Source: Candidatus Uhrbacteria bacterium (GTDB lineage Bacteria > Patescibacteriota > Patescibacteriia > UBA9934 > GWF2-40-263). Taken from it: a stretch of DNA of 64,000 nucleotides. Shown here piece by piece: positions 1 through 64,000 of the stretch. The DNA lies in assembly GCA_026395055.1 (NCBI GenBank), contig JAPLZK010000003.1, positions 35,855-99,854 of the forward strand, in the 5' to 3' direction. The notes beneath the pieces are model-generated. The model worked only from the letters and a program-made list of their open reading frames with translations, had not been told where the DNA came from and made no database searches. The translations under genes and the position numbers were made by a program. The first letter of the stretch is position 1. Each line of letters begins with the position of its first letter.

Positions 1-27
1 GCTGAGGCAGCGAAGGCAGAATTCTTT

Positions 28-1707
28 GTGCAGTTTCCGGAATTGCATCCGGTCCTTTTGCAATTGCTTTATAACCGCGGAATCAAAACACAAGAAGAGA
101 TCGATGTTTTTTTGGGACCTGATTGGAGTCGCGACACTTGTCCGCCATCTACATTCAGGAATATGCCTGCGGCTGTTGCTCGCGTCTTCGATGCATTCTC
201 GAACGGCGAAGTGATTACGGTTCATGGGGATTATGACGCTGACGGTGTCTGTGGTTCAACAGTTCTTGTCTCAACCCTTCGAGATATTTCTCGCGCACTC
301 AACTTCGACGCAGCAAAGATCGATTACTACATTCCGCACCGTGAACTCGAAGGGTACGGCTTCTCGCTCGACACAGCCGAACACCTTCGAGAGAAGACGA
401 ATCTTATTATCACGGTCGATTGTGGAATCTCAAACAAACCTGCAATTGATCTTGCAAAGTCTTACGGTATCGACACGATCGTTTGTGATCACCACACCAT
501 GCCAAAAGAATTGCCCGAGACGGCGATCCTTATTCATCCACTTGTTCCTGGCGAAACGTTCCTGAATAAACATTTGTGCGGCACAGGAGTTGCATTCAAA
601 CTCGCGAGCGCACTCATTGACGAAGCTCGTGTTCGCGGTGCAGCATTTCCACCTGGTCATGAAAAGTGGCTTCTCGATTTGGTCGCGATCGCAACAGTTA
701 CCGATATGGTTCCGCTTGTTGGAGAAAATCGCGTCCTCGAGATCTTTGGCCTTCTTGTTCTTAACAAAACAAAACGTCCCGGACTTCGTGCGCTTATCGA
801 GATTGCGGGTGGAAAGATCGGCGAGCTTGATACGACTTCGATCGGATTTCAAATTGGTCCTCGACTGAACGCGGCAGGTCGCATGAAACATGCCTACGAT
901 GCACTCGAGCTCATGATCGAAGAGGATGAAACAGTTGCCATGGAAAAAGCGATGAAGCTTCAGGAGACCAATAAAGCGCGACAGGCTCGATCAGATGAAA
1001 TGTATAAAGAAGCAAAGAAGCAGCTGATCGAAACCCCGACGGGTTGCATTATTTTATTTCAAGATGGGTGGCAAGCCGGGCTTGTGGGGCTCGTGGCAGG
1101 AAAATTATTGAATGAGTATAATCTTCCAACGTTCGTGTTTGGAAAAGAAGGGGAGCATTATGTTGGATCTGGTCGGAGCACAGATCGTGTGGACTTGATG
1201 CCTGCATTGCATGCGGCATCAATACACTTAGAAAAATATGGTGGGCATCCTCAAGCGTGCGGGCTCTCGATGAAGGGTACGGAAGCATTTGAGGCTGCGA
1301 CAAAGATTATGCGTGACACGCTCGCGGCAAGCATGATGGAAGGTGATGCGGTCGCAACACTCGCAATCGATGCAGACATGCGCCTCGAAGATGTAAGTTG
1401 GGAACTCGTCGACGGGATTGAAAAATGCAAACCGTTTGGTATGGGAAATCCTCCGCCTGTGTTTGCTGCGCGAGGAGTGACCGTCGTTGGTCTTTCAACT
1501 GTTGGCGCTGACGGAAAACATTTACGTCTCACCATTCAATCCTTATCGGGGAAAATATTGAAGATGATCGGATTCTCATTTGGATTTCATATTGAGAAGC
1601 TTCGATTGAATGATGTGGTTGATGTGGCGTTTGAGGTGTCAATCAATGAATGGAATGGAAACAGAGAGCTACAGGGAAGAATTGTTGATTTAAAAACTAC
1701 GACGTAA
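28..1707 (+). CDS. recJ: Single-stranded-DNA-specific exonuclease RecJ (DHH/DHHA1)
   Basis: 559-aa ORF with DHH motifs 'HGDYDADGV', 'TVDCGIS', 'IVCDHHTMP' and a DHHA1-like C-terminal 'GGH'. GTG start at the window edge, so the N-terminus may lie upstream. Confidence 0.8.
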   Translation: MQFPELHPVLLQLLYNRGIKTQEEIDVFLGPDWSRDTCPPSTFRNMPAAVARVFDAFSNGEVITVHGDYDADGVCGSTVLVSTLRDISRALNFDAAKIDYYIPHRELEGYGFSLDTAEHLREKTNLIITVDCGISNKPAIDLAKSYGIDTIVCDHHTMPKELPETAILIHPLVPGETFLNKHLCGTGVAFKLASALIDEARVRGAAFPPGHEKWLLDLVAIATVTDMVPLVGENRVLEIFGLLVLNKTKRPGLRALIEIAGGKIGELDTTSIGFQIGPRLNAAGRMKHAYDALELMIEEDETVAMEKAMKLQETNKARQARSDEMYKEAKKQLIETPTGCIILFQDGWQAGLVGLVAGKLLNEYNLPTFVFGKEGEHYVGSGRSTDRVDLMPALHAASIHLEKYGGHPQACGLSMKGTEAFEAATKIMRDTLAASMMEGDAVATLAIDADMRLEDVSWELVDGIEKCKPFGMGNPPPVFAARGVTVVGLSTVGADGKHLRLTIQSLSGKILKMIGFSFGFHIEKLRLNDVVDVAFEVSINEWNGNRELQGRIVDLKTTT

Positions 1708-1713
1708 ACACGT

Positions 1714-2130
1714 ATGTCTAAACATTCTCATCTTAAAATCTTCACAGACGGTGGTTCTCGTGGAAATCCAGGTCCTGCTGCATCTGGTGCCGTTTTGTAT
1801 TCAGAGGACGGCGAGGTTGCTGCGACCGCCTCGAAATATCTTGGGAAAGATACAAATAACCAGGCGGAATACACCGCAATTGTGATTGGTCTTGAGAAAG
1901 CGTTGTCTCTTGGTGCGGAGACGATCGAGCTCTGTATGGACTCGGAACTCGCGGTGAAACAGTTGAAAGGGGAATATAAAGTGAAGAATCCAGAGATTGC
2001 GAAACGGTTTCTTGAGGTCAAGAATTTGATTGCACAATTTGAATACGTGAAAATTAAACATGTGCGTCGTGAGTTTAATAAAGCAGCAGATGCGCTTGTG
2101 AATAAAGTTCTCGACGAACGTCAGTCGTGA
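1714..2130 (+). CDS. Ribonuclease H (type 1, RNase HI-like)
   Basis: 138 aa with 'IFTDGGSRGNPGPAASG' and downstream conserved acidic residues (EYTAI, CMDSEL, NKAADAL) typical of the RNase H fold. Confidence 0.65.
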   Translation: MSKHSHLKIFTDGGSRGNPGPAASGAVLYSEDGEVAATASKYLGKDTNNQAEYTAIVIGLEKALSLGAETIELCMDSELAVKQLKGEYKVKNPEIAKRFLEVKNLIAQFEYVKIKHVRREFNKAADALVNKVLDERQS

Positions 2131-2145
2131 TATACTAGTCTCACT

Positions 2146-3246
2146 ATGAGCCTATTTGGATCTTCAAAACCAAAAACTTTTCTCGGGGTCGACATCGGCG
2201 GAAGCAGTATTAAAGTTGTCGAACTCGCAAATGAAAAAGGCCGCGCACGTCTCATGACGTACGGATATTTAGAGTTGCCACCACAAGATGGCGGTGATGG
2301 ATTGTTTGATCAACCAAAGAAAGCAGGGGAATTTCTTGCACGCGTTTGTAAAGAATCCGATGTGAAGGCAACACAAGCCATGACAGCGCTTCAGTCGTCG
2401 AATGTTTTCTCAACGATTTTGTCGTTGCCAAAGTCAAAAGATCCAAAGATGATCAAACCTTTAATTGATGCGGAGCTCGGAAAACTCGCACCACTTCCCG
2501 TGAATGAAATGATTACCTACTCAACCATGATTGACGGAGAAGCAAAGGCGGATAAGGGTGAGGTGAAAACAAAAGAAATGAAGGAAGATGAAAAAGAAAA
2601 AAGTAAATACACACGCGTGCTCGTGACAGGAGCAGCAAAGACGCTCGTTTCCAAATATATTGAAATTTTTAAAACGGCTAAGTTAAATTTACAAGCCATT
2701 GATACAGAATCTTTTGCGTTGATCAGAGCATTGATTGGCAAAGACAAAGGTGCCATCATGATTCTTGACCTCGGTTCAAAGCGCACGAACTTGTTTATCG
2801 TCGAGAAAGGAATCCCATTTGTGTCAAGGAGCATCAACCTTGGTGGCGACTCGGTCACAAAGCGCATGGTAGAGCAAATGAAACTTTCGGAAGGCGATGC
2901 GGAACGTGCAAAGCGTGATCTTGGAATTGCGGGAGGAAGTGGATCATTGCCAAAGATTCTTGAGCCAATCATGCAGCCAATCGTGAACGAGATTAAGTTT
3001 GCGTTCCAATTGTATGCGAACATGGAACTTACGGAGTTAAAGCGTGTCGAAAAAATTATTTTGACCGGCGGATCATCTCACCTTGCGCACGTACCTGAAT
3101 ATCTTTCGGAAACATTGAACATGAACGTCTACCGCGGTGACCCGTGGGCTCGCGTTGTGTATCCAAAGGATCTTGCCGTTGTTTTGGAAGAGATTGGGCC
3201 AAGAATGGCCGTGGCTGTCGGACTCGCTATGCGCGAAATGGATTAA
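2146..3246 (+). CDS. pilM: Type IV pilus assembly ATPase-like protein PilM (actin-like/FtsA fold)
   Basis: 366 aa. N-terminal 'LGVDIGGSSIKVVEL' actin-fold phosphate-1 motif and overall FtsA/PilM-like layout. Confidence 0.7.
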   Translation: MSLFGSSKPKTFLGVDIGGSSIKVVELANEKGRARLMTYGYLELPPQDGGDGLFDQPKKAGEFLARVCKESDVKATQAMTALQSSNVFSTILSLPKSKDPKMIKPLIDAELGKLAPLPVNEMITYSTMIDGEAKADKGEVKTKEMKEDEKEKSKYTRVLVTGAAKTLVSKYIEIFKTAKLNLQAIDTESFALIRALIGKDKGAIMILDLGSKRTNLFIVEKGIPFVSRSINLGGDSVTKRMVEQMKLSEGDAERAKRDLGIAGGSGSLPKILEPIMQPIVNEIKFAFQLYANMELTELKRVEKIILTGGSSHLAHVPEYLSETLNMNVYRGDPWARVVYPKDLAVVLEEIGPRMAVAVGLAMREMD

Positions 3247-3247
3247 T

Positions 3248-3622
3248 ATGCCTCCAAAAAAGAAACCCTCACTTTTGATCATTGACCCTGATACGCATCT
3301 GGCAGATATTTTGTCGAAACGATTTATGAAAGATGGTTGGACCGTCAGATCCGCAAAGACGGTTGAACAAGCTGAGAAACTTCTTGGTCGTAAACCGTCT
3401 GATGTCGTGCTTGTTGATCCCTCGAAAGAGCTGCAACCAGACGAAGTGCTCATAAAACTCGTGGATAAAACAGCTGCGGGAGCTCGCACACTTGTTCTTC
3501 ATACAGCAGACTTCACGCGAAAATCGATTGCCGCATGGAAGCGCATAGAGGGAAGTGCTATGATTCAGAAAGGAGAGCACTCCATTGCAGAGTTTGTAAA
3601 ACGCATCAAAAAACTGAAATAA
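3248..3622 (+). CDS. Receiver (REC)-like domain protein, probably a pseudo-receiver
   Basis: ATG at 3248 immediately after the pilM stop. 'LLIIDPD…VVLVDP' β-strands as in CheY-like proteins. The longer ORF from 3137 overlaps pilM and is rejected. Confidence 0.5.
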   Translation: MPPKKKPSLLIIDPDTHLADILSKRFMKDGWTVRSAKTVEQAEKLLGRKPSDVVLVDPSKELQPDEVLIKLVDKTAAGARTLVLHTADFTRKSIAAWKRIEGSAMIQKGEHSIAEFVKRIKKLK

Positions 3623-3626
3623 TCTT

Positions 3627-4127
3627 ATGGACCCTCAACCAAAAGTTTCCCTCGTTGAAATTCTCGTAATCGTCGCCATCGTCGCGCTTGTTGGGACACT
3701 TGCTGCTGTTGCAGTAAGTGCAGCGCGTTCAAAAGAACGAGACGCAACACGATTATCCAATGTTCGACAAGTCCAATCTGCCTTGGAAGATTATTTTAAT
3801 GAGAATAATGCGTATCCAGAAGGAGACAAGCTTCCGCTCGGAGACTCTGCACAGAGCGCGTGTTTGGGAATTACAGGCTTCCATGCAGATTGTTCCACGG
3901 AGACGGCTACCATTATGCGTAGCGTTCCTCGCGTGTATGAATCAGGTCTTCCAGGAAAGGTCACGTGCGGAAATCCTGCACGAAAAGCATTTTGTTATTC
4001 CGTGTTGAATCAAGGAGACGCATACGCCATTCAGTTCGAATTGGAAAACAGTTTGCCTGGAGCGGGACTCCAAAAAGGTGTGAACTGTGCGGTGCCAGGA
4101 AAAATGGCTGCAGGAGCGTGTCAGTAA
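3627..4127 (+). CDS. Pilin-like protein (N-terminal hydrophobic helix with Glu; non-canonical prepilin signal)
   Basis: 'KVSLVEILVIVAIVALVGTLAAVAV' resembles the type IV pilin N-terminal helix with Glu at +5. C-terminal Cys pairs. Adjacent to pilM. Confidence 0.45.
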   Translation: MDPQPKVSLVEILVIVAIVALVGTLAAVAVSAARSKERDATRLSNVRQVQSALEDYFNENNAYPEGDKLPLGDSAQSACLGITGFHADCSTETATIMRSVPRVYESGLPGKVTCGNPARKAFCYSVLNQGDAYAIQFELENSLPGAGLQKGVNCAVPGKMAAGACQ

Positions 4128-4137
4128 AGAGGGAATC

Positions 4138-4166
4138 GTTGACATCGTTTAGAAAATCGCGTATAA
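4138..4166 (+). promoter_or_regulatory. Sigma-70-like promoter TTGACA-N17-TATAAC, followed by operator-like palindrome CAATCAC-G-GTGATTG (4176–4190)
   Basis: Near-consensus −35/−10 read directly. The palindrome plus T-run lies between the promoter and the HTH gene. Confidence 0.5.
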
Positions 4167-4228
4167 CCACAAAGTCAATCACGGTGATTGGCTTTTTGAT
4201 TTATCTTCGTAGAAGGAAAAGACACAAG

Positions 4229-4501
4229 ATGCAGACGCGTCGACTCGATGGCGAATTGCTGACCGCGGCCCTCACTGCTCGCAAGTGGACCGATAAAGAT
4301 CTGGTCCGAGAGCTCAAGGCCAAAGGATACGAATTGGACGGTGCACACATTGTGCAGAAGTGGCGCAAGGGCAAGAATCAGCCCAGCTCGGAACGCATCG
4401 ATCTGATCGAAGCAACCCTTGGTTACACGATCTCGACTTGGTCGACTCCGCGCCGCAGCCACGACGATCCCATCCCGGCCTCTCAGATCGCTTTTGCCTG
4501 A
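4229..4501 (+). CDS. Small XRE-like helix-turn-helix DNA-binding protein (in a GC-rich patch)
   Basis: 90 aa. 'LTAALTARKWTDKDLVRELKAKGYELDGAHIVQKWRKGKNQPSSERIDLIEATLG' fits an XRE-type HTH. RBS AAGGAAAAG. Local GC clearly above the flanks. Confidence 0.55.
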   Translation: MQTRRLDGELLTAALTARKWTDKDLVRELKAKGYELDGAHIVQKWRKGKNQPSSERIDLIEATLGYTISTWSTPRRSHDDPIPASQIAFA

Positions 4502-4520
4502 TCCTTCTTTCCCTGACCTG

Positions 4521-6567
<2,047 letters not shown>

Positions 6568-6578
6568 AGAATTCCCCT

Positions 6579-6875
6579 ATGTTCACTACCGAAGACGTTA
6601 AAAAAATCGCCAAACTTTCCAGATTGTATATCTCGGAAGCAGAAACAGAACAGTACCGAGAACAACTCGGTTCCATTTTGGAGTATGTAGATCAATTACA
6701 AGCCATTGATACAACGGGTGTGGCGGAATTGCAGCATGCTGTGGCCGTAGAAAATGTCTTCCGAGCAGATGAACCTTCCTGCAATCCAGAAGAACGCCGT
6801 CGTGCAATCGAGATGTTCTCTGCAAAGAAAGGAGACCTTCTTGAAGTACAAGCGGTTTTTTCTAAAGATGTCTAA
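6579..6875 (+). CDS. gatC: Glu/Asp-tRNA amidotransferase subunit C
   Basis: 98-aa protein immediately upstream of gatA. GatC-like 'KLSRLYISEAE…YVDQLQAIDTTGV'. Confidence 0.8.
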   Translation: MFTTEDVKKIAKLSRLYISEAETEQYREQLGSILEYVDQLQAIDTTGVAELQHAVAVENVFRADEPSCNPEERRRAIEMFSAKKGDLLEVQAVFSKDV

Positions 6876-6877
6876 GT

Positions 6878-8290
6878 ATGAAAACCATTCGCGCATTATC
6901 AGAAGAATTAAAAAACGGAACACTCACCAGTGAAGAACTCGTGCGTGCTTGTTTAAAAAAAATCGAAGACGAAAATGAATCGCTGAACGCATTTATTTGG
7001 GTTTCACCCACGGCGATTGATGAAGCGAAAGCAATTGATGTGCGTCGAGAAGCAGGCGAAGATCTTGGTGTTCTTGCAGGAATCCCAATCGCGGTGAAAG
7101 ATAATATTCTTGTTCAAGGTTGGGAAATCACAGCAGGATCACAAATTCTTGAAAACCATGTGGCTGCGTATAGTGCGACCGTGATTAAGAGACTCAAGAA
7201 TGCAGGAGCGATTCTTATTGGTCGCACAAACATGGACGAGTTCGCCATGGGATCTTCCACAGAGACGTCACATTATGGTCCAACAAAAAATCCACACGAC
7301 AAAACAAAAGTTCCCGGTGGATCAAGTGGTGGATCCGCGGTTGCCGTTGCGGCAGGATTCGTTCCGTGCGCCCTTGGATCAGACACGGGCGGCTCTGTTC
7401 GCCAGCCTGCATCTCTTTGTGGTGTTGTTGGATTAAAACCAACTTACGGACGTGTCTCACGCTATGGACTCATCCCAATGGCTTCATCTTTGGATCAGAT
7501 TGGACCATTTACGCTTACAGTTGATGACGCGGCGCTTGTGATGGAGATTATGGAAGGGAAAGATGAAAATGACGCAACATCCATTGAACTGTCCTCAACA
7601 ACCGCACCAGAACTTATTGAACCAGATGTAAAAGGATTACGCATCGGATTGCCAAAGGAATATTTTGTAGAAGGAATGGATGAAGAAATTCGCGCGCGCA
7701 TTATGGAGGCCGTGAAAAAGTTTGAGACAGCTGGTGCGATTGTGAAAGAAGTTTCTTTGCCACACGCAAAATATGCGCTTGCTGCATATTATATCGTGGC
7801 ACCATCCGAGATCACTTCGAATTTGGGACGTTTCGATGGACTGCGTTACGGATACCATTCACAAGGCAACGATTTACTCGACACGTATGAGCGAACGCGT
7901 GGTGAAGGTTTTGGTCGTGAAGTAAAACGCCGCATCATGCTCGGTTCGTACACGCTTTCCGCGGGGTATTATGATGCCTATTACAAAAAAGCGCTTCAGG
8001 TGAGAACACTCATCAAACAAGATTTTGATGAAGTCTTGAAAGAAGTGGATGTCATCCTCACACCAACGAGTCTGTCCGTCGGCTGGGACCTCGGGGCAAA
8101 GTTTGATGATCCTTTGACCATGTATCTTTCCGATATTTATACCATCACCGCAAACCTCGCAGCGATTCCAGCAATCTCGATTCCATGCGGAACGGCTCAT
8201 GGCTTACCTGTCGGACTTCAGCTTATGGGCAAAGCGTTTGATGAGCACATGTTGTATCGCGCAGGAATGTGGTTTGAGAAAAATACATGA
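6878..8290 (+). CDS. gatA: Glu/Asp-tRNA amidotransferase subunit A (amidase signature family)
   Basis: Amidase signature 'GGSSGGSAVAVAAG', catalytic Ser context, 470 aa. Confidence 0.9.
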   Translation: MKTIRALSEELKNGTLTSEELVRACLKKIEDENESLNAFIWVSPTAIDEAKAIDVRREAGEDLGVLAGIPIAVKDNILVQGWEITAGSQILENHVAAYSATVIKRLKNAGAILIGRTNMDEFAMGSSTETSHYGPTKNPHDKTKVPGGSSGGSAVAVAAGFVPCALGSDTGGSVRQPASLCGVVGLKPTYGRVSRYGLIPMASSLDQIGPFTLTVDDAALVMEIMEGKDENDATSIELSSTTAPELIEPDVKGLRIGLPKEYFVEGMDEEIRARIMEAVKKFETAGAIVKEVSLPHAKYALAAYYIVAPSEITSNLGRFDGLRYGYHSQGNDLLDTYERTRGEGFGREVKRRIMLGSYTLSAGYYDAYYKKALQVRTLIKQDFDEVLKEVDVILTPTSLSVGWDLGAKFDDPLTMYLSDIYTITANLAAIPAISIPCGTAHGLPVGLQLMGKAFDEHMLYRAGMWFEKNT

Positions 8291-9021
8291 TCCCTTGGTT
8301 TCAATTTACACAAATCCATTTTGGAATCATCACCGTTCAAGTCTGGGGCCTCTTGGTTGCGCTCGGTATTTTTTGCGCGACCTGGGTGGCATCTAAAAAA
8401 GCAGCACGCGAAGGATTAGATCCCAATATTGTTTGGGATTTTGCGTTTTGGGTAATGATCTCGGCATTCATTGGCGCACGCCTTTTCGAAGTTGTTTATA
8501 ATCCAGCGTTGTATCTCGCACACCCACTCGAGCTTTTAACTGTCTGGCAGGGTGGGTTCTCAGAAATGGGAGGATTCATTGGAGCGATTCTTGCGCTCGT
8601 TTATTATCTTCGATCAAAAAAGTTGGATGCGTGGAAGTATGCGGGCTGCGTTGCCTATGCATTGCCGCTCGGATTCGGGATTGGTCGCATCGGTTGTTTT
8701 CTCATTCACGATCATCCAGGAACGCTCACGCACTTTATTCTCGGTGTGAAATATCCAGATGGGATTCGACACGATCATGGATTGTATTTGTCGATCGAAG
8801 GCTTTCTGATCTTTCTTTTATTCGTTCTTCTCGATCGGAAACACGCAAAGCCGCAAACGTTCGTCATTACTTTTCTCATTTTTCACGGAATCATTCGGTT
8901 CTTTTTAGATTTTCTTCGTGTGATTGATATTCGGTATTTTTTTCTTACGCCCGCCCAGTACATATCGATTGCCATGATTTTTGCAGGAGGGACACTCTTG
9001 TTTCCGAAACGCCATCATTGA
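8287..9021 (+). CDS. lgt: Prolipoprotein diacylglyceryl transferase
   Basis: Polytopic membrane protein with Lgt-like motifs 'WQGGFSEMGGFIG', 'GRIGCF', 'HDHGLY', 'IRFFLDFLR'. Confidence 0.7.
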   Translation: MIPWFQFTQIHFGIITVQVWGLLVALGIFCATWVASKKAAREGLDPNIVWDFAFWVMISAFIGARLFEVVYNPALYLAHPLELLTVWQGGFSEMGGFIGAILALVYYLRSKKLDAWKYAGCVAYALPLGFGIGRIGCFLIHDHPGTLTHFILGVKYPDGIRHDHGLYLSIEGFLIFLLFVLLDRKHAKPQTFVITFLIFHGIIRFFLDFLRVIDIRYFFLTPAQYISIAMIFAGGTLLFPKRHH

Positions 9022-9097
9022 CATGGCGTTTTCTTTTTGATATCTTGCGCAAACTCATAGTGAGTGAGAGTGTTGTTCTTTCTTCCACGAGGTTATC

Positions 9098-9673
9098 ATG
9101 CGCGAAAATAGCGTTGCAGTCGTTCTCCTTTGCGGTCCGCGTAGTCCTACGGGGCATACGTCCACCATTCGTGTGTTTCGCGCGATCGAACTTGCGAAGT
9201 CGCTTCGCACCAAGCTCTTCATCGTCGGCGACGCCTACAATGGGGAAGATGTGCGGCATTTTGCAAGCATGGCGCGTGAACATGGTCTTCCGGACAACCT
9301 GCGGGTTGGGCGGCAGGTTATCAATCACGTCGTTCCGGTTTTGAACGTATCCGCAGACGCGAATACGCAGACGAATGCGGAAGCGGTCGCGCACGTCATT
9401 GCGAAATCTACCATTCGGGAAGTGTATCTTGTCACGGAGGAGTATCACATGCTGCGTGCAGCACTGCTGCTCCAGCGTGCACTCAAAGCGGCGTGTACGC
9501 ATCCGCCGACCGTGATCGAACAACCCGTCATCTCTGCAACTCCTACAGCTGCGGAAATTCTGACACGTGAGAATGTCTTGCGCACCGAGCTTGGCATTCA
9601 TGCGCAGATCGTGATTCCCAAAGAATCGAACGCGCTCTTGTCGAAATTGTCCGGCAGCGTCCCGGCCTCGTAA
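9098..9673 (+). CDS. YdcF/SanA-like DUF218 family protein (GC-rich patch)
   Basis: 'VVLLCG', 'LFIVGDAYNGE', 'VYLVTEEYHMLRA' resemble the DUF218 fold. GC far above the neighbouring lgt. Confidence 0.45.
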   Translation: MRENSVAVVLLCGPRSPTGHTSTIRVFRAIELAKSLRTKLFIVGDAYNGEDVRHFASMAREHGLPDNLRVGRQVINHVVPVLNVSADANTQTNAEAVAHVIAKSTIREVYLVTEEYHMLRAALLLQRALKAACTHPPTVIEQPVISATPTAAEILTRENVLRTELGIHAQIVIPKESNALLSKLSGSVPAS

Positions 9674-9677
9674 ACTC

Positions 9678-9704
9678 AAAAGCACCCATTAGGTGCTTTT
9701 TTTC
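9678..9704. terminator. Bidirectional intrinsic terminator (agcaccc atta ggtgct, A-run/T-run flanks)
   Basis: Hairpin flanked by AAAA upstream and TTTTTTT downstream. Serves convergent genes. Confidence 0.65.
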
Positions 9705-9705
9705 T

Positions 9706-10125
9706 TTATCCCCATAATCCTTTTTTCTTTTCTTCCTTTTTGGGTGTGACCGTTTGTGTTGGCTGTAATTCTGTTTGTTTCCAATGATTCACCCACGCCA
9801 CAATGTATTTCATTTCTTGTTCCACAAGAGGGCCTTCATATTCGCCACCATGTGCGCTTGTGCCTTCATGACTCGCTCCTTTTTGATCTAGGTGAAGATT
9901 GACTTGCAGTCCGCCGTCTTTGTCTTCTACGTACGCGTGGTACCGAGGGAAGTCTCCGCTTGAGGTGCGTTTAATAAATGCGGTTTGGCCAGAAAATTTA
10001 TTTTGTTCGCCATACCCAAGTTTGCGCAACAAGTTACGTGCGTTATCGGTAAGGGGACCTGGAATAAACGTTTTCATACAAACAGTAGGGTAGCGTATTT
10101 TTGGAAAAGAAAAAAGCGACCTCAT
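9706..10125 (-). CDS. Hypothetical protein
   Basis: 139-aa ORF. Probable start at MKTF. No recognisable motif. Confidence 0.35.
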   Translation of the reverse strand: MRSLFSFPKIRYPTVCMKTFIPGPLTDNARNLLRKLGYGEQNKFSGQTAFIKRTSSGDFPRYHAYVEDKDGGLQVNLHLDQKGASHEGTSAHGGEYEGPLVEQEMKYIVAWVNHWKQTELQPTQTVTPKKEEKKKGLWG

Positions 10126-10472
10126 TGAGGTCGCGTAGGAAAGGGGGAGTCATCTGCGCAATTTGTGTATCTGAGGGAGAAGAGAATGTTGCTATCGATG
10201 CAGATATTGAATCCGCGACCGTTCGTGTTCGTGCACTGAATGATCGAGTCAGAGAACACGTTTCGTTCCAGTTGCTGCGTGGTCACGATGGACGGATCCA
10301 ACTCTTTGATTCTGCGCTGAACGAAGTCTGTGTTATACCAGCAGTTCGCCATACACGTCGTGGCGATAACGGCTCCGCAGAGAACAACGACCAGGGCAAT
10401 GGGGCTCTCGATGAGAAGACTAAAGATCCCCTCAAGAATGTCTCCCAGAATTTCACCTGCAGCTTCTGTCAT
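10122..10472 (-). CDS. Hypothetical small protein (one hydrophobic segment)
   Basis: 116-aa ORF. Weak support. Confidence 0.25.
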   Translation of the reverse strand: MTEAAGEILGDILEGIFSLLIESPIALVVVLCGAVIATTCMANCWYNTDFVQRRIKELDPSIVTTQQLERNVFSDSIIQCTNTNGRGFNICIDSNILFSLRYTNCADDSPFPTRPQ

Positions 10473-10497
10473 GATTCTGTCTCCTGATGTTGAAAGG

Positions 10498-11307
10498 TTA
10501 AGGTTGTTCCAGAACGGTTTGGATGAACTCCTCGCGATGCGCTTTTTTCCAAGATCGTTTCACACGTGTCCGTTTTTTTGGACCAGAGGTGATATCGATG
10601 ATGTTGAGCACTTCACAGATTTTGTTCGGCACGTTTTGACGTGTTGTGTAGACCGTGCATCCAGCGAGAACCATCTGTTGCTGGTGCAGATGTTTGAGAG
10701 CGATCGCGATGATGGGTTTGTGAAACCCGCGTCGTATGCGTTCGATGAACGAAATTGCCTGAAGCGTTTTTCCGTCTTCGAATGGTGCGACGGCGATTGT
10801 GTCGAATCTGGGTTTTTCCGCCATGATTTTCTCTGCATGCAAGATGCTTGGAGCGTGCATGACGTAAAACGATTCACCCAATTCCGTTTTCCATTGGTTC
10901 AACAAGGATTCATCATTGCTTACAATCAACACGCGGTATTGGTTGGGCGATGAATTTCCGTTGAATACTTCAAAGAGTTTCTTTGGGACGTTATAGCGTG
11001 TGGTGTACGCGCTGCAGCCTGCGAGAAGCATTTGTTGCTGCTGCTCGTGTTTCGCCGCAATCGCGATGATGGGTTTGTGGTACGTGCGGCGAAGTTTCTG
11101 GATGAACGCAATGGCATGGAATGTGTTTCCGTCTTCGAATGGTTCGATGACAATGGCGGCGAACGCAGGAGTTTCTGCAATGAGTTCCTCTGCATCCGGA
11201 ATGCTGTGGACGCTTGTGATGTGGAACTTCTCTTTGAGTTCCGTGATCCATTTGCTGAGCAAGGAATCGTCTTCATTCACAATCAAGATACGGCGTAGGC
11301 GTGGCAT
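10498..11307 (-). CDS. Tandem pseudo-receiver (two REC-like domains lacking the phospho-acceptor Asp)
   Basis: Two about 130-aa repeats ('ILIVNEDDSLL…AAIVIEPFEDG…KPIIAIAAKH' and 'VLIVSNDESLL…TIAVAPFEDG…KPIIAIALKH'). Start chosen at MPRLRR. The DNA-level internal duplication is also visible. Confidence 0.6.
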   Translation of the reverse strand: MPRLRRILIVNEDDSLLSKWITELKEKFHITSVHSIPDAEELIAETPAFAAIVIEPFEDGNTFHAIAFIQKLRRTYHKPIIAIAAKHEQQQQMLLAGCSAYTTRYNVPKKLFEVFNGNSSPNQYRVLIVSNDESLLNQWKTELGESFYVMHAPSILHAEKIMAEKPRFDTIAVAPFEDGKTLQAISFIERIRRGFHKPIIAIALKHLHQQQMVLAGCTVYTTRQNVPNKICEVLNIIDITSGPKKRTRVKRSWKKAHREEFIQTVLEQP

Positions 11308-11375
11308 GACATTCTCCAAGGAAATGCGAGAAAACAATACCAGATTTTGGCTGTTTGTCAAGATGAAAAACGCGC

Positions 11376-11870
11376 TCACACCGAATGGTGACGAGCGCGA
11401 CGAGAAGGTCGAAGATGTGGAAGTCTGAGAAAGATGTGTGTTTGAGAGGCGAGATCTTGATCGAGCGGAATGAGGAGATCAAGGACGCGTGCCGCGTCTG
11501 GAGAAAAAAATAGTTGCTGCAGTTCACGAATCCACTTTGAGCGGATAGGTCCAAAGACCAGAAGATACAGCACCAACGCGCTAGATCCGTAGCAGACACT
11601 CGCAAAGACGATTTGCGAGAGGATGAGCGGCAGGATCGCGTTTGGTTGAATCTGATTCAGGGCTGGAGAAAGAAGGAGCGGAATCGCAAGGAAGGGGAGC
11701 GCGGCCGCGAACGGCAATTTTTTGGAAAGCCGAATGTAATCGACAAGGGTGTAGATGCGATACGCGATCGTACGATCTTGCTCCTTGAGTTGATCGATCC
11801 AGTCAAAGAGAGCTAGCTTGCGCAGAACAAATCGACGCATGAATGTCTCATTGAGCAACCGTGAGCTCAA
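11376..11870 (-). CDS. Hypothetical membrane protein
   Basis: 164 aa with several hydrophobic helices. Confidence 0.35.
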   Translation of the reverse strand: MSSRLLNETFMRRFVLRKLALFDWIDQLKEQDRTIAYRIYTLVDYIRLSKKLPFAAALPFLAIPLLLSPALNQIQPNAILPLILSQIVFASVCYGSSALVLYLLVFGPIRSKWIRELQQLFFSPDAARVLDLLIPLDQDLASQTHIFLRLPHLRPSRRARHHSV

Positions 11871-11963
11871 GATCTTATGCTATGCCGATTGCACAAAATG
11901 TAAAGCAGAATTATCCACCGCAAAAGAAAAAACCACCTCGAACAGATCGAAAGTGGCAGAGAA

Positions 11964-12401
11964 CTAGGGGAACAGTTTTTGGATGAGGTCCGGGCTCAAC
12001 AAATGTTTGTTGGCACTGAGTCGACGCGCTTGCCTTGCGCATGCGATCGTATACAGCTCGCTGTCTGGGTAGAGGATGACGATCGTGCGCTGCATGGGGT
12101 CATGAGGTCTCCCTAATCCTGATTCCGTCATGAAGTCATCGAACGCCCTGTACCCAAAGGTGAACGTGCTGCTTCCTGTGTGTCGACGAGCAGGTTGATC
12201 AAATCCACCCCGAGGGATTTCCGGAAACAATGTCTCCATGAACGCGTTGAGCGCGTCAGGATCATAGATCGGCGTTGCAGGAGCTGTTAGGATGTAGACA
12301 AATCGCTTCCAATTATTTGCCTCCGCATCGACGCTGATGAACGGCGCAACGACGGATTGATTCGCACTTAGCCTGTCGATGTAAGGATGTTCTTTGTCCA
12401 C
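11964..12401 (-). CDS. Hypothetical protein
   Basis: 145-aa ORF, no motif recognised. Confidence 0.3.
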   Translation of the reverse strand: MDKEHPYIDRLSANQSVVAPFISVDAEANNWKRFVYILTAPATPIYDPDALNAFMETLFPEIPRGGFDQPARRHTGSSTFTFGYRAFDDFMTESGLGRPHDPMQRTIVILYPDSELYTIACARQARRLSANKHLLSPDLIQKLFP

Positions 12402-12457
12402 GGGTTTTCTCCAACTTGTTTTGGTGAATGAAAAGGGAACGAGTGGTGAGGTTATTC

Positions 12458-12826
12458 TTACAGTGCTTGCACTCCTTGCGGCTCACGACGGTAAAGATCA
12501 ATGACCAGGCTTGCGGCCCGATTCTTGTTCCAGGATTCATGGCTGCATCCTGCAGCCATTTGTGCTGTACGCGTTTCGCTTCGGCTCGACATCGCGATCA
12601 TGTGACCGTTGTAGAGTTTTCGCATGAGTTCGATGAGGTGACAGGTGTCTGTCGGGCCATCGAGCCAGCCATCGACAAGGACGGCAAAGAAATTGGCATC
12701 TGCTTTGACTGCTGTGAGCGCTTCTCCTTGCGTCCGCGCGGCCACAACCATGAAGCCATGATGTTCGAGTCGGTCTTGGAGCGCCAAGAGGGGAACTTCT
12801 TCATCTTCGATGACGAGAACTCGCAC
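12458..12826 (-). CDS. Single-domain response regulator (CheY-like receiver)
   Basis: 'MRVLVIEDEEV…AVLVDGWL…IAMSS' shows acidic pocket, acceptor Asp and Ser/Thr. No output domain. Confidence 0.6.
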   Translation of the reverse strand: MRVLVIEDEEVPLLALQDRLEHHGFMVVAARTQGEALTAVKADANFFAVLVDGWLDGPTDTCHLIELMRKLYNGHMIAMSSRSETRTAQMAAGCSHESWNKNRAASLVIDLYRREPQGVQAL

Positions 12827-12961
12827 GAGGAACCTCCTTTTTTGGGTATCAGATACAAAACCTGACGCTGAAAGATATCACAAAATGACCATTTTGTCAA
12901 TGAATCGTGCAGAATAATTGAGTTGGTGGTACTATTTAGGCAATTAATCATTACAATTTGT

Positions 12962-13339
12962 ATGCCCGAATCTCCCAAAATCATTTTGATTGTCGAAGAT
13001 GAGTCTTCGCTTTTACTTGTTTTACACGATCGACTGCAAGAGGACGGATTTAAGATTTTACAAGCAAAAAATGGAGCAGAGGCTCTCGCGCTCTCGCTTG
13101 CAGAGCATCCAGATCTTATTTTGCTTGATCTGCTTATGCCCGTTATGGACGGTATTTCCATGTTAAAGGTGTTGCGTGAAGATGCATGGGGAAAAAATGC
13201 AAAGATCATGGTTCTTACAAATTTGGGAGGAGAAGAAAAATTGGAAGAAGCGAAAGCACTTGGGGTGACAGATTATCTTATTAAAGCAGACTGGAAAATT
13301 GAAGAGGTCGTACAAAAAATCAAAAATAAAATCACCTAA
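12962..13339 (+). CDS. Single-domain response regulator (CheY-like receiver)
   Basis: 'KIILIVEDESS…DLILLDLLMPVMDG…IMVLTNLG…DYLIK' is canonical REC. Divergent from the other REC gene. Confidence 0.7.
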   Translation: MPESPKIILIVEDESSLLLVLHDRLQEDGFKILQAKNGAEALALSLAEHPDLILLDLLMPVMDGISMLKVLREDAWGKNAKIMVLTNLGGEEKLEEAKALGVTDYLIKADWKIEEVVQKIKNKIT

Positions 13340-13340
13340 C

Positions 13341-13372
13341 AAAAAACATCGGGCCAAGCCCGATGTTTTTTG
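13341..13372. terminator. Bidirectional intrinsic terminator (catcgggc caa gcccgatg + T-run)
   Basis: Perfect hairpin with A-run before and T-run after. Confidence 0.7.
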
Positions 13373-13945
13373 CTACCAAATAAATGGAATCAGTTTTTTG
13401 GAGTTCTTTTTGTATGCGGCATATTCTGAGGGGAACTGACGTGTCATGAGTGATTCTTCTTTTTGCATGCGTATAAGAAAGCCGATAAAGATCATGAGCG
13501 TTGCAAGATAACTCGACATTGTACCGATCGTCAGCGCAGTTCCAAGTGTCGCAAGGAAGTAGCCTGTATAAATTGGATGACGAACAAACTGATATGGTCC
13601 TGAGGTTATAAGTTTGTGATCTTCTTTGAGGGTGATGACAGCTCCAGACCAGTTTTTTCCAAGCGTGAGGCGTGCCCAAATGGCAAACGCAACAGCGCTT
13701 ATTGATAAAAGGACGCCAATGATTCCGAGCCATGTTGAGGTGGAGGTGATTTGTGCACCAAGGATTCCTTGAGGGAATGGATAAAAAAGAAAGAAGGGGG
13801 AGCCAAATAATAAAACGTTTGCAACAATTTGTGCAAGCGGGTTTGGAAGCCTGGTTGTTTTCTTGTTTCCAAATCCGAAATAGAACCAGACAGAACCCAT
13901 GATGAACCAACAGAGAATCGAAAGGGAAGTATAAATGGAGTACAT
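13373..13945 (-). CDS. Isoprenylcysteine carboxyl methyltransferase (ICMT)/phospholipid methyltransferase family membrane protein
   Basis: 'LITSGPYQFVRHPIYTGYFLATLG' matches the ICMT/PEMT signature. Confidence 0.65.
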   Translation of the reverse strand: MYSIYTSLSILCWFIMGSVWFYFGFGNKKTTRLPNPLAQIVANVLLFGSPFFLFYPFPQGILGAQITSTSTWLGIIGVLLSISAVAFAIWARLTLGKNWSGAVITLKEDHKLITSGPYQFVRHPIYTGYFLATLGTALTIGTMSSYLATLMIFIGFLIRMQKEESLMTRQFPSEYAAYKKNSKKLIPFIW

Positions 13946-14276
13946 AGGTTATAATTATAACACTATGAATGATTCAGAGATATCTTTTTCGGAACGTGTT
14001 TATACGATTGTTGCGCAAATCCCGTGTGGAAAGGTTGCTACATACGGTGATATTGCTAAACGATCAGGGAATGTAAAAGCCGCACGGGCCGTTGGAATGT
14101 GCATGAATAAAAATCGCGATACATATCGAGTTCCTTGTCATCGGGTTGTCGCCTCAACAGGTGAACTGACAGGATACGCGTTCGGAGGGGTTGAGGCAAA
14201 GAGGAAGAAGCTTCTCGAAGAAGGAATTGTGTTTGTTGGGGATCGAGTGGATCTTAAAAAATCGGAGTGGAAATAA
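13935..14276 (+). CDS. Methylated-DNA–protein-cysteine methyltransferase, DNA-binding/active-site domain only
   Basis: 'VPCHRVV' active-site Cys motif and 'YGDIA…RAVG' helix. 113 aa, so the C-terminal domain only. Confidence 0.7.
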   Translation: MEYIGYNYNTMNDSEISFSERVYTIVAQIPCGKVATYGDIAKRSGNVKAARAVGMCMNKNRDTYRVPCHRVVASTGELTGYAFGGVEAKRKKLLEEGIVFVGDRVDLKKSEWK

Positions 14277-14303
14277 AAAATCGACGAGAGAATCGTCGAC
14301 GAG

Positions 14304-14651
14304 TCATTGTCCTGGAAGCCGTGCCCCGTTTTTCTTTGCCCATTCAGCAAGCCGTCTCCAGATTTCCGGATCACCATCAGAGCTTTCCCACCCGGTTGCA
14401 ACAGGATTATGCGTTGATTTCGGCATGGTCACCGCACGGCGAAAGTGTTCCGGCATGCTGCAGTCAAGGTTGTCCTTATGGTCGGACAACCAGAATTCTT
14501 TGCCCCACGCCGTCAGTTTGAGTCCTCGCACGGCGACGGCATGAACAGTGAATCGTGTCCCTGCAGGGAACGTGATATCACCAACGTGTAGTTCGCGTAG
14601 ATTCTCGAGTTCGTCAAAGATGGTTACGTCGAGAGAATTGTTCCATCTCAT
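14304..14651 (-). CDS. Hypothetical protein (moderately GC-enriched)
   Basis: 115-aa ORF, no motif. Confidence 0.3.
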   Translation of the reverse strand: MRWNNSLDVTIFDELENLRELHVGDITFPAGTRFTVHAVAVRGLKLTAWGKEFWLSDHKDNLDCSMPEHFRRAVTMPKSTHNPVATGWESSDGDPEIWRRLAEWAKKNGARLPGQ

Positions 14652-15406
14652 GTTTTGGCCTCACTTGCCTGTTCCTGTTTCGACGGAACCCACGTCAGTT
14701 CGACGACGACGGGTTTATCTTCTTGCTCGAGAGGAGTTTGAAAATTGATAAGGAACAGTTCTTCAGTAGCGGAGAAACCCATTGTCTGGAAGTCTTCTAG
14801 AAAAGTGAAGTAAGCACCTTCTCTAAAAAAGATTTTTCCTTTGATAGGCTCTTCAACTTCAATGGGGATGTTTGCCATGAGTTTCAATTGATGCATCATT
14901 GGCAAAAAAAGTTCGAATGGTGGGCACATCATTAAATACCAATCGTCACCAAGAAGATAGGAGACGCTGAATTGAAGGTGGTGTGGATTTCCCTCAAAGA
15001 GATCATCAATGTCCGGCAGAGATTCAATGTGTTCCAGACTCGTGGTTGTGTGGTGCTCGGTCTGTTCCGGTGACACCCATTCGCTGAGTGTGAGCCGGAT
15101 TTTGGTTCCGTTACGACGTAACAGATCACGAAACAGCAGATCTGTCAGGCGTTTGATTGGAGAGTGATGGTTTCCTGATTCAACCTCCGCGAGTGATGGG
15201 GCATGAAAGGACATACGAAATAATCTTTGAAAGAAAAAGTAAATCTGTTCTTTCCAGGAAAATTGACGTACGCCTTCTACAAAGAGTGTTTTAAAACATT
15301 CTTTGCAAAAACCTTCTGTTGAAACGGCGGAGAATAGAAGAAACGATTCTCGTTCGTTTTGACAATGATTACAAAGAATCATTTTTGAAATAGTTCCCTG
15401 TGTCAT
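14648..15406 (-). CDS. Hypothetical protein
   Basis: 252-aa ORF with N-terminal Cys pairs (CNHC…CKEC). Confidence 0.35.
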   Translation of the reverse strand: MTQGTISKMILCNHCQNERESFLLFSAVSTEGFCKECFKTLFVEGVRQFSWKEQIYFFFQRLFRMSFHAPSLAEVESGNHHSPIKRLTDLLFRDLLRRNGTKIRLTLSEWVSPEQTEHHTTTSLEHIESLPDIDDLFEGNPHHLQFSVSYLLGDDWYLMMCPPFELFLPMMHQLKLMANIPIEVEEPIKGKIFFREGAYFTFLEDFQTMGFSATEELFLINFQTPLEQEDKPVVVELTWVPSKQEQASEAKT

Positions 15407-15508
15407 GTTGTCACCTCCAAACGGATCTTAGCAAGGAATTGGAGAAAGTCCAATATCCGATCGAATGCCAGATAAAAACACCGAACGAAATTGTTCGGTG
15501 TTTTTATC

Positions 15509-15597
15509 TGGCGGAGAGGAGAGGATTCGAACCTCCGATACCTTGCGGTATACGGTCTTTCCAGGACCGCGCACTAGACCAACTATGCGACCTCTCC
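15509..15597 (-). tRNA. tRNA-Ser (anticodon GGA), long variable arm, encoded CCA
   Basis: Reverse complement reads GGAGAGG…GCGCGGTC-CTGGAAA-GACCG…GGAGGTTCGAATCCTCTCCTCTCC-G-CCA. Followed by a bidirectional terminator hairpin at 15481–15498. Confidence 0.85.
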
Positions 15598-15658
15598 ATG
15601 ACTGGCAGAAATATACCTGATGCGCTAAAATTGATCAAGAATAAACTCATCTATTGAT

Positions 15659-16390
15659 ATGGACTCAAACAAAACCGGCGTCATTGTAGGAAGCTTTGTT
15701 CTTGCTCTCGGGCTCATCGCCGCATCCTATATTGCGTCATCAACCGTGATGCAAGCAAAAGCCTTGCAGGATGCAACCATTACCATGACCGGATCCGCGA
15801 AGGCAACGGTGCATTCAGATCTTGTAAAATGGACGGGAAGTTTTTCGCGCACGGTAAATATTGATCAAGTGAAAGATGGGTATACACAAATGAAAACAGA
15901 TCAGACAAATCTGGAAGCATTTTTGACGAAGAACGGAATGGCGGCAACAGATTATAAAATTTCGCCCGTCTTCATGAGTCAGGTGTATAAGCAGTACGAC
16001 ACTTCGCCTATTCAATATACGCTTTCACAAAATCTTGAGCTGAGCGGAACAGACCTCACAAAAGTTGAAGCACTTCCAAAACATCTTCAAGATTTAATCA
16101 ATCTTGGTATTTTGTTTTCTTCAAACAACCTCGAGTACTACTATACGAAACTTCCTGACCAACGCGTCGCGCTTCTCTCGGATGCGGTCGGAGATGCAAA
16201 AACACGTGCAGAACAGATCGCAAAGAGTTCTGGATTACATGTTGGTGCCATTCGATCAGCAAGTATGGGCGTTGTTCAGGTACTGCCTCCAAACTCAACA
16301 GATGTTTCTGACTATGGTTCTTATGATACGTCGAGCGTAGACAAAGATATTATGGTTACGGTCAAAACCGTTTTCAATTTAGAAAAATAA
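15659..16390 (+). CDS. SIMPL/DUF541 family periplasmic protein
   Basis: N-terminal TM anchor and 'TGSAKATVHSDLVKWTGSFSR…' SIMPL-like pattern. Confidence 0.55.
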   Translation: MDSNKTGVIVGSFVLALGLIAASYIASSTVMQAKALQDATITMTGSAKATVHSDLVKWTGSFSRTVNIDQVKDGYTQMKTDQTNLEAFLTKNGMAATDYKISPVFMSQVYKQYDTSPIQYTLSQNLELSGTDLTKVEALPKHLQDLINLGILFSSNNLEYYYTKLPDQRVALLSDAVGDAKTRAEQIAKSSGLHVGAIRSASMGVVQVLPPNSTDVSDYGSYDTSSVDKDIMVTVKTVFNLEK

Positions 16391-16391
16391 T

Positions 16392-17981
16392 ATGAAATGG
16401 AAGTTGCCACTTGGAATGGTCGTTGTTCTCGCGCTCGGTGCTGGTGGATATTACGTGTATCAAAATCAACAACCAAAAGATGTTACGATGGTCGTTCATC
16501 CATCTGAATTTATTCAGCAGGTTTCGATTTCTGGAAAAGTTATTCCAACAGAACAATTGGATCTTTCCTTTGAACAAAGTGGTCGTATCAAAAATGTTTC
16601 TGCAAAATTGAGTGATGTTGTTTCGGCAAATCAACTCCTTGCAAGTCAGGACACTTCACAACTCGATGCGCAGCTCCAGGGCATTCAAGCAAACATTGAT
16701 TTGCAAAAAGCAAAGTTGAATCAATTTTTATCTGGTGTTTCTTCTGAAGACCTTGCGCTCGCACAAACATCTGTCACAAATGCAGAAACAGCCGTTTCAA
16801 ACGCAAATGACTCTTTGCAAAATGCGGAACAGGGGTTGGTAGACGTCATTCAAAGTGCGTACACAAAATCCGATGACGCCGTTTCAAATAAAGCAGATCA
16901 GTTTTTTTCCAATCCAAGATCCGCGAACCCATCGGTAAATCTGAGCAACATTGGTTCTATTGCCGCTGATCTTAATACAGAACGTCTTTCTATAGGAACT
17001 CTATTACATGCATGGAATAGTTCTGTGAGTGATTTGACGGTGGACGGTGATTTATTTGCACGCACCGCAGAAGCAAAGCGAAACCTGAATCAGATGCAGG
17101 GCTTTTTTGAAAATCTTTCAACGGCCGTGAATAATCCAAATGTCTGTCTTGTGACAACAAGTTCGTCCTGCGTTACGGTATCTGCTTCGGCAAAATCTGA
17201 TGTTTCTACTGCTCGCACAACGTTAAGTTCTGCGATGAGTGCTGTCACGGCAGCAGAAGGTGTGTTAAATACAGCAAAGTCGTCTTTGAAAACGGCACAA
17301 GGAAATTTAAAAATCGCCAAAGATCAACTCACCATTAAGCAAGCTCCTCCTCGTACATCAGATATTTCTGTGTATCAAGCACAGGTAAAACAGGCGGAAG
17401 TAAGCAAAGCAGATTTGATTGCACAATTAAACAAAAAACAAATTCATGCTCCCATTCCAGGCGTAATCACAAATATGGAGGCAAAGGTAGGAAAAATTGC
17501 AGGAGCAAACCAACCTGTTATTTCCATGATCAGTTCTGACGCGCTGGAAATTGAAAGCTATGTTCCGGAAAAGAATTTGCCCTTCGTTAAAATTGGAGAT
17601 GTTGCAAATGTAACATTGGATGCGTATGGAGAAGATGTTGTGTTTGTCACAAAAGTTTTGTCTATCGATCCAGCAGAAACCGTTAAGGATGGTGTGACCA
17701 CGTATCGTATCGTCTTGCAATTTGTGACACAAGATTCTCGCGTGAAACCTGGAATGACCGCGAACGTCATTGTGAATACAGAAAAGAAATCAAATGTCAT
17801 TTCTGTCCCTCAAGGAATTATTCAGTATGACAAGGGAAATAAAGTTGTGCAGGTCAAAGAGGGAAACTCCATTCATTATCGAACGGTACAAACGGGAAGT
17901 ATTTCTACCGTAGGTTCCATTGAGATCACGTCGGGGTTGAATGACGGAGACGTTGTTGTCTTGAAACAGGCGGGAAAATAA
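16392..17981 (+). CDS. HlyD/MacA-type periplasmic adaptor (membrane fusion protein)
   Basis: N-terminal TM, long coiled-coil, lipoyl-like and β-barrel regions ('HAPIPGVITNMEAKVG'). Directly upstream of the ABC permease and ATPase. Confidence 0.7.
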   Translation: MKWKLPLGMVVVLALGAGGYYVYQNQQPKDVTMVVHPSEFIQQVSISGKVIPTEQLDLSFEQSGRIKNVSAKLSDVVSANQLLASQDTSQLDAQLQGIQANIDLQKAKLNQFLSGVSSEDLALAQTSVTNAETAVSNANDSLQNAEQGLVDVIQSAYTKSDDAVSNKADQFFSNPRSANPSVNLSNIGSIAADLNTERLSIGTLLHAWNSSVSDLTVDGDLFARTAEAKRNLNQMQGFFENLSTAVNNPNVCLVTTSSSCVTVSASAKSDVSTARTTLSSAMSAVTAAEGVLNTAKSSLKTAQGNLKIAKDQLTIKQAPPRTSDISVYQAQVKQAEVSKADLIAQLNKKQIHAPIPGVITNMEAKVGKIAGANQPVISMISSDALEIESYVPEKNLPFVKIGDVANVTLDAYGEDVVFVTKVLSIDPAETVKDGVTTYRIVLQFVTQDSRVKPGMTANVIVNTEKKSNVISVPQGIIQYDKGNKVVQVKEGNSIHYRTVQTGSISTVGSIEITSGLNDGDVVVLKQAGK

Positions 17982-17982
17982 T

Positions 17983-19236
17983 ATGGTGAACTTGCTTGAT
18001 ATTCAGATTGGTTTCTTTTTGGCGAAGCGTCAAATCATGCGCGCGAGTCTGTGGACCACGGGTCTCATTGTGTTCGTGATGATCCTTACGTTTCTGAACT
18101 TGGTTGTTGTGAGCGGAATTCTTGTTGGGTTGATTCAAGGTTCCGTGAATCAACACCACGATCAATATACAGGAGACGTCATCATTTCATCGCTTACGGA
18201 TAAAAAATATATTGAAAATAGTCCGGGGGTGATTTCCATGATCCAAGCAATTCCAGAGGTAGATAGATATTCCGCGCGCTACAGAAGTGGGGGAACGTTA
18301 GAAGCGAATTACAAATTGAAAAAAGAAACAGATCAGCCAAATACGGCCGGCGCACAAATCGTTGGCATTGATCCCGCAAAAGAAGATGCCCTTACGGGGT
18401 TATCAAGTAAAGTCATTGAAGGGGAATATCTTTTACCTTCCGATTTCGATAAGGTTTTGATCGGTTCGTATTTGCTTAAACGATTTGTCCCCGTTGATAA
18501 CCCAGGGTTTGCTGCATTGAAAGATGTGTATCCCGGAACGGTTATTCGTTTGAGTGTAAATGGGATTACACGTGAAGTAACCGTGAAAGGTGTGATCAAA
18601 AGTAAAGTTGGTGACGTTGGTCAAAGTCTCTACATGGTTGATTCTCAGTTGCGAAGTTTAATTGGAAGAAATGATGGCAACGTGGCAGAAATTGCGATGA
18701 AGGTAAAACCAGGAGTGAATCCATCGGATGTGCGTGATGCGCTTATTCGAAATGGGGCAGATCGTCTTGGAAAAGTTCAGACGTTTGAAGATGCACAGCC
18801 AAAGTTTTTGAAAGACATGATTCAAACGTTCTCAACGCTTGGCGCCATGTTGAGTTCTATCGGTCTTGTTGTTGCGGCGATTACGATTTTCATCGTGATC
18901 TTTATCAACGCAGTGACACGCAGAAAATACATTGGAATTTTAAAAGGAATTGGGATTCATGGACACGTGATTGAAATCTCTTATATTTTTCAATCCATCT
19001 TTTACGCCGTATGCGGATCGGCGATCGGATTGATCATCGTTTATATTTTACTTGTTCCCATTTTTGCCGTGCACCCAATTGATTTTCCGTTTAGCGATGG
19101 AATCCTTGTGGCTCCCCTAGGTGAAACGTTTTTCCGTGTTGGATTGCTTGTCCTCTCGACACTCATTGCTGGATACATTCCGGCTCGTATGATCGTGCGC
19201 AAAAATACCCTTGATTCCATTTTGGGAAGAAATTAA
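17983..19236 (+). CDS. ABC transporter permease (FtsX/MacB-like)
   Basis: 417 aa. N-terminal TM, large periplasmic domain, three C-terminal TMs. Confidence 0.7.
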   Translation: MVNLLDIQIGFFLAKRQIMRASLWTTGLIVFVMILTFLNLVVVSGILVGLIQGSVNQHHDQYTGDVIISSLTDKKYIENSPGVISMIQAIPEVDRYSARYRSGGTLEANYKLKKETDQPNTAGAQIVGIDPAKEDALTGLSSKVIEGEYLLPSDFDKVLIGSYLLKRFVPVDNPGFAALKDVYPGTVIRLSVNGITREVTVKGVIKSKVGDVGQSLYMVDSQLRSLIGRNDGNVAEIAMKVKPGVNPSDVRDALIRNGADRLGKVQTFEDAQPKFLKDMIQTFSTLGAMLSSIGLVVAAITIFIVIFINAVTRRKYIGILKGIGIHGHVIEISYIFQSIFYAVCGSAIGLIIVYILLVPIFAVHPIDFPFSDGILVAPLGETFFRVGLLVLSTLIAGYIPARMIVRKNTLDSILGRN

Positions 19237-19240
19237 TTTT

Positions 19241-19918
19241 ATGATCGAAGTCAAACAACTCAAACGATCATTCAAAGATGGAGATCGTCAAATTGACGTG
19301 TTGAAGGGAATTGATTTTCGGGCAGAGACCGGAGAGTTTATTTCGATTATGGGAAGATCTGGTGCGGGAAAGAGTACGCTTTTGTATCAGATGAGTTTGC
19401 TTGATTATCCAACGAGCGGGGAAATCATCATTGATGATGTGGCAACAGAAAATCTTCATGCAGATGCACGTACAAATTTTCGCCTCACACACTTTGGATA
19501 TGTGTTTCAAGATTACGCCCTCCTTCCAGAACTGACAGCGATTGATAATGTTGTTTTGCCGCTTCTTATGCAAGGGGTCGAAAAGAAGAAAGCGTACGAG
19601 CGGGCGACTGAGACACTAACGATTGTTGGACTCGGACATCGATTGGAAAATATTCCAAGCAAAATGTCTGGGGGAGAACAGCAGCGTGTCAGTATTGCAC
19701 GCGGCATTGTGCATCACCCAAAGATTTTGTTCGCAGATGAACCTACAGCAAACTTGGATAACGAATCGTCGGCGACGGTCATGAAACTGTTTCAACAACT
19801 CAACAAAGAAGGTCAGACCATTATTATGGTTACACATGAACCGGAATATGCGAAATTGGCAGATAGGATTGTGAAGATTGATGATGGAAGAATTTTATCG
19901 ATACAGAAAAATCATTAA
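19241..19918 (+). CDS. ABC transporter ATP-binding protein (MacB/LolD-like)
   Basis: Walker A 'GRSGAGKSTLL', signature 'LSGGEQQRVSIARG', Walker B 'ILFADEPT'. Internal ATG chosen; the track ORF starts at 19211. Confidence 0.85.
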   Translation: MIEVKQLKRSFKDGDRQIDVLKGIDFRAETGEFISIMGRSGAGKSTLLYQMSLLDYPTSGEIIIDDVATENLHADARTNFRLTHFGYVFQDYALLPELTAIDNVVLPLLMQGVEKKKAYERATETLTIVGLGHRLENIPSKMSGGEQQRVSIARGIVHHPKILFADEPTANLDNESSATVMKLFQQLNKEGQTIIMVTHEPEYAKLADRIVKIDDGRILSIQKNH

Positions 19919-19939
19919 ACTCTCATCGGGGAGTTTTTT

Positions 19940-21676
19940 GTGTATAAATATGCATTGGCAAGACGGAGACAAAAGAATATCATGATGGAGTACTTTATAT
20001 TTTTTCGTATGAAATCTTTTTTTTCGCACATTCGGTTCAATTGGAAATCCGGGTTAACGGTTTCGCTCGTTGCGATTCCGCTTTCTATCTCACTCGCTGT
20101 TGCGGCGGGGGCGACACCAACACAAGGAATTATTACGGCCATGTGGGCCGGTGTGATCGCGGGGCTTTTTGGTGGAAGCAATTTTAATATCATGGGGCCT
20201 ACAGGTGCGTTGTCTGGGGTGTTGGCAACATTCGTCTTCATGAATGGAATCGGGAGCTTGCCCATATTGTCTATAATCGTGGGTGTTGTCATCTTGCTTG
20301 CGTGGGCATTGCATTTTGAACGGTATCTTATTTACATCCCTGCAAATACCATCCAAGGATTCACCATTGGTGTTGCGTTCACCATCGCATTCAATCAATT
20401 CAATTTCGCCTTTGGGTTATCCGGGTTGCCAAAGCATGAGACCTTTCTTGCAAACCTTCTTGAGTCATTTAAACATATCAGTTCTGCTTCGTGGCAAGCT
20501 TCCCTCGTCTTTTTTAGTTTCTTTTGCCTTTTGTTTATCGTGGATTTTCTGTGGAAAAAGATGAAATCCGTTCCATACATTCCAGCAGCGGCTTTGCTTG
20601 CTCCGTTTGGTATTTTGCTTGGCTATTTATCGCAAACACATCAAATTCCGCTTACGGTTCAAACGCTTGGAATGCGTTTTACGGATTTATCGCCAAGATT
20701 TTTTCTCCCATTTTCTTTTCGTGTTGATTGGAATCTTTCTTTTTTGTCGACGGTTCTCACAATCGCTCTTATTGCGATTATCGAAACCATGTTATCGGCA
20801 AAGATTGCGGACGGCATGACAAAAACCAAGCACAACAAACGAAAAGAAATGTTCGGACTTGGACTCGCAAATATTGTTTCAGGGTTCGCTGGAGGAATTC
20901 CCGCGACCGCTGCATTAGCACGTACATCCTTGAACATCAAAAGTGGAGCGACGCATAAAACGTCCGCGGTCATGAGTGCTATGTTTGTGGCGATCATTTC
21001 ATTATTCCTGCTTCCATACTTTTCCTACATCCCACTTCCGGTCGTCGCGGCCATCCTTGTTGTTGTCGCGGTTCGCATGGTTGAGCGCGAACATTTGAAA
21101 CGCATGTTCAAGATTGATCGCAAAAGTTTTTACATTGCCATGATTGTTGCGGTCGTGACTGTTTGGATCGATCCAATGATCGGAATCTTGGTTGGAGCAT
21201 CCGTATCGCTCGTGATCTTTCTTGACACACTTTCGCATGGACAATTTGAACTAACGGCAAATGATAAAAATAAAAAGATTGTCGGTACCGTCTCGGGAGA
21301 CACCATGAAGAAACTTTCAAAGAAGACCCATACACTCATTTATTCGATCAAAGGTCATTTGACGTACGTCGATAGTCAAGCACATATCGCACGCTTTGAA
21401 TCAGATCTGACCGGGTATGAGCATGTTATTTTGCGCTTGCGTGAACTGTATTTTGTGGATTTGGATGGACTCGATGCCTTTGATGAAATTGTGAACCTTA
21501 TTCAAGCCAAAGGAAAACAGGTCTATATCAGCGGAACCAATCCACTCATTATCTCCATGATGCGTGAAAGTCACGTGTTTAAAAAATTACAAAAATGTGA
21601 TGTTGTTTACGCACACACCTCAGACGCGCTCCGAGAGTTAGGATTCCATTCGGGTGTGAAGCATGAGTATTGTTAG
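19940..21676 (+). CDS. SulP-family anion permease with C-terminal STAS domain
   Basis: Polytopic N-terminus with 'GLFGGSNFNIMGPTGALS' and a C-terminal STAS-like region. Confidence 0.7.
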   Translation: MYKYALARRRQKNIMMEYFIFFRMKSFFSHIRFNWKSGLTVSLVAIPLSISLAVAAGATPTQGIITAMWAGVIAGLFGGSNFNIMGPTGALSGVLATFVFMNGIGSLPILSIIVGVVILLAWALHFERYLIYIPANTIQGFTIGVAFTIAFNQFNFAFGLSGLPKHETFLANLLESFKHISSASWQASLVFFSFFCLLFIVDFLWKKMKSVPYIPAAALLAPFGILLGYLSQTHQIPLTVQTLGMRFTDLSPRFFLPFSFRVDWNLSFLSTVLTIALIAIIETMLSAKIADGMTKTKHNKRKEMFGLGLANIVSGFAGGIPATAALARTSLNIKSGATHKTSAVMSAMFVAIISLFLLPYFSYIPLPVVAAILVVVAVRMVEREHLKRMFKIDRKSFYIAMIVAVVTVWIDPMIGILVGASVSLVIFLDTLSHGQFELTANDKNKKIVGTVSGDTMKKLSKKTHTLIYSIKGHLTYVDSQAHIARFESDLTGYEHVILRLRELYFVDLDGLDAFDEIVNLIQAKGKQVYISGTNPLIISMMRESHVFKKLQKCDVVYAHTSDALRELGFHSGVKHEYC

Positions 21677-21815
21677 GTGTTTTATAAACGTGTTTGTTTG
21701 CGGATTCGAGAAAAAATGGAGAGTTAGCTTGACCGATTTCAAAAATTCTTTATAGTTGAGCGGAATCCTAACAAGGTGTTTGGGTTCCAGTGTCCGTGAC
21801 TTGTAGGGGGATCTC

Positions 21816-30594: not shown

Positions 30595-31719
30595 ATGATG
30601 TTGACCGAGAAAGATCGTAAGAATGCTCCACACAACAGTCATGGTGGCTTGACCCTTGTTCCCATGCCGGGATTTGAGGTGCTCGCAACCGAGCTCAAGA
30701 CGTTGATCGAAGAGAAACACCTATCAAAGGAATCATTACGCGCCAGGAACAAATCGAAATCAAAAAAGATTACGCCTGTCGACATTGCCATTCCATTTTT
30801 CGGTGAACGTCCAAGTGGCGAGCCGTACGTTCAGCTTGGAAAAGATCACATCGGTGGACACGACTGCTTTATTCTCACGAGCGGTCCTGGGACCTGTGAG
30901 ATGACGATGCGGTTGATTTACCTCGTCGGATATCTCGCTTCGCGCAAAGCGGACCGTATCACCATCGTGAGTGGGTATTTTCCGCTCGGACGATCCGACA
31001 AAGATGAGGGTGATAAAGAACTGGCGATGCCGCCGTTTCTCATCCAAGCTATCAAGGGGGTTGATGAAACCAAATTGCTTCATCGCATCATTGCGGCTGA
31101 TCCTCACTCGGATCAAGTGGTGATGGCCGGTGGACGCGGTGGACTTATCACGCCTATTTATCTCACGCAGCTCATTTTGGAGAACGTGGTAAAGCAAGCG
31201 TTGAACGTGTCCGACAAAATCTGTTTGGCATTTCCAGACGATACCGCGGCGAAGCGATTTGAAAAAGTCCTCGCTCCCGTGGAAGAAAAATTGGGAATCA
31301 CGTTTGCGGTCGTTTCGACAGCTGCACGACGTAAATCTGGTAGTGTAAAAAATGTGAAGTACATCGTCGGCGATACAGATCAGATGAAAGACGCACTCGT
31401 TCTTTCTCTCGATGATGAAATCGCAACAGGAACAACGAACATCAACGCTGCGTTGCGGTTCGTGAATGATTTTGGCGCGAAGGAAGTTTGGGCAATCGCA
31501 ACACATGGCGTGCTTTGCGGTGATGCTGTTTCCAGATTTCTGAGTCCCACAAGCCCGATCAAACGGGTCATCATCACGAACACTATTCCGGTCGAATCTC
31601 GACCAGAACTCCAGCCGCTCATTGACGCAGGGATCCTTTCCGTTATCACGTGGACAGAAGAGCTGTCGCTCATCTTGTACTATGATCACTGGAACATGAA
31701 CATTCGAGAGACCCGCTAA
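30595..31719 (+). CDS. prs: Ribose-phosphate pyrophosphokinase (PRPP synthetase), divergent/long form
   Basis: 'RITIVSGYFPLGRSDKDE', 'ADPHSDQ', PRTase loop 'VLSLDDEIATGTT', 'ATHGVLCGDA', 'IITNTIPVE'. Confidence 0.65.
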   Translation: MMLTEKDRKNAPHNSHGGLTLVPMPGFEVLATELKTLIEEKHLSKESLRARNKSKSKKITPVDIAIPFFGERPSGEPYVQLGKDHIGGHDCFILTSGPGTCEMTMRLIYLVGYLASRKADRITIVSGYFPLGRSDKDEGDKELAMPPFLIQAIKGVDETKLLHRIIAADPHSDQVVMAGGRGGLITPIYLTQLILENVVKQALNVSDKICLAFPDDTAAKRFEKVLAPVEEKLGITFAVVSTAARRKSGSVKNVKYIVGDTDQMKDALVLSLDDEIATGTTNINAALRFVNDFGAKEVWAIATHGVLCGDAVSRFLSPTSPIKRVIITNTIPVESRPELQPLIDAGILSVITWTEELSLILYYDHWNMNIRETR

Positions 31720-31787
31720 CCGTCGTCTTCCTAGACGCGGTTTTTTTATTGGGCAAAGAAAAAAAGCGCGTTGGCGCTTTGAGGGAA

Positions 31788-32249
31788 CTATCGAGGGGGA
31801 GTGGAGTCTTCTACGATTTCAAGGAAGGAAAAGGTTTTGCCAGAAAAGGCGTAACCCATCATGACGTCATCCATGCGGTCCGTGTAAGGAAACCCTTGGA
31901 TGCTGAGAAACGTTTGCACGCCCTCCGGTTTGAAACGGACCAACTTTTGATTGATGATCTTCGCTTCGCTCCGAATTTCAACCTTGATTGGGAGTGTACT
32001 GATGGATCGCTCAAACACGAGTGGGTGGGTGATGTGCCAACCTGGCGCGGTCGTGGTCGTCATCTTTCCTGTGACCGTGTCATAGAAGATGCCGATCTCG
32101 TTTGCGCCAACATGGCTCACATCCAACGTGTAAAAAAGACCGAGAAGAATGGACACGATGGTAATGAGATCTGTGAAACAGAAAGAATACGCAGAAGATT
32201 TCATGGGACCCTCCTTTTTTCTCATTGTAGGATGTACGTGTGGAACCAA
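31788..32249 (-). CDS. Hypothetical membrane-anchored protein
   Basis: 153-aa ORF (probable start at MKSS). One TM. Confidence 0.3.
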   Translation of the reverse strand: MVPHVHPTMRKKEGPMKSSAYSFCFTDLITIVSILLGLFYTLDVSHVGANEIGIFYDTVTGKMTTTTAPGWHITHPLVFERSISTLPIKVEIRSEAKIINQKLVRFKPEGVQTFLSIQGFPYTDRMDDVMMGYAFSGKTFSFLEIVEDSTPPR

Positions 32250-32584
32250 TGGGAAATTTCTGCAGACTTGTTATTCCACAGATACACTCCCCACATCAGC
32301 ACATTGCCGATTGTGGCCAAGACGACAAAGTAGATCGTGAAAAGAACGGCGATTTCTTTCAGGGTCCTCGCCATGTAGATGCCTTGCGTAATGCAGGCAA
32401 TCGAGATGAGCATGAGAATCGTTCCTTGCAGATAAGATCCTGCAAGAATGCTCAGAATCAAAATGAGTGCAATGACAACGGCCGGCATATTGCTCCTCCT
32501 TGGTTTCGTAAAACCAAACAAACACCAGTCGATTATTTGGGATCTGTCAACCCATCCTGTATGATAATGGAAATAATCGCTCAT
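32222..32584 (-). CDS. Small polytopic membrane protein
   Basis: 120 aa with three hydrophobic helices. Confidence 0.3.
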   Translation of the reverse strand: MSDYFHYHTGWVDRSQIIDWCLFGFTKPRRSNMPAVVIALILILSILAGSYLQGTILMLISIACITQGIYMARTLKEIAVLFTIYFVVLATIGNVLMWGVYLWNNKSAEISHWFHTYILQ

Positions 32585-32594
32585 ATTTTTTTCT

Positions 32595-32816
32595 ATGAAA
32601 CTTTTTGCACGTAAGCCATCTTTTCTAAAAGTTCTGCGAGAAAGTTTGATGGTACTTATTGCGGCCGTTCTTATCTGGCGGGGGATTTGGGTTCTCTTGG
32701 ATAAATTTGATGAACACTACATGCATGGCAGTCACGTTTGGTCTGCTCTCGCAGGAATTATTGTTGGATGTGCGATGGTATTTTTTGCGGATCGTGATTT
32801 GGAGGATTTGGTGTAG
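32595..32816 (+). CDS. Small membrane protein
   Basis: 73 aa with two hydrophobic helices. Confidence 0.3.
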   Translation: MKLFARKPSFLKVLRESLMVLIAAVLIWRGIWVLLDKFDEHYMHGSHVWSALAGIIVGCAMVFFADRDLEDLV

Positions 32817-32942
32817 AAGGGAAGTTCGTTTGGTCGCAATAAATCCCAGATTCGAATGGGATTTTTTTATTTGATATGAATCTGTACACCTATTTTCATT
32901 TGTGCTAGCGTTATTTTAGGTTCTTTACAACGGAGGTGATTC

Positions 32943-33608
32943 GTGAAAAATCAACCTGTTTTGCTTACGCGTCGATCCGTTCTTCGCATGGTTCCTCTTG
33001 GTGTTGCCGGAACAATCTTGCTTCGTCCGAAGCCAGCAGAAGCCAATATCATCATTGCCATCTTCGAAGTTGGTAGTTATGGAATGGGATCTTTGCTTGG
33101 CGCGGGTCTTGTCATGGGACTGCTCGCTGTCGGAGCGGTGCAGGCCATTGATTATGGTTTGCATGCCGTTTTCGGTAGCGGATCATCTGGATCTGGTGGT
33201 GGAGGTAGTTCATCGCAATATTCCGCTAGCTATCCGAGTGGATGGAAAGCATACACGCCGCCCAAACCGATTGAGATTCGTATCTCCTTCAATCCAACGG
33301 ACAGAATTGCCGGAGATGTGTTGCGGATACGCGCTATCGAACACAACATTCTCAAGAATGACGGCATTGTTCTCCCGCATGGCGGAAGACTCATGATCGA
33401 AGAAGATGGGACGATGCGTTTCGCGGATACAAAATTTCGCGGATACGCGCGTATGCAAAACAATGGTGACTTGTCCGTTTGGACACCGGAACATCAGCAC
33501 GTCCTTTCGCGATCTCCGCGTGAGGGCAAATTTCACAACCTTCATCATGATTCAGACGGCGGTCGAATCGCCCTGACTTCATTGCTGGGAGAGATCAAAC
33601 ATGCGTAG
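32943..33608 (+). CDS. Secreted Gly/Ser-rich protein with twin-arginine-like signal
   Basis: 'LTRRSVLRMVPLGVAGTILL…AEA' signal and a GSGSSGSGGGGSS linker. Confidence 0.45.
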   Translation: MKNQPVLLTRRSVLRMVPLGVAGTILLRPKPAEANIIIAIFEVGSYGMGSLLGAGLVMGLLAVGAVQAIDYGLHAVFGSGSSGSGGGGSSSQYSASYPSGWKAYTPPKPIEIRISFNPTDRIAGDVLRIRAIEHNILKNDGIVLPHGGRLMIEEDGTMRFADTKFRGYARMQNNGDLSVWTPEHQHVLSRSPREGKFHNLHHDSDGGRIALTSLLGEIKHA

Positions 33609-34401
33609 GAATACACGTTCGATCTGTCTTGTGTTCATGGCAGGTGTTCTCGCAACCTCATTCGTTGAGGCACAAGAAAAACCGACCATAGACAAATTGC
33701 AAACGGAAGAGCGCAAAGAAACGGTCAAGACGCTTCAAGCATTCATGCATCAAATCTGGGATCTGGATCGAGATGTGCAAGACAAGCTCTTGCGTGCACG
33801 CTTCTTGAATGCAAGTCTCACGTTCGCTTTCGCTGATGCGAAGAAACTCCAAAATGACGAATGGGCGGGTGGAGGAGATGCAAAAAGCGATCTTGAAACA
33901 GGAGAAAAATGGTGGACACTCACAAGCACTGTTGTGCACTGCACGGACAGAAGCTGGTCTTCTGAGAATGGTGGCACAAAAAGCTGCCATTCCTATCTAG
34001 ACTCAAAGCTTGTTGTTGATGTTTGGCCGGATGCCGACATGCTTGATTGGATGAAAAAGCGCGATGAGTACACGGGCTATTCGAAGGATGAGATAGGAGA
34101 TGACGCCCTCACCCTAGATTTATCTGGGAAAATTTATAACGTTCGACTGAAGATTACGAGCAACTGTGATGACGCAGATTTTGAGGGTTGTAGACCAAAT
34201 GCAAGAACGTTGACGCTTACCGTTACTATGCATTCAATCACACCGACAGAATTCAAAATCGACACGGCTCGGAATTCGTTCCTTCACGGAACGGTACGCG
34301 TCCTTGCAAATTATCTTATGGATGCAACCACCAAATGGGTGAATTACTTGATGGGAAAAGGGAATCGGCCTGACCGGATCTTTTCAAAAGAGAAACCTTA
34401 G
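33601..34401 (+). CDS. Secreted hypothetical protein
   Basis: Signal peptide 'ICLVFMAGVLATSFVEAQEKP'. 4-nt overlap with the upstream gene (operon). Confidence 0.45.
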   Translation: MRRNTRSICLVFMAGVLATSFVEAQEKPTIDKLQTEERKETVKTLQAFMHQIWDLDRDVQDKLLRARFLNASLTFAFADAKKLQNDEWAGGGDAKSDLETGEKWWTLTSTVVHCTDRSWSSENGGTKSCHSYLDSKLVVDVWPDADMLDWMKKRDEYTGYSKDEIGDDALTLDLSGKIYNVRLKITSNCDDADFEGCRPNARTLTLTVTMHSITPTEFKIDTARNSFLHGTVRVLANYLMDATTKWVNYLMGKGNRPDRIFSKEKP

Positions 34402-34521
34402 CCTTGTTCCTGAACAAAGAAAACCTTGAGCGATTGCTCGGTTCGATTTGTTCAGGATTTTTTATTTTGTTCTAAACAAAAAGATCCGAATAAAATCGGA
34501 TCTTTTCTTTCTAAGTAAAAA

Positions 34522-34980
34522 TTACTTTGTTGCTTTTGCAGCTGTCTTACATGTTTTTTCTGTCGTAAGTGCTGTTTTCTTTGTTGAAGACTTTAACGCC
34601 AATGCTGCTTTCTTTGCTTCAGCTCTTGATGTGAACGCCGCTTTTTTTGCATCTGTCTTTGCTTTCATGGCATCTGCCATTGCTGTTTTCTTTGCAACTT
34701 TGTCTGTTAATGCTTTTGCATTTGTGACAGCTGATTTATATGTTGTGTCTGCTGCTTTTATTGCGTCTGTGTAAGCCGTGTTTGTTACCTTTACTGTGTC
34801 TGCATATGTTGTACTTGCTGCCTTAACAGCGTCTGTGTATGTAGCTGTACATGCAGCAACGGCTGGATTTGGTGCTGCCTTTGTTTTTGCTGGAGCGCCT
34901 GTTGCAGCAAAAGTGGCAAGAGGGAGAATAAGAGCTGTTGTGACCGCGGAAAGCAGCGCGAATTTGATCTTGTTGTTCAT
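34522..34980 (-). CDS. Secreted low-complexity Ala/Thr/Lys-rich repeat protein
   Basis: Signal peptide plus repeats 'YTDAVKAASTTYADTVKVTNTAYTDAIKAADTTYKSAV'. Flanked by terminators 34406–34465 and 34478–34510. Confidence 0.5.
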   Translation of the reverse strand: MNNKIKFALLSAVTTALILPLATFAATGAPAKTKAAPNPAVAACTATYTDAVKAASTTYADTVKVTNTAYTDAIKAADTTYKSAVTNAKALTDKVAKKTAMADAMKAKTDAKKAAFTSRAEAKKAALALKSSTKKTALTTEKTCKTAAKATK

Positions 34981-35154
34981 ACAATTTTATGAATAATGAA
35001 TATGCATAAGTATATCAGGTATTCAAATGCAGGAAGTGCAACGTTTTTTATTCTAAAAAAACGTTTAAATTAAGCTATTTTATATAGATAAAGTAAAAAT
35101 GCTGTGTTGGCATTTTTTTTCATTCATTAGGAACAGAATGCTTTTATGCGTGTA

Positions 35155-35469
35155 TTAAAGCAGAGACATCGCCTTCTGAAATTCTTCCTCTGTTGCGAGC
35201 GGGCCTTCTAAACGACCAAATGGATGTGATTGCCAGTACGGCAAGGTATTCATGTTCTTTCTTGTTAAGCGTTCTGCAAGATCCTGATCTCCATGAGTAA
35301 CTTCTGAAAGAAAAAATTGTACTCCACCTTCAAAAATTTCTTCTCCAGGTTTGATGGCCCCTTCATGTGAATCGAACACACACACAAATCCTTCTGGGGT
35401 TTCAAATGCAATGTCGTTTGTATGAGCGCCTTCAAGCGGCATGCCACAGGTCATACAGGATTTCATCAT
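35155..35469 (-). CDS. Hypothetical Cys-containing small protein (possible zinc ribbon 'CMTCGMP')
   Basis: 104-aa ORF. Confidence 0.3.
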   Translation of the reverse strand: MMKSCMTCGMPLEGAHTNDIAFETPEGFVCVFDSHEGAIKPGEEIFEGGVQFFLSEVTHGDQDLAERLTRKNMNTLPYWQSHPFGRLEGPLATEEEFQKAMSLL

Positions 35470-35474
35470 ACGTG

Positions 35475-35888
35475 TTATTTCCAGATACTAAGGATGATTC
35501 CCATTGCACCGAGTTGAAGAAGTGTGCTGCCGCATTCGAATAACCAAAGTTTTATATTTCGTTTCATCCAGATCACTTCATTCGAAGAAGAAGTCACGAT
35601 AAATCCAATCCACATCCATGCAGCAACAATCAAACCTTTGTACCAAGCAATCTCTCCCATGGCTTGTGAAGAGAAAGCCATCCAGAGAACTCCGGCTAAG
35701 ACAAATGCCGCGACAAGGTTCGCGATAAAGTTCCAGGTCATTTGAGGGATCATGTCGGATAATTTTTCTTTTCCTGTTGGGTGTACGTTTGCTAATTTCA
35801 TCCACGTTTTTCCAAAGAGGGGACCGTGCATTAAAAATCCAATGACAAACATGGTGGCAGCTGCGACGAAGATGGCGTAGAGATTCAT
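35475..35888 (-). CDS. DUF1761-like membrane protein
   Basis: Four TM helices and a 'HGPLFGKTWMKL' N-terminus. Confidence 0.35.
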   Translation of the reverse strand: MNLYAIFVAAATMFVIGFLMHGPLFGKTWMKLANVHPTGKEKLSDMIPQMTWNFIANLVAAFVLAGVLWMAFSSQAMGEIAWYKGLIVAAWMWIGFIVTSSSNEVIWMKRNIKLWLFECGSTLLQLGAMGIILSIWK

Positions 35889-35897
35889 AACGTGGGA

Positions 35898-36263
35898 TTA
35901 AAAGCTAAATAAGAGATATGAAGAGCGTTTTGATTTACCAAGGAGATCATGCATCAAGGATGCAAGAAGAGACCAGTAAAGAGCGAAGCCGAATCCGATG
36001 AAGGGAGGTGGTGGGTCATAGTCCGGTGCCTGTCTCAAATATTTGATCATGGGCAACAGTGGTCCGATCAAAATTATTTTAATCGGCAAAATGATTATGG
36101 ATACCGTATTTTTCCAAGCGACGGGTGATCCCAAACCTAGAAATGATTCTCCGTGCGCGGGAAAGCCCCTGACTTCTGATCCTAAAATCGAGTTCGTGAT
36201 GAACTGAAAAGTGAATGCGGAAATGAGAAAGAGAATGATGAATTTCTTTCTTGAAATATTCAT
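35898..36263 (-). CDS. Small membrane protein
   Basis: 121 aa with TM helices. Confidence 0.3.
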   Translation of the reverse strand: MNISRKKFIILFLISAFTFQFITNSILGSEVRGFPAHGESFLGLGSPVAWKNTVSIIILPIKIILIGPLLPMIKYLRQAPDYDPPPPFIGFGFALYWSLLASLMHDLLGKSKRSSYLLFSF

Positions 36264-36411
36264 ATCTATCCAACGTTAGGATGTGACTTGTGGGGTAAGT
36301 ATACCAGTTTCCATCCTCGTTTGGGTATGATAATAATTTTGAACAAACCATTGGTTTTTTTGTACGGCTCCGATGCGGCTTCTCGAAACGCTTAATGTAT
36401 TAGCAAATAAA

Positions 36412-37008
36412 TTAAATCATTTCCATTCTATAATCCACATCTGTCATTTTAACGTAATGAAATTTGTCTCCGTACGTTTCCATAACGGAATCATTCTCTT
36501 TTGCGTGCAATGGATAATGTGGCAACACGATATAATCAACGAGACCAAAACACGTTGGGTCAGATAAAACGAAACCGGCAGGTAATTCAACAGAGTCTTC
36601 TTCGACAAACGGTTCTGCGCTTGGACCCGCAAGAAGAGATCCGGCACTTGAACCGATATACATTTTCCCTTGATGTAAAAGTGAACGAATAATGTTATGC
36701 AATCCGGAACGATGAGATTGTTCTGTGAGATATGTCGTATTTCCACCTGCGACAAAAATAATGTCGGCCGAGGCTAAATCTTTTTTCAACTCTTCTTCAT
36801 TTCTATTTTCCAAATCAACATCTGTAACCTCGTACCCAAGTCCAACCAAAGCTTCTCGATCTTTTTCAACCCACGGATGTTCTGTATATGGATTTGAAGC
36901 GGTAGGGATAAACGCAACAAGGGCGTGTTTCGGCAATAGCGCATTGTCAAAAAGTTTCTTTGCGATTGTATTAAAGCTCGAGGTGAGAATGAGATTTGGG
37001 ATTGACAT
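36412..37008 (-). CDS. pepE: Peptidase S51 family (dipeptidase E/cyanophycinase-like)
   Basis: 'IIFVAGGNTTYL', nucleophile elbow 'YIGSSAGS', His in 'VLPHY'. Confidence 0.65.
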   Translation of the reverse strand: MSIPNLILTSSFNTIAKKLFDNALLPKHALVAFIPTASNPYTEHPWVEKDREALVGLGYEVTDVDLENRNEEELKKDLASADIIFVAGGNTTYLTEQSHRSGLHNIIRSLLHQGKMYIGSSAGSLLAGPSAEPFVEEDSVELPAGFVLSDPTCFGLVDYIVLPHYPLHAKENDSVMETYGDKFHYVKMTDVDYRMEMI

Positions 37009-37055
37009 AGGATTCTAGTATAGCAAAAAAACGCAGGGGTGTTTCATTGTGTTTA

Positions 37056-37233
37056 GAGGGTGGGGGATTGCCACGCTCTCGAAAGCCAATGGCCGATCAG
37101 GGCTTTCTCCGCTCGGCAAATCCCCACCCTCGCAAATTGTCGCGATGGTCGATAGACGACAATTTGAACAAACCTTCGGTTTGCGAGCCATACAAAAAAC
37201 TCTAGTCGAAACTAGAGTTTTTTGTATGGCTCG
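37056..37233. repeat. Two large palindromes upstream of pepE at the island junction: a 16-bp-stem nested cruciform (37056–37131) and a perfect 23-bp-stem hairpin (37184–37233)
   Basis: GAGGGTGGGGGATTGCC…GGCAAATCCCCACCCTC encloses GAAAGCC…GGCTTTC. CGAGCCATACAAAAAACTCTAGT-cgaa-ACTAGAGTTTTTTGTATGGCTCG has its right arm overlapping the first 7 nt of the left direct repeat. Confidence 0.6.
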
Positions 37234-37294
37234 GAGTCCGGGAACAAGTGACAACCGTAATTGAAAGGAGTTTATCGACCGCTAATGATGCCCT
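37227..37294. repeat. Left 68-bp direct repeat (putative attL)
   Basis: 68/68 identity with 42289–42356. Confidence 0.8.
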
Positions 37295-37417
37295 GCCCAT
37301 CGTTGCGCTTTCCCGGGAAGGCGAAGAAGAGTGCGGGAGATTGCACCACGCGCGAATCCTGAGTGGGTATCTCTGGCTCAGTGGTCACAAAAAGACCTCT
37401 GATGGGGGATATCTGAC

Positions 37418-37639
37418 ATGAAGCTTTACGTGCCGTTCGCTACCTTTGCGACAACCGCATTTGTCTCGTTTCTTTTTTCGTCGTACATCCTTATCTACTA
37501 CGTTGTCCCTGCGCATGATTTGGAAGTAATCATGAAGGCTTCAACCGCCAGTGTCGTATTCGCACTCTTCGGCGTTGCCGTCGTCGGAATGACGAAATGG
37601 ACCCGTATTCCGGTACTTCCCCGAATGCTGAAACTCTAG
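37418..37639 (+). CDS. Small membrane protein (island cargo)
   Basis: 73 aa with two TM helices. Confidence 0.3.
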   Translation: MKLYVPFATFATTAFVSFLFSSYILIYYVVPAHDLEVIMKASTASVVFALFGVAVVGMTKWTRIPVLPRMLKL

Positions 37640-37861
37640 AAAGAGCGCATTCTTCAGGCTCCACCCAATCTGGCAAGATTGGGTGTTTTTGTTGCATCTG
37701 AGCTTTCGGTCTAGAGGCTACACAACAAATTTGCCGAAGCTACTGTTCCGCAAAGAATCCCCACGTATTCACTCAGTCGAACTTGGCGATAGGGGTCCTT
37801 GTGGCCGTGCCCTTGGAGGTGGTGTTCTATCCGTCGGAGCCCCGGCCGGCCCGGTCGGCGA

Positions 37862-38539
37862 ATGACATATTGTATCGCTATTCAGCGTTCCTCGGAACTT
37901 CTCGTCGTCAAGTTCCATCGATACTCGAAAAGCAGCAAACGTGCCAAACACGAGTGCTACTACGGCCCCCAAGAGGGCCACGTAGACGGCACATCCCCAC
38001 TTGCGAAGCAGTTGACCCTTGAACCGGAATCGGACTGTCTCATCGGCATCGCAACCGCGCGGCTTGACGCGGTTGACCAGCGGAACCCGAACCAGACCTT
38101 GACTCTCGCCACGCCGTACTTGCTGCAGGAAACGGCGATGGCGCATCAACGCGATTTGCCCTTTATCATCTTCAAGGCCGAAGGCGTCCACCTTCAGGGC
38201 GTAACCGCCCGGAACATCTACATCCCGATCCAGAAATCGGTCGGACCATCCGGGGGACTGCTTCTGGCGAGTGGCACTGACCACGCTGTCGCGCGGGCTG
38301 CGCTCGACAACCTGCTGCAGGAAGCTCTGGCGCGCAAGAAGCGGCGCGAAAGCAGTGATTTCTGGAACAAGATGAAGAACCTCGGCCTTGGGATTGCCGC
38401 AGTTGGGGCTGGAATCACGGCACTGGATGTTTACGGTCGGCCAGATTGCTTTGGCGGCTTCTACTACAACGACTCCGAATGCAAAGCCTGCGGGTACCGA
38501 TTGAAATGTAAAGGGAAAAAGGCGGAAGACGGCAGGTAG
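37862..38539 (+). CDS. Hypothetical protein (island cargo), Cys-rich C-terminus 'CFGGFYYNDSECKACGYRLKCKGK'
   Basis: The + frame has GC3 of about 75% over 38040–38540. Overlaps an antisense ORF (37769..38743). Start uncertain (37799 or 37862). Confidence 0.35.
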   Translation: MTYCIAIQRSSELLVVKFHRYSKSSKRAKHECYYGPQEGHVDGTSPLAKQLTLEPESDCLIGIATARLDAVDQRNPNQTLTLATPYLLQETAMAHQRDLPFIIFKAEGVHLQGVTARNIYIPIQKSVGPSGGLLLASGTDHAVARAALDNLLQEALARKKRRESSDFWNKMKNLGLGIAAVGAGITALDVYGRPDCFGGFYYNDSECKACGYRLKCKGKKAEDGR

Positions 38540-38784
38540 CAACACTGCATGAATGGCGCCGGGAGGGGCTGCATACGCAATCGCCGGCGGGAAAGCTATG
38601 GCGTTGGCTCCACGATATGCGAACATTTGCCCGGGGAAATACTGAACGCTTCGGTGTGTACCGGGACTTGACAAGCGATCGGTGTTGATCCAAATCGCAG
38701 TTGCGAGTTGCCAACGGCGGTCGCTGTGGAAAATCTGCTCCACTTCTTTGAAGGATTGCTGTAGAATGTCAAGCGGGGCACTTA

Positions 38785-40257
38785 ATGGAATTCAATGAAA
38801 TTCAAGTTGTTCCCCTGACAACCCAAGGGCAATGGAGCCAACTCAGGACTGCATGTCCGATGTTGACTTCATGGGGGCTGAAATTCCTTCAGCAAGGACT
38901 TGCTGACCATGTGAGAACTGCGGTAGTTGAGCGGCGTTATGTGTGCAAAGACCATCGGAATCTTCATAGCAATTTCTACTCAAAGAAATTCCAGATGCGG
39001 CAAGAGCCGTGCTCTCGCATCCACTTCTTCACCGAGAAGTTAAGTGACGAGTTTGACGTCTATGCTCCAACGGAGGAATTCTCGGCCGGATACGTTGGCT
39101 ACTCGGTCATTCGACCTGTGACGGAACGGTGCATCGGCAGAACGGTTCTTGACCCTTGGCTAATCGGCCGCGGCCCGAGTTCCGGTCACTTCATGCTCAG
39201 AACCGGTTTCAGGTCACATATCAACGGCACGCGCTTCAATGTCAGCGGATTTCCGATGATGTCGCAGGATTCCGAAGCAACGGTTTGTGCGCACTCAGCT
39301 CTTTGGAGCGTTTGTCGGTATCTATCGGAAAGGTACCCAGAGTATCCTGAGATCTATCCCTATGATCTCATTGATATGACGCAGGACGTCTCGCAAGGTC
39401 GACGTGTTCCTTATCGCGGTATGACCTACCGGGACTACGCAACAATCCTAAGTCAATTTGGCTGTCACCCGGTGGTTGTAAAGACTCGGGCAAGCACATT
39501 GGATACTACTTTGATCGAAGAAAAGTACCAGGATCTTTGCACATACGTAGAGTCAGGATTTCCGATTCTAGCAAGTCATCCCCGTCACGTTGTGGTAGCG
39601 ATTGGCCATACTCTCGATAAGTCCGCGACCCCGAAGCCTGATGGCGAGGGTCTCGTGAGCAGTTCAGAGTTTCTAAAGCAGTTCGTAGTAGTTGACGATA
39701 ACGCATTCCCGTATCGGCTGCTCGGTCGAGCCGCCGACCCGATGAACTACAGCAAGAAGTACTCGATCGAAACCATTCATTCGGCGGTTTGCCCGCTACC
39801 AGAGTTGGTGTTCCTTCCCGCAGAGGGTGCACGAAGGGCTGCGAAAAGCATACTGAGGCAGCTCCGAACTGAGTTCGGAGCAGCTCTCCTAGACGGCGAA
39901 GATGAGCCGTTGGTGACGCGACTGTTCTTGACAAACGCCTCTGCACTTCAGCGACGTCGCCGAGAGAAGGCGGGCATTGGTCCCACGTTCGACGAGGCAG
40001 TCTTGATTACGACGCGCATCCAACTTCCGCACTTTGTTTGGGTGATGGAAGTTGGCCCCATGTCGCTGTACAAACAAGGCTACTGCACCGCGGAGATTGT
40101 CCTTGATTCGACAGCGAACGAGCGTGAGGAATGCTTGATCTACGCTAGAGTCGGCTCAAATCTCGTGTGGTCGACGGACGGAGAATCGCTCTCAAAACCA
40201 ATTGTTAACGGCCACAGCCGAATTCATCAATACACCCACAACCTAGGAGAACACTAG
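38785..40257 (+). CDS. Hypothetical 490-aa protein with putative papain-fold (peptidase C39-like) Cys…His signature
   Basis: 'EATVCAHSALWSVCRYL' (Cys at a helix N-terminus) and about 95 aa later 'RHVVVAIGHTLD' (His on a β-strand), as in C39/BtrH-like peptidases. Assignment by motif only. Confidence 0.4.
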   Translation: MEFNEIQVVPLTTQGQWSQLRTACPMLTSWGLKFLQQGLADHVRTAVVERRYVCKDHRNLHSNFYSKKFQMRQEPCSRIHFFTEKLSDEFDVYAPTEEFSAGYVGYSVIRPVTERCIGRTVLDPWLIGRGPSSGHFMLRTGFRSHINGTRFNVSGFPMMSQDSEATVCAHSALWSVCRYLSERYPEYPEIYPYDLIDMTQDVSQGRRVPYRGMTYRDYATILSQFGCHPVVVKTRASTLDTTLIEEKYQDLCTYVESGFPILASHPRHVVVAIGHTLDKSATPKPDGEGLVSSSEFLKQFVVVDDNAFPYRLLGRAADPMNYSKKYSIETIHSAVCPLPELVFLPAEGARRAAKSILRQLRTEFGAALLDGEDEPLVTRLFLTNASALQRRRREKAGIGPTFDEAVLITTRIQLPHFVWVMEVGPMSLYKQGYCTAEIVLDSTANEREECLIYARVGSNLVWSTDGESLSKPIVNGHSRIHQYTHNLGEH

Positions 40258-40476
40258 ATGGAAAAAAAGCCTGGCGTCGCGACTAATCCACCTGTGCGCC
40301 GCTCGCTGCCGAATCTCAAGGAGTTCGTCGCCGACGCGAAGAGTACCCCCATTCTTGCGAATGCAATTGCAGAACTGCGAGCGCTCGATGAAGAGGAAGG
40401 TACGACCCCCGTTCAACGCTACAACACTGACTGGGCGATTCTCGCTAATGAAATTGTTGGCCAAGAGACGGTATAA
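40258..40476 (+). CDS. Small hypothetical protein co-transcribed with the 490-aa gene; followed by terminator 40496–40533
   Basis: ATG immediately after the upstream stop. 72 aa. Hairpin aaccgac…gtcggtt + T7 downstream. Confidence 0.35.
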   Translation: MEKKPGVATNPPVRRSLPNLKEFVADAKSTPILANAIAELRALDEEEGTTPVQRYNTDWAILANEIVGQETV

Positions 40477-40568
40477 CTGAATCGAAGCCACACAACCGGA
40501 CTCAACCGACTCGTGGAGAGGTCGGTTTTTTTGCTGGCGTCGATCGAAAAGTCAATAGTCACGCGCCG

Positions 40569-41120
40569 TCAGGCAACCACTCGGCAATTCGTGGCATTCA
40601 CTTTCTCGATCTCCGCCGCCAAAGTCGTATCCGCCAACCCGGCATAATGCTTCGCCGTTGTCGACACGTCCGCATGCCCGAGCATCCGCGACACGTAGAA
40701 GAGCGGCACGCCGCACTCAAGCCACCGCGCCCCACATGACCGTCGCAAACCATGAAAATCAATCTGGCGTACTTTCGCCTTCTTGCACGCGGCGACAGTG
40801 TCGCGGCGCAGGTTTCCTTTTCCGAACGTCCCTTGCGAGAACATGTAGCCGTCCGTGCCCCAGAGGCTCTTGGCCTCATCAAGAAGCTCGATCGCTCGGT
40901 CGTCGAGCGGGATTGCCCGTGCGCGAGATGACTTCGAAACCGGCACCGAGATCGCCGGACGACCAACCGTGCCGTGAATCGGGCAAGCACATCGTCGTTG
41001 ACGAGGCCCAAGCACGAGAACTCGCCGGTGGCCATGTCGGTCCAGTGCCAGATTCGTTCCAGGGCCGCGGCGTCGATCCAGACCCGCGGGCCCGTCCTGA
41101 TTTTCATGGAGTTTCTCCAA
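40569..41120 (-). pseudogene. Tyrosine-recombinase (phage-integrase family) C-terminal catalytic fragment
   Basis: 'RAIPLDD…FHGLRRSCGARWLECGVPLFYVSRMLGHADVSTTAKHYAGL' (K…HxxR…Y present). No box I Arg or N-terminal domain. The N-terminal part of the ORF is junk-like. Confidence 0.55.
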
Positions 41121-41285
41121 AATGGAGCAGCCCAGCCCCTGTCGAACTTCGGCAAGGGCTGGGTGCTCAGGTTGTTGTCGTGGTGCGTGACGCGGCGACT
41201 ATTCGTCGTCCTCGTGGTCCGAGCCGGGGCGGCGAGCTATGAGCTCGTCCTGCGTCAACGACTAGCTCGCGGAGAACCTGTTCTG

Positions 41286-42233
41286 ATGTCGGAACAGGCG
41301 GAACAATCATTCTCCGAATTCGCCGCTGAATGGTTTCGGACGTATGTGCAAACCAACAACAAGCCCAGCGAGCAACGCACGAAGATGCTTAATCTGAAGA
41401 ATCATCTTCTCCCGTTCTTCGGACGGCTTCCTTTGAAGAAGATCAGTTCTTCACTCGTCGAACAATACAAAGCGAAGAAACTCAGCGAGAACCTGTCACC
41501 GAAGACGGTGAACAACCATCTCGTTGTTCTCAGCAAGTGCCTTCATACCGCGAAGGATTGGGGACACGTCAACGACTGCCCGACCATCAAACATTTGAAG
41601 ACAGTATCCCAGCGACTTGATTTTCTGAGCCCGATCGAAAGCCAACAGCTCATTGAAAACGCCAGCTACCCGATGTGGCAGGAAATGGTCTTCCTGGCAC
41701 TCCGGACGGGGATGCGACTAGGTGAACTCTTCGGCCTGGAATGGCAAGACATCGATTTTCCCCGTCGACTACTCACGGTGCAACGGTCAATCGTTCAAGG
41801 AATTGTCGGAACGCCGAAGAACGGAAAGACGCGGCACATACCGCTAACAACGGACGTGTGCAGGGCGTTGTTCGAAATGCGCCAACCGGCGGGACTCGTC
41901 TTCGCGCGTCCAGATGGTTCACCTCTATCACATATCATGGCGCAGAATGCGATTCGACAGGTATGCAAACGTGCTGACGTCCGAAGGGTGTCGTGGCACA
42001 TTCTCAGGCACACGTTTGCATCGCAGCTGGCCACTCGTGGCGTTCCACTCACCGCCATCAAGGAGTTGCTTGGTCATTCATCTATCACGATGACCATGCG
42101 ATATGCGCACCTTGCGCCATCCACATTGCGCGATGCCGTTAATGTCCTTGAAAACCAAAAATCGCCCGAAAAGGAATCTCTTGGGCAACCGGTGGGCAAC
42201 GGAACCGCTTCCGTGGCAAATATGCGTGTCTAG
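41286..42233 (+). CDS. Tyrosine recombinase/integrase (phage integrase family)
   Basis: N-terminal SAM-like core-binding region, box I 'LRTGMRLGEL', 'KTRHIPL', box II 'HILRHTFASQLATRGVPLTAIKELLGHSSITMTMRYAHL'. Start chosen at MSEQAEQ; the track ORF 40974 extends upstream over the opposite-strand fragment. Confidence 0.8.
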   Translation: MSEQAEQSFSEFAAEWFRTYVQTNNKPSEQRTKMLNLKNHLLPFFGRLPLKKISSSLVEQYKAKKLSENLSPKTVNNHLVVLSKCLHTAKDWGHVNDCPTIKHLKTVSQRLDFLSPIESQQLIENASYPMWQEMVFLALRTGMRLGELFGLEWQDIDFPRRLLTVQRSIVQGIVGTPKNGKTRHIPLTTDVCRALFEMRQPAGLVFARPDGSPLSHIMAQNAIRQVCKRADVRRVSWHILRHTFASQLATRGVPLTAIKELLGHSSITMTMRYAHLAPSTLRDAVNVLENQKSPEKESLGQPVGNGTASVANMRV

Positions 42234-42288
42234 TTTCTCCAGAATGTGCACATTCACTGCACTTTCTGTCTATTACATGGTCTGATTC

Positions 42289-42356
42289 ATGGCTCGGAGT
42301 CCGGGAACAAGTGACAACCGTAATTGAAAGGAGTTTATCGACCGCTAATGATGCCC
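42289..42356. repeat. Right 68-bp direct repeat (putative attR)
   Basis: 68/68 identity with 37227–37294. Confidence 0.8.
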
Positions 42357-42414
42357 GTTACGATTCTGCTTGAACACGGTACGATGGAGTCACTAATTCA
42401 CTCATGTCATTTTC

Positions 42415-43431
42415 ATGTCAGTCATCATCTATGCTCGTGTCTCAACCGAGGAACAAGCCGAAACTGATTTATCGATTCCAGCACAGATTCGAGCCATGCA
42501 GGCTTATGCAGCAGGCACGCTCAATAAACCAATCGTTCAGGAATTCCAAGATGTGGCATCTGGTCGTTCAATGAAGGGGCGATCTGGTCTCCTTGCTGCA
42601 ATAAAATTTGCGAGTTTGCGTAAGGAAGTCGATACGTTTTTGGTTCATCGGATAGATCGCTTATCACGAGACATCGCCGATTATCATGTGATAAAGGCTA
42701 CGCTTGCAAAACACGGTATTCGTCTTGTTTCCGTCGTTGAACACACGGACAATACACCGGCTGGCGAACTCATGGAGAATATTTTCGCGTCGTTTGCTCA
42801 ATTCACCAGTGCGAAGATTGGATTTGAGGTGAGAAAAAGTTTGGAAGAACGGCTGCGACGTGGTGAGTGGACGGCGCAAGCTCCCGTTGGATATTTGCTC
42901 AAACAAAAGAAGTTGGTTCCAGATCCTGCCCGAGCACGTTTTGTACGCGAGGCGTTTCGGCGTTACGCGACGGAAACAATCAGTGTGTCACAACTTGCTC
43001 GCGAACTCGCTGAAATAGGATTCGTTGGTAAGCACGGAAAACCAATCGCCATCAACCGCATTTATACGATGTTGCACAACCCAATTTACATTGGTCGATT
43101 GAAAACGTCATTCGGTGAATTCCCAGGTAAACACCAACCGCTGATTGACGAAAATGTCTTTGAAATCTGTCAGAAACGGCTCAATCATGGTCGCGGAAAA
43201 GTTGCTCCTCGCCAAGCACAACATTTTCCTCTTGCGGGACAACTAAATTGTCCAACATGTGGAAGGGTCCTCATTGGCGAACACCACATCAAGAAAAGCG
43301 GAAGGGAATATCGGTACTACCGCTGTCATAATACAAAATGTCACTATTCAATTCATGCAGACGAGGTCGAGGCAAATATGACCATCATCGGAGACATACC
43401 ACCAAAGGTTCAATCAGATGATCTGAATTGA
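42415..43431 (+). CDS. Serine recombinase (resolvase N-domain + recombinase domain + C-terminal Zn ribbon)
   Basis: 'IIYARVSTEEQ' (catalytic Ser), 'VHRIDRLSRD', recombinase-domain 'YLLKQKKLVPDP', Zn ribbon 'CPTCGRVL…YYRCHNTKCHY'. Confidence 0.75.
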   Translation: MSVIIYARVSTEEQAETDLSIPAQIRAMQAYAAGTLNKPIVQEFQDVASGRSMKGRSGLLAAIKFASLRKEVDTFLVHRIDRLSRDIADYHVIKATLAKHGIRLVSVVEHTDNTPAGELMENIFASFAQFTSAKIGFEVRKSLEERLRRGEWTAQAPVGYLLKQKKLVPDPARARFVREAFRRYATETISVSQLARELAEIGFVGKHGKPIAINRIYTMLHNPIYIGRLKTSFGEFPGKHQPLIDENVFEICQKRLNHGRGKVAPRQAQHFPLAGQLNCPTCGRVLIGEHHIKKSGREYRYYRCHNTKCHYSIHADEVEANMTIIGDIPPKVQSDDLN

Positions 43432-43505
43432 TACCCCAACAGAATTCTTTCAACGCAAAAACTGCTCTGTTGAGCAGTTGCGGGATCGATATCCAGTTGA
43501 TTGTA

Positions 43506-43580
43506 TGGCTCCGAGGGTGGGGATCGAACCCACGACCATCTCGTTAACAGCGAGCCGCTCTGCCGCTGAGCTACCTCGGA
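43506..43580 (-). tRNA. tRNA-Asn (anticodon GTT) with encoded CCA
   Basis: Reverse complement reads TCCGAGG-TA-GCTC-AGCGGCA-GAGC-G-GCTCG-CTGTTAA-CGAGA-TGGTC-GTGGG-TTCGATC-CCCAC-CCTCGGA-G-CCA. Confidence 0.8.
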
Positions 43581-43825
43581 ATGTGTACTTTTGATTTTAG
43601 AAATTCTTTTCCAAAACCAGACTTAAACTTTTTCTCTTGTTGTCTTGCTTCCAGTCTTGTCTCAACTTCCAGTGTATATAAGATACTCCATGGAAGATAG
43701 GCTTTTGTCGAAGTCACTTGACCAGCATTATGTTCCTTTAATCGACGTTCAAGATGTTCGCTGAAGCCGACATATATTCGACCATCGCGTTCGCTTCTTA
43801 AAGCGTAGACTGTAAACATAACCAT
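43571..43825 (-). CDS. Small GIY-YIG nuclease family protein
   Basis: 'VYALRSERDGRIYVGFSEHLERRLKEHN' is a classic GIY-YIG. The start codon lies inside the upstream tRNA-fragment copy and the last 10 nt overlap the tRNA-Asn 5' end. Confidence 0.7.
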   Translation of the reverse strand: MVMFTVYALRSERDGRIYVGFSEHLERRLKEHNAGQVTSTKAYLPWSILYTLEVETRLEARQQEKKFKSGFGKEFLKSKVHIPR

Positions 43826-43887
43826 CTCGTTAACAGCGACCCGCTCCCTGCCTGCCGGCAGGCAGGTGCCGCTGAGCTACCTCGGAA
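43821..43887 (-). pseudogene. Duplicated 5' portion (nt 1 to about 47) of tRNA-Asn carrying a 20-bp perfect palindrome insertion in the D-loop
   Basis: Matches the tRNA-Asn 5' half except for CCTGCCTGCCGGCAGGCAGG inserted at 43847–43866 and one substitution. Confidence 0.6.
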
Positions 43888-43923
43888 TGTGGAGCGAGGA
43901 GATTATAACATGAGGATCTGAAA

Positions 43924-44403
43924 ATGCAAGATTCCTCATTCCTTACTGTATTGAGTGAATTTGAGGTGGTGTATCGGTTTTTTCGAACTGTGTTGGAACT
44001 GCTATACTGTTCTCATATGCGTGATCCTAAACGATACATAGTTCTTTTTAAAATTGTTGGAACAGTGTTCGTTGTTGTTTTGGCAGTATTTATCCTCTTT
44101 AAACTGATTTCCACGCAAACAGCAAACAAAATCGTCCCTGTTCGTGACATGAATGGTGCGTCCATGAATAATAATGGGCAGAGAACGGTTCCTCCCCCTC
44201 AATCGCCTGGAGATTCAACGTCGCTTCTCATTCAAACTTGCCCAGAGGCTTGGTATGGAGATCAGATGCCAAAAGTGATTGGAGGATCGAGAACACAGAC
44301 AAATGAATACATGATCATGAATGGAAAGCGGGTGGAGATGAATCAAGTGGATGTGGCTTGGGTGCTTACACATTGTCAGGTAAAAAAGCAATCGGTGTTC
44401 TAA
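43924..44403 (+). CDS. Hypothetical membrane-anchored protein
   Basis: One TM ('IVLFKIVGTVFVVVLAVFILF'). Start may be the internal MRDPKRY. Confidence 0.35.
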   Translation: MQDSSFLTVLSEFEVVYRFFRTVLELLYCSHMRDPKRYIVLFKIVGTVFVVVLAVFILFKLISTQTANKIVPVRDMNGASMNNNGQRTVPPPQSPGDSTSLLIQTCPEAWYGDQMPKVIGGSRTQTNEYMIMNGKRVEMNQVDVAWVLTHCQVKKQSVF

Positions 44404-44412
44404 ATACGGCTT

Positions 44413-47400
44413 GTGTTGTTGATTATGTCTCATCGAGATAAAAAAAATGAAAAGGGCGTGTGGTTTTTTGGCGCTGTCGCTTTTTTGTTTTTTCTTCTTC
44501 CTGGTTCGTTGTATGCCAAGTCTTTAACAGGGTTTTCTTTGCGTGCCCTCGAACATCCACTTTCTCAAGAGAAAACAGAAACTGTTTCACAAAATCAAAA
44601 GACAACACCGGTACAAGCGAGTGCGGATTTATTGCCAGTCGTTCAAAATGCGGAGTCATTAAAGACATATGTTGACGGGGAAGTGCTTGTGAAATTCAAA
44701 GACTCTGTGTTGAATTTAAGGGGTGGTCATAACGGTTCTCGATCCTTTGCATTTGCCTCCTCAAGAAACTTGGAGAAAAAAGAAGACGTCCCAAATAATA
44801 ACATCTCTCTATTTTCTTCAAGAAAAAATACAAAAGGACAAAGAGAGACGGTTCAACAAATGATGAATCGATTGCAAAAAGATCCAAGTGTCGAATCTGT
44901 TCAACCAAACTTTTTGTATGAAACAAAATCTATTGCTACAGACGATACATTCAAGAATTTATTGTGGGGTCTCGATAATACGGGGCAGGTTGTTGATTCC
45001 GTAACAGGAATAGCAGATGCAGATGTGGATGCGCCAGAAGCGTGGGCGATCAACGAAGGAACAAACGCGAGTGTGATCGTTGCGATTATCGACACGGGTG
45101 TTGCATATAATCATCCGGATTTGATTGGAAGCATGTGGGACGGAACGAATTGTGTGAGTGATACGAATACGGTGCTTGGAGATTGTAATCACGGTTACGA
45201 TTTTGAAGATTCCGATAAAACCCCTCTTCCAACGTCAAATACACACGGAACACATTTGGCCGGAACCATCGCGGCCATGAAAAATAATGGGAAAGGAATT
45301 ATTGGACTCGCGCCAAATGCAAAAATCATGGCGCTTAAGGTGGATCTTACAACATCGGAAATTATTAAGGCGATCAACTTCGCTAAGTTCAATGGGGCAA
45401 AGGTGATTAACGCAAGTTGGGGTGGTCCAGATTTTGATGCAGCCATGAAAGACGCAATCGATCAGTTTCCTGGATTGTTTGTTGCGGCAGCAGCGAACAG
45501 TGCACAAAACAATGATCTCATTCATAATTATCCTTCTGATTACACTTCCACGAACATTATTTCGGTTGCGGCCACAGACCAACTCGATCATTTAGCTTCG
45601 TTTTCAAACTACGGTGCGGTTTCTATTGATGTTGGAGCACCTGGAGTTAATATTTATAGTACGGTTGCAAACTCAACGGTGCTTGATCAAACATTTGAGG
45701 GGGTTGTGTCACCAAATGTTCCGAGTGGGTGGACGACAGCCGGAGAAGGTTCGGCGAACTGGGGTGTCTTTGGAATTACATCGCCTGATACGTATGGATT
45801 CGGATCAGTTTTGTACGGGGATAAAAACGTTCCGTATCTGAATAATGCAGATTCAACCATTGCACTTCCTGCAGTAGACCTTGGAACAGCTGTTCAGGGA
45901 GCCGTTCTTGATTTTACGTCGAGTTGTGATACGGACTTTGATCCTGGGTTGTCTTCTGACTACATGCAACTTGAAGTAAGTACGGATGGAACAACATGGG
46001 TTCCGGAAGGAGACCTTGGAAAATGGAATGAAGACGATTCAACCGTAAATTACGATGAGGTTGCATTTGATGCCACAAGAACATTCATTCATTTTTCTCA
46101 GCAAATTCCAAGCGCGTTTCTCACCGCAGGATTTACGCTACGATTTCGTTGGCATACAGATGCATCTGGTGTTTCGGATGACGGATGTTCCATCAATAAT
46201 TTACAAATCTTAACATTCTCTGATGGCTCAGATGAACTGTATGGATTCATGGATGGAACTTCCATGGCGACGCCGCATGTTGCCGCTCTCGCCGCTTTGT
46301 TGGGAGGATTTAATCCTGATTTAACTTCCGCACAAATTAAGAGTGCGATTTTATCTTCTGGCGATGCGCTTCCTGCTCTGAGTGGAAAAACGGTTTCGGG
46401 AAAAAGAATCAATGCGGCGCGTGCGCTGCAATCGGTGAACCCGGCAAAAGCAATCACCGCATTTTCTTTTGCAACTCCGTCTGTTGTGGGAGAGATCAAT
46501 GAAACAGATCACACAATCGCTCTGACGGTTCCATTTGGAACGGCTGTTACAGCCCTTGTTCCAACAATTGTGACGACGGGTGCTTCTGTGAGTCCATTGA
46601 GTGGGGTTGCACAAGATTTCACATCTCCTGTCACGTATGCTGTGACCGCAGGGAATGGTTCAATCCAAAATTATGTTGTGACCGTCACAATTGAGGTGGA
46701 TCCGAATATTGTTTTGGTTGCTGCAGACAAAGCGGCGCTTCTTGAGAGTGCGATCATTGGAACAAACGAGAATGTTTCTCATATCACGACAGCGCTCACA
46801 AATCCACTTCCGTCGACAGGTCTCGTAAATGGTTCGTTTATTACCTGGGCATCGAATCACACAAGTACCATCTCGAATGATGGACAAACCATTGTAAGAC
46901 CACCGTTTGCCGATGGAGATGTAACCGTTACATTAACCGCAACGATCACAAAAGGATCCGCATCGGATACGAAGATCTTTACACTTACCGTTTTGAAATT
47001 AGCTGCGAGTCCTATATCGACCGTCACTTCGAGTGCGTACACCGTTACAACAGGAGAAACACATAGTGAAACAATATCGGCCGTTCCGTTTGCAATAACA
47101 AAAACAAATTTCCTTGCTGCACTTACAAAAGGAGAGTCACATGAGGTTTGGGATAGTACATTCGTCACAGATCCTGTTGTGACGGGGAATGTTCTTGTTG
47201 TCACAGCGCAAGATGGTGTGACACAGGACACATATACGATTACAGCTGCATTAAATCCCGCAAAAGCCATTGCCGCATTTAACTTTGCCAGTTTTTCTGT
47301 CACAGGATCCATCAACGAGACCTCGCATACGATAACAGCAACGGTTCCAGCTGGGACCACTGTCACAGCACTTGTTCCTGCGATTGTTATTACGGGCGCA

Positions 47401-48228
47401 TCCATCAGTCCTCTCAATGACGTTGCTCAAGATTTTACGAATCCTGTCACGTATACCGTGACGGCTGCCGATGCTTCCATACAGACGTATGTGGTAACTG
47501 TTCGTGTTACAGCATCGAGTGGAGGCGGAGGCAGTGGAGGAGGCGGCGGAGGTGGGGGTGGTGGATCGATTGCTCCTCCACCAACTCCGGTGGTAACAAC
47601 GGTCCCTGCAAAATCAACCACATTAACGAGTCCTGTCTCGATTGTCTCTGCGTCAACAGATGCGGATACACTTGCGGGAATCAAAAAAGATTCGGAAGGA
47701 CATCGCGATGCGCCGTCAACGGCCGAGGTTGGATCTTCGCCATTCAGTCAGGTCGTTGAGCCGATTTCAAACGTGCAAACAGGTTGGCTTGTCCGTGCAA
47801 AGGGAAGTAATAGTGTGTATTACGTGGGAGCAGACGGGAAGCGTCATGTTTTTTGGAACACGCAATCGTATTTTTCTTGGTCAGACTCTTGGAATGATGT
47901 TGTGTGGATTACAGACGCAACACTCCCAACCCTCGCGTTCGGTGCGCCTATTTTGCCAAAGCAAGGAGTCGTTCTTGTAAAAATCGCGAGTGATCCAAAT
48001 GTGTACAAGGTGGAAAGTGATTTGGTGACGGGTGCACCGTATTTGAGAAAAATTACTTCCGAAGCAATTGCTATCCAAATGTATGGCGCACATTGGGCTG
48101 ATTATGTGATCGACCTTGAGCCAACATTGTTTACGCATTATGCACACGGAAAAGATGTTGTGACGGCGGAAGTGGTTGATACAAGCATTATGAAAACGCG
48201 GGCGCAAATCGCCGCATTGAGTCTGTAA
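44413..48228 (+). CDS. Giant secreted subtilisin-like serine protease (peptidase S8) with tandem repeat modules and a poly-Gly linker
   Basis: Signal peptide. Catalytic triad contexts 'VAIIDTGVAYNHPDL' (Asp), 'HGTHLAGTIAA' (His), 'GTSMATPHVAALAALL' (Ser). Two about 85-aa repeats ('NPAKAI[TA]AF.FA..SV.G.INET.HTI…YVVTV') at about 46438–46695 and 47260–47520. 'SSGGGGSGGGGGGGGGGS'. Confidence 0.8.
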   Translation: MLLIMSHRDKKNEKGVWFFGAVAFLFFLLPGSLYAKSLTGFSLRALEHPLSQEKTETVSQNQKTTPVQASADLLPVVQNAESLKTYVDGEVLVKFKDSVLNLRGGHNGSRSFAFASSRNLEKKEDVPNNNISLFSSRKNTKGQRETVQQMMNRLQKDPSVESVQPNFLYETKSIATDDTFKNLLWGLDNTGQVVDSVTGIADADVDAPEAWAINEGTNASVIVAIIDTGVAYNHPDLIGSMWDGTNCVSDTNTVLGDCNHGYDFEDSDKTPLPTSNTHGTHLAGTIAAMKNNGKGIIGLAPNAKIMALKVDLTTSEIIKAINFAKFNGAKVINASWGGPDFDAAMKDAIDQFPGLFVAAAANSAQNNDLIHNYPSDYTSTNIISVAATDQLDHLASFSNYGAVSIDVGAPGVNIYSTVANSTVLDQTFEGVVSPNVPSGWTTAGEGSANWGVFGITSPDTYGFGSVLYGDKNVPYLNNADSTIALPAVDLGTAVQGAVLDFTSSCDTDFDPGLSSDYMQLEVSTDGTTWVPEGDLGKWNEDDSTVNYDEVAFDATRTFIHFSQQIPSAFLTAGFTLRFRWHTDASGVSDDGCSINNLQILTFSDGSDELYGFMDGTSMATPHVAALAALLGGFNPDLTSAQIKSAILSSGDALPALSGKTVSGKRINAARALQSVNPAKAITAFSFATPSVVGEINETDHTIALTVPFGTAVTALVPTIVTTGASVSPLSGVAQDFTSPVTYAVTAGNGSIQNYVVTVTIEVDPNIVLVAADKAALLESAIIGTNENVSHITTALTNPLPSTGLVNGSFITWASNHTSTISNDGQTIVRPPFADGDVTVTLTATITKGSASDTKIFTLTVLKLAASPISTVTSSAYTVTTGETHSETISAVPFAITKTNFLAALTKGESHEVWDSTFVTDPVVTGNVLVVTAQDGVTQDTYTITAALNPAKAIAAFNFASFSVTGSINETSHTITATVPAGTTVTALVPAIVITGASISPLNDVAQDFTNPVTYTVTAADASIQTYVVTVRVTASSGGGGSGGGGGGGGGGSIAPPPTPVVTTVPAKSTTLTSPVSIVSASTDADTLAGIKKDSEGHRDAPSTAEVGSSPFSQVVEPISNVQTGWLVRAKGSNSVYYVGADGKRHVFWNTQSYFSWSDSWNDVVWITDATLPTLAFGAPILPKQGVVLVKIASDPNVYKVESDLVTGAPYLRKITSEAIAIQMYGAHWADYVIDLEPTLFTHYAHGKDVVTAEVVDTSIMKTRAQIAALSL

Positions 48229-48245
48229 CAACAGGATCGCGTCTT

Positions 48246-48995
48246 TTGTTTATGAACGTCATCACGAAAAGAATAGTAAGTGGCGGCACGATTCAATATA
48301 CAGGTTCATTGGATAAGAAAAATATCCTGCTGATTTTAGGTCGCAATAATTTTTTGAAAGATGAAGAGCTTATTCGCTCATTGGTAGACGCACTCACGTC
48401 CGAGAAGATGACGATTGTGTGTTATGAGCATGTGGGTGTCACAACGGCAAAGCGAATCAATCTTGCGTGTGATCAGTTCCTGTCGCGACACAAATGGATT
48501 CCCATTGCTTCGAGAAATTTTTTGAAGATGTGTCTCTTGGTAAAATATCCAAAAGTTTGGCATTATTTTTATCTTGCAAAGATGGATAGCCCAAAGCTTG
48601 TTGTATTTCAGGTAAAGCAATTGCGGAAGTATCTGTCTACAGTTGATGCATCGAAAAATGTTTTTCTTCTTTCTCGATCCGCAAGTGGTCGGGCAGCCGC
48701 ACTTGTAGCAGAGGAACCGGTTGTAAAGAAAATTATTTGTCTTGGCTACCCGTTCAAGCATCTAACCGCATCCGATGAGCAAGAGCGTGTGCGTCCACTT
48801 GCAACAATATCGAAACCTTACTTGATTGTTCAAGGAACGCAGGATGTTTATGGTGGCCGAGAAGTGCTTGATCGATATACGTTCTCGCCAAACGTCTCAT
48901 TCTCGTTTGTTGATGCGGATCATGATTTTCTTGTTTCGAAGGTGGAGTGGGAACGGGTTATGATGGAAGTGAGGGATTTCATCGCGATCTCGTAA
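48246..48995 (+). CDS. Putative alpha/beta-hydrolase-fold protein
   Basis: Secondary-structure-like pattern with 'VFLLSRSASGRAA' nucleophile-elbow-like segment and a 'DADHDF' C-terminus. Weak. Confidence 0.3.
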   Translation: MFMNVITKRIVSGGTIQYTGSLDKKNILLILGRNNFLKDEELIRSLVDALTSEKMTIVCYEHVGVTTAKRINLACDQFLSRHKWIPIASRNFLKMCLLVKYPKVWHYFYLAKMDSPKLVVFQVKQLRKYLSTVDASKNVFLLSRSASGRAAALVAEEPVVKKIICLGYPFKHLTASDEQERVRPLATISKPYLIVQGTQDVYGGREVLDRYTFSPNVSFSFVDADHDFLVSKVEWERVMMEVRDFIAIS

Positions 48996-49010
48996 AAGAA
49001 AAACACTCGA

Positions 49011-49442
49011 TTAACGAGTGTTTTTCTTTTTTGCAGCCTTCTTTCCGCACGGCGGACATAAGCAGCCTTTTGGTTTGATAAATGCATTGAAGTATTCTTT
49101 GCCGTAATCGTAAAGAATTTCTTCTCCTGGTTTGATGTTTTTTGTGGAATAAAGAAAGACGCGATTTCCCGTAATACGCACCTCTGTATTTCCTCGACAG
49201 CTGTGATTTGCGTAGCGTGCGATGTTTAATCGTGTGGTTCCGACGATCGTGTTTCCGTTTTCGAGTTCGAATAAGTATCGCCCCTGAATTTTTTCTGCTT
49301 CTTCATCTGTGACGAGCTTGCCCCAGTATTCGATAATGAATTTGTTCTTTGGAATTTCATTGACAGCAAAAAGCCCGTGCCCAGTTGGGCTTTTCTTTAC
49401 GCGTGTCAGATATTTTTGTGGTCGAGGGAAAGGATATGCCAT
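49011..49442 (-). CDS. SET-domain protein (putative protein-lysine methyltransferase)
   Basis: 'GHGLFA', 'IIEYWG', 'ARYANHSCRGN', 'EILYDYG' and a C-terminal Cys cluster (post-SET). Bidirectional terminator 48995–49032. Confidence 0.65.
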   Translation of the reverse strand: MAYPFPRPQKYLTRVKKSPTGHGLFAVNEIPKNKFIIEYWGKLVTDEEAEKIQGRYLFELENGNTIVGTTRLNIARYANHSCRGNTEVRITGNRVFLYSTKNIKPGEEILYDYGKEYFNAFIKPKGCLCPPCGKKAAKKKNTR

Positions 49443-49489
49443 AAAGAGATCTAAATAGTAGCATAGTTCGTTGTTTCGTCACATCTCGA

Positions 49490-52159
49490 ATGGTGTTGGA
49501 TATCCATGGTTTGTTGATTGCTGTTATACTATCTCTATTCATCTCGATACTTCTCGAGTTAACACACATTATGAAATTATTCCTCAGGGTTTCTTGGATA
49601 CCTGTTTTTTTGTTTGCTTTATTCATGACACCTATTGCACATGCTGCAACAGCACCATCGCTCGGAGCTGCGGATCCGTACGGCGTGCTTACGTATCTTT
49701 ATGGTCGCTTCGGACTTCCGGGTCCTGTGATCACGGGAGATTTTGGATATACCATTTTAACCGGGACATCACCTATGCCGGTTGTAAGTGGTGCAACACA
49801 CGTGGCGGATGGGACCTATACTCAGGCAGAGACAGATGGACATACAGCATGGGTTACACTCGAGGATTCATCCATCAATCCTTGTACATACACGTTTACC
49901 GGAAGTTCCATCGATCTTGCAACAAAAGATGTGGGAAGCGGAGTTGGAATTTATCCTCCTGGTGTTTATTGCGCGGGCATGGCCACAACAATCGTAAACA
50001 TTGGTGCAGCAGGAATAAAACTCAATGGCAGTGGGACGTATATTTTTCGATTTGATGGCGGGGTTCTCTTCACAAGTCCATTTTCTGTGGTGACCATGCA
50101 AAATGGTGCATCGTCTTGTGGAGTCTTCTGGCTTCCAGATGGTCCGGCGATTCTTTCGAGTTTTGGTCATGATTCAACGTTTGTCGGTACGGTTTTTTCA
50201 CATGACGGGTATAACGTCAATGATGGCGTGACCTGGTACGGAAGAGCCTTAACGCTTGGTGGAGGAACTGTGAACATGGCGTCCGATGAAATTGTAACAG
50301 CACCAACGGGTTGTACGCCACCACCACCACCACCACCACCTGCAACCGGAACGCTTCATGTGATCAAACAATTTTATAATGATTATGGCGGCACGGCAGT
50401 AGCATCGGATGCGAATGTTCATGTAAAAAATGGAGCAGGAGATATTGTGGGAAGTCCACATGCAGGTTCTCTTGCGCCAGGAACGCTTTATACCGTGAAT
50501 GCAGATACGTATATTGTGAGTGAAGATACATTCTTAGGATACACTCCAACCATTGGTGGAGATTGTGATGCGACGGGTCATGTGACCATCGGATCCGGTG
50601 ACAGTAAAACGTGTATCATCGCAAACGATCAAAATCCACCACCAACACCAAGTTCTGCAACGCTTCACGTTATCAAACATGTCGTAAACAACAATGGTGG
50701 TTCATCTGCAGCATCTTCATTTACGCTCCATGTAAAAGGTTCTGGGGGAATGGGTGTAAGTGATGTGTCAGGAAGTCCGGCAGCGGGTGCGGAGTCTCCG
50801 GGGGTTTCTTACACACTCCTTCCAGGAGCATTCGTTGTAAGCGAAGATACATTCTCGGGATACACTTCAACATTCAGCGGAGATTGTGACGCAACAGGTC
50901 ATGTTACACTCGCATCAAGCGATCATAAGACGTGTACCATTACGAATACGGACATTGCTCCATCCGGACAAAAACTTCCTTCAATACCTGCCACGTTGCA
51001 TGTGATGAAGATTGTCACAAATGATAATGGTGGAAAGGCTATTGTTTCAGATGCGGTCATTCATGTTATGAGTGGAGCCGGAGATGTTTCTGGAAGTCCA
51101 CATGCGGGTGCAAGTACACCAGGGACGGCTTACACACTTGATCCGGGAATCTACACAGTGAGTGAAAACTTTTTTCCAGGCTACACCGTAAAAATTGGCG
51201 GAGATTGTAATGATAGTGGAAACGTAACCCTTGCGGCGGGTGATTCAAAAACGTGTACGATCACAAATGATGACATTGCCGCGCCTGTCGTTCCTCCTCC
51301 ACCCACGATTATCACCCCTGTAACGGTAACACCGGCAACATGTGATATTTGCTCTCGTCTTACATACGATCTTTACATCATCAATCCAGATAAGTCCGAA
51401 CGTCACACAGGAACAGCCTGGGTGCGCGTGACAGATCGCGGAAATGGAATTAAGAGATATTCGTTTGAGGATGCCACGCTTGATCCACACAATCCATTGT
51501 TTGACTATAACGATTCTGTGATTGATGTGGATTACACGGACTGTAAGAATACGAAGTTTATGTTTGTGAGTTCGGATGCTTCGTGGAAACATCAAGTTCG
51601 CATTAAAGTTTCTATCGACGGAGCTGCACAATCAGATACGCTCGTTGTCGATGATTCAAAAGCGGTTGTTGGAACCATGAAGGCGATGAATGTGACAACG
51701 GGTGTGAACGCAAAGACCGCTTGTACTACGCCCCCTTCAACAACATCTTCTGGTTTGAAGGGAAAAATCCTCCTTCAAGTACAGTCGCATGGAGAAGCGT
51801 GGTACATTCATCCCATTTCAGGATCACGTTATTACATGAAAGATGGGGTGACCGCTTATGGCATGATGCGTAAGTTTGGTGTTGGAATCACAGATAAAAA
51901 TTTACTGCTTATTCCAAGCGTTGCATCGGTTGCCGAGTTAAAGGCCTCAACAAGTATTTGTCCAACAAATAGCGCGGCAAAAAATCAGGCAGGAAAAATC
52001 ATGCTTCAGGTTCAACAACATGGAGAGGCCTGGTATGTGGATGCGGGAAAATGCAGACGTATTTATTTGAAGGATGGAGCGGCAGCCTATTCCGTCATGC
52101 GTTTCCTTGGGCTTGGAATCACAAATGCAGATCTCGAGAAGATGAAGATCGGATCGTAA
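49490..52159 (+). CDS. Secreted surface protein: N-terminal DUF3494 ice-binding-like β-helix domain, three about 120-aa prealbumin/Cna-B-like repeats, two C-terminal about 50-aa repeats
   Basis: Signal peptide. 'GAADPYGVLTY…GDFGYTILTGT…GVYCAGMATTIVNIGAAGIKLNGSGTYIFRF…TLGGGTVN'. Repeats starting 'TLHV[IM]K' at about 50276, 50645 and 51000. 'GKI[LM]LQVQ.HGEAWY' repeats at about 51760 and 51995. Confidence 0.6.
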   Translation: MVLDIHGLLIAVILSLFISILLELTHIMKLFLRVSWIPVFLFALFMTPIAHAATAPSLGAADPYGVLTYLYGRFGLPGPVITGDFGYTILTGTSPMPVVSGATHVADGTYTQAETDGHTAWVTLEDSSINPCTYTFTGSSIDLATKDVGSGVGIYPPGVYCAGMATTIVNIGAAGIKLNGSGTYIFRFDGGVLFTSPFSVVTMQNGASSCGVFWLPDGPAILSSFGHDSTFVGTVFSHDGYNVNDGVTWYGRALTLGGGTVNMASDEIVTAPTGCTPPPPPPPPATGTLHVIKQFYNDYGGTAVASDANVHVKNGAGDIVGSPHAGSLAPGTLYTVNADTYIVSEDTFLGYTPTIGGDCDATGHVTIGSGDSKTCIIANDQNPPPTPSSATLHVIKHVVNNNGGSSAASSFTLHVKGSGGMGVSDVSGSPAAGAESPGVSYTLLPGAFVVSEDTFSGYTSTFSGDCDATGHVTLASSDHKTCTITNTDIAPSGQKLPSIPATLHVMKIVTNDNGGKAIVSDAVIHVMSGAGDVSGSPHAGASTPGTAYTLDPGIYTVSENFFPGYTVKIGGDCNDSGNVTLAAGDSKTCTITNDDIAAPVVPPPPTIITPVTVTPATCDICSRLTYDLYIINPDKSERHTGTAWVRVTDRGNGIKRYSFEDATLDPHNPLFDYNDSVIDVDYTDCKNTKFMFVSSDASWKHQVRIKVSIDGAAQSDTLVVDDSKAVVGTMKAMNVTTGVNAKTACTTPPSTTSSGLKGKILLQVQSHGEAWYIHPISGSRYYMKDGVTAYGMMRKFGVGITDKNLLLIPSVASVAELKASTSICPTNSAAKNQAGKIMLQVQQHGEAWYVDAGKCRRIYLKDGAAAYSVMRFLGLGITNADLEKMKIGS

Positions 52160-52162
52160 AGA

Positions 52163-52197
52163 CAAAAAAGATTCAACCCATGTTGAATCTTTTTTAT
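52163..52197. terminator. Bidirectional terminator (agattcaac ccatg ttgaatct + T-run) between convergent genes
   Basis: Perfect hairpin with A/T runs on both sides. Confidence 0.7.
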
Positions 52198-53330
52198 TGG
52201 AAGATCTTTTGGAATTGTTTTTGGTACGTTTTCCAGGTATGTGTGAGAATATCTTGTCTTCGTTTGAGTCCTCTTTGTTCACAGATAAAATCCAGGAACG
52301 GCTTTGATCGGGTTGGTGTGCTCTCTCGATATAAACGCATGAGGAACCAGAGATTTCCAAATGGATGGAAACGCTGTTCATTGCTTGAGTTTACATAGGC
52401 GATTTGTTTTTCGTTTGAAACGGATCGGTTTGAGAGGTTCTTGAGAAATGATTCGGGAAAATTCACGTTGAATGTTTTCACGAGATAGGAGCAAGCGGTT
52501 TGCATTTCGATCACACAATCGTGTTCGATTGTGTGTAAAAGCAGTTTCTGCCAGTCGATGGGTTGGTTCTTTATAAGCGTAATCGCATCAACGACCCATC
52601 GGAGTGTTCGATGCGTGTTATATTCAGCGCCGTGGACAATGACATGGATGAGAAGATCTTCTGTGCACGGCATGAGGCATTGTGTGGATTGTATCTCGAG
52701 TGGAACCGCATTTTTCCAGATCAACTCTGAAGACATTTTGTGTTCGTTCTCAAAAATTCTCCAATGAAGATCAATTTCGATTTCATGATCATTTACGAAG
52801 CTGACTTCATGAAAGTGTTTCAAGATGGATTCGTAAGACAGATTGCGTGTAGAAGGGTAGAGATGTCCTTTTGGGACGCAGCTGTACGCATGAAGAACTT
52901 CCATAGCTCGAAGCGCATCGGCAGGGTGTACAAGAAGATCAATATCGCCAGAGAAACGTGCGCCAGGATTTTTGTAGGCCGTGAGCAAAAGCGGAACGCC
53001 TTTCATGAGAAGAACAGGAATGTTTTGTTTTTCGAGAAGTTCGACAACCTGTCGTGTGCTTTCGAGAAGACGTTGGTTTTTATACCATGCGTATCGATAC
53101 ACGCCTTTGATACGACCGACGAGAGAGTCTTCGATCTTTAACGACTGCAATCGCAAATACAAAAGGGGAAGCAGTCTCATGGTGGCGTGGTCGATATTGT
53201 CGAAGACGACGCGAGACTTCCATTCTTCCCATAACGCTCGAAACGCATCGTTATGACTCAAAACAAGCTTGAGGAAAAGCTCTTCTTCGCTATTTGGAAA
53301 ACTAGATGGATAGATTTTCACGGATGTCAT
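52194..53330 (-). CDS. Uncharacterised nucleotidyltransferase (PF14907/NTP_transf_5-like)
   Basis: 'RFSGDIDLLVHPAD' (hG[GS]…DhDh nucleotidyltransferase signature). 378 aa. Last gene of the operon. Confidence 0.55.
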   Translation of the reverse strand: MTSVKIYPSSFPNSEEELFLKLVLSHNDAFRALWEEWKSRVVFDNIDHATMRLLPLLYLRLQSLKIEDSLVGRIKGVYRYAWYKNQRLLESTRQVVELLEKQNIPVLLMKGVPLLLTAYKNPGARFSGDIDLLVHPADALRAMEVLHAYSCVPKGHLYPSTRNLSYESILKHFHEVSFVNDHEIEIDLHWRIFENEHKMSSELIWKNAVPLEIQSTQCLMPCTEDLLIHVIVHGAEYNTHRTLRWVVDAITLIKNQPIDWQKLLLHTIEHDCVIEMQTACSYLVKTFNVNFPESFLKNLSNRSVSNEKQIAYVNSSNEQRFHPFGNLWFLMRLYRESTPTRSKPFLDFICEQRGLKRRQDILTHTWKTYQKQFQKIFQ

Positions 53331-53336
53331 ACAAGA

Positions 53337-54029
53337 TTAATCGACAGCAGCGGTTCTTTTTCGGCGGAGAGATTCACGAATGACTTTGAGATAATCATTG
53401 CGAGATGCGCGATCGCGAACGCCTGTGTTTGTTTCATGAATGCGACGTTTGAGAAGAATATCTTCTAGACAGACATAAGTTAATCCGAGTTCTTTTGCGC
53501 GCTCAAACCAATCCATAAACTCTCCGATGCTCCATCGCGGATTTAATTCACCTACGCGGTGAAAGGATGTTGTCTTGATCATGACGGCGGGTGAGAGAAG
53601 TGCTGGGGTCGCAACGGGTGGACAGTACCGAAGGGCTTTGATCTCGTCCGACAATTCTGGACTTAAAAAATTACGCATGTAGCAAAAGCAAATGTCGAGG
53701 TTTGGATCTTGCTCGAAACGATTCCGTTGCAGCTCAAGTTTGTTTGGTTCCCATAAATCATCTGCATCCATGAACGCAAGATATTCGCCCTGTGCTACAC
53801 GAATTCCTTGATTGCGTCCTTCTGCGATTCCCAGATTTTCTTTCGAGCGAATAATCGTGATGCGGTCTCCAAATGATTCGAGAACAGCGAGTGAGTCATC
53901 GGTTGATCCGTTATCAATGCAAATCAGTTCGATATTGTTATGTGTCTGCGCTAATACACTATCGACAGATTCGGCAACATATTTTTCCGTATTGTAAACG
54001 GGCATGATGATGGAAATCAGGGGAGGCAT
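53337..54029 (-). CDS. Glycosyltransferase family 2
   Basis: 'ISIIMPVYNTEKYVAESVDSVLAQT', 'IDNGSTDDS', 'FMDADDLW' (DxD). Confidence 0.8.
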   Translation of the reverse strand: MPPLISIIMPVYNTEKYVAESVDSVLAQTHNNIELICIDNGSTDDSLAVLESFGDRITIIRSKENLGIAEGRNQGIRVAQGEYLAFMDADDLWEPNKLELQRNRFEQDPNLDICFCYMRNFLSPELSDEIKALRYCPPVATPALLSPAVMIKTTSFHRVGELNPRWSIGEFMDWFERAKELGLTYVCLEDILLKRRIHETNTGVRDRASRNDYLKVIRESLRRKRTAAVD

Positions 54030-55141
54030 AGAACTGTTTTTATGACATTCGGTACATTCTCGATAGGTAATCCGAGTTCAAGAATGTAACACGGGGTTTT
54101 CTCGATAATTCGTTTGAGTGCGCTGAGTTGATGCGTGCCTGCGAGTGGAAGTTGAAACAGAGTGGTGGGAGTGAGTGCGAGCATTGCCTCCAATTTTGTT
54201 GCGGGAATGATGCGCGTTGATGCACCATCGATAATGCGCGGAATGAGAATCGCAGCGAGTGATGCGTGTTGTTTTACTTGTGCTTCGAGAATCTCGGAGA
54301 AGAACACAATCGCCTTGTCTTCTGGTTTGTGATTTGGATTTACAATGTGTTTCTTAAGAAGAGGGAATTGCGCGATTGTTCGATCGTCCACCTTTGCAGA
54401 GTTATAGAGGCTGTGTGCCACAATAGTCTTGCCCGACTCGATGCCTACGTAATCGTCGCCAAGATAGTTCATGCCTGCGAGAACAGATGCAATTGCCGTT
54501 GTCGACTTGCCTGATCCTCCTTTTGCGGAGAGGAGAACGGCTCGATCATCAACTCCGATCACGGCACCATGAATGAGGTGGATGTTTGAACGCGAAAGAA
54601 ACCAATGGAGAATTGGGCGAATAGGCGCAGCACTGAGCCAATCCGGCAAAAGATTCGCGTCGCGTGTCCAGAAGTAAGCGGTACGATTCTTGGTGTCGTA
54701 TAAGTTTAAGGTTTGTTCACCGCTGAGGAAAATTCCCAAGAATTGATCAGTGATCTCTGTGTTTGTTTGTGTTTCGAGGATGAACTGATGTGATGTATGT
54801 TCGAACGGAGAAGGAATAGAGGTTTTTGTTGAAACAGAATCCCAGAGATGAACCGTGAGGTCTGGTTTTTCGACAGCTTCTCCCTCGAGATGCATGAGTG
54901 CGTGTGAAAGCTTTTGAAGAAGTTGTTCTGAATAGAACGATAAACAGATTTTATTTCCGCCGATACAGTAGTTCTTTCTGATCGGTATTGTGTTTCGAGC
55001 CACTTTCGAGAATGTTGGTCTCACAATTTCATCAAAATACACACGTGTAATGCGTGTGAAGTTTGGAACGACAAGATGTTTCGTTGGTTCAGGCATGTAA
55101 TCGATTGCGTTCTCGTTGTAGTTTTTTTCGAAAGGCTTCAA
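54017..55141 (-). CDS. HprK-related P-loop kinase-like protein
   Basis: C-terminal half 'IHGAVIGVDDRAVLLSAKGGSGKSTTAIASVLAGMNYLGDD' resembles the HPr kinase C-domain P-loop. N-terminal half unassigned. Real start may be M at 55096. Confidence 0.5.
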   Translation of the reverse strand: MKPFEKNYNENAIDYMPEPTKHLVVPNFTRITRVYFDEIVRPTFSKVARNTIPIRKNYCIGGNKICLSFYSEQLLQKLSHALMHLEGEAVEKPDLTVHLWDSVSTKTSIPSPFEHTSHQFILETQTNTEITDQFLGIFLSGEQTLNLYDTKNRTAYFWTRDANLLPDWLSAAPIRPILHWFLSRSNIHLIHGAVIGVDDRAVLLSAKGGSGKSTTAIASVLAGMNYLGDDYVGIESGKTIVAHSLYNSAKVDDRTIAQFPLLKKHIVNPNHKPEDKAIVFFSEILEAQVKQHASLAAILIPRIIDGASTRIIPATKLEAMLALTPTTLFQLPLAGTHQLSALKRIIEKTPCYILELGLPIENVPNVIKTVLCLP

Positions 55142-55766
55142 TTCTTCCTTTTACGCTGACTTCATTTGCATTCGTCATGTTCGATGCATGCCTGCGGCAG
55201 AGAACGGTTGTGGCATCAACGCGTTTTTCTATACATCTTGCCTCTTCGAATCGCATTCTCCAATCCAGATCTTCCCCTTGTCGCATTGTTTCATCAAAGA
55301 GGCCAACACGATCGAAGACAGATGTTCGAAAGAGCGCCGAGCCTAAGAGTTCGAGGGCAAAGAATTTTTTTGTGATTTCCGTTCGTTTATTTTCAACCGA
55401 TCGAAAGAATTGAGAGAAACCACGTGCTGTGTCGTATGGTTCATTCTGAAGAAGATGCGGTAAGAGCGATTGAATATGATGGTGTGTCCAAAGATCGTCT
55501 GCGTCGAGGAAGCCGAGGATGGTGCCTTTTGCGTGTTTGATTCCCGTGTTGCGTGCCGCGGATTGTCCCTGGTTAGCTTGCGTGATCACTCGGATCCGAT
55601 CGGTATACGTCTTGAGAATCTGGGCTGTGTTGTCTGTCGAACCATCATTCATGACAATAACCTCGAGATTTGGATATTGTTGCGCGAAGACAGACTCAAG
55701 TGCATGCGAGATATGACGCTCGCCATTGTAGACAGGGATAATCACCGAGATGAGCGGATTGTTCAT
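55089..55766 (-). CDS. Glycosyltransferase family 2
   Basis: 'ISVIIPVYNGERHISHALESVFAQQ', 'MNDGSTDNT', 'FLDADDLW'. Confidence 0.8.
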   Translation of the reverse strand: MNNPLISVIIPVYNGERHISHALESVFAQQYPNLEVIVMNDGSTDNTAQILKTYTDRIRVITQANQGQSAARNTGIKHAKGTILGFLDADDLWTHHHIQSLLPHLLQNEPYDTARGFSQFFRSVENKRTEITKKFFALELLGSALFRTSVFDRVGLFDETMRQGEDLDWRMRFEEARCIEKRVDATTVLCRRHASNMTNANEVSVKGRIEAFRKKLQRERNRLHA

Positions 55767-55773
55767 AGCCGAT

Positions 55774-56196
55774 TTACTTAAGTGTTGGCCAACCCACCGC
55801 GTCTACATCATGAATCGGATCCGCAAGAAGCATTTCCTGCATGTCTTCATATTTTTCGATCTTGGGTGTGAGGAATGTTTCTTTTATTGTTACGGGATTC
55901 TCGAGAAGAGTGCTTGTGAGATCCGTTTCGAGAATCAGATCTTCATTTAATAAAAATAATGTAAGATCAGATAGGCTTTGCTTGATTTCGTCTACGTTCG
56001 CTTCGTAACGAGCTAAAAAGGCATTCACGATTTGTTCGAGCGAATGGTTTTTGGCAAGGAGCTCCCAGGCAACAGATCCCGATGTGTTCATGCTGTAGTA
56101 GTTTCCGTTTTCGAGGTTGATGATGATCGTTTCGCCATCCAAGGTCTCGTTGATGACTTTTTGGTCGTTAATGCGATAGGTTTGTATTCCGGACAT
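55774..56196 (-). CDS. PqqD-family protein (RiPP recognition element-like peptide chaperone)
   Basis: 'INETLDGETIIINLENGNYYSMNTSGSVAWELL…SLEQIVNAFLARYEA…LSDLTLFLLNEDLI' matches the PqqD/RRE winged-helix pattern. First gene of the operon. Confidence 0.6.
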   Translation of the reverse strand: MSGIQTYRINDQKVINETLDGETIIINLENGNYYSMNTSGSVAWELLAKNHSLEQIVNAFLARYEANVDEIKQSLSDLTLFLLNEDLILETDLTSTLLENPVTIKETFLTPKIEKYEDMQEMLLADPIHDVDAVGWPTLK

Positions 56197-56244
56197 AGGC
56201 GCGAGCTTAGATTGAATGTCCGTATCATTATAAGGGAATACTGT

Positions 56245-56275
56245 GTTTTCGCAATGAAAAGATGTGAATGAAATT
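56245..56275 (-). promoter_or_regulatory. Promoter for the PqqD operon (TTGCGA-N16-TATAAT on the minus strand)
   Basis: Read on the reverse complement of the 56197–56312 intergenic region. Confidence 0.4.
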
Positions 56276-56312
56276 CGATGATCTGCTGGGTTTCTGTTAA
56301 ACTATCCCTCAC

Positions 56313-58139
56313 ATGCAAAACGAATTTGATAAATCTGAGGCGCTTGAGATGGCAAAGAGCCATATCACGGGAATTCAGCAGGCGATCAAGGTTGAGGTCG
56401 TTCAGGTTCAGACTTCCATTCAGAAGCTTCAACGATCGTCTGGTGGGTATGATGACGTCACGCGAGACAAGATTCTCGCGCATTTTTCGATTCGTGAAGA
56501 CCAATTGCAGCAGCTTTCGCCAAGTCCATACTTTGTGCGTTGTGATGTTCTGTCAGAGAACGGGGAAGCAAAGCCTCTGTATTTCGCAAAGTTCCCATTC
56601 ATAGAACAGTCGATCTTCTCTTGGATGTCGCCTGCAGCTCGTTTGCGCTTCTCGGATATTGGTGAAACCTCGTACCAACTTCAGGATGGAACGGTGCGAA
56701 ACGGGGAGCTGAAACGTAAGGATCAGTTCATGATTGTTCACGGAAAAATTGTGTTCATGACAAGTGAGTCGGATGTGTATGGACGCACGCTCATTTATCA
56801 AGAAAAACTTTCCCAGAAAAAAGCAGGATTCATGCTGCCAGAAATTGTGGAGCGCATGGAGCGTGCACAGGATGACGTCATTCGCGCGCCTGCACAAGGA
56901 TCGTTTCTGATTGCGGGACCCGCTGGGTCTGGAAAGACCACGCTCGCATTTCACCGTATTGCGTATTTATTACAATCGCCAGACACAGCTGCGAAGTTTT
57001 CGTCGAAGAATGTGATTGTCTTTGTTCAAGATGAAGGGACAAAGGCTTATTTCTCTAAGTTGCTTCCAGACTTAGGAATCCACGACGTGTTCGTCACGAC
57101 GTTTGGAGAATGGGCCATGGAACGTTTATCGATTGCAGACGCGAACTTCATTCGAAGACCGAACGGAGTAGATGATGCGATTGATGCGTATGAACATCGT
57201 AAGTGTGTTGCACTACGATCAGACATTGTGCCCGAGAAGAAATTGAAAGACATTTTCAAAACGCTTGAACACATTTATGGTTCTGTGTTTCTCGAAGAAG
57301 ACGTGGCACGATTCAAGCAACAGGTCCTCGATCGAGAGCTTGATCGCTTTGACCTTACACTCTTGTTGCGGTTGGCTCGAGAGGCAAGTGGGCCATTTGA
57401 GAAGCAAGAGGAGTATTTGATTCAAAAGAAGAACTTCGTCGTGACACGAAAGACGCGATCGGTCCCACTCGTCTATTCCTTGATTGTAGTGGATGAAGCC
57501 CAGAACTATTTGCCAGAGCAAGTCACCCTTCTTCGAACGTGTGTCTCAAAAGACACGCAGGCCATGCTTTACGTCGGTGATCTTGGTCAGCAAGTCTTAC
57601 TCGGAACCATGCGCAACTGGTCCCATGCGGGTGAAGACTTTGCGAGCGGACAGAACGTGCAGCTTGAAAAGGTGTATCGAAATACAAAAGCGATTCTTTC
57701 GTATATTGCATCCCTTGGATTCGATGTTTCTGTTCCAGAAGGTTTGCGTGAAGGTATCTCGGTTGCAGACGAGGTTTGTTCTTCGGTCAAGGAAGAGCTT
57801 GAGCGTATTCGAGAAGTCATCGGGTCAAAAGACGCACAGACACAAATCGGAATTTTGAGTCCGTCGGCGGCCTATTTGGATATTTTTCGAGAGGCATTTC
57901 AAGATCGTACGAACGTTCATGTCCTCACTATTCACGAATCCCAAGGTGTCGAGTTTGATGAGGTTTACCTTGTTGGTGTGCCTTCAGACTACCTTGTCGA
58001 GACACAAGAGATCTCGCCTGAGTTTGCAGAGGAACGCTTGCGAATCAAACGCGACCTGATTTATGTGGCACTGACGCGTGCTATGGAGCATGTATCGATC
58101 TTGGGCAGGAAACGGCTTAGAGATATCTTTATTTCCTAA
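56313..58139 (+). CDS. UvrD-like superfamily 1 helicase (HelD/helicase IV-like)
   Basis: Walker A 'AGPAGSGKTT', 'IVVDEAQNY', 'YVGDLGQQV', 'TIHESQGVEFDEVYLVG'. About 200-aa N-terminal domain precedes the ATPase core. Terminator 58139–58180. Confidence 0.7.
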   Translation: MQNEFDKSEALEMAKSHITGIQQAIKVEVVQVQTSIQKLQRSSGGYDDVTRDKILAHFSIREDQLQQLSPSPYFVRCDVLSENGEAKPLYFAKFPFIEQSIFSWMSPAARLRFSDIGETSYQLQDGTVRNGELKRKDQFMIVHGKIVFMTSESDVYGRTLIYQEKLSQKKAGFMLPEIVERMERAQDDVIRAPAQGSFLIAGPAGSGKTTLAFHRIAYLLQSPDTAAKFSSKNVIVFVQDEGTKAYFSKLLPDLGIHDVFVTTFGEWAMERLSIADANFIRRPNGVDDAIDAYEHRKCVALRSDIVPEKKLKDIFKTLEHIYGSVFLEEDVARFKQQVLDRELDRFDLTLLLRLAREASGPFEKQEEYLIQKKNFVVTRKTRSVPLVYSLIVVDEAQNYLPEQVTLLRTCVSKDTQAMLYVGDLGQQVLLGTMRNWSHAGEDFASGQNVQLEKVYRNTKAILSYIASLGFDVSVPEGLREGISVADEVCSSVKEELERIREVIGSKDAQTQIGILSPSAAYLDIFREAFQDRTNVHVLTIHESQGVEFDEVYLVGVPSDYLVETQEISPEFAEERLRIKRDLIYVALTRAMEHVSILGRKRLRDIFIS

Positions 58140-58157
58140 AATAGGACTGTCATCATA

Positions 58158-58466
58158 TTGACAGTCCTATTTTATTTTGTTATGTTCATCGCTCCGATTT
58201 TGGAGAAGAGGTGCCCTATGCTTTTGCTGCTGGCTATTGTGTTCGGAATTTTGTTCGGGAAGTTTCTTGCAACCGGACTCCTGGTCACGTTCACGGTTAT
58301 TTCTGCTCTTTTGACATTCGCAAGTTTCTCATCGAAGGATTTCATGCGACTTACATCGATCGCCGTCGCGTTGCATGCTGGGATCTTCAATATCTGCATG
58401 TGGGTAACGTACTTCATTGTTTCGCCAGCGGATGTTTCAGGCATCACCCATGCGATCTTGAGGTAA
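58158..58466 (+). CDS. Small membrane protein
   Basis: 102 aa with three hydrophobic helices. Confidence 0.3.
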   Translation: MTVLFYFVMFIAPILEKRCPMLLLLAIVFGILFGKFLATGLLVTFTVISALLTFASFSSKDFMRLTSIAVALHAGIFNICMWVTYFIVSPADVSGITHAILR

Positions 58467-58611
58467 TGCAAATGCGGAAATAATCAACCAAAGAGATACA
58501 TGTTTTCTGCCATCCATCTCCGGATGGTTTTTGTTTTGGTCAGAAGATTGACACAAACGGCTTTCTTCTGTAGAATTGCGTGATTCTGTTAATCAACAGA
58601 GCGAAAAAAAT

Positions 58612-59199
58612 ATGTTTAAACGAAATAACGGATTTGCTGGCAAATCCTTCGGAAAGAGAGACGGGGGGCCCGTCACCATGCACAAAACGTCTTGTGCTCA
58701 GTGTGGAAACTCCTGTGAGGTTCCATTTAAGCCAAACGGAAAAAAGCCAGTATTATGTGGCGATTGTTTCCGTAAAGACGATAACGGCGGAGAACGATCA
58801 GAGCGTTCAGAACGTCCTTCTTATCGTTCAAACGACCGATCCGAATCAAAGTACTCAAAATTTGATGATTCAAAGCCTTCCTACCCAGCAACGTGTGGAG
58901 AATGTGGCGCACGCTGCACCGTTCCATTTAAGCCAATGCAAGGAAAGCCAGTGAAGTGTCGTGAGTGTTTTGTTCCTGGAGATCGTCCATCTGCGGGAGG
59001 ATCAGGAGCGGGAATGTCTCAAGAACAGTTTCAAATGTTGAACACAAAATTGGACTCCATTTTGAAAGCGCTTGGAACATACGTTTCAACCCCAAAACGC
59101 TTGAAAGAGCCAACAGATGAATTCTCCCTTGAAGTCGACACGACTCCAACAGAAAAGCCAGAAAAGAAAGCTTGGGCAAAGCTCAAGTACAAAAAGTAA
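58612..59199 (+). CDS. Protein with two tandem CxxC…CxxC zinc-ribbon modules and an Arg/Ser-rich linker
   Basis: 'CAQCGNSCEVPFKPNGKKPVLCGDCF' and 'CGECGARCTVPFKPMQGKPVKCRECF'. Start chosen at MFKRNNGF (track 58576). Bidirectional terminator 59203–59240. Confidence 0.45.
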   Translation: MFKRNNGFAGKSFGKRDGGPVTMHKTSCAQCGNSCEVPFKPNGKKPVLCGDCFRKDDNGGERSERSERPSYRSNDRSESKYSKFDDSKPSYPATCGECGARCTVPFKPMQGKPVKCRECFVPGDRPSAGGSGAGMSQEQFQMLNTKLDSILKALGTYVSTPKRLKEPTDEFSLEVDTTPTEKPEKKAWAKLKYKK

Positions 59200-59250
59200 A
59201 TAAAAAAGACCACCGATGTTGTATCGGTGGTTTTGTTTTGAGCTGAAGCC

Positions 59251-60171
59251 TTAGGCCTTTTTGATTTTTCGCACAAGATGTCCGGTGCCGTTCCAGACAT
59301 CTCGCAAGAAGCCTCGCATGAAGATGAAGAGGAAAAGCGTAAACGTCCATGTGCGATACTGATCCGCAAGCCATGGGCTTGCGACACGCAGCATGCTTTC
59401 CGTAGCGTGTCCGCCATCGAGTGGGGAGATCGGGATCAGATTGAAGCTGTTCATGACGATGCAGAGGAGGTAGAAGACGATCGAGAGCGATACAAAACCC
59501 GGTTTGGTCGCCACAATGTTACCCATTGTATTTGACAGATGGTACCAGGATTCGATTTCTCCAGCAGGCGCGGAACGTTTTTCTGCTTCTACCATTGGTT
59601 CCTCCGATGTTTTTTCCGTCATGGTGCCTGTTGCGACATCAACTTTTATGGATACGCGCTCCACTTCTTTCTTCACGGGTTTCTTTCCGCTACGAATGAG
59701 TGATGGAACAATGATGCACACAAGGAAGATCCATGCCCCAAAAGATGCGAGGAAGGCGAATCGCCATCGACCACCACCTTTCATGAGTTTGCCAGGCCAC
59801 TTTTTGAAAAAGGACAGGTTCTCTTGGAGAATTTTCTCGGCGAATCTGCCGAACACGATTCCGACTAAGAAGAAGAGAAAGAGTATGGAGAACAACATGC
59901 CACCGAGATCGATGAGTACGTGAACTTGGGTTGAGGCTTGCTTGAAGCCATCGCCCAGTTCGTTGTATCCGCCAAGGGGAATTGGTCCAAGACTGAACGT
60001 GGTTCCAAGCCATGTTCCAATCGTAAAAATGCTTGGCCCAAACCCGATTTGGAATTTGGTGACAGGCACATGAAAGAGCTGAGCCATGATAAAATGACCA
60101 AATTCGTGAATAACGATGACGCTCGAAAACATCATGATCAATAGTGCCATCTGAACGATTTTCCGCTGCAT
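59251..60171 (-). CDS. Site-2 protease family zinc metalloprotease (peptidase M50)
   Basis: 'HEFGH' in the first TM helix, and polytopic. Start may be the internal MALLIMMF. Confidence 0.7.
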   Translation of the reverse strand: MQRKIVQMALLIMMFSSVIVIHEFGHFIMAQLFHVPVTKFQIGFGPSIFTIGTWLGTTFSLGPIPLGGYNELGDGFKQASTQVHVLIDLGGMLFSILFLFFLVGIVFGRFAEKILQENLSFFKKWPGKLMKGGGRWRFAFLASFGAWIFLVCIIVPSLIRSGKKPVKKEVERVSIKVDVATGTMTEKTSEEPMVEAEKRSAPAGEIESWYHLSNTMGNIVATKPGFVSLSIVFYLLCIVMNSFNLIPISPLDGGHATESMLRVASPWLADQYRTWTFTLFLFIFMRGFLRDVWNGTGHLVRKIKKA

Positions 60172-60227
60172 GCAACCTCCGGTCTTACAGTGAATTCATC
60201 TGTAAGGAAAAGACACTATAGGGTTTT

Positions 60228-61220
60228 ATGCCTTCTGTCAATGATTTTCCGCTTCGAATTCAGAGATGCTATACTGAGGCAGACTTCATACGTATGCAAC
60301 AAACACACAAACGTTTTTTTCTTTTTATTACCCTATTGTCTTTTGCTTTGGCCGGGATTTTTTTGTTTATCGTTTTTCAAACAAATCCTCGTTATGAAGA
60401 AAAATCTTTGACGGAGGGAGAGAAACAATCGGCTGGGCCTTCCGAGCAGTTTGCCGAATCACAATTTACCAAGCGGTTGCCGGTTGCAAAGAACAAAGTA
60501 AACCCCAATGATTTTGTTGTCCCGATTCTCATGTATCATCACATTGGCGTGAACACAGATGTATCCGACAAGATTCGTGATGACCTGACCGTTCCACCAG
60601 ATCAGTTTGAAGCGCAGGTCGCATGGCTTGCAAAGAACAAATATCATTCCGTCACTTTGGAAGATGTTTATCTCCATGCAGAAGGGAAGTTGAAACTTCC
60701 CTCAAACCCTATCGTGTTTACATTTGATGACGGGTACGATGACGCCATCTTGAATGCGGTTCCCATTTTAAAAAAGTATGGGGATGTCGGCAGCTTCGCG
60801 ATCATCACACAATGGCCTGGAACAACGAGCGGGTCGAATACATACGCCACATGGGATCAAATCAAAACGGCTATGAATCAAGGGATGGAAATCGTTTCGC
60901 ATACACAGAATCATTTTGATGGAACAAATCCAACCGTAACAAAGGAGTATGTTCTCAAAGATTTGAAAGGTTCCGTGATGGATTTAAAGAATCATCTCGG
61001 TATCTCATCTGATCTGTTGATTTATCCGTATGGGCATTACAATGCGGATTACATTGCTGCGGCAGAAGAAGCAGGCTTTGTCATGGGTGTCACAGTTCAT
61101 GAGGGTGCGGTGGTTGATCCGGATGTTCTCATGGAAATTCCACGCATTCGCGTGCATGGGCGCGAGGAACTCAAGCGGTTTCAGAATATTTTGTGGGGAG
61201 CTAAACATGTTTCGCTATGA
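60228..61220 (+). CDS. Polysaccharide deacetylase (CE4/NodB homology domain) with N-terminal TM anchor
   Basis: 'VPILMYHHIG', 'FTFDDGYDD', 'VSHTQNH', 'LIYPYGHY'. Confidence 0.7.
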   Translation: MPSVNDFPLRIQRCYTEADFIRMQQTHKRFFLFITLLSFALAGIFLFIVFQTNPRYEEKSLTEGEKQSAGPSEQFAESQFTKRLPVAKNKVNPNDFVVPILMYHHIGVNTDVSDKIRDDLTVPPDQFEAQVAWLAKNKYHSVTLEDVYLHAEGKLKLPSNPIVFTFDDGYDDAILNAVPILKKYGDVGSFAIITQWPGTTSGSNTYATWDQIKTAMNQGMEIVSHTQNHFDGTNPTVTKEYVLKDLKGSVMDLKNHLGISSDLLIYPYGHYNADYIAAAEEAGFVMGVTVHEGAVVDPDVLMEIPRIRVHGREELKRFQNILWGAKHVSL

Positions 61221-62722
61221 CTCAAGCTCAAGCGCTCGAAATTTTAAAAACAGGAAACTCGGTTTTTTTGACCGGTGAACCGGGGGCGGGAAAGACCTAT
61301 ACCATTAACAAGTATGTGTCTTATTTGCGTTCCAAGAATGTGAATGTGGCCATTACCGCCTCGACGGGAATTGCTGCAACGCATGTTGGAGGAATGACGA
61401 TTCACTCTTGGGCGAGCATCGGAATTAGCAAGGAGCTCTCGAGGGAAGAACTGAAAGAAATTGCGCGAAATAGTCGCGTGGTAAACCGCATGTTGAAGAC
61501 GAGCGTGCTTATCATTGACGAGATCTCCATGCTCGATGGTCGAACATTCGACCTGATCGAACTCGTCTGCCGAACCGTTCGCAAAAAAGATGAACCATTC
61601 GGGGGAATGCAGATTGTCTGCGTCGGTGATTTCTTTCAATTGCCACCGGTTTCTCGACAGGGCGAACCAACCCCAGAGTTCGCGTTTCAATCGCGTGCAT
61701 GGCAAATGATGGATCCTCGTGTGTGTTATTTAACCGAGCATCATCGTCAGGACGACAAGGTTTTCCTTGGTGTGCTTCGATCGATGCGCGCAGGATTTCT
61801 CTCGGATGAGGATAAAGATGTTTTGCTTACGCGATCTGTTGACACAAACTTCGACCATGCGGACCTCGATGTTCCAAAGTTGTTCACGCATAATGCGAAC
61901 GTCGATCAGCTCAATGAGTATGAACTTCGTCGCATTCCGGGAAAGAAGGAGTCGTTTGAAATGGAAATGCATGGTGCGCCGCCGCTTATTGAACAACTCA
62001 AGCGCGGATGTTTGTCGCCCGAGGTTTTGCATTTGAAAAAAGGTGCGCAAGTCATGTTTACCAAAAATAATTTTGATGAGAAGTACGTGAACGGAACACT
62101 CGGTGTTGTCGAGGGATTTACGCCAGATTCCAAGTTGCCAATCGTACGTACGCGATCTGGAAAGACGATCGAAGTGATAAAAACTTCGTGGTCGATTCGT
62201 GCGGAAGACAAAGAACTTGCGAGTATTGTACAGTTTCCTCTGCGACTTGCTTGGGCAATGACCGTTCATAAGAGTCAGGGAATGTCGCTCGATGCGGCGT
62301 TTGTAGATCTCTCGAATGCATTTGTATGTGGACAAGGGTATGTGGCACTCTCGCGTGTACGCAACCTCGAGGGTTTGCACCTCGGTGGTCTCAATGCACA
62401 AGCGCTCGAAGTGAACCAGGATGTGCTCATGAAAGACGCAGAGTTTCGAACGCAATCACATGAGGCGGAGGAATTGCTCGAGATGCTAACGGAGGAAGAT
62501 TTAAAAACGCGTCAGGATCGATTCGTGAAAGAGTGTGATGGGAATGTTGAGGGGGAAGAAAGGGTGGAGAAGGCGGAAAAGCCAAAAGAGAAGAAGACTT
62601 CGACCAAGGAACAGTCGATTGCGTTGCATCGAATTGGGATGAAACCAGAGCAAATCGCCCGAATGCGAGGGATTAAGCTCGAGACAGTAAAGAAACACCT
62701 CGAGAAAATGAAGATAATCTGA
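61217..62722 (+). CDS. Pif1/RecD-like superfamily 1 helicase with C-terminal HTH-like tail
   Basis: 'GEPGAGKTY', 'LIIDEISML', 'VGDFFQLPPV', 'AMTVHKSQGMSLD'. C-terminal 'IALHRIGMKPEQIARMRGIKLETVKKHLEKM'. Confidence 0.75.
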   Translation: MTQAQALEILKTGNSVFLTGEPGAGKTYTINKYVSYLRSKNVNVAITASTGIAATHVGGMTIHSWASIGISKELSREELKEIARNSRVVNRMLKTSVLIIDEISMLDGRTFDLIELVCRTVRKKDEPFGGMQIVCVGDFFQLPPVSRQGEPTPEFAFQSRAWQMMDPRVCYLTEHHRQDDKVFLGVLRSMRAGFLSDEDKDVLLTRSVDTNFDHADLDVPKLFTHNANVDQLNEYELRRIPGKKESFEMEMHGAPPLIEQLKRGCLSPEVLHLKKGAQVMFTKNNFDEKYVNGTLGVVEGFTPDSKLPIVRTRSGKTIEVIKTSWSIRAEDKELASIVQFPLRLAWAMTVHKSQGMSLDAAFVDLSNAFVCGQGYVALSRVRNLEGLHLGGLNAQALEVNQDVLMKDAEFRTQSHEAEELLEMLTEEDLKTRQDRFVKECDGNVEGEERVEKAEKPKEKKTSTKEQSIALHRIGMKPEQIARMRGIKLETVKKHLEKMKII

Positions 62723-62737
62723 TAGGATGAATCTACT

Positions 62738-63457
62738 ATGTCACATATTCCAAAACACATCGGTATTATCATGGATGGTAACAGACGTTGGGCAAAAGAA
62801 CGTGGATTAACGGCAAGTGAGGGGCATATGGCTGGTGTTGAGAATCTCACTACGCTGCTTGAGGCATGTGCAAATCGCGGCATTGAGACCGTAACGATTT
62901 ACGCGTTTAGTACAGAAAATTTTAAAAAACGCAGTCGCAAAGAAATTGCTGCACTCTTTGGATTAGTGGGTGTTTGGCTACAACGTAAGTCAAACGAGAT
63001 GAAAGAGAAAGGTGTGTGTCTTGCGTTTCTTGGGGATCTCTCGAAATTGCCCGAACGATTGCAACACAAGATTAACCATGCCGTCGAAGTGCTGAAAGAC
63101 AACGAGCGCATCAAATGCAACATCCTCATGAACTACGGTGGTCGCCCAGAACTCGTGAATGCGTTTAAAGAAATTGTGAAGAGCGGAATCGCCGCAGATG
63201 AAATCAATGAAGAATTGATTGAACAACATTTGTATACAAAGGGTCAGTCTGATCCAGATCTCATGATTCGCACGGGGGGAGAAATGCGCGTGAGCAACTT
63301 CCTCATCTGGCAACTCAGCTATTCGGAATTATATTTTACCGATACGTACTGGCCGGACTTTAATGAAGTTGAACTCGATAAGGCACTCGCGGAATATTCA
63401 CGACGTGAACGTCGATTGGGGGGAGATGTTATCGCCGAAGCAGTAAAATCCATCTAG
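62738..63457 (+). CDS. uppS: Undecaprenyl-diphosphate synthase (cis-isoprenyl transferase)
   Basis: 'HIGIIMDGNRRWAKERG', 'TIYAFSTENFKR', 'RTGGEMRVSNFLIWQLSYSELYF'. Confidence 0.9.
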   Translation: MSHIPKHIGIIMDGNRRWAKERGLTASEGHMAGVENLTTLLEACANRGIETVTIYAFSTENFKKRSRKEIAALFGLVGVWLQRKSNEMKEKGVCLAFLGDLSKLPERLQHKINHAVEVLKDNERIKCNILMNYGGRPELVNAFKEIVKSGIAADEINEELIEQHLYTKGQSDPDLMIRTGGEMRVSNFLIWQLSYSELYFTDTYWPDFNEVELDKALAEYSRRERRLGGDVIAEAVKSI

Positions 63458-63537
63458 AATGAAACACCCTCGAGGATCTCGGGGGTGTTTATTTACAAAA
63501 AGAGCCTTTTTTGATAGGTTGAATTCGGAGGTGAGTC

Positions 63538-63831
63538 ATGCAAATTACAGTCCAAACGCCTTATTCAATTTGGAGGCAACTCAAAGTCATCCTGACGGCC
63601 ATCTTTTTGATCCTCTGCATACTATTCGTGTGTCTTCTGGTCGCCAACGGAAATACTGTATTCAGCACGATTTTCCGTCCCTGCATCGGAGACAAACCGT
63701 CCTGCATGGATACGTTCAATGTGAATGGCCCAGACGTCACTTGTAAGTGTCTGCATGGCACTCGCTGGTTTTGGGAGAATGATCCAACGGCTACAAAGAA
63801 TAAGATGAATCCACCCTCTCCGCTCAGGTAA
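63538..63831 (+). CDS. Small membrane protein with C-terminal Cys-rich segment
   Basis: 97 aa with one TM helix. Confidence 0.3.
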   Translation: MQITVQTPYSIWRQLKVILTAIFLILCILFVCLLVANGNTVFSTIFRPCIGDKPSCMDTFNVNGPDVTCKCLHGTRWFWENDPTATKNKMNPPSPLR

Positions 63832-64000
63832 CTCTCACAGGCTTTCAAGCCTGTTTTTTCATTGACGAATCGATTGTTTTTCCGTATCATCTCTCAACAT
63901 GTCGCAGAACTTTGAACTCATCATTTTCTACAAATACACTCCCGTTTCTGACGTGGAGCGTTTTGTTGTTTGGCAGAAAAAGCACTGCGCAGAACTTGGG

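Follow-up and report, generated by a model that had tools for sequence, protein, structure and literature searches.

A foreign 5.1-kb segment with a truncated integrase between 68-bp direct repeats near tRNA-Asn in Candidatus Uhrbacteria

Layout of the locus and composition of the segment

The window analysed here is a 64-kb stretch of the genome of a Candidatus Uhrbacteria member, a CPR bacterium, and all coordinates are window positions. From 36.3 to 43.6 kb it holds, in order, an att-like relic, pepE, a second att-like relic, a 5.1-kb element, a putative att site, a truncated serine recombinase gene and tRNA-Asn. The individual features are as follows.

36338-36374, no strand: older att-like motif relic (TTTGAACAAACCATTGGTTTTTTTGTA/CGGCTCCGA)
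37056-37131: nested hairpin
37184-37233, no strand: hairpin with a perfect 23-bp stem (A6, stem, CGAA, stem, T6)
37226-37293, no strand: left repeat copy, attL-like, 68/68 identical to the right copy
37418-37639, plus: 73-aa ORF with two hydrophobic stretches by eye
37662-37685: terminator-like hairpin after the 73-aa ORF
37862-38539, plus: gene for a 225-aa protein of a rare family
38785-40257, plus: gene for a 490-aa cargo protein with a papain-like central domain
40258-40476, plus: 72-aa partner gene, starting directly after the stop codon of the 490-aa gene
40504-40527: terminator-like hairpin after the 72-aa partner gene
40569-41032 (end approximate), minus: decayed tyrosine recombinase pseudogene, catalytic domain only
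41220-42233, plus: 5'-truncated tyrosine integrase, with homology to relatives from 41220
42183-42200, plus: GGGCAAC-N4-GGGCAAC in the 3' end of the integrase gene
42289-42356, no strand: right repeat copy, attR-like, 68/68 identical to the left copy
42415-43431, plus: large serine recombinase gene, 338 aa, with a host-like GC3 of 0.41
43506-43580, minus: intact tRNA-Asn(GTT), convergent with both recombinase genes

The repeats are perfect, as an earlier note on this DNA had reported with the left copy shifted by 1 from its actual position. They are the sole source of repeated 31-mers across the 64-kb window, where a search for a third copy with up to 3 mismatches found none (chance expectation 0). 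The 68-mer is also absent from the fetched loci L001-L009, JGI metagenome contigs and IMG/VR, and no second copy of its putative 58-nt arm was found in the same collections. One repeat copy and 4,995 bp make up a unit of 5,063 bp.

GC content is 0.547 between the repeats and 0.456 in the rest of the window, 9 points apart. Of the abrupt shift described earlier at both repeats, the rise itself stands, but it is more gradual at the left edge. GC3 is 0.55-0.69 for the genes of the element versus 0.34-0.41 for pepE, an S8 protease and the serine recombinase, and the two 68-mer copies bracket this compositionally foreign block precisely. Judged by its composition, the DNA between the repeats is foreign, in line with the earlier description of a foreign segment that lies between direct repeats and carries a recombinase gene at one of its ends. 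The perfect repeats and the unameliorated GC point to a recent insertion.

Independent assemblies of the locus are provided by Logan contigs (k=31) from SRR20698643 and SRR20698644. The right flank is reproduced at 100% identity in both, and the left flank in SRR20698643 only, which also reproduces part of the element at 100% identity. The flank contigs end exactly 30 nt (k-1) into the repeat, which indicates that the repeat has two contexts in the SRR20698643/44 reads.

Integrase genes and cargo

The stop of the tyrosine recombinase ORF is at 42233, as first described, with 55 nt between it and the right repeat. It had been called intact; all relatives, however, align only from their residue 30-34, corresponding to 41220, and the ORF is open upstream as far as 40974. 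The conserved N-terminal SWWVDFRF.R.R.R.RSPENSK of the relatives was sought in all three frames and is absent. In a confident structure model of a relative, the residues missing here form three strands before helix 30-45. The core-binding and catalytic domains are intact, with R200, K238, H298, R301, H324, and Y333 (numbered on the 375-aa protein annotated from 41106), and fold matches of this integrase type are Tn1549 Int (E 1e-13) and full-length lambda Int. As in the lambda and Tn916-Tn1549 type, the relatives have three N-terminal strands and a helix followed by core-binding and catalytic domains. The window copy retains the catalytic R, K, H-x-x-R, H, and Y of this type but has lost the three N-terminal beta-strands of the arm-binding-type domain, for which an arm-binding role is putative in all members. 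Pfam arm-binding models gave no match to the N-terminus.

The integrase catalytic-domain remnant recognised earlier on the opposite strand runs from 40569 to about 41030. This pseudogene is 28-33% identical to the family of the other integrase, carries a frameshift near 40990, and has lost its box I arginine and N-terminal half. Neither an HTH_17 nor a primase homologue was found in the element. The element is not an intact mobile unit: its Int is missing the N-terminal domain, and it has neither an excisionase nor a replication module. The GGGCAAC-N4-GGGCAAC motif is a candidate cis-acting (arm-type) site. The same 18 bases occur in a 72%-identical relative, which reads them in a different frame.

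Among the cargo, the 73-aa ORF may perhaps be a gene. Pfam, PADLOC and NCBIfam gave no match to the 225-aa protein, whose C-terminal region looks hydrophobic and Cys-rich by eye; at E<=1e-3 its family counts 41 cluster representatives out of 1.84 billion. A 324-aa minus-strand ORF that overlaps its gene was judged spurious.

The central domain of the 490-aa protein has a papain-like (C39 / UfSP / staphopain / Josephin-like) fold by weak matches, with a best Foldseek E of 7e-3 and a Peptidase_C39_2 score of 17.2 bits against a Pfam cutoff of 24. It shares with clan CA peptidases (C39/PCAT1, UfSP, staphopain, Josephin) both this fold and the expected order of invariant Gln, Cys, His, and Asp/Asn; Q161, C168, H268, H275, D304, D305, and N306 are invariant throughout the family. 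No structural match was found for its N- and C-terminal domains. Unlike C39/PCAT1, the protein has no ABC transporter here and is always paired with a ~70-aa protein rather than with known substrates. This pairing is kept in 4/4 other contexts examined, and the C-terminal W..LA..VG.E residues of the partner are invariant. The two genes are a conserved pair found in several phyla, and by prediction a protease-like one.

The integrase family, tRNA-Asn and surrounding relics

A minus-strand (convergent) tRNA lies 13-360 nt past the integrase match in 29 of 80 relatives. At the six loci where the whole element is visible, direct repeats of 23-46 nt begin no more than 3 nt from the tRNA 3' end and the elements measure 7.3-10.4 kb. 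Judged from these contexts, the family inserts at tRNA 3' ends in a convergent arrangement of int and tRNA, which speaks against the earlier proposal of a structured, non-tRNA intergenic target. Complete members are 7-10 kb long and encode TerS, a Prim-Pol replicase, an HTH_17 excisionase, and a lambda/Tn916-type integrase. One complete relative from the same host candidate phylum (L028; MGEI01000005.1, Candidatus Uhrbacteria RIFCSPLOWO2_01_FULL_47_17) has an integrase of this family, 46% identical to the window copy, at the right end and convergent to a tRNA ~70 nt off, and repeats flanking an ~8.5-kb element. It differs in its full-length Int, its 23-nt repeat identical to the 3' end of tRNA-Gly, and its HTH_17, Prim-Pol, TerS, and DUF5659 genes; the window element lacks these and has other cargo.

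Relatives carry a tRNA gene 3' end, or a fragment of one, at the place after the int stop where the right 68-mer starts, and in the closest ones with DNA to hand it is a tRNA-Asn 3' fragment. In the closest relative with available DNA (72% identity), a 25-nt tRNA-Asn 3' fragment, TGGCTCCGAGGGTGGGGATCGAACC, lies 10 nt past the int stop and equals the 3' 25 nt of the tRNA-Asn in the window. A 70% relative has TGGCTCC at 73 nt past the int stop, and a 77% relative has an HTH_17 gene directly upstream of int. It is proposed that the subfamily found here uses tRNA-Asn.

The repeat had been said not to look like a tRNA 3' end. ARAGORN and Rfam gave no match for the 68-mer as a whole, which is also without structure (z +1.5), but over bases 2-11, TGGCTCGGAG, the 68-mer agrees with the tRNA-Asn 3' end, TGGCTCCGAG, at 9/10 positions. 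The left copy is preceded by a TTGTA flank, the same as at tRNA-Asn, and a T-run with GTA before it is seen too at the real tRNA-Asn and at the 36365 relic. Beyond the first ~10 bases the 68-mer is not tRNA sequence, and its semi-global alignment to tRNA-Asn is better than only 97% of shuffles. The core has a mismatch at position 7 to the tRNA-Asn now present, and from base 11 onward the two diverge, so the element is not inserted in this tRNA gene, which lies 1.15 kb from the right 68-mer, past the truncated serine recombinase gene. This tRNA-Asn is presumed to be the primary attachment site of the hotspot.

The serine recombinase gene and tRNA-Asn were confirmed where they had been placed. 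The recombinase stops just past its zinc ribbon (model positions 2-329 of 465 in XisF and 9-337 of 542 in CcrB). It probably has no coiled-coil, and the gene is likely what is left of a further element, situated between the 5.1-kb element and the tRNA. On the left side, both hairpins described earlier are real. The right arm of the 37184-37233 hairpin runs into the tRNA-like start of the left 68-mer, and this hairpin largely resembles a bidirectional terminator, a kind of sequence that relatives have between int and tRNA. The relic at 36338-36374 and the segment 37163-37236 form imperfect repeats of ~37 nt flanking pepE, which extend outward from the tRNA-like motif, a feature that the simple integration model does not predict. 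The locus bears out the earlier suggestion of repeated mobile-element traffic: besides two incomplete tyrosine recombinase genes and the truncated serine recombinase gene, it holds four motifs that resemble the tRNA-Asn 3' end. The stretch 36.3-43.6 kb is proposed to have grown by accretion on the 3' side of tRNA-Asn.

Origin of the repeats and fate of the element

The best explanation, with a probability of roughly 0.55, is serial integration and decay at a tRNA-Asn hotspot, in which the 68-mer would be an att core with a shared arm. It builds on the observed repeats, foreign composition, truncations, tRNA-directed architecture of the family, tRNA-Asn-like repeat start, and cargo-pair conservation, while the order of events, the catalyst of insertion, and the assignment of the 58 nt beyond the core to a shared arm are what we infer. 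The 5,063-bp unit would descend from a widespread family of small integrative elements; its acquisition would be recent, and in its present form it would be crippled. Its repeats would be attL and attR; in each, an att core of ~10 nt would derive from the tRNA-Asn 3' end, and the other ~58 nt would be the arm next to it. An incoming circle may have shared this stretch with a resident att relic, either the left end of the serine-recombinase-bearing remnant or that of an earlier copy of the same element, and recombination between both would have produced the duplication. A deletion between the two head-to-head integrase genes, before or after entry, could have taken the first ~30 int codons together with the genes for the excisionase and for replication. 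The length of the repeat counts against this reading, as it exceeds the 23-46 nt of relatives. A truncated Int without Xis is also a poor catalyst candidate for a recent insertion, which counts against it as well.

A Campbell-type insertion is unlikely, though it has a real chance of being correct. Here a 5,063-bp circle sharing 68 bp with the chromosome, gained for example by an earlier imprecise excision, would have entered by a RecA-dependent single crossover with the integrase uninvolved. Such a crossover duplicates exactly the shared segment and leaves sharp edges, as seen, and the integrase without its N-terminal domain, the absent excisionase, and a repeat beyond the usual att identity of the family fit it as well. 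However, 68 bp is a short substrate for RecA-dependent recombination, and the repeat begins at a tRNA-like core, at the family's att-core distance from the int stop. Pure homology predicts such a start only if the shared segment is the att region, whereupon this explanation merges with serial integration.

It is rather improbable that the chromosome is an empty site with one 68-mer, into which the assembler threaded 5.1-kb DNA that is confined to a free circle, or to another organism, and shares the 68-mer. Reads are longer than the repeat, but the k values commonly used in de Bruijn assembly are shorter, and the k=31 Logan contigs, which break at the repeat, cannot distinguish the states. The only Logan contig of the element is short (1.5 kb versus 2-7.4 kb for the flanks), no complete products of its two large genes are recorded, and its GC differs by 9 points. 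However, a read of at least 100 nt reaches across a 68-bp repeat, information that modern assemblers exploit, and one sample contains both the flanks and the element at 100% identity. Even if this were true, circle and chromosome would have an attP/attB pair in their common 68 bp, and the biology would be little changed.

An intact autonomous integrase element in a unique structured target, the hairpins upstream of pepE, unrelated to tRNA, retains a slim chance and is already largely refuted. The left repeat does overlap the perfect hairpin near a second strong one, and the 68-mer, taken in full, is not a tRNA. Against this, the integrase is truncated, the accessory genes are absent, the family is tRNA-directed, and the repeat start and left flank copy the tRNA-Asn 3' end and its flank. 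Moreover, the reconstructed empty site puts the 68-mer 58 nt upstream of the serine recombinase, and not in a pepE-specific structure. It is hardly credible that the 68-mer is a dispersed repeat or a regulatory cassette (e.g. a promoter module) unrelated to integration. In its favour, each copy contains a promoter-like TTGAAA-17-AATGAT that faces a downstream gene (into the element from the left one). However, such promoter-like matches are no more numerous than in shuffles, and the only two copies in 64 kb, with none in L001-L009, JGI metagenome contigs or IMG/VR, precisely bracket the foreign block.

The proposed serial integration at tRNA-Asn has a counterpart in the tRNA-linked islands of streamlined genomes, where serial integration, fragmented integrases, and scattered partial tRNAs have been described (Hackl et al., bioRxiv 10.1101/2020.12.28.424599). 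The likeness to these tycheposon-/PICI-like islands covers a tyrosine integrase element beside a tRNA, att repeats that derive from its 3' end, a history of more than one integration at that tRNA in which older elements end up further out, fragmented integrases and partial tRNA motifs spread along the island, and cargo unrelated to mobility. The likeness drawn is one of architecture; the host is a CPR bacterium rather than Prochlorococcus, the window copy has no replication or excision genes, and its 68-bp repeat is mostly not tRNA.

The element is of an ordinary kind, with modestly interesting cargo. Having lost its excisionase, replication genes, and int start, it has probably lost self-mobility as well. 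Even so, RecA-dependent recombination between its repeats could still remove the crippled element, and a related Int and Xis acting in trans could still move it.

Direct repeats and the locus around them

The 5.1-kb element lies between two direct repeats of 68 nt, recovered by repeat search at 37226–37293 and 42289–42356, which are 100% identical and spaced 5,063 bp apart. The earlier note on this DNA had described perfect 68/68 repeats and these are real, although the coordinates it gave for the left copy were one base too high. Its positions for the ORFs, the two hairpins, the serine recombinase gene, and tRNA-Asn were all borne out. The 64-kb window holds only these two copies of the 68-mer, even with up to three mismatches allowed, where none would be expected by chance, and the pair explains all repeated 31-mers of the window. 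The enclosed DNA has a GC content of 54.7% compared with 45.6% for the remaining window. GC3 is 0.55–0.69 in the element genes and 0.34–0.41 in pepE, the S8 protease gene, and the serine recombinase gene. The host is a Candidatus Uhrbacteria MAG (367,614-bp contig) of the CPR/Patescibacteria.

From the left, the locus consists of host genes, the relic motif a (36365), pepE with host-like composition, and motif b, with which the left repeat starts. Next comes the foreign block of 5.1 kb, which ends in the integrase gene int, and then motif c at the start of the right repeat. Beyond motif c lie the gene for a serine recombinase of 338 aa and tRNA-Asn.

Features of the repeats and the flanking DNA
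36338–36374 and 37163–37236: imperfect direct repeats of ~37 nt, bracketing pepE and its upstream region
36355–36374: third att-like motif, reading TTTTTTTGTA/CGGCTCCGA
37056–37131: nested GC-rich hairpin upstream of pepE, with 17-nt outer arms of 88% complementarity
37261–37289 and 42324–42352, plus strand: promoter-like TTGAAA-17-AATGAT, one per 68-mer copy (consensus match only)
42415–43431, plus strand: serine recombinase gene, host-like GC3, ending 74 nt before the tRNA-Asn 3' end
Within 43571–43891, minus strand: GIY-YIG nuclease ORF of 84 aa, flanked by the intact tRNA-Asn and, upstream, a partial copy of it

The serine recombinase contains a resolvase domain, a recombinase domain, and a zinc ribbon, and stops just after the last of these, covering positions 2–329 of 465 in the XisF model and 9–337 of 542 in the CcrB model. 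Large serine recombinases carry a zinc ribbon with an inserted coiled-coil and are usually 450–600 aa long. Judged from length only, the protein would lack the coiled-coil and is probably a truncated remnant. Identical copies of its gene are found in two sequencing runs. The promoter-like match in the right repeat faces this gene and that in the left repeat points into the element; five such matches occur in the region, which is not above shuffles.

The GIY-YIG ORF starts within the partial tRNA-Asn copy and ends within the real tRNA. The partial copy spans positions -5 to +46, with a 20-nt palindromic D-loop insert and one substitution. The region resembles a small insertion event in which the 5' two-thirds of the tRNA gene were rebuilt. 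Introns in tRNA-Asn have been reported in Patescibacteria (PMC13011429); no group I intron model matches the region.

The integrase and its family

Recombinase features of the element
41106–42233, plus strand: int, annotated in the database as 375 aa (homologues 360–390 aa)
Directly upstream of int, opposite strand: second tyrosine recombinase fragment, 28–33% identity
42183–42200, plus strand: GGGCAAC-N4-GGGCAAC, within the 3' end of int

In an alignment with ten relatives of 48–72% identity, the catalytic residues R200, K238, H298, R301, H324, and Y333 form invariant columns, the window protein included, and the Pfam Phage_integrase match has an E-value of 2e-33. The window integrase aligns with its relatives from 'AGAASYELVLRQRLARGE' on, with unrelated sequence before this point, and lacks the N-terminal 'MSxRKxxNSWWVDFRFxRxRxRxRSPENSK' that all other aligned integrases carry. 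When seven relatives were compared by tblastn, every match began at residue 30–34 of the relative, equivalent to window position 41220, and the missing segment was encoded in no frame. In an AlphaFold model of the 72% relative (pLDDT ~90 there), residues 3–24 form three β-strands followed by a helix at 30–45. Tn1549 Int and full-length lambda Int are among the fold matches. The three-strand segment, which matches no Pfam model, is taken to be the arm-type DNA-binding domain, as in lambda- and Tn916-type integrases. The integrase had previously been called intact; it retains all catalytic residues but has lost this N-terminal domain.

The recombinase fragment on the opposite strand is frameshifted near 40990 and lacks both the box I arginine and its N-terminal half. 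Two recombinase genes thus stand head to head, both without their 5' parts, which is the signature of a deletion that would have taken out the region between them. In complete relatives, int is directly preceded by an HTH_17 excisionase gene, and a primase is also encoded. Neither was matched by Pfam in any ORF of the element, and tblastn with the upstream regions of seven relatives returned nothing from the element but the Int helix. A marginal 26-aa match between an upstream ORF of L028, a complete relative from Candidatus Uhrbacteria RIFCSPLOWO2_01_FULL_47_17, and the 72-aa cargo gene (E 4e-4 against 5 kb only) was set aside.

The 18 bases at 42183–42200 recur in the 72% relative (L007), where they are read in another frame, so that the DNA and not the protein is conserved. 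Only three GGGCAAC heptamers occur in the 64-kb window. Its positions in L007 include 11050–11067, 11327–11344, and 16794–16811; besides the copy in int there are four within 57-nt repeats past int, two of them tandem pairs and two single heptamers. It is a candidate arm-type site of Int, or these copies may be relics of int 3' ends.

A family scan with one genome per species returned 80 loci with integrases 36–58% identical. Their hosts are Patescibacteria (including three other Uhrbacteria), Myxococcota, Gammaproteobacteria, Planctomycetota, archaeal MAGs, and others. ARAGORN placed an opposite-strand tRNA 13–360 nt past the integrase match in 29 of the 80 loci, within 152 nt in all but one of these, and the tRNAs represent many isoacceptors. 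A whole element is visible in six loci (L015, L025, L028, L029, L035, and L048). Each of these has a direct repeat of 23–46 nt whose start is at most 3 nt from the tRNA 3' end and whose second copy lies 7.3–10.4 kb away on the other side of int. The L028 element (8.5 kb, at tRNA-Gly) carries genes for DUF5659 and an 822-aa Prim-Pol as well as for a small terminase subunit, HTH_17, and Int, which makes it a PICI-like small integrative element.

The window element departs from this architecture in several respects. In the family pattern, int is convergent to an intact tRNA gene within ~150 nt, whereas the nearest tRNA here (Asn) lies 1,272 nt past the int stop codon with the serine recombinase gene between, and only a 10-nt tRNA-Asn-like motif is found 55 nt past the stop. 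After int, L007 and L009, the closest relatives, also have no more than tRNA fragments. With the family pattern of repeats, 23–46 nt of tRNA sequence starting at the tRNA 3' end, the window agrees in part: its repeats start with TGGCTCGGAG (9/10 to tRNA-Asn), but they are 68 nt long and the remainder is not recognisably tRNA. Complete members possess HTH_17 and a replication module (Prim-Pol or Toprim primase), both of which the window element lacks.

The proposed tRNA-Asn hotspot and alternative explanations

In L007 (Int 72% identical, on a 630-kb contig), TGGCTCCGAGGGTGGGGATCGAACC lies 10 nt past the int stop codon and equals the last 25 nt of the window tRNA-Asn, after which the sequences diverge. 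In L009 (Int 70% identical), TGGCTCC lies past a terminator hairpin, 73 nt from the stop. The right repeat of the window begins at A/TGGCTCGGAG, 55 nt past the int stop, a 9/10 match to the tRNA-Asn 3' end. Directly before the left repeat stands TTTTTTGTA, and before the 3' end of the real tRNA-Asn stands GATTGTA. By sequence comparison, the repeat appears to start exactly at the att-core position of the family and to resemble the core of the neighbouring tRNA. The earlier view that the repeat does not look like a tRNA 3' end holds for the 68-mer as a whole but not for its start. As a whole, the 68-mer was recognised neither by ARAGORN nor by Rfam (gathering threshold, E<=10) as a tRNA, tmRNA, or other known RNA, and its fold is less stable than that of shuffles. 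An end-to-end alignment as a decayed tRNA-Asn copy gave p ~0.03, too weak to claim.

Islands built at tRNA genes by serial integration show tandem newer and older elements, fragmented integrases, and scattered partial tRNAs (bioRxiv 10.1101/2020.12.28.424599). The locus matches this pattern, and the 68-bp repeats are accordingly read as attL and attR. The tycheposons of Hackl et al. are linked by common hallmark families of integration and replication genes; the comparison with them is by architecture only, from the preprint text. We infer that attL and attR each consist of a short tRNA-Asn-derived core plus an adjoining arm of ~58 nt, and that the 68-bp stretch was common to the incoming circle and a relic site already resident at the left end of the serine recombinase remnant. 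Composition that has not ameliorated, together with the perfect repeats, points to a recent insertion. The truncated Int and missing Xis argue that this copy is now stranded, or was always reliant on a relative in trans.

Some observations fit serial integration at tRNA-Asn poorly. No relative has a repeat this long, the core departs from the tRNA-Asn sequence now present, and the ~37-nt imperfect repeats around pepE run away from the tRNA-like motif. The latter repeats read TTTGAACAAACC.T.GGTTT, a T-run, GTA, and YGGCTCSGA, and the right one is split by a 35-nt palindromic insert that forms a 23-bp hairpin. It may be that pepE is an old cassette of the same hotspot. The nested hairpin at 37056–37131 has fold z-scores of -4.1 on the plus strand and -6.0 on the minus strand, and matches no Rfam family.

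Campbell-type homologous insertion through the shared 68 bp would be expected to leave the same structure, and is favoured by the crippled state of Int. However, the shared segment must still be an att region to explain where it starts, and this route is considered unlikely.

A second alternative is that the assembly path runs through a loop, joining an empty chromosome and a free circle. Independent k=31 Logan assemblies exist for two runs, SRR20698643 and SRR20698644. The former contains the left flank (35273–37255), the right flank (42327–49735), and part of the element (39107–40610), and the latter the right flank (42327–47458), with contigs of both runs at 100% identity to the window. The element is hence present in the same sample as its flanks. 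The flank contigs stop exactly 30 nt into the repeat, indicating two contexts for the repeat in the reads, a pattern compatible with the presence as well as the absence of an additional empty site or circle. An assembly artefact of this kind is judged rather improbable; were it true, 'integrated' would become 'attP/attB pair' and little else would change. As for host synteny, relatives of the flanking S8 protease do not exceed 55% identity, none covers more than ~80% of the protein, and none occurs in JGI contigs; its top-scoring non-self match is 48% identical. Exact-protein look-up found neither the 490-aa protein nor either version of the integrase on record.

The earlier note suggested a structured intergenic site, and no tRNA, as a possible target. 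The hairpin at 37184–37233 has the form A6-stem-loop-stem-T6, which is that of bidirectional terminators between int and tRNA (L009, L032), and its complementarity reaches into the att core. A hairpin-directed target is contradicted by the tRNA-directed architecture of the integrase family and by the tRNA-Asn-like start of the repeat, leaving it very little probability. That the 68-mer belongs to a dispersed repeat family is the least credible account, unsupported by searches of the window, of loci L001–L009 (no match to the whole 68-mer), and of JGI metagenome contigs and IMG/VR (no match to a 22-mer from it). The whole element likewise has no blastn match among PLSDB plasmids or INPHARED phages.

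The broad idea of a mobile element inserted at a hotspot was right. As a degenerate representative of a known kind, the element has a target related to tRNA-Asn and an integrase that is not intact.

Cargo genes and wider meaning

Cargo genes of the element and partner genes in other loci
37862–38539, plus strand: ORF of 225 aa with real homologues
40258–40476, plus strand: small partner gene (72 aa), directly after the 490-aa gene (38785–40257, plus strand)
L004 6876–7091, L006 9512–9715, and L093 9422–9622: small partner genes outside the window

The 225-aa protein belongs to a rare family, with 41 cluster representatives at E<=1e-3 among 1.84 billion. A 324-aa ORF on the opposite strand (37769–38743) overlaps it but was rejected as a gene, as its codon-position GC is antisense-like and it is the 225-aa ORF that has homologues; the 324-aa ORF is a high-GC artefact. 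None of the eight element proteins matches a PADLOC-DB 2.0 defence family, and the cargo matches nothing in NCBIfam or PHROGs.

The 490-aa protein belongs to a family of ~500-aa proteins with 292 members at E<=1e-3, its best non-self match being 60% identical. Named members come from Verrucomicrobiota, Planctomycetota, and Dehalococcoidia, none with a Pfam domain on record, and the family is nearly absent from viral contigs (one locus). The protein has no sequence match in the PDB. Its predicted structure (pLDDT 90.5, pTM 0.92) has a central domain with a putative papain-like fold resembling C39 peptidase domains, UfSP, staphopain, and Josephin (top matches PCAT1 C39, UfSP, and staphopain), with no Foldseek match at E<=1e-3. 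The arrangement sought for a clan CA or C39-like enzyme was Gln (oxyanion), Cys, His, and Asp/Asn, and Q161, C168, H268, H275, D304, D305, and N306 are invariant in 55 sequences of the family; the Pfam match is below cutoff.

A gene of 66–72 aa directly follows the 490-aa homologue in every other context examined. The pair lies beside a serine recombinase and a transposase in L004/L005, within an island with MmeI-type restriction-modification, PLD-SNF2, and McrB-like genes in L006, and ~4 kb from an IS1-type gene in L093/L094. It is kept in all five contexts, and three of the four outside the window adjoin mobile-element or defence genes. The partner ends in an invariant W..LA..VG.E followed by 1–3 variable residues (2–5 after the invariant Gly). 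Val-Gly is the mature C-terminus of Ufm1, which the partner recalls, and UfSP is among the fold matches of the 490-aa protein. A more distant homologue (24% identity over 84% of the query) is encoded on a plasmid of Mesorhizobium sp. AR07 (L092; NZ_CP080527.1, 342061–345819). There it adjoins genes for a ThiF-family (E1-like) adenylyltransferase and a multiubiquitin-domain protein, a bacterial ubiquitin-like conjugation cluster.

The most economical guess is a peptidase-substrate pair. It is a tentative and rather doubtful extension that the cargo is an undescribed two-component system, in which a UfSP/C39-like peptidase would trim its ~70-aa partner after Val-Gly, as UfSP does with Ufm1. A tag, toxin, or signal would be freed or activated by the trimming, possibly for phage defence or element stabilisation, and small islands would have carried the system from phylum to phylum, here into a CPR bacterium. 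Hints for this are the constant pairing, the mobile-element and defence neighbours, and the ThiF and multiubiquitin genes beside the Mesorhizobium homologue.

Serial growth may not be confined to this genome. In L007, an array of imperfect 57-nt repeats (11295–17540) lies downstream of the 72% integrase and the tRNA-Asn fragment, and looks like serial accretion or a cassette-like organisation. The repeats separate blocks with tRNA-Val, an FRG-domain gene, and large unannotated genes, and an OLD-like nuclease gene follows the last.

The element itself is an ordinary decayed tRNA-linked integrative element, and for annotation it is a reminder that mobile elements are not necessarily intact where a recombinase gene adjoins a long perfect repeat. 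Its novelty is mainly in the CPR host and the uncharacterised cargo, a widespread unannotated pair, without an above-threshold Pfam match, that occurs on mobile DNA and, at least once, in a defence island. Patescibacteria, Myxococcota, Gammaproteobacteria, Planctomycetota, and archaeal MAGs share a single integrase family that keeps the same architecture. In Candidatus Uhrbacteria, DNA of clearly foreign composition has recently entered a CPR genome at a tRNA-Asn hotspot marked by serial accretion and decay, the same process as in other streamlined genomes.

Follow-up and report, generated by a model that had tools for sequence, protein, structure and literature searches.

A GIY-YIG nuclease gene and a 20-bp palindrome recurring in bacterial tRNA genes: a candidate selfish, homing-like cassette

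We describe here a tRNA-Asn locus that is probably one copy of a widespread family of selfish, homing-like cassettes residing in bacterial tRNA genes. It lies in a 64-kb stretch of DNA, analysed as a whole and called the window hereafter. The constant parts of the cassette are a gene for a Slx1/UPF0213-type GIY-YIG protein of about 80 aa and a GC-rich palindrome (PAL); its architecture consists of a promoter-proximal, dead 5' tRNA fragment and a distal, complete tRNA fused to the 3' end of the ORF. We found that (i) this architecture recurs over different tRNAs and phyla, (ii) empty sites exist, (iii) some loci carry tandem arrays, (iv) the ORF is under purifying selection and (v) the palindrome is conserved. 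From these observations we infer what the nuclease may cleave and what the palindrome may do.

The tRNA-Asn locus of the window

On the minus strand, the native promoter is followed by a tRNA-Asn copy (nt 1-46) split by the palindrome, an 82-aa GIY-YIG gene and an intact tRNA-Asn(GTT) (Table 1). A previous, sequence-only reading had described a tRNA-Asn with an upstream duplicated 5' half carrying the palindrome and a GIY-YIG gene between the two, and this description was confirmed by the repeat families D12 and D13, ARAGORN and Rfam. The first part of the broken copy (tRNA nt 1-20, 43886-43867) belongs to D13 (25 nt at 100%), and the second part, which contains the 3' strand of the D-stem, the anticodon arm and the start of the variable loop, to D12 (26 nt at 96%), its C>G change disrupting one anticodon-stem pair. 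ARAGORN recognised one intact tRNA-Asn(GTT), and neither ARAGORN nor Rfam called a tRNA in the broken upstream copy (43891-43821, minus strand). With both E-value and gathering thresholds, Rfam returned the tRNA only and no motif for the fragment plus palindrome. A tRNA group I intron with endonuclease was rejected, since Rfam found the tRNA alone and nothing interrupts the tRNA that follows the ORF. The RNA of the 5' leader did not fold better than shuffled sequences (z -1.5). The palindrome has one exact copy in the 64-kb window and one with 2 mismatches (26997-27016), with 0 expected from shuffles of the window.

The TTGTTATAATC..CGTCGC block 5' of tRNA-Asn is common to the empty locus L108, to L136 and to the occupied loci L001 and L003. 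The TGTTATAAT promoter box, which the empty sites also have, was not called by a generic sigma-70 scan because a -35 match is absent. With the ORF directly adjoining it, the intact tRNA-Asn lacks a separate promoter. The reading frame of the nuclease gene ends within this tRNA, as had been read from the sequence, its stop codon TAG (43573-43571) being nt 8-10 of the tRNA. The companion claim, that the frame also starts inside tRNA sequence, was not supported. The conserved start is the ATG at 43819 (MFTVYAL), which aligns with residue 1 of the homologues and is also the start annotated at NCBI; the ATG at 43825, in tRNA-derived sequence, is the start of the longest ORF only (84 aa, 43571-43825) and is out of frame in L001 (84% identical). 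Judged by its sequence, the reading frame ends within the tRNA but probably does not begin in tRNA sequence.

The proposal that the locus is a layered integration hotspot held up. At the 3' end of the tRNA, about 6.3 kb of DNA with two recombinase genes has been integrated, and the native 3' flank is now found at or below 37236, where the sequence from 37236 down to 37090 aligns with the post-tRNA sequence of L136 and L108. Both recombinases lie in other elements, beyond the tRNA 3' end, and the GIY-YIG gene is the only ORF between the tRNA repeats. Unlike a recombinase-driven tRNA-integrating element, the cassette encodes no recombinase.

Table 1 Features of the tRNA-Asn locus and of the DNA integrated at its 3' end
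Feature	Position	Strand	Remarks
Native tRNA promoter, extended -10 box TGTTATAAT	43902..43910	-	5' of broken tRNA copy; assigned by conservation only
X1: 5-nt leader CACAT + tRNA-Asn nt 1-20	43867..43891	-	Duplicate of 43561-43585, 25/25 identical
PAL, perfect 20-bp palindrome CCTGCCTGCCGGCAGGCAGG	43847..43866	-	D-loop of broken copy, between GGCA and GAGC
Y': tRNA-Asn nt 21-46, one C>G	43821..43846	-	25/26 identical to 43535-43560
GIY-YIG nuclease gene	43571..43819	-	PF01541, E 3e-13; 82 aa from conserved ATG
Intact tRNA-Asn(GTT), CCA encoded	43506..43580	-	ARAGORN; Rfam tRNA 64.6 bits
Terminator-like hairpin + T-run, 3' of tRNA	43460..43479	-	Within DNA integrated at tRNA 3' end
Integrated DNA at tRNA 3' end, ~6.3 kb	37233..43500		Bounded by 11-bp repeat GAGCCATACAA
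11-bp repeat copies GAGCCATACAA	43511-43501 and 37232-37222		Ends of the ~6.3-kb integrated DNA
Serine recombinase	42415-43431	+	Inside the ~6.3-kb integrated DNA
Tyrosine integrase	40974-42233	+	Inside the ~6.3-kb integrated DNA
68-bp perfect direct repeats	42289-42356 and 37226-37293		Bound 5,063-bp tyrosine-integrase unit

The nuclease, its recurrence at tRNA genes and empty sites

The GIY-YIG assignment was sustained by the domain search, in which PF01541 scored 50.2 bits (cut-off 22.6), and by an alignment of 26 sequences in which Y5, Y16, G18, R26 and E62 never vary and H30 hardly does. The best PDB match of the protein by phmmer was 1YWL (E 2.5e-5). An AF2 model (pLDDT 91.5), with the three-stranded beta-sheet and helices expected of the superfamily, submitted to Foldseek retrieved 1ZG2, Slx1 (6SEI, 6SEH, 7CQ2, 7CQ3, 4XLG) and 1YWL at ranks 1-8, followed by I-TevI at E >0.1; UvrC-N was also matched. 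The model thus identifies the protein as a predicted minimal nuclease domain of the Slx1/UPF0213 type and not of the I-TevI/Seg or UvrC clade. All of its 82 aa form the catalytic domain, with no separate DNA-binding domain such as I-TevI and Seg proteins possess, which counts against a homing-type cassette in that site-specific cutting is left unexplained; the domain search gave no Y1/HUH match for the ORF. Comparisons that include L001 and L003 gave dN/dS values of 0.08-0.10 at dS 0.78-1.83, those of the window with L001 and L003 being 0.09-0.10; as estimated from the sequences, this is a sign that the ORF evolves under strong purifying selection. The protein has matches in about 5,200 clusters (50% identity), and an identical one (100%) is known at NCBI from a Candidatus Uhrbacteria MAG.

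Homologous loci were searched with a 9-sequence alignment, and the counts that follow describe the close family only, namely the best 80 of at least 557 homologue matches in reference genomes. Among these 80, hosted by Bacteroidota, CPR, Omnitrophota and others, (i) a tRNA on the same strand lies within 100 nt downstream of the ORF in 64, (ii) the stop codon is inside the tRNA in 38, (iii) the 5' part of the tRNA is duplicated upstream in 61 of the 64 tRNA-linked loci (z ≥5 against shuffles), (iv) 15 anticodons are involved in the tRNA-linked loci, and (v) the palindrome, with up to 3 mismatches, is found within 200 nt upstream of the ORF in 53, most of the remainder having shortened or related GC hairpins. 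The cassette is also carried by isolates, such as Mangrovibacterium marinum DSM 28823, and by the complete genome AP035880. A tblastn search with the ORF gave no match at E ≤1e-5 in plasmid and phage collections.

The constant landmarks are the position of the palindrome (after A21) and the junction of the ORF with tRNA(+1), while the 3' limit of the fragment differs among loci, from about nt 26 to 72. The leader shared by both tRNA copies measures only 0-1 nt in 22 of 39 loci; therefore, the repeat begins at tRNA +1. Of 39 loci, 17 have the TAnnTTTG promoter motif of Bacteroidota 5' of the fragment, and 2 have it 5' of the intact tRNA. UPGMA clusters based on the protein alone (about 77 aa) group the Gly-TCC loci of Eremiobacterota with those of Acidobacteriota, and the Leu loci of Saccharibacteria with those of Bacteroidota. 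Amplification is seen as two 295-bp units with 100% identity in L009, as arrays in L008, L061 and L070, and as tandem ORFs at 95% identity in L082. The ORFs of L001 and L002 are identical over 246/246 nt and have unrelated sequence 5' of the ATG. A simple insertion of ORF plus tRNA was rejected: it would leave a 3' tRNA fragment downstream of the intact tRNA, but 57 of 64 loci have none, and neither has the window.

The tRNA-Asn site is polymorphic for the cassette: occupied in the window, L001 and L003, empty in L108 and L092, and left with a decayed remnant in L136. All three of the latter carry an identical tRNA-Asn and the same downstream terminator; L108 and L092 have promoter and intact tRNA and nothing more, L108 being an exact empty site. 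The empty sites of relatives that share this tRNA-Asn show the cassette to be an insertion. The uninterrupted configuration sought among related tRNA-Asn loci was thus found, and the footprint of an inserted GIY-YIG element, with a tRNA-Asn that remains functional-looking as the regeneration of a functional copy implies, stands as proposed from the sequence. In 69 metagenome contigs that have the tRNA-Asn anticodon arm in common, the matched tRNA-Asn was uninterrupted and palindrome-free in 69/69, and a GIY-YIG homologue lay within about 600 nt of it in three (L135, L138, L151); in L151, the resident tRNA-Asn is split by an insert consisting of a different tRNA-Asn plus the ORF. Together with the arrays and remnants, this is not the pattern of a stably inherited single housekeeping gene.

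The palindrome or a close variant splits the broken tRNA copy mostly after A21, at the same site in L001 and L003, and is 20/20 identical in relatives whose ORFs are saturated at synonymous sites. This conservation, and the occurrence of the same 20-mer in most of the best 80 (of at least 557) loci and in 15 kinds of tRNA, contradict the earlier suggestion that it marks a later secondary insertion. Within tRNAs it is found after nt 9, 21, 26, 31, 38 and 53, positions that resemble stem/loop boundaries; in Leu and other tRNAs, sites lie within loops or stems as well. Of its 71 copies in ORF loci, 49 are perfect, and family members without it exist (L033, L075, L002). An RNA-level constraint was not supported by its substitutions, 11 C>T against 7 G>A, a strand bias that is not significant.

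Proposed mode of spread and alternative explanations

According to the explanation that we favor, the fragment, the ORF and the tRNA would be co-transcribed from the native tRNA promoter as a single RNA, from which RNase P would free the tRNA; as the cut would take away the stop codon of the ORF, nuclease output would be kept low. The cassette would spread as a free-standing homing endonuclease gene: the nuclease would break DNA in or next to a tRNA gene, and recombination through tRNA homology would copy the palindrome, the ORF and the 5' part of the tRNA into a homologous tRNA gene, possibly also across species, because tRNA sequence is conserved among them. Insertion would regenerate an intact tRNA and thereby permit repeated insertion, giving rise to arrays. 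The palindrome may be a functional cis element, serving as recognition or cleavage handle of the nuclease; alternatively, by interrupting the dead copy it may render it immune and stop repeat recombination from excising the cassette. Simple immunity is argued against by the intact tRNA beside the ORF, which would still carry the D-loop if this were the target. Also counting against the favored explanation, the fragment copies are near-identical to the local tRNA, without compensatory differences that would prove a foreign origin; such an origin of the fragment or the intact tRNA was rejected in 28 loci, where most pairs of copies either match exactly or show single changes that are not compensatory. 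The palindrome-free family members, the viral contigs with the palindrome but no ORF and the negative tblastn search of plasmids and phages speak against it as well. It is tempting to go further and speculate, although we regard it as doubtful, that the palindrome and the minimal GIY-YIG protein constitute a previously unrecognised two-component mobile system, in which a structure-guided, Slx1-like nuclease would use the PAL hairpin as cis handle and tRNA genes as homology arms. Such a cassette of about 320 bp would cross phyla, regenerate its essential target and amplify, with RNase P processing throttling the nuclease.

A different emphasis, which we consider rather improbable, would see the palindrome itself as what moves, served by the GIY-YIG protein in the way that the RAYT transposase serves REP sequences: the nuclease, dedicated to the palindrome, would recognise the PAL hairpin or cruciform and move or copy it, with tRNA genes as favored landing sites. 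Break repair around it would yield, as by-products, the partial duplication of the tRNA and the placement of the ORF. A fold of the structure-specific nuclease type fits this possibility, as does the enrichment of the palindrome in ORF loci (71 copies in 0.38 Mb, versus 1 in 0.39 Mb for tRNA-Asn loci that lack the ORF). Solitary palindromes are found inside complete tRNA paralogues, L026 having two per pseudo-tRNA, in phage tRNA-Met genes (L154, L177), where they occupy the variable loop, in ORF-less solo units of fragment plus palindrome (L020, L083, L028, L032), and at about 35 non-tRNA, ORF-less places in viral contigs, three of them flanked by 7-14 bp direct repeats; the last may indicate an independent life of the palindrome. 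In L030 and L035, one palindrome is nested in another, displaced from its centre by one base. Finally, more distant ORFs are accompanied by different hairpin families, which hints at co-variation of protein and hairpin. Against a mobile palindrome, however, we know of no GIY-YIG enzyme that performs strand transfer, these enzymes hydrolysing DNA. In the loci compared the palindrome is not dispersed but found only near tRNA and ORF, and the 64-kb window has a single exact copy; a general preference for stem/loop boundaries of hairpins was rejected outside tRNAs, 39 non-redundant viral sites being indistinguishable from control positions in their distance to predicted hairpin-loop boundaries (p 0.35-0.57); and the precise fusion of the ORF to tRNA +1 is left unexplained.

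The remaining explanations are weaker. The sequence-only reading had proposed a single, site-specific integration, at 47/48, of an element carrying tRNA nt 1-47, a mirror image of integration at tRNA 3' ends, with the palindrome as a later addition or processing signal. A direct repeat of the leader and nt 1-46 does flank the ORF, and empty sites do exist. We nevertheless hold this model to be quite unlikely, as the cassette lacks a recombinase and both recombinases of the region sit in elements on the other side of the tRNA, and as the palindrome is nearly universal, positionally fixed and kept where neutral sites are saturated. The insertion point itself cannot be claimed, given the variable 3' limit of the fragment across the family and the repeat flanks, which allow the insertion to be described in three equivalent ways. 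Very little probability attaches to a host-serving or RNA-level module, in which the RNA of fragment plus palindrome and the nuclease would form a regulatory or toxin-antitoxin-like pair, coupled to tRNA expression or quality control. In type III systems, to which the pair would be comparable, an endonuclease is neutralised by a structured RNA lying upstream of it. The promoter placement, implying co-transcription of tRNA-like leader, ORF and tRNA, and the purifying selection on the ORF are in line with such a module, and a survey of GIY-YIG proteins from 2006, in which a tRNA Gm18 methyltransferase fused with a prokaryotic Slx1-like domain was noted, proposed a function in RNA metabolism (PMC1564403). 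The distribution is patchy, however, with empty sites among close relatives; arrays, remnants and pseudo-tRNAs resemble the dynamics of selfish DNA; and neither a sense-strand bias of the substitutions in the palindrome nor a leader fold exceeding that of shuffles was seen. It is scarcely credible that the locus is an artefact of assembly or arose by local duplication next to a YhbQ-like gene with a housekeeping role. The source is indeed a MAG, and the arrangement that the sequence-only reading had named as the sign of such a duplication, a GIY-YIG gene next to tRNA-Asn with no tRNA fragment, was seen in one contig (L002). Yet dozens of independent assemblies share the structure, isolates and one complete genome included, the gene is missing from most related tRNA-Asn loci, and the family as a whole is patchy and insertion-like rather than housekeeping.

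Significance and comparison with known systems

The openly searchable literature yielded no published description of the palindrome/GIY-YIG/tRNA arrangement and, for bacterial UPF0213 proteins, mentions neither a tRNA linkage nor a palindrome; the cassette family is thus seemingly undescribed. If our explanation is true, the cassette, with about 320 bp and one 80-aa protein, would be among the smallest self-propagating bacterial DNA elements, and would represent a new solution to insertion into an essential gene, which is duplicated and regenerated instead of being spliced out. It would provide the first concrete biology for the large bacterial UPF0213/Slx1-like family and account for many genes mis-annotated as "GIY-YIG nuclease family protein" whose products are oddly extended at the N- or C-terminus by reading through palindrome or tRNA. 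In assemblies of Bacteroidota and CPR, it would also explain pseudo-tRNAs and contigs that break off at tRNA genes. With tRNA sequence serving as portable homology, genes could plausibly pass between distant phyla. Furthermore, a palindrome shared across phyla and a nuclease without DNA-binding domain pose a testable problem of protein-DNA or hairpin recognition, with possible value as a tool.

Several known systems share features with the cassette. By sequence and fold, the closest are the Slx1/UPF0213 proteins (YhbQ, YazA, BH0048, EF2693), which have the same GIY-YIG core and catalytic residues; Slx1 acts with Slx4 on branched DNA in repair. REP/REPIN-RAYT systems likewise combine a short GC-rich palindrome, also found alone, with one small gene of nuclease type, which it flanks. 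However, RAYTs are HUH Y1 transposases, in contrast to the GIY-YIG protein of the cassette, and a REP is scattered over intergenic DNA in hundreds of copies, while most of PAL is found in tRNA genes beside the ORF. Genomic islands and prophages with integration sites in tRNA genes reportedly regenerate the tRNA, rare elements using its 5' end (Zhao and Williams, J Bacteriol 2002). As in the cassette, their insert is flanked by directly repeated tRNA sequence and a functional tRNA is kept, a classical example being present at the 3' end of the very same tRNA; they nevertheless encode a recombinase of the tyrosine or serine type and extend over kilobases, whereas the cassette measures about 320 bp, encodes only a nuclease and has its repeat interrupted by the palindrome.

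By analogy, the closest precedent is SegB of phages T4 and T6, a free-standing GIY-YIG homing endonuclease that cuts within tRNA genes at a conserved tRNA motif, spreads with tRNA genes by recombination and drives a recombination-dependent tandem amplification of segB plus tRNA, truncated copies included (PMC2330249; PMC13096335). In both cases a GIY-YIG gene is lodged among tRNA genes, and the amplification by SegB matches the arrays and the tRNA linkage of the cassette. Notwithstanding, SegB is a phage-borne protein of 221 aa with a DNA-binding part, encoded between intact tRNA genes, whereas the cassette protein, about 80 aa in length, consists of a bare domain from the Slx1/UPF0213 clade and is encoded in bacterial chromosomes by a gene fused to tRNA +1, with a partial tRNA duplicate alongside and a palindrome present.

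Layout of the locus and its recurrence across genomes

Annotation with ARAGORN, Rfam and PF01541, together with repeat comparison, bore out the sequence-only reading of the locus as a tRNA copy, a palindrome, an ORF and an intact tRNA. The upstream tRNA fragment carries one substitution relative to the intact tRNA-Asn, and the palindrome splitting it (PAL) is beyond chance expectation, as no match was obtained in 100 shuffles of the window. The ORF stop codon, TAG, is formed by nucleotides 8-10 of the intact tRNA. Its start had been placed inside the tRNA copy; we correct it to the conserved and annotated ATG at 43819, immediately 3' of the tRNA-derived stretch. In the relative L001, the ATG within the tRNA copy is not in frame with the ORF.

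Features of the cassette (fragment, PAL and ORF directly 5' of the intact tRNA) and of the elements on its 3' side
Feature	Position	Strand	Remarks
Intact tRNA-Asn(GTT)	43580-43506	minus	sole intact tRNA call there (ARAGORN, Rfam)
GIY-YIG ORF	43825/43819 to 43571	minus	PF01541, E 3e-13; directly 5' of tRNA
Fragment	43891-43821	minus	5-nt leader and tRNA nt 1-46 repeated; 5' of ORF
PAL, CCTGCCTGCCGGCAGGCAGG	43866-43847		perfect 20-bp palindrome; splits fragment after tRNA nt 20
Large serine recombinase gene	42415-43431		Resolvase, Recombinase and Zn-ribbon domains
68-bp perfect direct repeats	37226-37293 and 42289-42356		flank 5,063-bp unit
Tyrosine integrase gene	40974-42233		in 5,063-bp unit

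The window protein is 100% identical to one from a Candidatus Uhrbacteria MAG, and its homologues are 77-82-aa proteins of Bacteroidota, Patescibacteria and Omnitrophota. L001 (84% amino-acid identity) and L003 (73%), the closest two relatives for which DNA is available, have the window's layout and the same PAL. We surveyed the best 80 of at least 557 homologous loci, on one-genome-per-species contigs. Within these 80, a same-strand tRNA begins no more than 100 nt past the ORF end in 64, and its 5' part is significantly duplicated 5' of the ORF in 61 of those 64; the stop codon lies within the tRNA in 38/80, most commonly at U8-A9-G10. In the alignment of homologous proteins, several translate the tRNA 5' end as their C-terminus (e.g. 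"PVAQLDRA"). Fifteen anticodons are represented among the adjoining tRNAs (five for Arg, three for Leu, and one each for Asn, Met, Phe, Gly, Lys, Ser and Thr). PAL, with up to three mismatches, occurs within 200 nt upstream of the ORF in 53/80 loci, the remainder having mostly shortened, nested or related GC-rich hairpins instead, and it follows A21 (between TA and G) in 31 of 39 mapped loci. The 3' limit of the fragment lies anywhere between about nt 26 and nt 72 (in L011 the fragment still reaches a tRNA score of 44 bits), and since the leader common to both tRNA copies is usually 0-1 nt, the repeat starts at tRNA +1. Cultured isolates and one complete genome among the loci exclude an assembly artefact. 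The tRNA/PAL/GIY-YIG arrangement is a family and not a curiosity of one locus.

Further GC-rich hairpins are inserted in broken tRNA copies of L003 (556-605), L034, L062, L068, L073, L074, L135 and L136, and in the upstream fragments of L013, L022 and L043. CPR Asn loci contain the hairpin TTTACCTCCCGCAGGGAGG, and more distant ORFs are accompanied by hairpins of a CCCGCC...GGCGGG(CAGG) family, a hint of co-variation between hairpin type and the clade of the nuclease. In L024 (near 2735-2900) and L038 (near 600-800) a long insert, which may be an intron, seemingly breaks the tRNA after the ORF just past the anticodon loop; these interrupted tRNAs gave no ARAGORN tRNA call and no Rfam intron at the gathering threshold.

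Insertion, array dynamics and neighbouring elements

The cassette is an insertion. Scanning metagenome contigs with the tRNA-Asn anticodon-arm segment yielded 69 contigs; in all 69 the tRNA-Asn with the matched segment was uninterrupted and PAL was absent there, and a GIY-YIG homologue was within about 600 nt of the tRNA in only three. In L108 the tRNA is identical, the TTGTTATAAT promoter block and the terminator are likewise those of the window, and nothing is inserted; L136, syntenic on both sides, retains only a decayed fragment with hairpins. The ORF DNA of L001 and L002 is identical (246/246); the sequence directly 5' of the ATG is unrelated.

Judged from arrays, solo units, and mirror and split-tRNA variants, the cassette looks active, its dynamics apparently ongoing. 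L009 holds an exact array of two 295-bp fragment-PAL-ORF units, other arrays end at contig breaks (L008, L061, L070), and fragment and PAL form ORF-less solo units in L020, L083, L028 and L032. The order is mirrored in L052 (intact tRNA, ORF, then a 3' fragment with PAL). In L026, two complete tRNA-Arg(TCT) paralogues, both pseudo-copies (2880-2990 and 3110-3210), lie 3' of the intact tRNA with no ORF between them, each with PALs after nt 21 and after nt 38. In L151 (Ga0209105_101095) an insert divides the resident tRNA-Asn at about nt 53/54, with no PAL there; it carries a different intact tRNA-Asn and then a GIY-YIG ORF, and the resident 3' fragment comes next.

The proposal that the site is a layered integration hotspot also held: the native downstream flank of the tRNA (terminator and beyond) is displaced to 37236 and below, so that about 6.3 kb, between 11-bp repeats, is integrated at the tRNA 3' end. 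This insert is made up of the serine recombinase gene, on the tRNA-proximal side, and the 5,063-bp tyrosine-integrase unit. With the tRNA 3' end on one side and the first 68-bp repeat on the other, the serine recombinase gene stands alone and seems to be left over from an element integrated earlier. The 5,063-bp unit is GC-rich (51-56% GC), its 68-bp repeat ends as a degenerate tRNA-Asn 3' end (..CTCCGAGCCA), and its cargo ORFs (37769-38743 and 38785-40257) had no Pfam match. Both the serine recombinase and the tyrosine-integrase unit are separate from the GIY-YIG cassette.

Constraint, the palindrome and a possible mechanism

The dN/dS of the window ORF was 0.10 against L001 (dS 0.78) and 0.09 against L003 (dS 1.83), and across the homologue alignment its catalytic residues are fully or almost fully conserved. 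PAL is constrained or constantly renewed, as it is 20/20 identical in the window, L001 and L003 and also in 49/71 copies overall. It is strongly linked to ORF-bearing loci, which carry 71 copies in 0.38 Mb; tRNA-Asn loci lacking the ORF carry one in 0.39 Mb.

A second PAL-like palindrome, CCTACCTGCCGGTAGGCAGG, lies at 26997-27016 of the window; its two differences from PAL (G4>A and C13>T) pair mutually in a shifted 6-bp register, and the surrounding 1 kb or so (26710-27700) had no Pfam or Rfam match. In viral contigs L177 (2239-2330) and L154 (near 8616), PAL sits in the variable loop of a tRNA-Met gene. A 92-nt tRNA is still called for the gene, with an Rfam score of 50 bits; in this position PAL may thus be tolerated as a long extra arm. 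Direct repeats flank the non-tRNA PALs at L155 1660 (8 bp), L161 8396 (14 bp) and L171 3391 (7 bp), and are absent at most other viral-contig sites. A general preference of PAL for hairpin boundaries and an RNA-type substitution bias both failed when tested.

The TGTTATAAT promoter box of the window, common to empty sites, is 5' of the fragment and not of the intact tRNA, and the Bacteroidota motif TAnnTTTG precedes the fragment in 17/39 loci versus the tRNA in 2/39. From these positions, ORF and tRNA should share a single transcript starting upstream of the fragment. Cleavage by RNase P at tRNA +1 would then release the tRNA and take away the ORF stop codon, and nuclease output would be kept down as a result. 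Spread could proceed by recombination with the tRNA itself as homology, plausibly triggered by a break made by the GIY-YIG nuclease; this fits the repeat beginning at +1 and the ORF clusters, which track tRNA identity across phyla. The regenerated intact tRNA would allow renewed insertion and hence arrays. Within this scheme PAL could be a handle for the nuclease, could interrupt the dead copy and so make it immune, or could cut the repeat into two stretches of about 20-26 bp, hindering cassette deletion. Alternatively, PAL may itself be the mobile unit, as suggested by its solitary occurrence in paralogous tRNA copies and, in viral contigs, at about 35 sites outside tRNAs. Our confidence is high that the cassette family is selfish and inserted, and modest for the specific mechanism.

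The protein and known systems

The window protein is a bare GIY-YIG core (AF2 model, pLDDT 91.5). Among solved structures it is nearest to UPF0213 proteins and to the nuclease domain of the structure-specific endonuclease Slx1, with I-TevI and UvrC farther away. It had no match in phage and plasmid collections. About 5,243 clusters (50% identity) match it at E <=1e-3 and 359 at E <=1e-10; many are 100-130 aa long, probably through gene callers reading through fragment and PAL. Prokaryotic Slx1-like proteins were described in a 2006 superfamily survey as minimal domains whose role was not known (PMC1564403).

We found no description of the tRNA/PAL/GIY-YIG arrangement in the open literature, and the minimal protein, the fusion at tRNA +1, the regenerating partial duplication and the phylum-spanning palindrome are unprecedented. 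We assign the cassette to a kind already known, that of free-standing homing-type GIY-YIG elements associated with tRNA genes. The phage T4/T6 GIY-YIG endonuclease SegB cuts within tRNA genes, homes along with them and brings about a recombination-dependent tandem amplification of segments comprising segB and tRNA (PMC2330249; PMC13096335); it is a worked precedent for the nuclease-driven spread proposed here for the tRNA cassette and for its arrays.

Follow-up and report, generated by a model that had tools for sequence, protein, structure and literature searches.

The operon at 52194-56196, on the minus strand of a 64,000-nt stretch of a Candidatus Uhrbacteria bacterium genome (GCA_026395055.1 JAPLZK010000003.1:35855-99854; the window), was found by ORF calling to comprise five tightly packed genes, which encode a PqqD-type RRE protein, a GT2 glycosyltransferase, a P-loop kinase, a second GT2 and a PF14907 protein. 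A sequence-only reading had presented it as an atypical peptide-modification-like system without any precursor, which raises the question of what these enzymes act on. Our analysis partly supports that reading: the operon is a complete copy of a widespread module that combines four families (a tailed PqqD RRE, an HprK/PEPCK-like kinase, at least one GT2 and PF14907), and the peptide that seemed to be "missing" as a substrate appears to be fused to the RRE protein itself.

Operon architecture and enzymes

The features of the operon are the following:

56227..56254, minus strand: candidate sigma-70-like promoter (TTGCGA-16-TATAAT, 10/12 consensus matches) in the 116-nt divergent intergenic region
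55774..56196, minus strand: PqqD-family RRE protein with a conserved C-terminal tail, 140 aa (PF05402, E=4e-12)
55089..55766, minus strand: first GT2 glycosyltransferase, 225 aa, soluble, DADD motif (PF00535, E=1e-35)
54017..55096, minus strand: HprK/PEPCK-like P-loop kinase, 359 aa from its ATG (alternative TTG start at 55141, giving 54017-55141)
53337..54029, minus strand: second GT2 glycosyltransferase, 230 aa, DADD motif (PF00535, E=1.6e-38)
52194..53330, minus strand: PF14907 (NTP_transf_5) nucleotidyltransferase-fold protein, 378 aa (PF14907, E=3.4e-43)
52163..52196, minus strand: terminator-like hairpin followed by a U-run (-15.5 kcal/mol, z=-6.15), starting at the PF14907 stop codon

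With the kinase starting at its ATG (M 55096), as in the public record (P0001, 359 aa, 100% identity), the first and second genes are 7 nt apart, the genes overlap by 8 and 13 nt at the next two junctions, and 6 nt separate the last two genes, confirming the packing within 13 nt that had been described. The single promoter-like element and the single terminator described with it were also recovered. The promoter candidate is put forward on its consensus match, such sites being no more frequent in the region than in shuffled sequence, while the downstream hairpin is strong, with 0 of 200 shuffles folding equally well. Since A and T tracts flank both sides of this hairpin, which overlaps the PF14907 stop codon, the terminator is probably bidirectional. 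The operon products are apparently cytoplasmic.

All five domain assignments were borne out. The RRE protein (46.7 bits against PF05402, cut-off 23.4), the two GT2s (123.6 and 132.7 bits against PF00535, cut-off 23.3, each with a DxD motif) and the PF14907 protein (148.5 bits, cut-off 31.2, with a GDID motif at D129/D131 read from the sequence) all score above their Pfam cut-offs. The two GT2s are 32% identical to each other and reach no NCBIfam equivalog cut-off. The kinase matches Pfam Hpr_kinase_C (PF07475) weakly (19.4 bits, cut-off 33.3) and TIGR00679 (HPr kinase/phosphorylase, whose substrate is HPr Ser46) at 16.7 bits against a cut-off of 240, but its assignment is backed by TIGR04352, its best NCBIfam match (E=4e-12, 45.9 bits, below the 200-bit cut-off), by a family profile that matches HprK crystal structures (E=1e-6, the P-loop region alone aligning) and by an overall fold like that of PEPCK. 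Family-wide, the kinases keep the Walker A motif GGSGKSTT and a DDY motif. Since the two-domain fold as a whole comes nearer to ATP-PEPCK, this enzyme may have a small-molecule substrate.

Neither the 116-nt upstream region nor the rest of the operon holds a plausible precursor ORF, and no cyclase, peptidase or radical-SAM gene is encoded in the operon. The absence of the lasso core was confirmed by a Pfam scan, which detected neither the Asn-synthetase-like lasso cyclase nor the transglutaminase-like leader peptidase (B2) among the operon genes and their window neighbours; neither enzyme family is recurrent in 50 related loci or in Pfam-annotated relative neighbourhoods. The closest peptidases in the window, an M50 (59251-60171) and an S8 (44413-48228), are unrelated neighbours. 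The five operon proteins matched no PADLOC anti-phage defence model, and no relative of the cassette was found on viral contigs.

The C-terminal tail of the RRE protein

The closest solved structure to the AF2 model of the RRE protein (mean pLDDT 80.6) is, as the top Foldseek match, the lasso B1 RRE TbiB1 (5v1v; rmsd 0.9 Å, 29% identity). The best NCBIfam matches of this protein, and likewise those across 11 family members, are lasso PqqD chaperone models. The protein of the window nonetheless stays under the curated lasso_PqqD cut-offs, scoring 48.6 bits where 80 is required and 30.8 where 70 is. Together with the PsmK/PsmN precedent considered below, these matches uphold the likeness of the RRE, kinase and PF14907 trio to kinase-containing lasso clusters that had been pointed out. 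The RRE protein divides as follows:

55924..56181, minus strand: RRE (winged-helix PqqD) domain, aa 6-91, pLDDT about 90
55882..55923, minus strand: variable linker rich in S/T/P/A/E, aa 92-105, the least conserved segment (majority-residue frequency 0.19)
55846..55881, minus strand: leader-like segment ETFLTPKIEKYE, aa 106-117, with [FY]xxPx[LIV], indicated by its fixed position and co-variation
55786..55845, minus strand: most conserved segment DMQEMLLADPIHDVDAVGWP, aa 118-137 (majority-residue frequency 0.70 vs 0.42 in the RRE domain)

Family-wide, the linker is enriched in S+T (18% vs 12% elsewhere) and P (12% vs 4%). The tail that follows it fits the consensus [FY]xxPx[LIV]xx[YF]xDMxxLLLxDPIH[DE]V..GWP in every PqqD of the family and is conserved in each phylum sampled. 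D118, D126, P127, H129, G135, W136 and P137 are invariant in 66 homologues, these residues being D, P, H, G and W, and the tail has no conserved Ser/Thr. Its first part matches YxxPxL, the leader motif recognised by lasso B1 RREs (PMC6784204), and [FY]xxPx[LIV] precedes DPxH by exactly 18 residues in 99 of 120 and 40 of 47 homologues, against 5-6% of shuffles. This likeness to a leader is at the motif level only: matched to the paeninodin precursor, the tail profile scored 2.5 bits, which shuffled sequences equal. The residue at the -2-equivalent position is Glu, and the sequence downstream is conserved.

Secondary structure and co-variation suggest that the RRE would bind its own tail in cis, where lasso RREs bind the leader. 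A β-strand is predicted directly after the tail Pro in two independent models, at residues 113-116 in AF2 (pLDDT about 80), whose model leaves residues 125-140 disordered. The DPIH..GWP segment is of low confidence even when kinase-fused (pLDDT 57-66), with no docking site identified. The tail co-varies with RRE helix α3 at S/D74-F/Y108, F81-I113 and E85-K115, bearing in mind that kinship among sequences can inflate such signals: D74 pairs with Y108 (33 D-Y vs 3 D-F), and positions 85/115 form an acid-base pair in 208 of 271 sequences. If the RRE holds its own tail, a separate precursor gene would not be needed. The earlier statement that the operon lacks a precursor is right as regards a separate ORF, but it is probably misleading, since the RRE protein carries a leader-like motif and about 20 conserved residues in cis.

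Distribution of the module and possible substrates

What had been described as an atypical operon is not a one-off but a conserved cassette: the PqqD-kinase-GT2 (1-7 copies)-PF14907 module is spread over more than 12 phyla. Of the 35 loci with sufficient flanking sequence, 29 carry members of all four families. Among 53 loci, 45 have PqqD immediately upstream of the kinase, 50 have one or more GT2s and 43 have PF14907, while the five-gene order is identical in two of the three relatives first inspected (L001 and L005). The 38-aa tail alone matches 1154 representative clusters (50% identity, E<=1e-3), nearly all of them PqqD+tail proteins of 120-190 aa. Natural fusions unite PqqD-tail with the kinase (more than 100 clusters), PqqD-tail with a GT2 (P0312) and a GT2 with the kinase (P0004). 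The minimal conserved set consists of the four families only, and relatives often carry extra genes for GT4 enzymes, TPR-GTs, sulfotransferases or an MsbA-like ABC exporter. No member of the module reaches a curated NCBIfam cut-off, and we found no published description of the cassette. We regard the module as widespread, uncharacterised and akin to the set of tailoring enzymes in those lasso-peptide clusters that contain a kinase.

One alternative, the main idea of the sequence-only reading, is classical RRE-guided RiPP or protein tailoring in trans, in which a precursor peptide or protein encoded elsewhere in the genome would displace or flank the tail on the RRE and then be phosphorylated and glycosylated. 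The RRE fold is intact; MsbA-like exporters of about 570 aa, similar to the ABC transporters found in lasso clusters, are encoded within or beside the cassette at about 13 loci, among them those of the nearest Patescibacteria relatives (L007 and L008); and a stand-alone 56-aa tail gene in front of a kinase on one metagenomic contig indicates that the tail can be a separate peptide. However, no conserved small ORF occurs in or near the cassettes among 50 loci, co-variation places the tail in the expected binding site, and it would be unusual for a substrate in trans to be kept across more than 12 phyla without ever being linked to the cassette. The giant secreted proteins and the zinc-ribbon protein that had been suggested as substrates are not conserved partners of the cassette, which leaves that suggestion unsupported. 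We regard a substrate in trans as unlikely.

The tail could also give rise to a small conserved metabolite or cofactor, which would be cut out of the RRE fusion before glycosylation. In this way PQQ derives from PqqA and mycofactocin from MftA, and the cores of such cofactor-type RiPPs are highly conserved, as is the distal tail; the GT2s resemble the mycofactocin glycosyltransferase MftF below threshold (80.8 bits vs 280). This similarity is nevertheless generic to GT2 proteins, no peptidase, radical-SAM enzyme (including radical-SAM/SPASM partners) or oxidase is conserved in the cassette, and the tail is internal in many fusion proteins, so that we find this origin highly improbable. More generally, the tail is conserved far beyond usual RiPP cores and, being internal in fusion proteins, is unlikely to be a released product.

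A third possibility is an envelope-glycoconjugate pathway, in which the enzymes would modify an acceptor other than a peptide (such as a sugar, a lipid or a growing polysaccharide) and yield, for example, a side chain attached by a phosphodiester or a cap that ends the chain; the tailed PqqD would then be a mere adaptor or regulatory subunit that has lost peptide recognition, its groove filled by its own tail. Several loci fit this picture. In L005, the PF14907 protein carries a fused Polysacc_synt (Wzx-type) domain, and the genes around the cassette encode Bac_transf, three more GT2s, Wzy_C, an epimerase and a CTP_transf_like protein, while the L061 cassette adjoins MBOAT, Acyl_transf_3 and ABC2_membrane plus ABC_tran/Wzt_C genes. 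A Wzt-like ATPase lies near L010 and L027, and epimerases or a GlcNAc 2-epimerase lie near the cassette in L002 and L060. The presence of up to seven GT2s, with GT4s and sulfotransferases, suggests that the glycan is sizeable; the two-domain fold of the kinase resembles PEPCK; and the window itself encodes a polysaccharide deacetylase (60228-61220) and UppS (62738-63457) within 7 kb. On the other hand, a Wzx/Wzy- or ABC-dependent polysaccharide locus was found beside a minority of cassettes (L005, L061) and not in the window operon and its flanks; initiating phosphoglycosyltransferase, flippase and polymerase are absent near most cassettes, including that of the window and its closest relative (L001), and the conserved minimum is merely the four families. 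Such a pathway also leaves unexplained an RRE with a strictly conserved leader-like tail beside the kinase in almost every locus. TPR-bearing multi-GT proteins, which are compatible with a protein or peptide acceptor, occur in three relatives and, with the PsmK/PsmN precedent, favour peptide or protein acceptors. Embedding in exopolysaccharide loci, which if consistent would have refuted the sequence-only reading by its own criterion, is seen in a minority of relatives and not throughout. The envelope alternative therefore still stands, and we judge it possible though doubtful.

Proposed mechanism and comparison with known systems

The reading that we favour, at roughly an even chance, is that a lasso-tailoring toolkit of the PsmK/PsmN type, combined with GT2s and a self-liganded RRE, would build a phospho-linked glycan. 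PsmK acts first, as a kinase, after which one or two hexoses are added to the phosphate by PsmN, an uncharacterised NTP transferase whose DxD double mutant D134A/D136A is inactive (PMC6993621). The roles of the kinase, PF14907 protein and GT2s are inferred from this analogy, and we propose that the PF14907 family may include PsmN. While the RRE holds its own tail, the conserved distal tail would be presented to the cassette enzymes; the kinase would phosphorylate a hydroxyl group, as does PsmK, the PF14907 protein would add a first hexose onto the phosphate, as does PsmN of pseudomycoidin, and the two GT2s would extend this hexose into a short phospho-linked oligosaccharide. Candidate acceptors are the RRE protein's own tail/linker or a non-peptide envelope molecule. 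The linker/tail may be the simplest, because the RRE protein is the sole non-enzyme among the conserved genes, and this protein would then be a self-contained scaffold or carrier. In relatives, the product may often receive more sugars, from GT4s and TPR-GTs, as well as sulfate groups, and be exported by an MsbA-like ABC exporter.

The P-loop kinases of the HPr-rel-A system (HprK-related kinase A, TIGR04352), presumably also paired with a PqqD-like protein, and of the GAK system (HprK-related kinase B, TIGR04355) are distantly related to that of the cassette. The kinase scores 45.9 bits against 200 for the former (ten other family members, 18-49 bits) and 17.4 against 200 for the latter (relatives, 20-40 bits), and the PqqD models of these systems have no match in the cassette. 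SynChlorMet similarly pairs an HprK-like protein (ScmC) with a PqqD-like one (ScmD), and kinase relatives carry a faint precomputed Pfam label, PF27840 'ScmC', but scores are low (ScmC 12.4 bits vs 125, ScmD 26.1 vs 100) and the radical-SAM gene is absent. In E. coli O9a, WbdD, a eukaryotic-like kinase/methyltransferase, provides a kinase-dependent step in an ABC-transporter O-antigen pathway with Wzt; there too a glycan is the target of a kinase, and exporters of the Wzm/Wzt type adjoin some cassettes (L061, L010). That pathway, however, includes neither an RRE nor a PF14907 protein, the cassette kinase is HprK-like, and most cassettes lack Wzm/Wzt. Glycocins (SunS) and mycofactocin (MftB/MftF) share with the cassette a GT2-family enzyme in a peptide-derived pathway, yet they lack the kinase and PF14907 steps and encode their precursors in genes of their own, and the GT2s score 30.5 bits against a SunS cut-off of 350. 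RRE-GT2 fusions have been noted in RRE-Finder surveys.

The lasso tailoring sets that we compared are paeninodin PadeK/PadeB1, pseudomycoidin PsmK/PsmN and the GT2-bearing Butyrivibrio clusters. Unlike these clusters, the cassette has no cyclase, B2 protease or separate precursor gene with YxxPxL, Thr at -2 and a variable core: its leader-like motif is fused to the RRE, its tail is conserved rather than variable, and no Thr occupies the -2-equivalent position. Its GT2s are obligatory (1-7 copies) and its kinase bears an extra N-terminal domain of about 170 aa. Like kinase-containing lasso clusters, it combines a B1-type PqqD RRE, an HPr-kinase-like enzyme, a DxD nucleotidyltransferase and a YxxPxL-type motif, and, as in some of them, GT2s accompany the kinase and nucleotidyltransferase: lasso clusters of Butyrivibrio contain GT2 genes alongside those for an HPr kinase and a nucleotidyltransferase (PMC7533575).

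The window operon and its relatives

Re-analysis of the window confirmed the observation of a five-gene operon, with five minus-strand ORFs located exactly where a sequence-only reading had placed them:

55774-56196, minus strand: PqqD protein (PF05402 family match in Pfam, E=4e-12, above gathering score)
55089-55766, minus strand: GT2 glycosyltransferase (Pfam, E=1e-35, above gathering score)
54017-55096, minus strand: kinase (ATG start, as in the public record; TTG at 55141 is an alternative)
53337-54029, minus strand: second GT2 (Pfam, E=1.6e-38, above gathering score)
52194-53330, minus strand: PF14907 protein (Pfam, E=3.4e-43, above gathering score)

The genes are tightly spaced: counting from PqqD, a gap of 7 nt comes first, then overlaps of 8 nt and 13 nt, and a gap of 6 nt precedes PF14907. 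A TTGCGA-16-TATAAT element, which is a consensus match only, is found in the divergent intergenic region of 116 nt, and a 15-bp hairpin with a U-run after it starts at the PF14907 stop codon (-15.5 kcal/mol, z=-6.15). The domains had also been called correctly, as verified with Pfam for the PqqD protein, both GT2s and PF14907, and with other matches for the kinase. On the latter, Hpr_kinase_C stayed sub-threshold in Pfam (19.4 bits vs a gathering score of 33.3), and the call is supported by a match to TIGR04352 "HprK-related kinase A" (E=4e-12, far under its cut-off), by a match, in the P-loop region, between the kinase family profile and HprK crystal structures (E=1e-6) and by the superposition of both kinase domains of an AF2-modelled fused homologue on ATP-dependent PEP carboxykinase (E ~1e-9). 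The two GT2s share 32% identity and each has a DADD motif; the PF14907 protein carries GDID at D129/D131, which would correspond to D134/D136 of the pseudomycoidin NTP transferase PsmN. By inspection, signal peptides and membrane segments are apparently absent from all five proteins, so that their chemistry would be cytoplasmic, and the operon includes no exporter. The ORF and domain search found no plausible precursor ORF, cyclase or peptidase in the operon, as had been claimed.

The operon had been viewed as atypical, and the uniqueness that this implies needs to be corrected since it is one copy of a cassette that is widespread in >12 phyla. Many groups have homologues of the kinase, among them Patescibacteria and Deltaproteobacteria (Smithella). 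The locus of a relative with 67% identity (L001) has the five genes in identical order, a deltaproteobacterial MAG has PqqD-kinase-GT2-PF14907, and another five-gene locus (L005) lies within a polysaccharide locus and carries a fusion of PF14907 with a Wzx-like Polysacc_synt domain. With one genome scanned per species, 49 loci were then obtained from Acidobacteriota, Actinomycetota, Bacteroidota, Chlamydiae, Chloroflexota, Cyanobacteria, Gemmatimonadota, Planctomycetota, Verrucomicrobiota and Alpha-, Beta-, Gamma- and Deltaproteobacteria, including cyanobacterial isolates such as Anabaena sp. UHCC 0187 and Synechococcus sp. ATX 2A4. When the five window proteins were mapped by jackhmmer onto all stop-to-stop ORFs of the loci, nearly all of them showed the order PqqD-kinase-GT2(n)-PF14907: in 45/53 loci, the kinase gene is immediately preceded by PqqD on the same strand, at least one GT2 (1 to 7 copies per locus) is found in 50/53 and PF14907 in 43/53, and among the 35 loci with sufficient flanking sequence, 29 have the complete set of four families. 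A ~570-aa MsbA-like ABC exporter is encoded in or beside the cassette in ~13 loci, including the closest Patescibacteria relatives L007 and L008; other accessory genes encode GT4s (~17 loci), sulfotransferases (~9), short-chain dehydrogenases (~6) and large TPR-GT2_4-GT2 or TPR-GT2_4-GT4 proteins (three loci). No recurrent lasso cyclase or B2 protease family was detected around the related cassettes. A defence-system or phage origin was considered and rejected, as the cassette proteins had no PADLOC match and no relatives were seen in viral contigs. The open-access papers that we searched do not describe this cassette.

In one Bacteroidota MAG (L011), the cassette is interrupted between a GT2 and the kinase by genes for a restriction enzyme of the Tsp45I type and for an N6/N4 DNA methylase (5227-7141).

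A leader-like tail on the PqqD protein

The window PqqD protein has 140 aa and its PqqD domain ends near residue 91, followed by a variable linker (92-105) and then by ETFLTPKIEKYEDMQEMLLADPIHDVDAVGWPTLK. This tail follows the consensus [FY]xxPx[LIV]xx[YF]xD[ML]xxLLLxDPIH[DE]V..GWP, which was found in every phylum sampled, and D118, D126, P127, H129, G135, W136 and P137 are invariant among 66 homologues. The mean frequency of the majority residue is highest at residues 118-137 (0.70), compared with 0.42 in the RRE domain and 0.19 in the linker. Used alone in a phmmer search of 1.84 billion cluster representatives, the 38-residue tail retrieved 1154 clusters at E<=1e-3, nearly all of them PqqD+tail proteins of 120-190 aa; this is a lower bound on the number of family clusters at 50% identity. 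S, T, P and A are over-represented in the linker, with Ser or Thr present in 246 of 260 sequences, a composition that is common among linkers in general.

The first part of the tail has the form of YxxPxL, the lasso leader-peptide motif that is recognised by B1 RREs (PMC6784204); the paeninodin precursor PadeA, which starts with MKKQYSKPSLEVLDVHQTM followed by AGPG…, gives an example of a lasso leader (PMC11594732). A [FYW]xxPx[LIVMF] motif is found exactly 18 residues ahead of DPxH in 99/120 and 40/47 sequences, compared with 5-6% of shuffles. Homology of the tail with PadeA itself was rejected, since the tail profile scored 2.5 bits on this precursor, no better than on shuffles, and leader likeness is therefore claimed only for the motif and for the predicted binding mode.

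In the AF2 model of the window PqqD protein (mean pLDDT 80.6), the RRE superposes on leader-bound TbiB1, a lasso B1 RRE (5v1v), within 0.9 Å at 29% identity. The tail is predicted to form a β-strand (113-116, pLDDT ~80) directly after the Pro and then a short helix (119-125), with the final 16 residues disordered, and the same strand and helix appeared in a natural fusion protein that was modelled independently (pLDDT 91.8). Contacts between RRE and tail were tested by co-variation, using mutual information with APC correction on 271 sequences. S74-F108, F81-I113 and E85-K115 were among the strongest RRE-tail pairs, ~6 standard deviations over the background of all distant pairs, and S74, F81 and E85, the partners on the RRE side, all lie in helix α3 or at its end. 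Asp74 goes together with Tyr108 (33 D-Y vs 3 D-F), and positions 85 and 115 form an acid-base pair in 208/271 sequences. Such pairs are expected if the tail strand runs along α3, where RREs hold leader peptides. Since A125 and M122 pair with many columns, as a clade marker would, and since shared ancestry can inflate co-variation scores, we take these signals as supporting evidence rather than as proof that the tail strand lies along α3, at the leader-peptide site. A docking site for the distal tail on the kinase was not supported, as DPVH..GWP reached only pLDDT 57-66 in the AF2 model of a natural PqqD-kinase fusion.

Two variants of the tail were observed. In two Gemmatimonadota loci (L034, L038), it retains YxxPxLxx[YF]xDMxxLLALDP, with PMPGL… in place of IH..GWP; no other lineage in the sample lacks the His and Trp, which are invariant elsewhere. 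In one protein of 284 aa (P0274), the whole PqqD+tail unit is in tandem, with a degenerate first tail (…FIAPRLMRFNDIQMMLVANPLKF…) and a canonical second one.

Natural fusions and the search for a substrate

Components of the cassette occur fused to one another: PqqD-tail-GT2 (P0312, 367 aa), GT2-kinase (P0004, 584 aa) and, in >100 clusters, PqqD-tail-linker-(second, truncated PqqD-like domain)-kinase proteins of 580-870 aa, one of them in the isolate Synechococcus sp. CBW1004. The operons of the PqqD-kinase fusions read PF14907-[PqqD-kinase]-GT2-PF14907-GT4. Judging from these fusions, the tailed RRE probably acts in a complex with the kinase and a GT2. The tail is internal in the fusions, so that a free C-terminus is not needed, which argues against a released RiPP product; a cofactor-like product excised from the tail is, in our estimate, very improbable.

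A large subfamily of fusions, represented in Synechococcus sp. CBW1004 (L060 10001-11872) and at L061 10001-12403, has one to three PqqD-like domains before the kinase and a strand-plus-helix segment after each of them. In the unfused window kinase, the N-terminus (…RITRVYFDEIVRPTF…) is similar to the segment after the last PqqD-like domain of the fusions (…IRVHHELEAIMRPW…), a likeness that hints that the kinase N-terminus may itself be an RRE ligand.

Conserved small ORFs were searched for among ORFs of 15-110 aa in and around 50 cassettes with blastp-short and by listing all ORFs within 600 nt ahead of each PqqD gene, and nothing but artefacts of low complexity or of alternative frames came up. 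Except for a frameshifted PqqD gene in L024, the tail HMM found no extra or stand-alone tail copy in the loci. The claim that the operon has no precursor stands for a separate precursor and needs correction insofar as a leader-like tail is fused to the RRE. A precursor encoded in trans, on which the RRE would act, appears unlikely. A 56-aa tail-only gene (L056 773-943, …HFVAPCLHKYTDMQELLLIDPIHDVDDYGWP…) immediately precedes a kinase-like gene on a single 1-kb metagenomic contig, where a divergent acetyltransferase takes the place expected for the PqqD domain. It is the only stand-alone tail gene that looks genuine: the others in the 1.84-billion-protein set were mostly fragments of full-length proteins, the L057 peptide came from a frameshifted low-coverage long-read contig and that of L058 was cut by a contig end.

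Neighbouring genes of the operon in the window code for a secreted protein of 889 aa, a subtilase of 1271 aa and a protein with tandem treble-clef zinc fingers. The giant secreted proteins and the zinc-ribbon protein had been put forward as possible substrates, a proposal that we rejected because these neighbours are not syntenic with the cassette beyond its closest relative, L001.

The 889-aa protein (49490-52159, convergent with the operon) has an Ice_binding-like domain, repeated SpaA_2 prealbumin-like domains with poly-Pro linkers between them and two C-terminal repeats (…LQVQSHGEAWY…); it is missing at the syntenic position in L001 and is thus not linked to the cassette. The subtilase (Peptidase_S8, 44413-48228) has aBig_2 and DUF5018 domains, and giant surface proteases of this kind are typical of CPR genomes. 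Two treble-clef zinc fingers (PF23477) are encoded at 58576-59199 and at 3341-3916 of L001; this protein, a PIF1 helicase, a SET-domain protein and an Abhydrolase_11 protein are syntenic with the cassette only in L001. The divergent UvrD-like helicase at 56313-58139 matches NERD+UvrD and GajB-type defence helicases in PADLOC (E down to 9e-21), and no partner gene was identified for it. Further away, a GC-rich segment (38001-43580, 0.55 vs ~0.45 elsewhere) carries two ORFs without a Pfam match, a tyrosine integrase (40974-42233), a serine recombinase (42415-43431) and then tRNA-Asn (43506-43580), and looks like a mobile element integrated at a tRNA gene.

Proposed chemistry and kinship with known systems

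Pseudomycoidin biosynthesis is the sole precedent linking these enzyme types. There, PsmK, a kinase of the HprK family, adds a phosphate to the C-terminal Ser of the peptide and the uncharacterised NTP transferase PsmN is needed to add one or two hexoses onto that phosphate, the D134A/D136A mutant of PsmN being inactive (PMC6993621). In Butyrivibrio, lasso clusters are accompanied by GT2, HPr-kinase and nucleotidyltransferase genes (PMC7533575). By analogy, the cassette kinase would put a phosphate on a hydroxyl group, PF14907 would join a first sugar to that phosphate and the two soluble GT2s would lengthen the sugar chain. The variable numbers of GTs and sulfotransferases in the relatives would fit a lineage-specific oligosaccharide.

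As the only non-enzyme among the four conserved families, the tailed RRE protein gives the simplest hypothesis for a scaffold or acceptor. We tentatively propose that it combines RRE, leader and acceptor in one chain, that its own linker or tail is phosphorylated and that PF14907 and the GT2s build a phosphodiester-linked oligosaccharide on it, as a protein-primed line derived from lasso-tailoring enzymes. If true, this line would be conserved from CPR bacteria to cyanobacteria and coupled to export in some lineages. However, no Ser/Thr is conserved in the tail, AF2 did not dock the distal motif on the kinase, and the modelled kinase fold would also fit a small-molecule substrate. A non-peptide envelope acceptor, with the PqqD protein as an adaptor, is a possible but doubtful alternative: four loci (L005, L061, L010, L027) and the number of GTs speak for it, whereas priming and export genes are absent from most loci and the tailed RRE is strictly retained. 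The window genes for UppS (62738-63457) and for a polysaccharide deacetylase (60228-61220), both within 7 kb of the operon and outside it, bear on this alternative.

RREs are treated as markers of RiPP clusters with a separate precursor gene, and "precursor-less" matches are usually discarded in genome mining. A large RRE family with a leader-like ligand fused in cis challenges this equation, and the fused tail gives both a concrete reason for such matches and a testable substrate hypothesis. The RRE-tail family is large and phylogenetically broad, spanning >12 phyla that include genome-reduced Patescibacteria and the isolate Synechococcus sp. CBW1004; the chemistry and the acceptor of the cassette are what we infer. 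To our knowledge, the only functional clue to PF14907 so far was hexose addition to phosphoserine in pseudomycoidin, and the cassette would provide a second, far more widespread setting for working out the function of PF14907 enzymes. A protein or peptide acceptor would make it a widespread bacterial phosphoglycosylation system, and an envelope glycan an unexpected non-RiPP use of an RRE.

Compared with known systems, the cassette is not a member of HPr-rel-A, GAK or SynChlorMet by their curated cut-offs; none of the 11 family kinases and none of the 11 family PqqD proteins reached the curated NCBIfam cut-offs, and the best matches of the PqqD domains were always the two lasso PqqD-chaperone models. 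Of the four features that define a lasso cluster, it lacks three, namely the cyclase, the B2 protease and a separate precursor. The sequence-only interpretation thus holds for the domains and the lasso kinship, and not for uniqueness, the lack of any precursor-like element or the neighbouring substrates. Functionally, the cassette comes closest to the tailoring branch of lasso clusters that contain a kinase, as a lasso-type RRE/kinase/PF14907 toolkit to which GT2s are permanently joined and in which a leader-like element is fused to the RRE.
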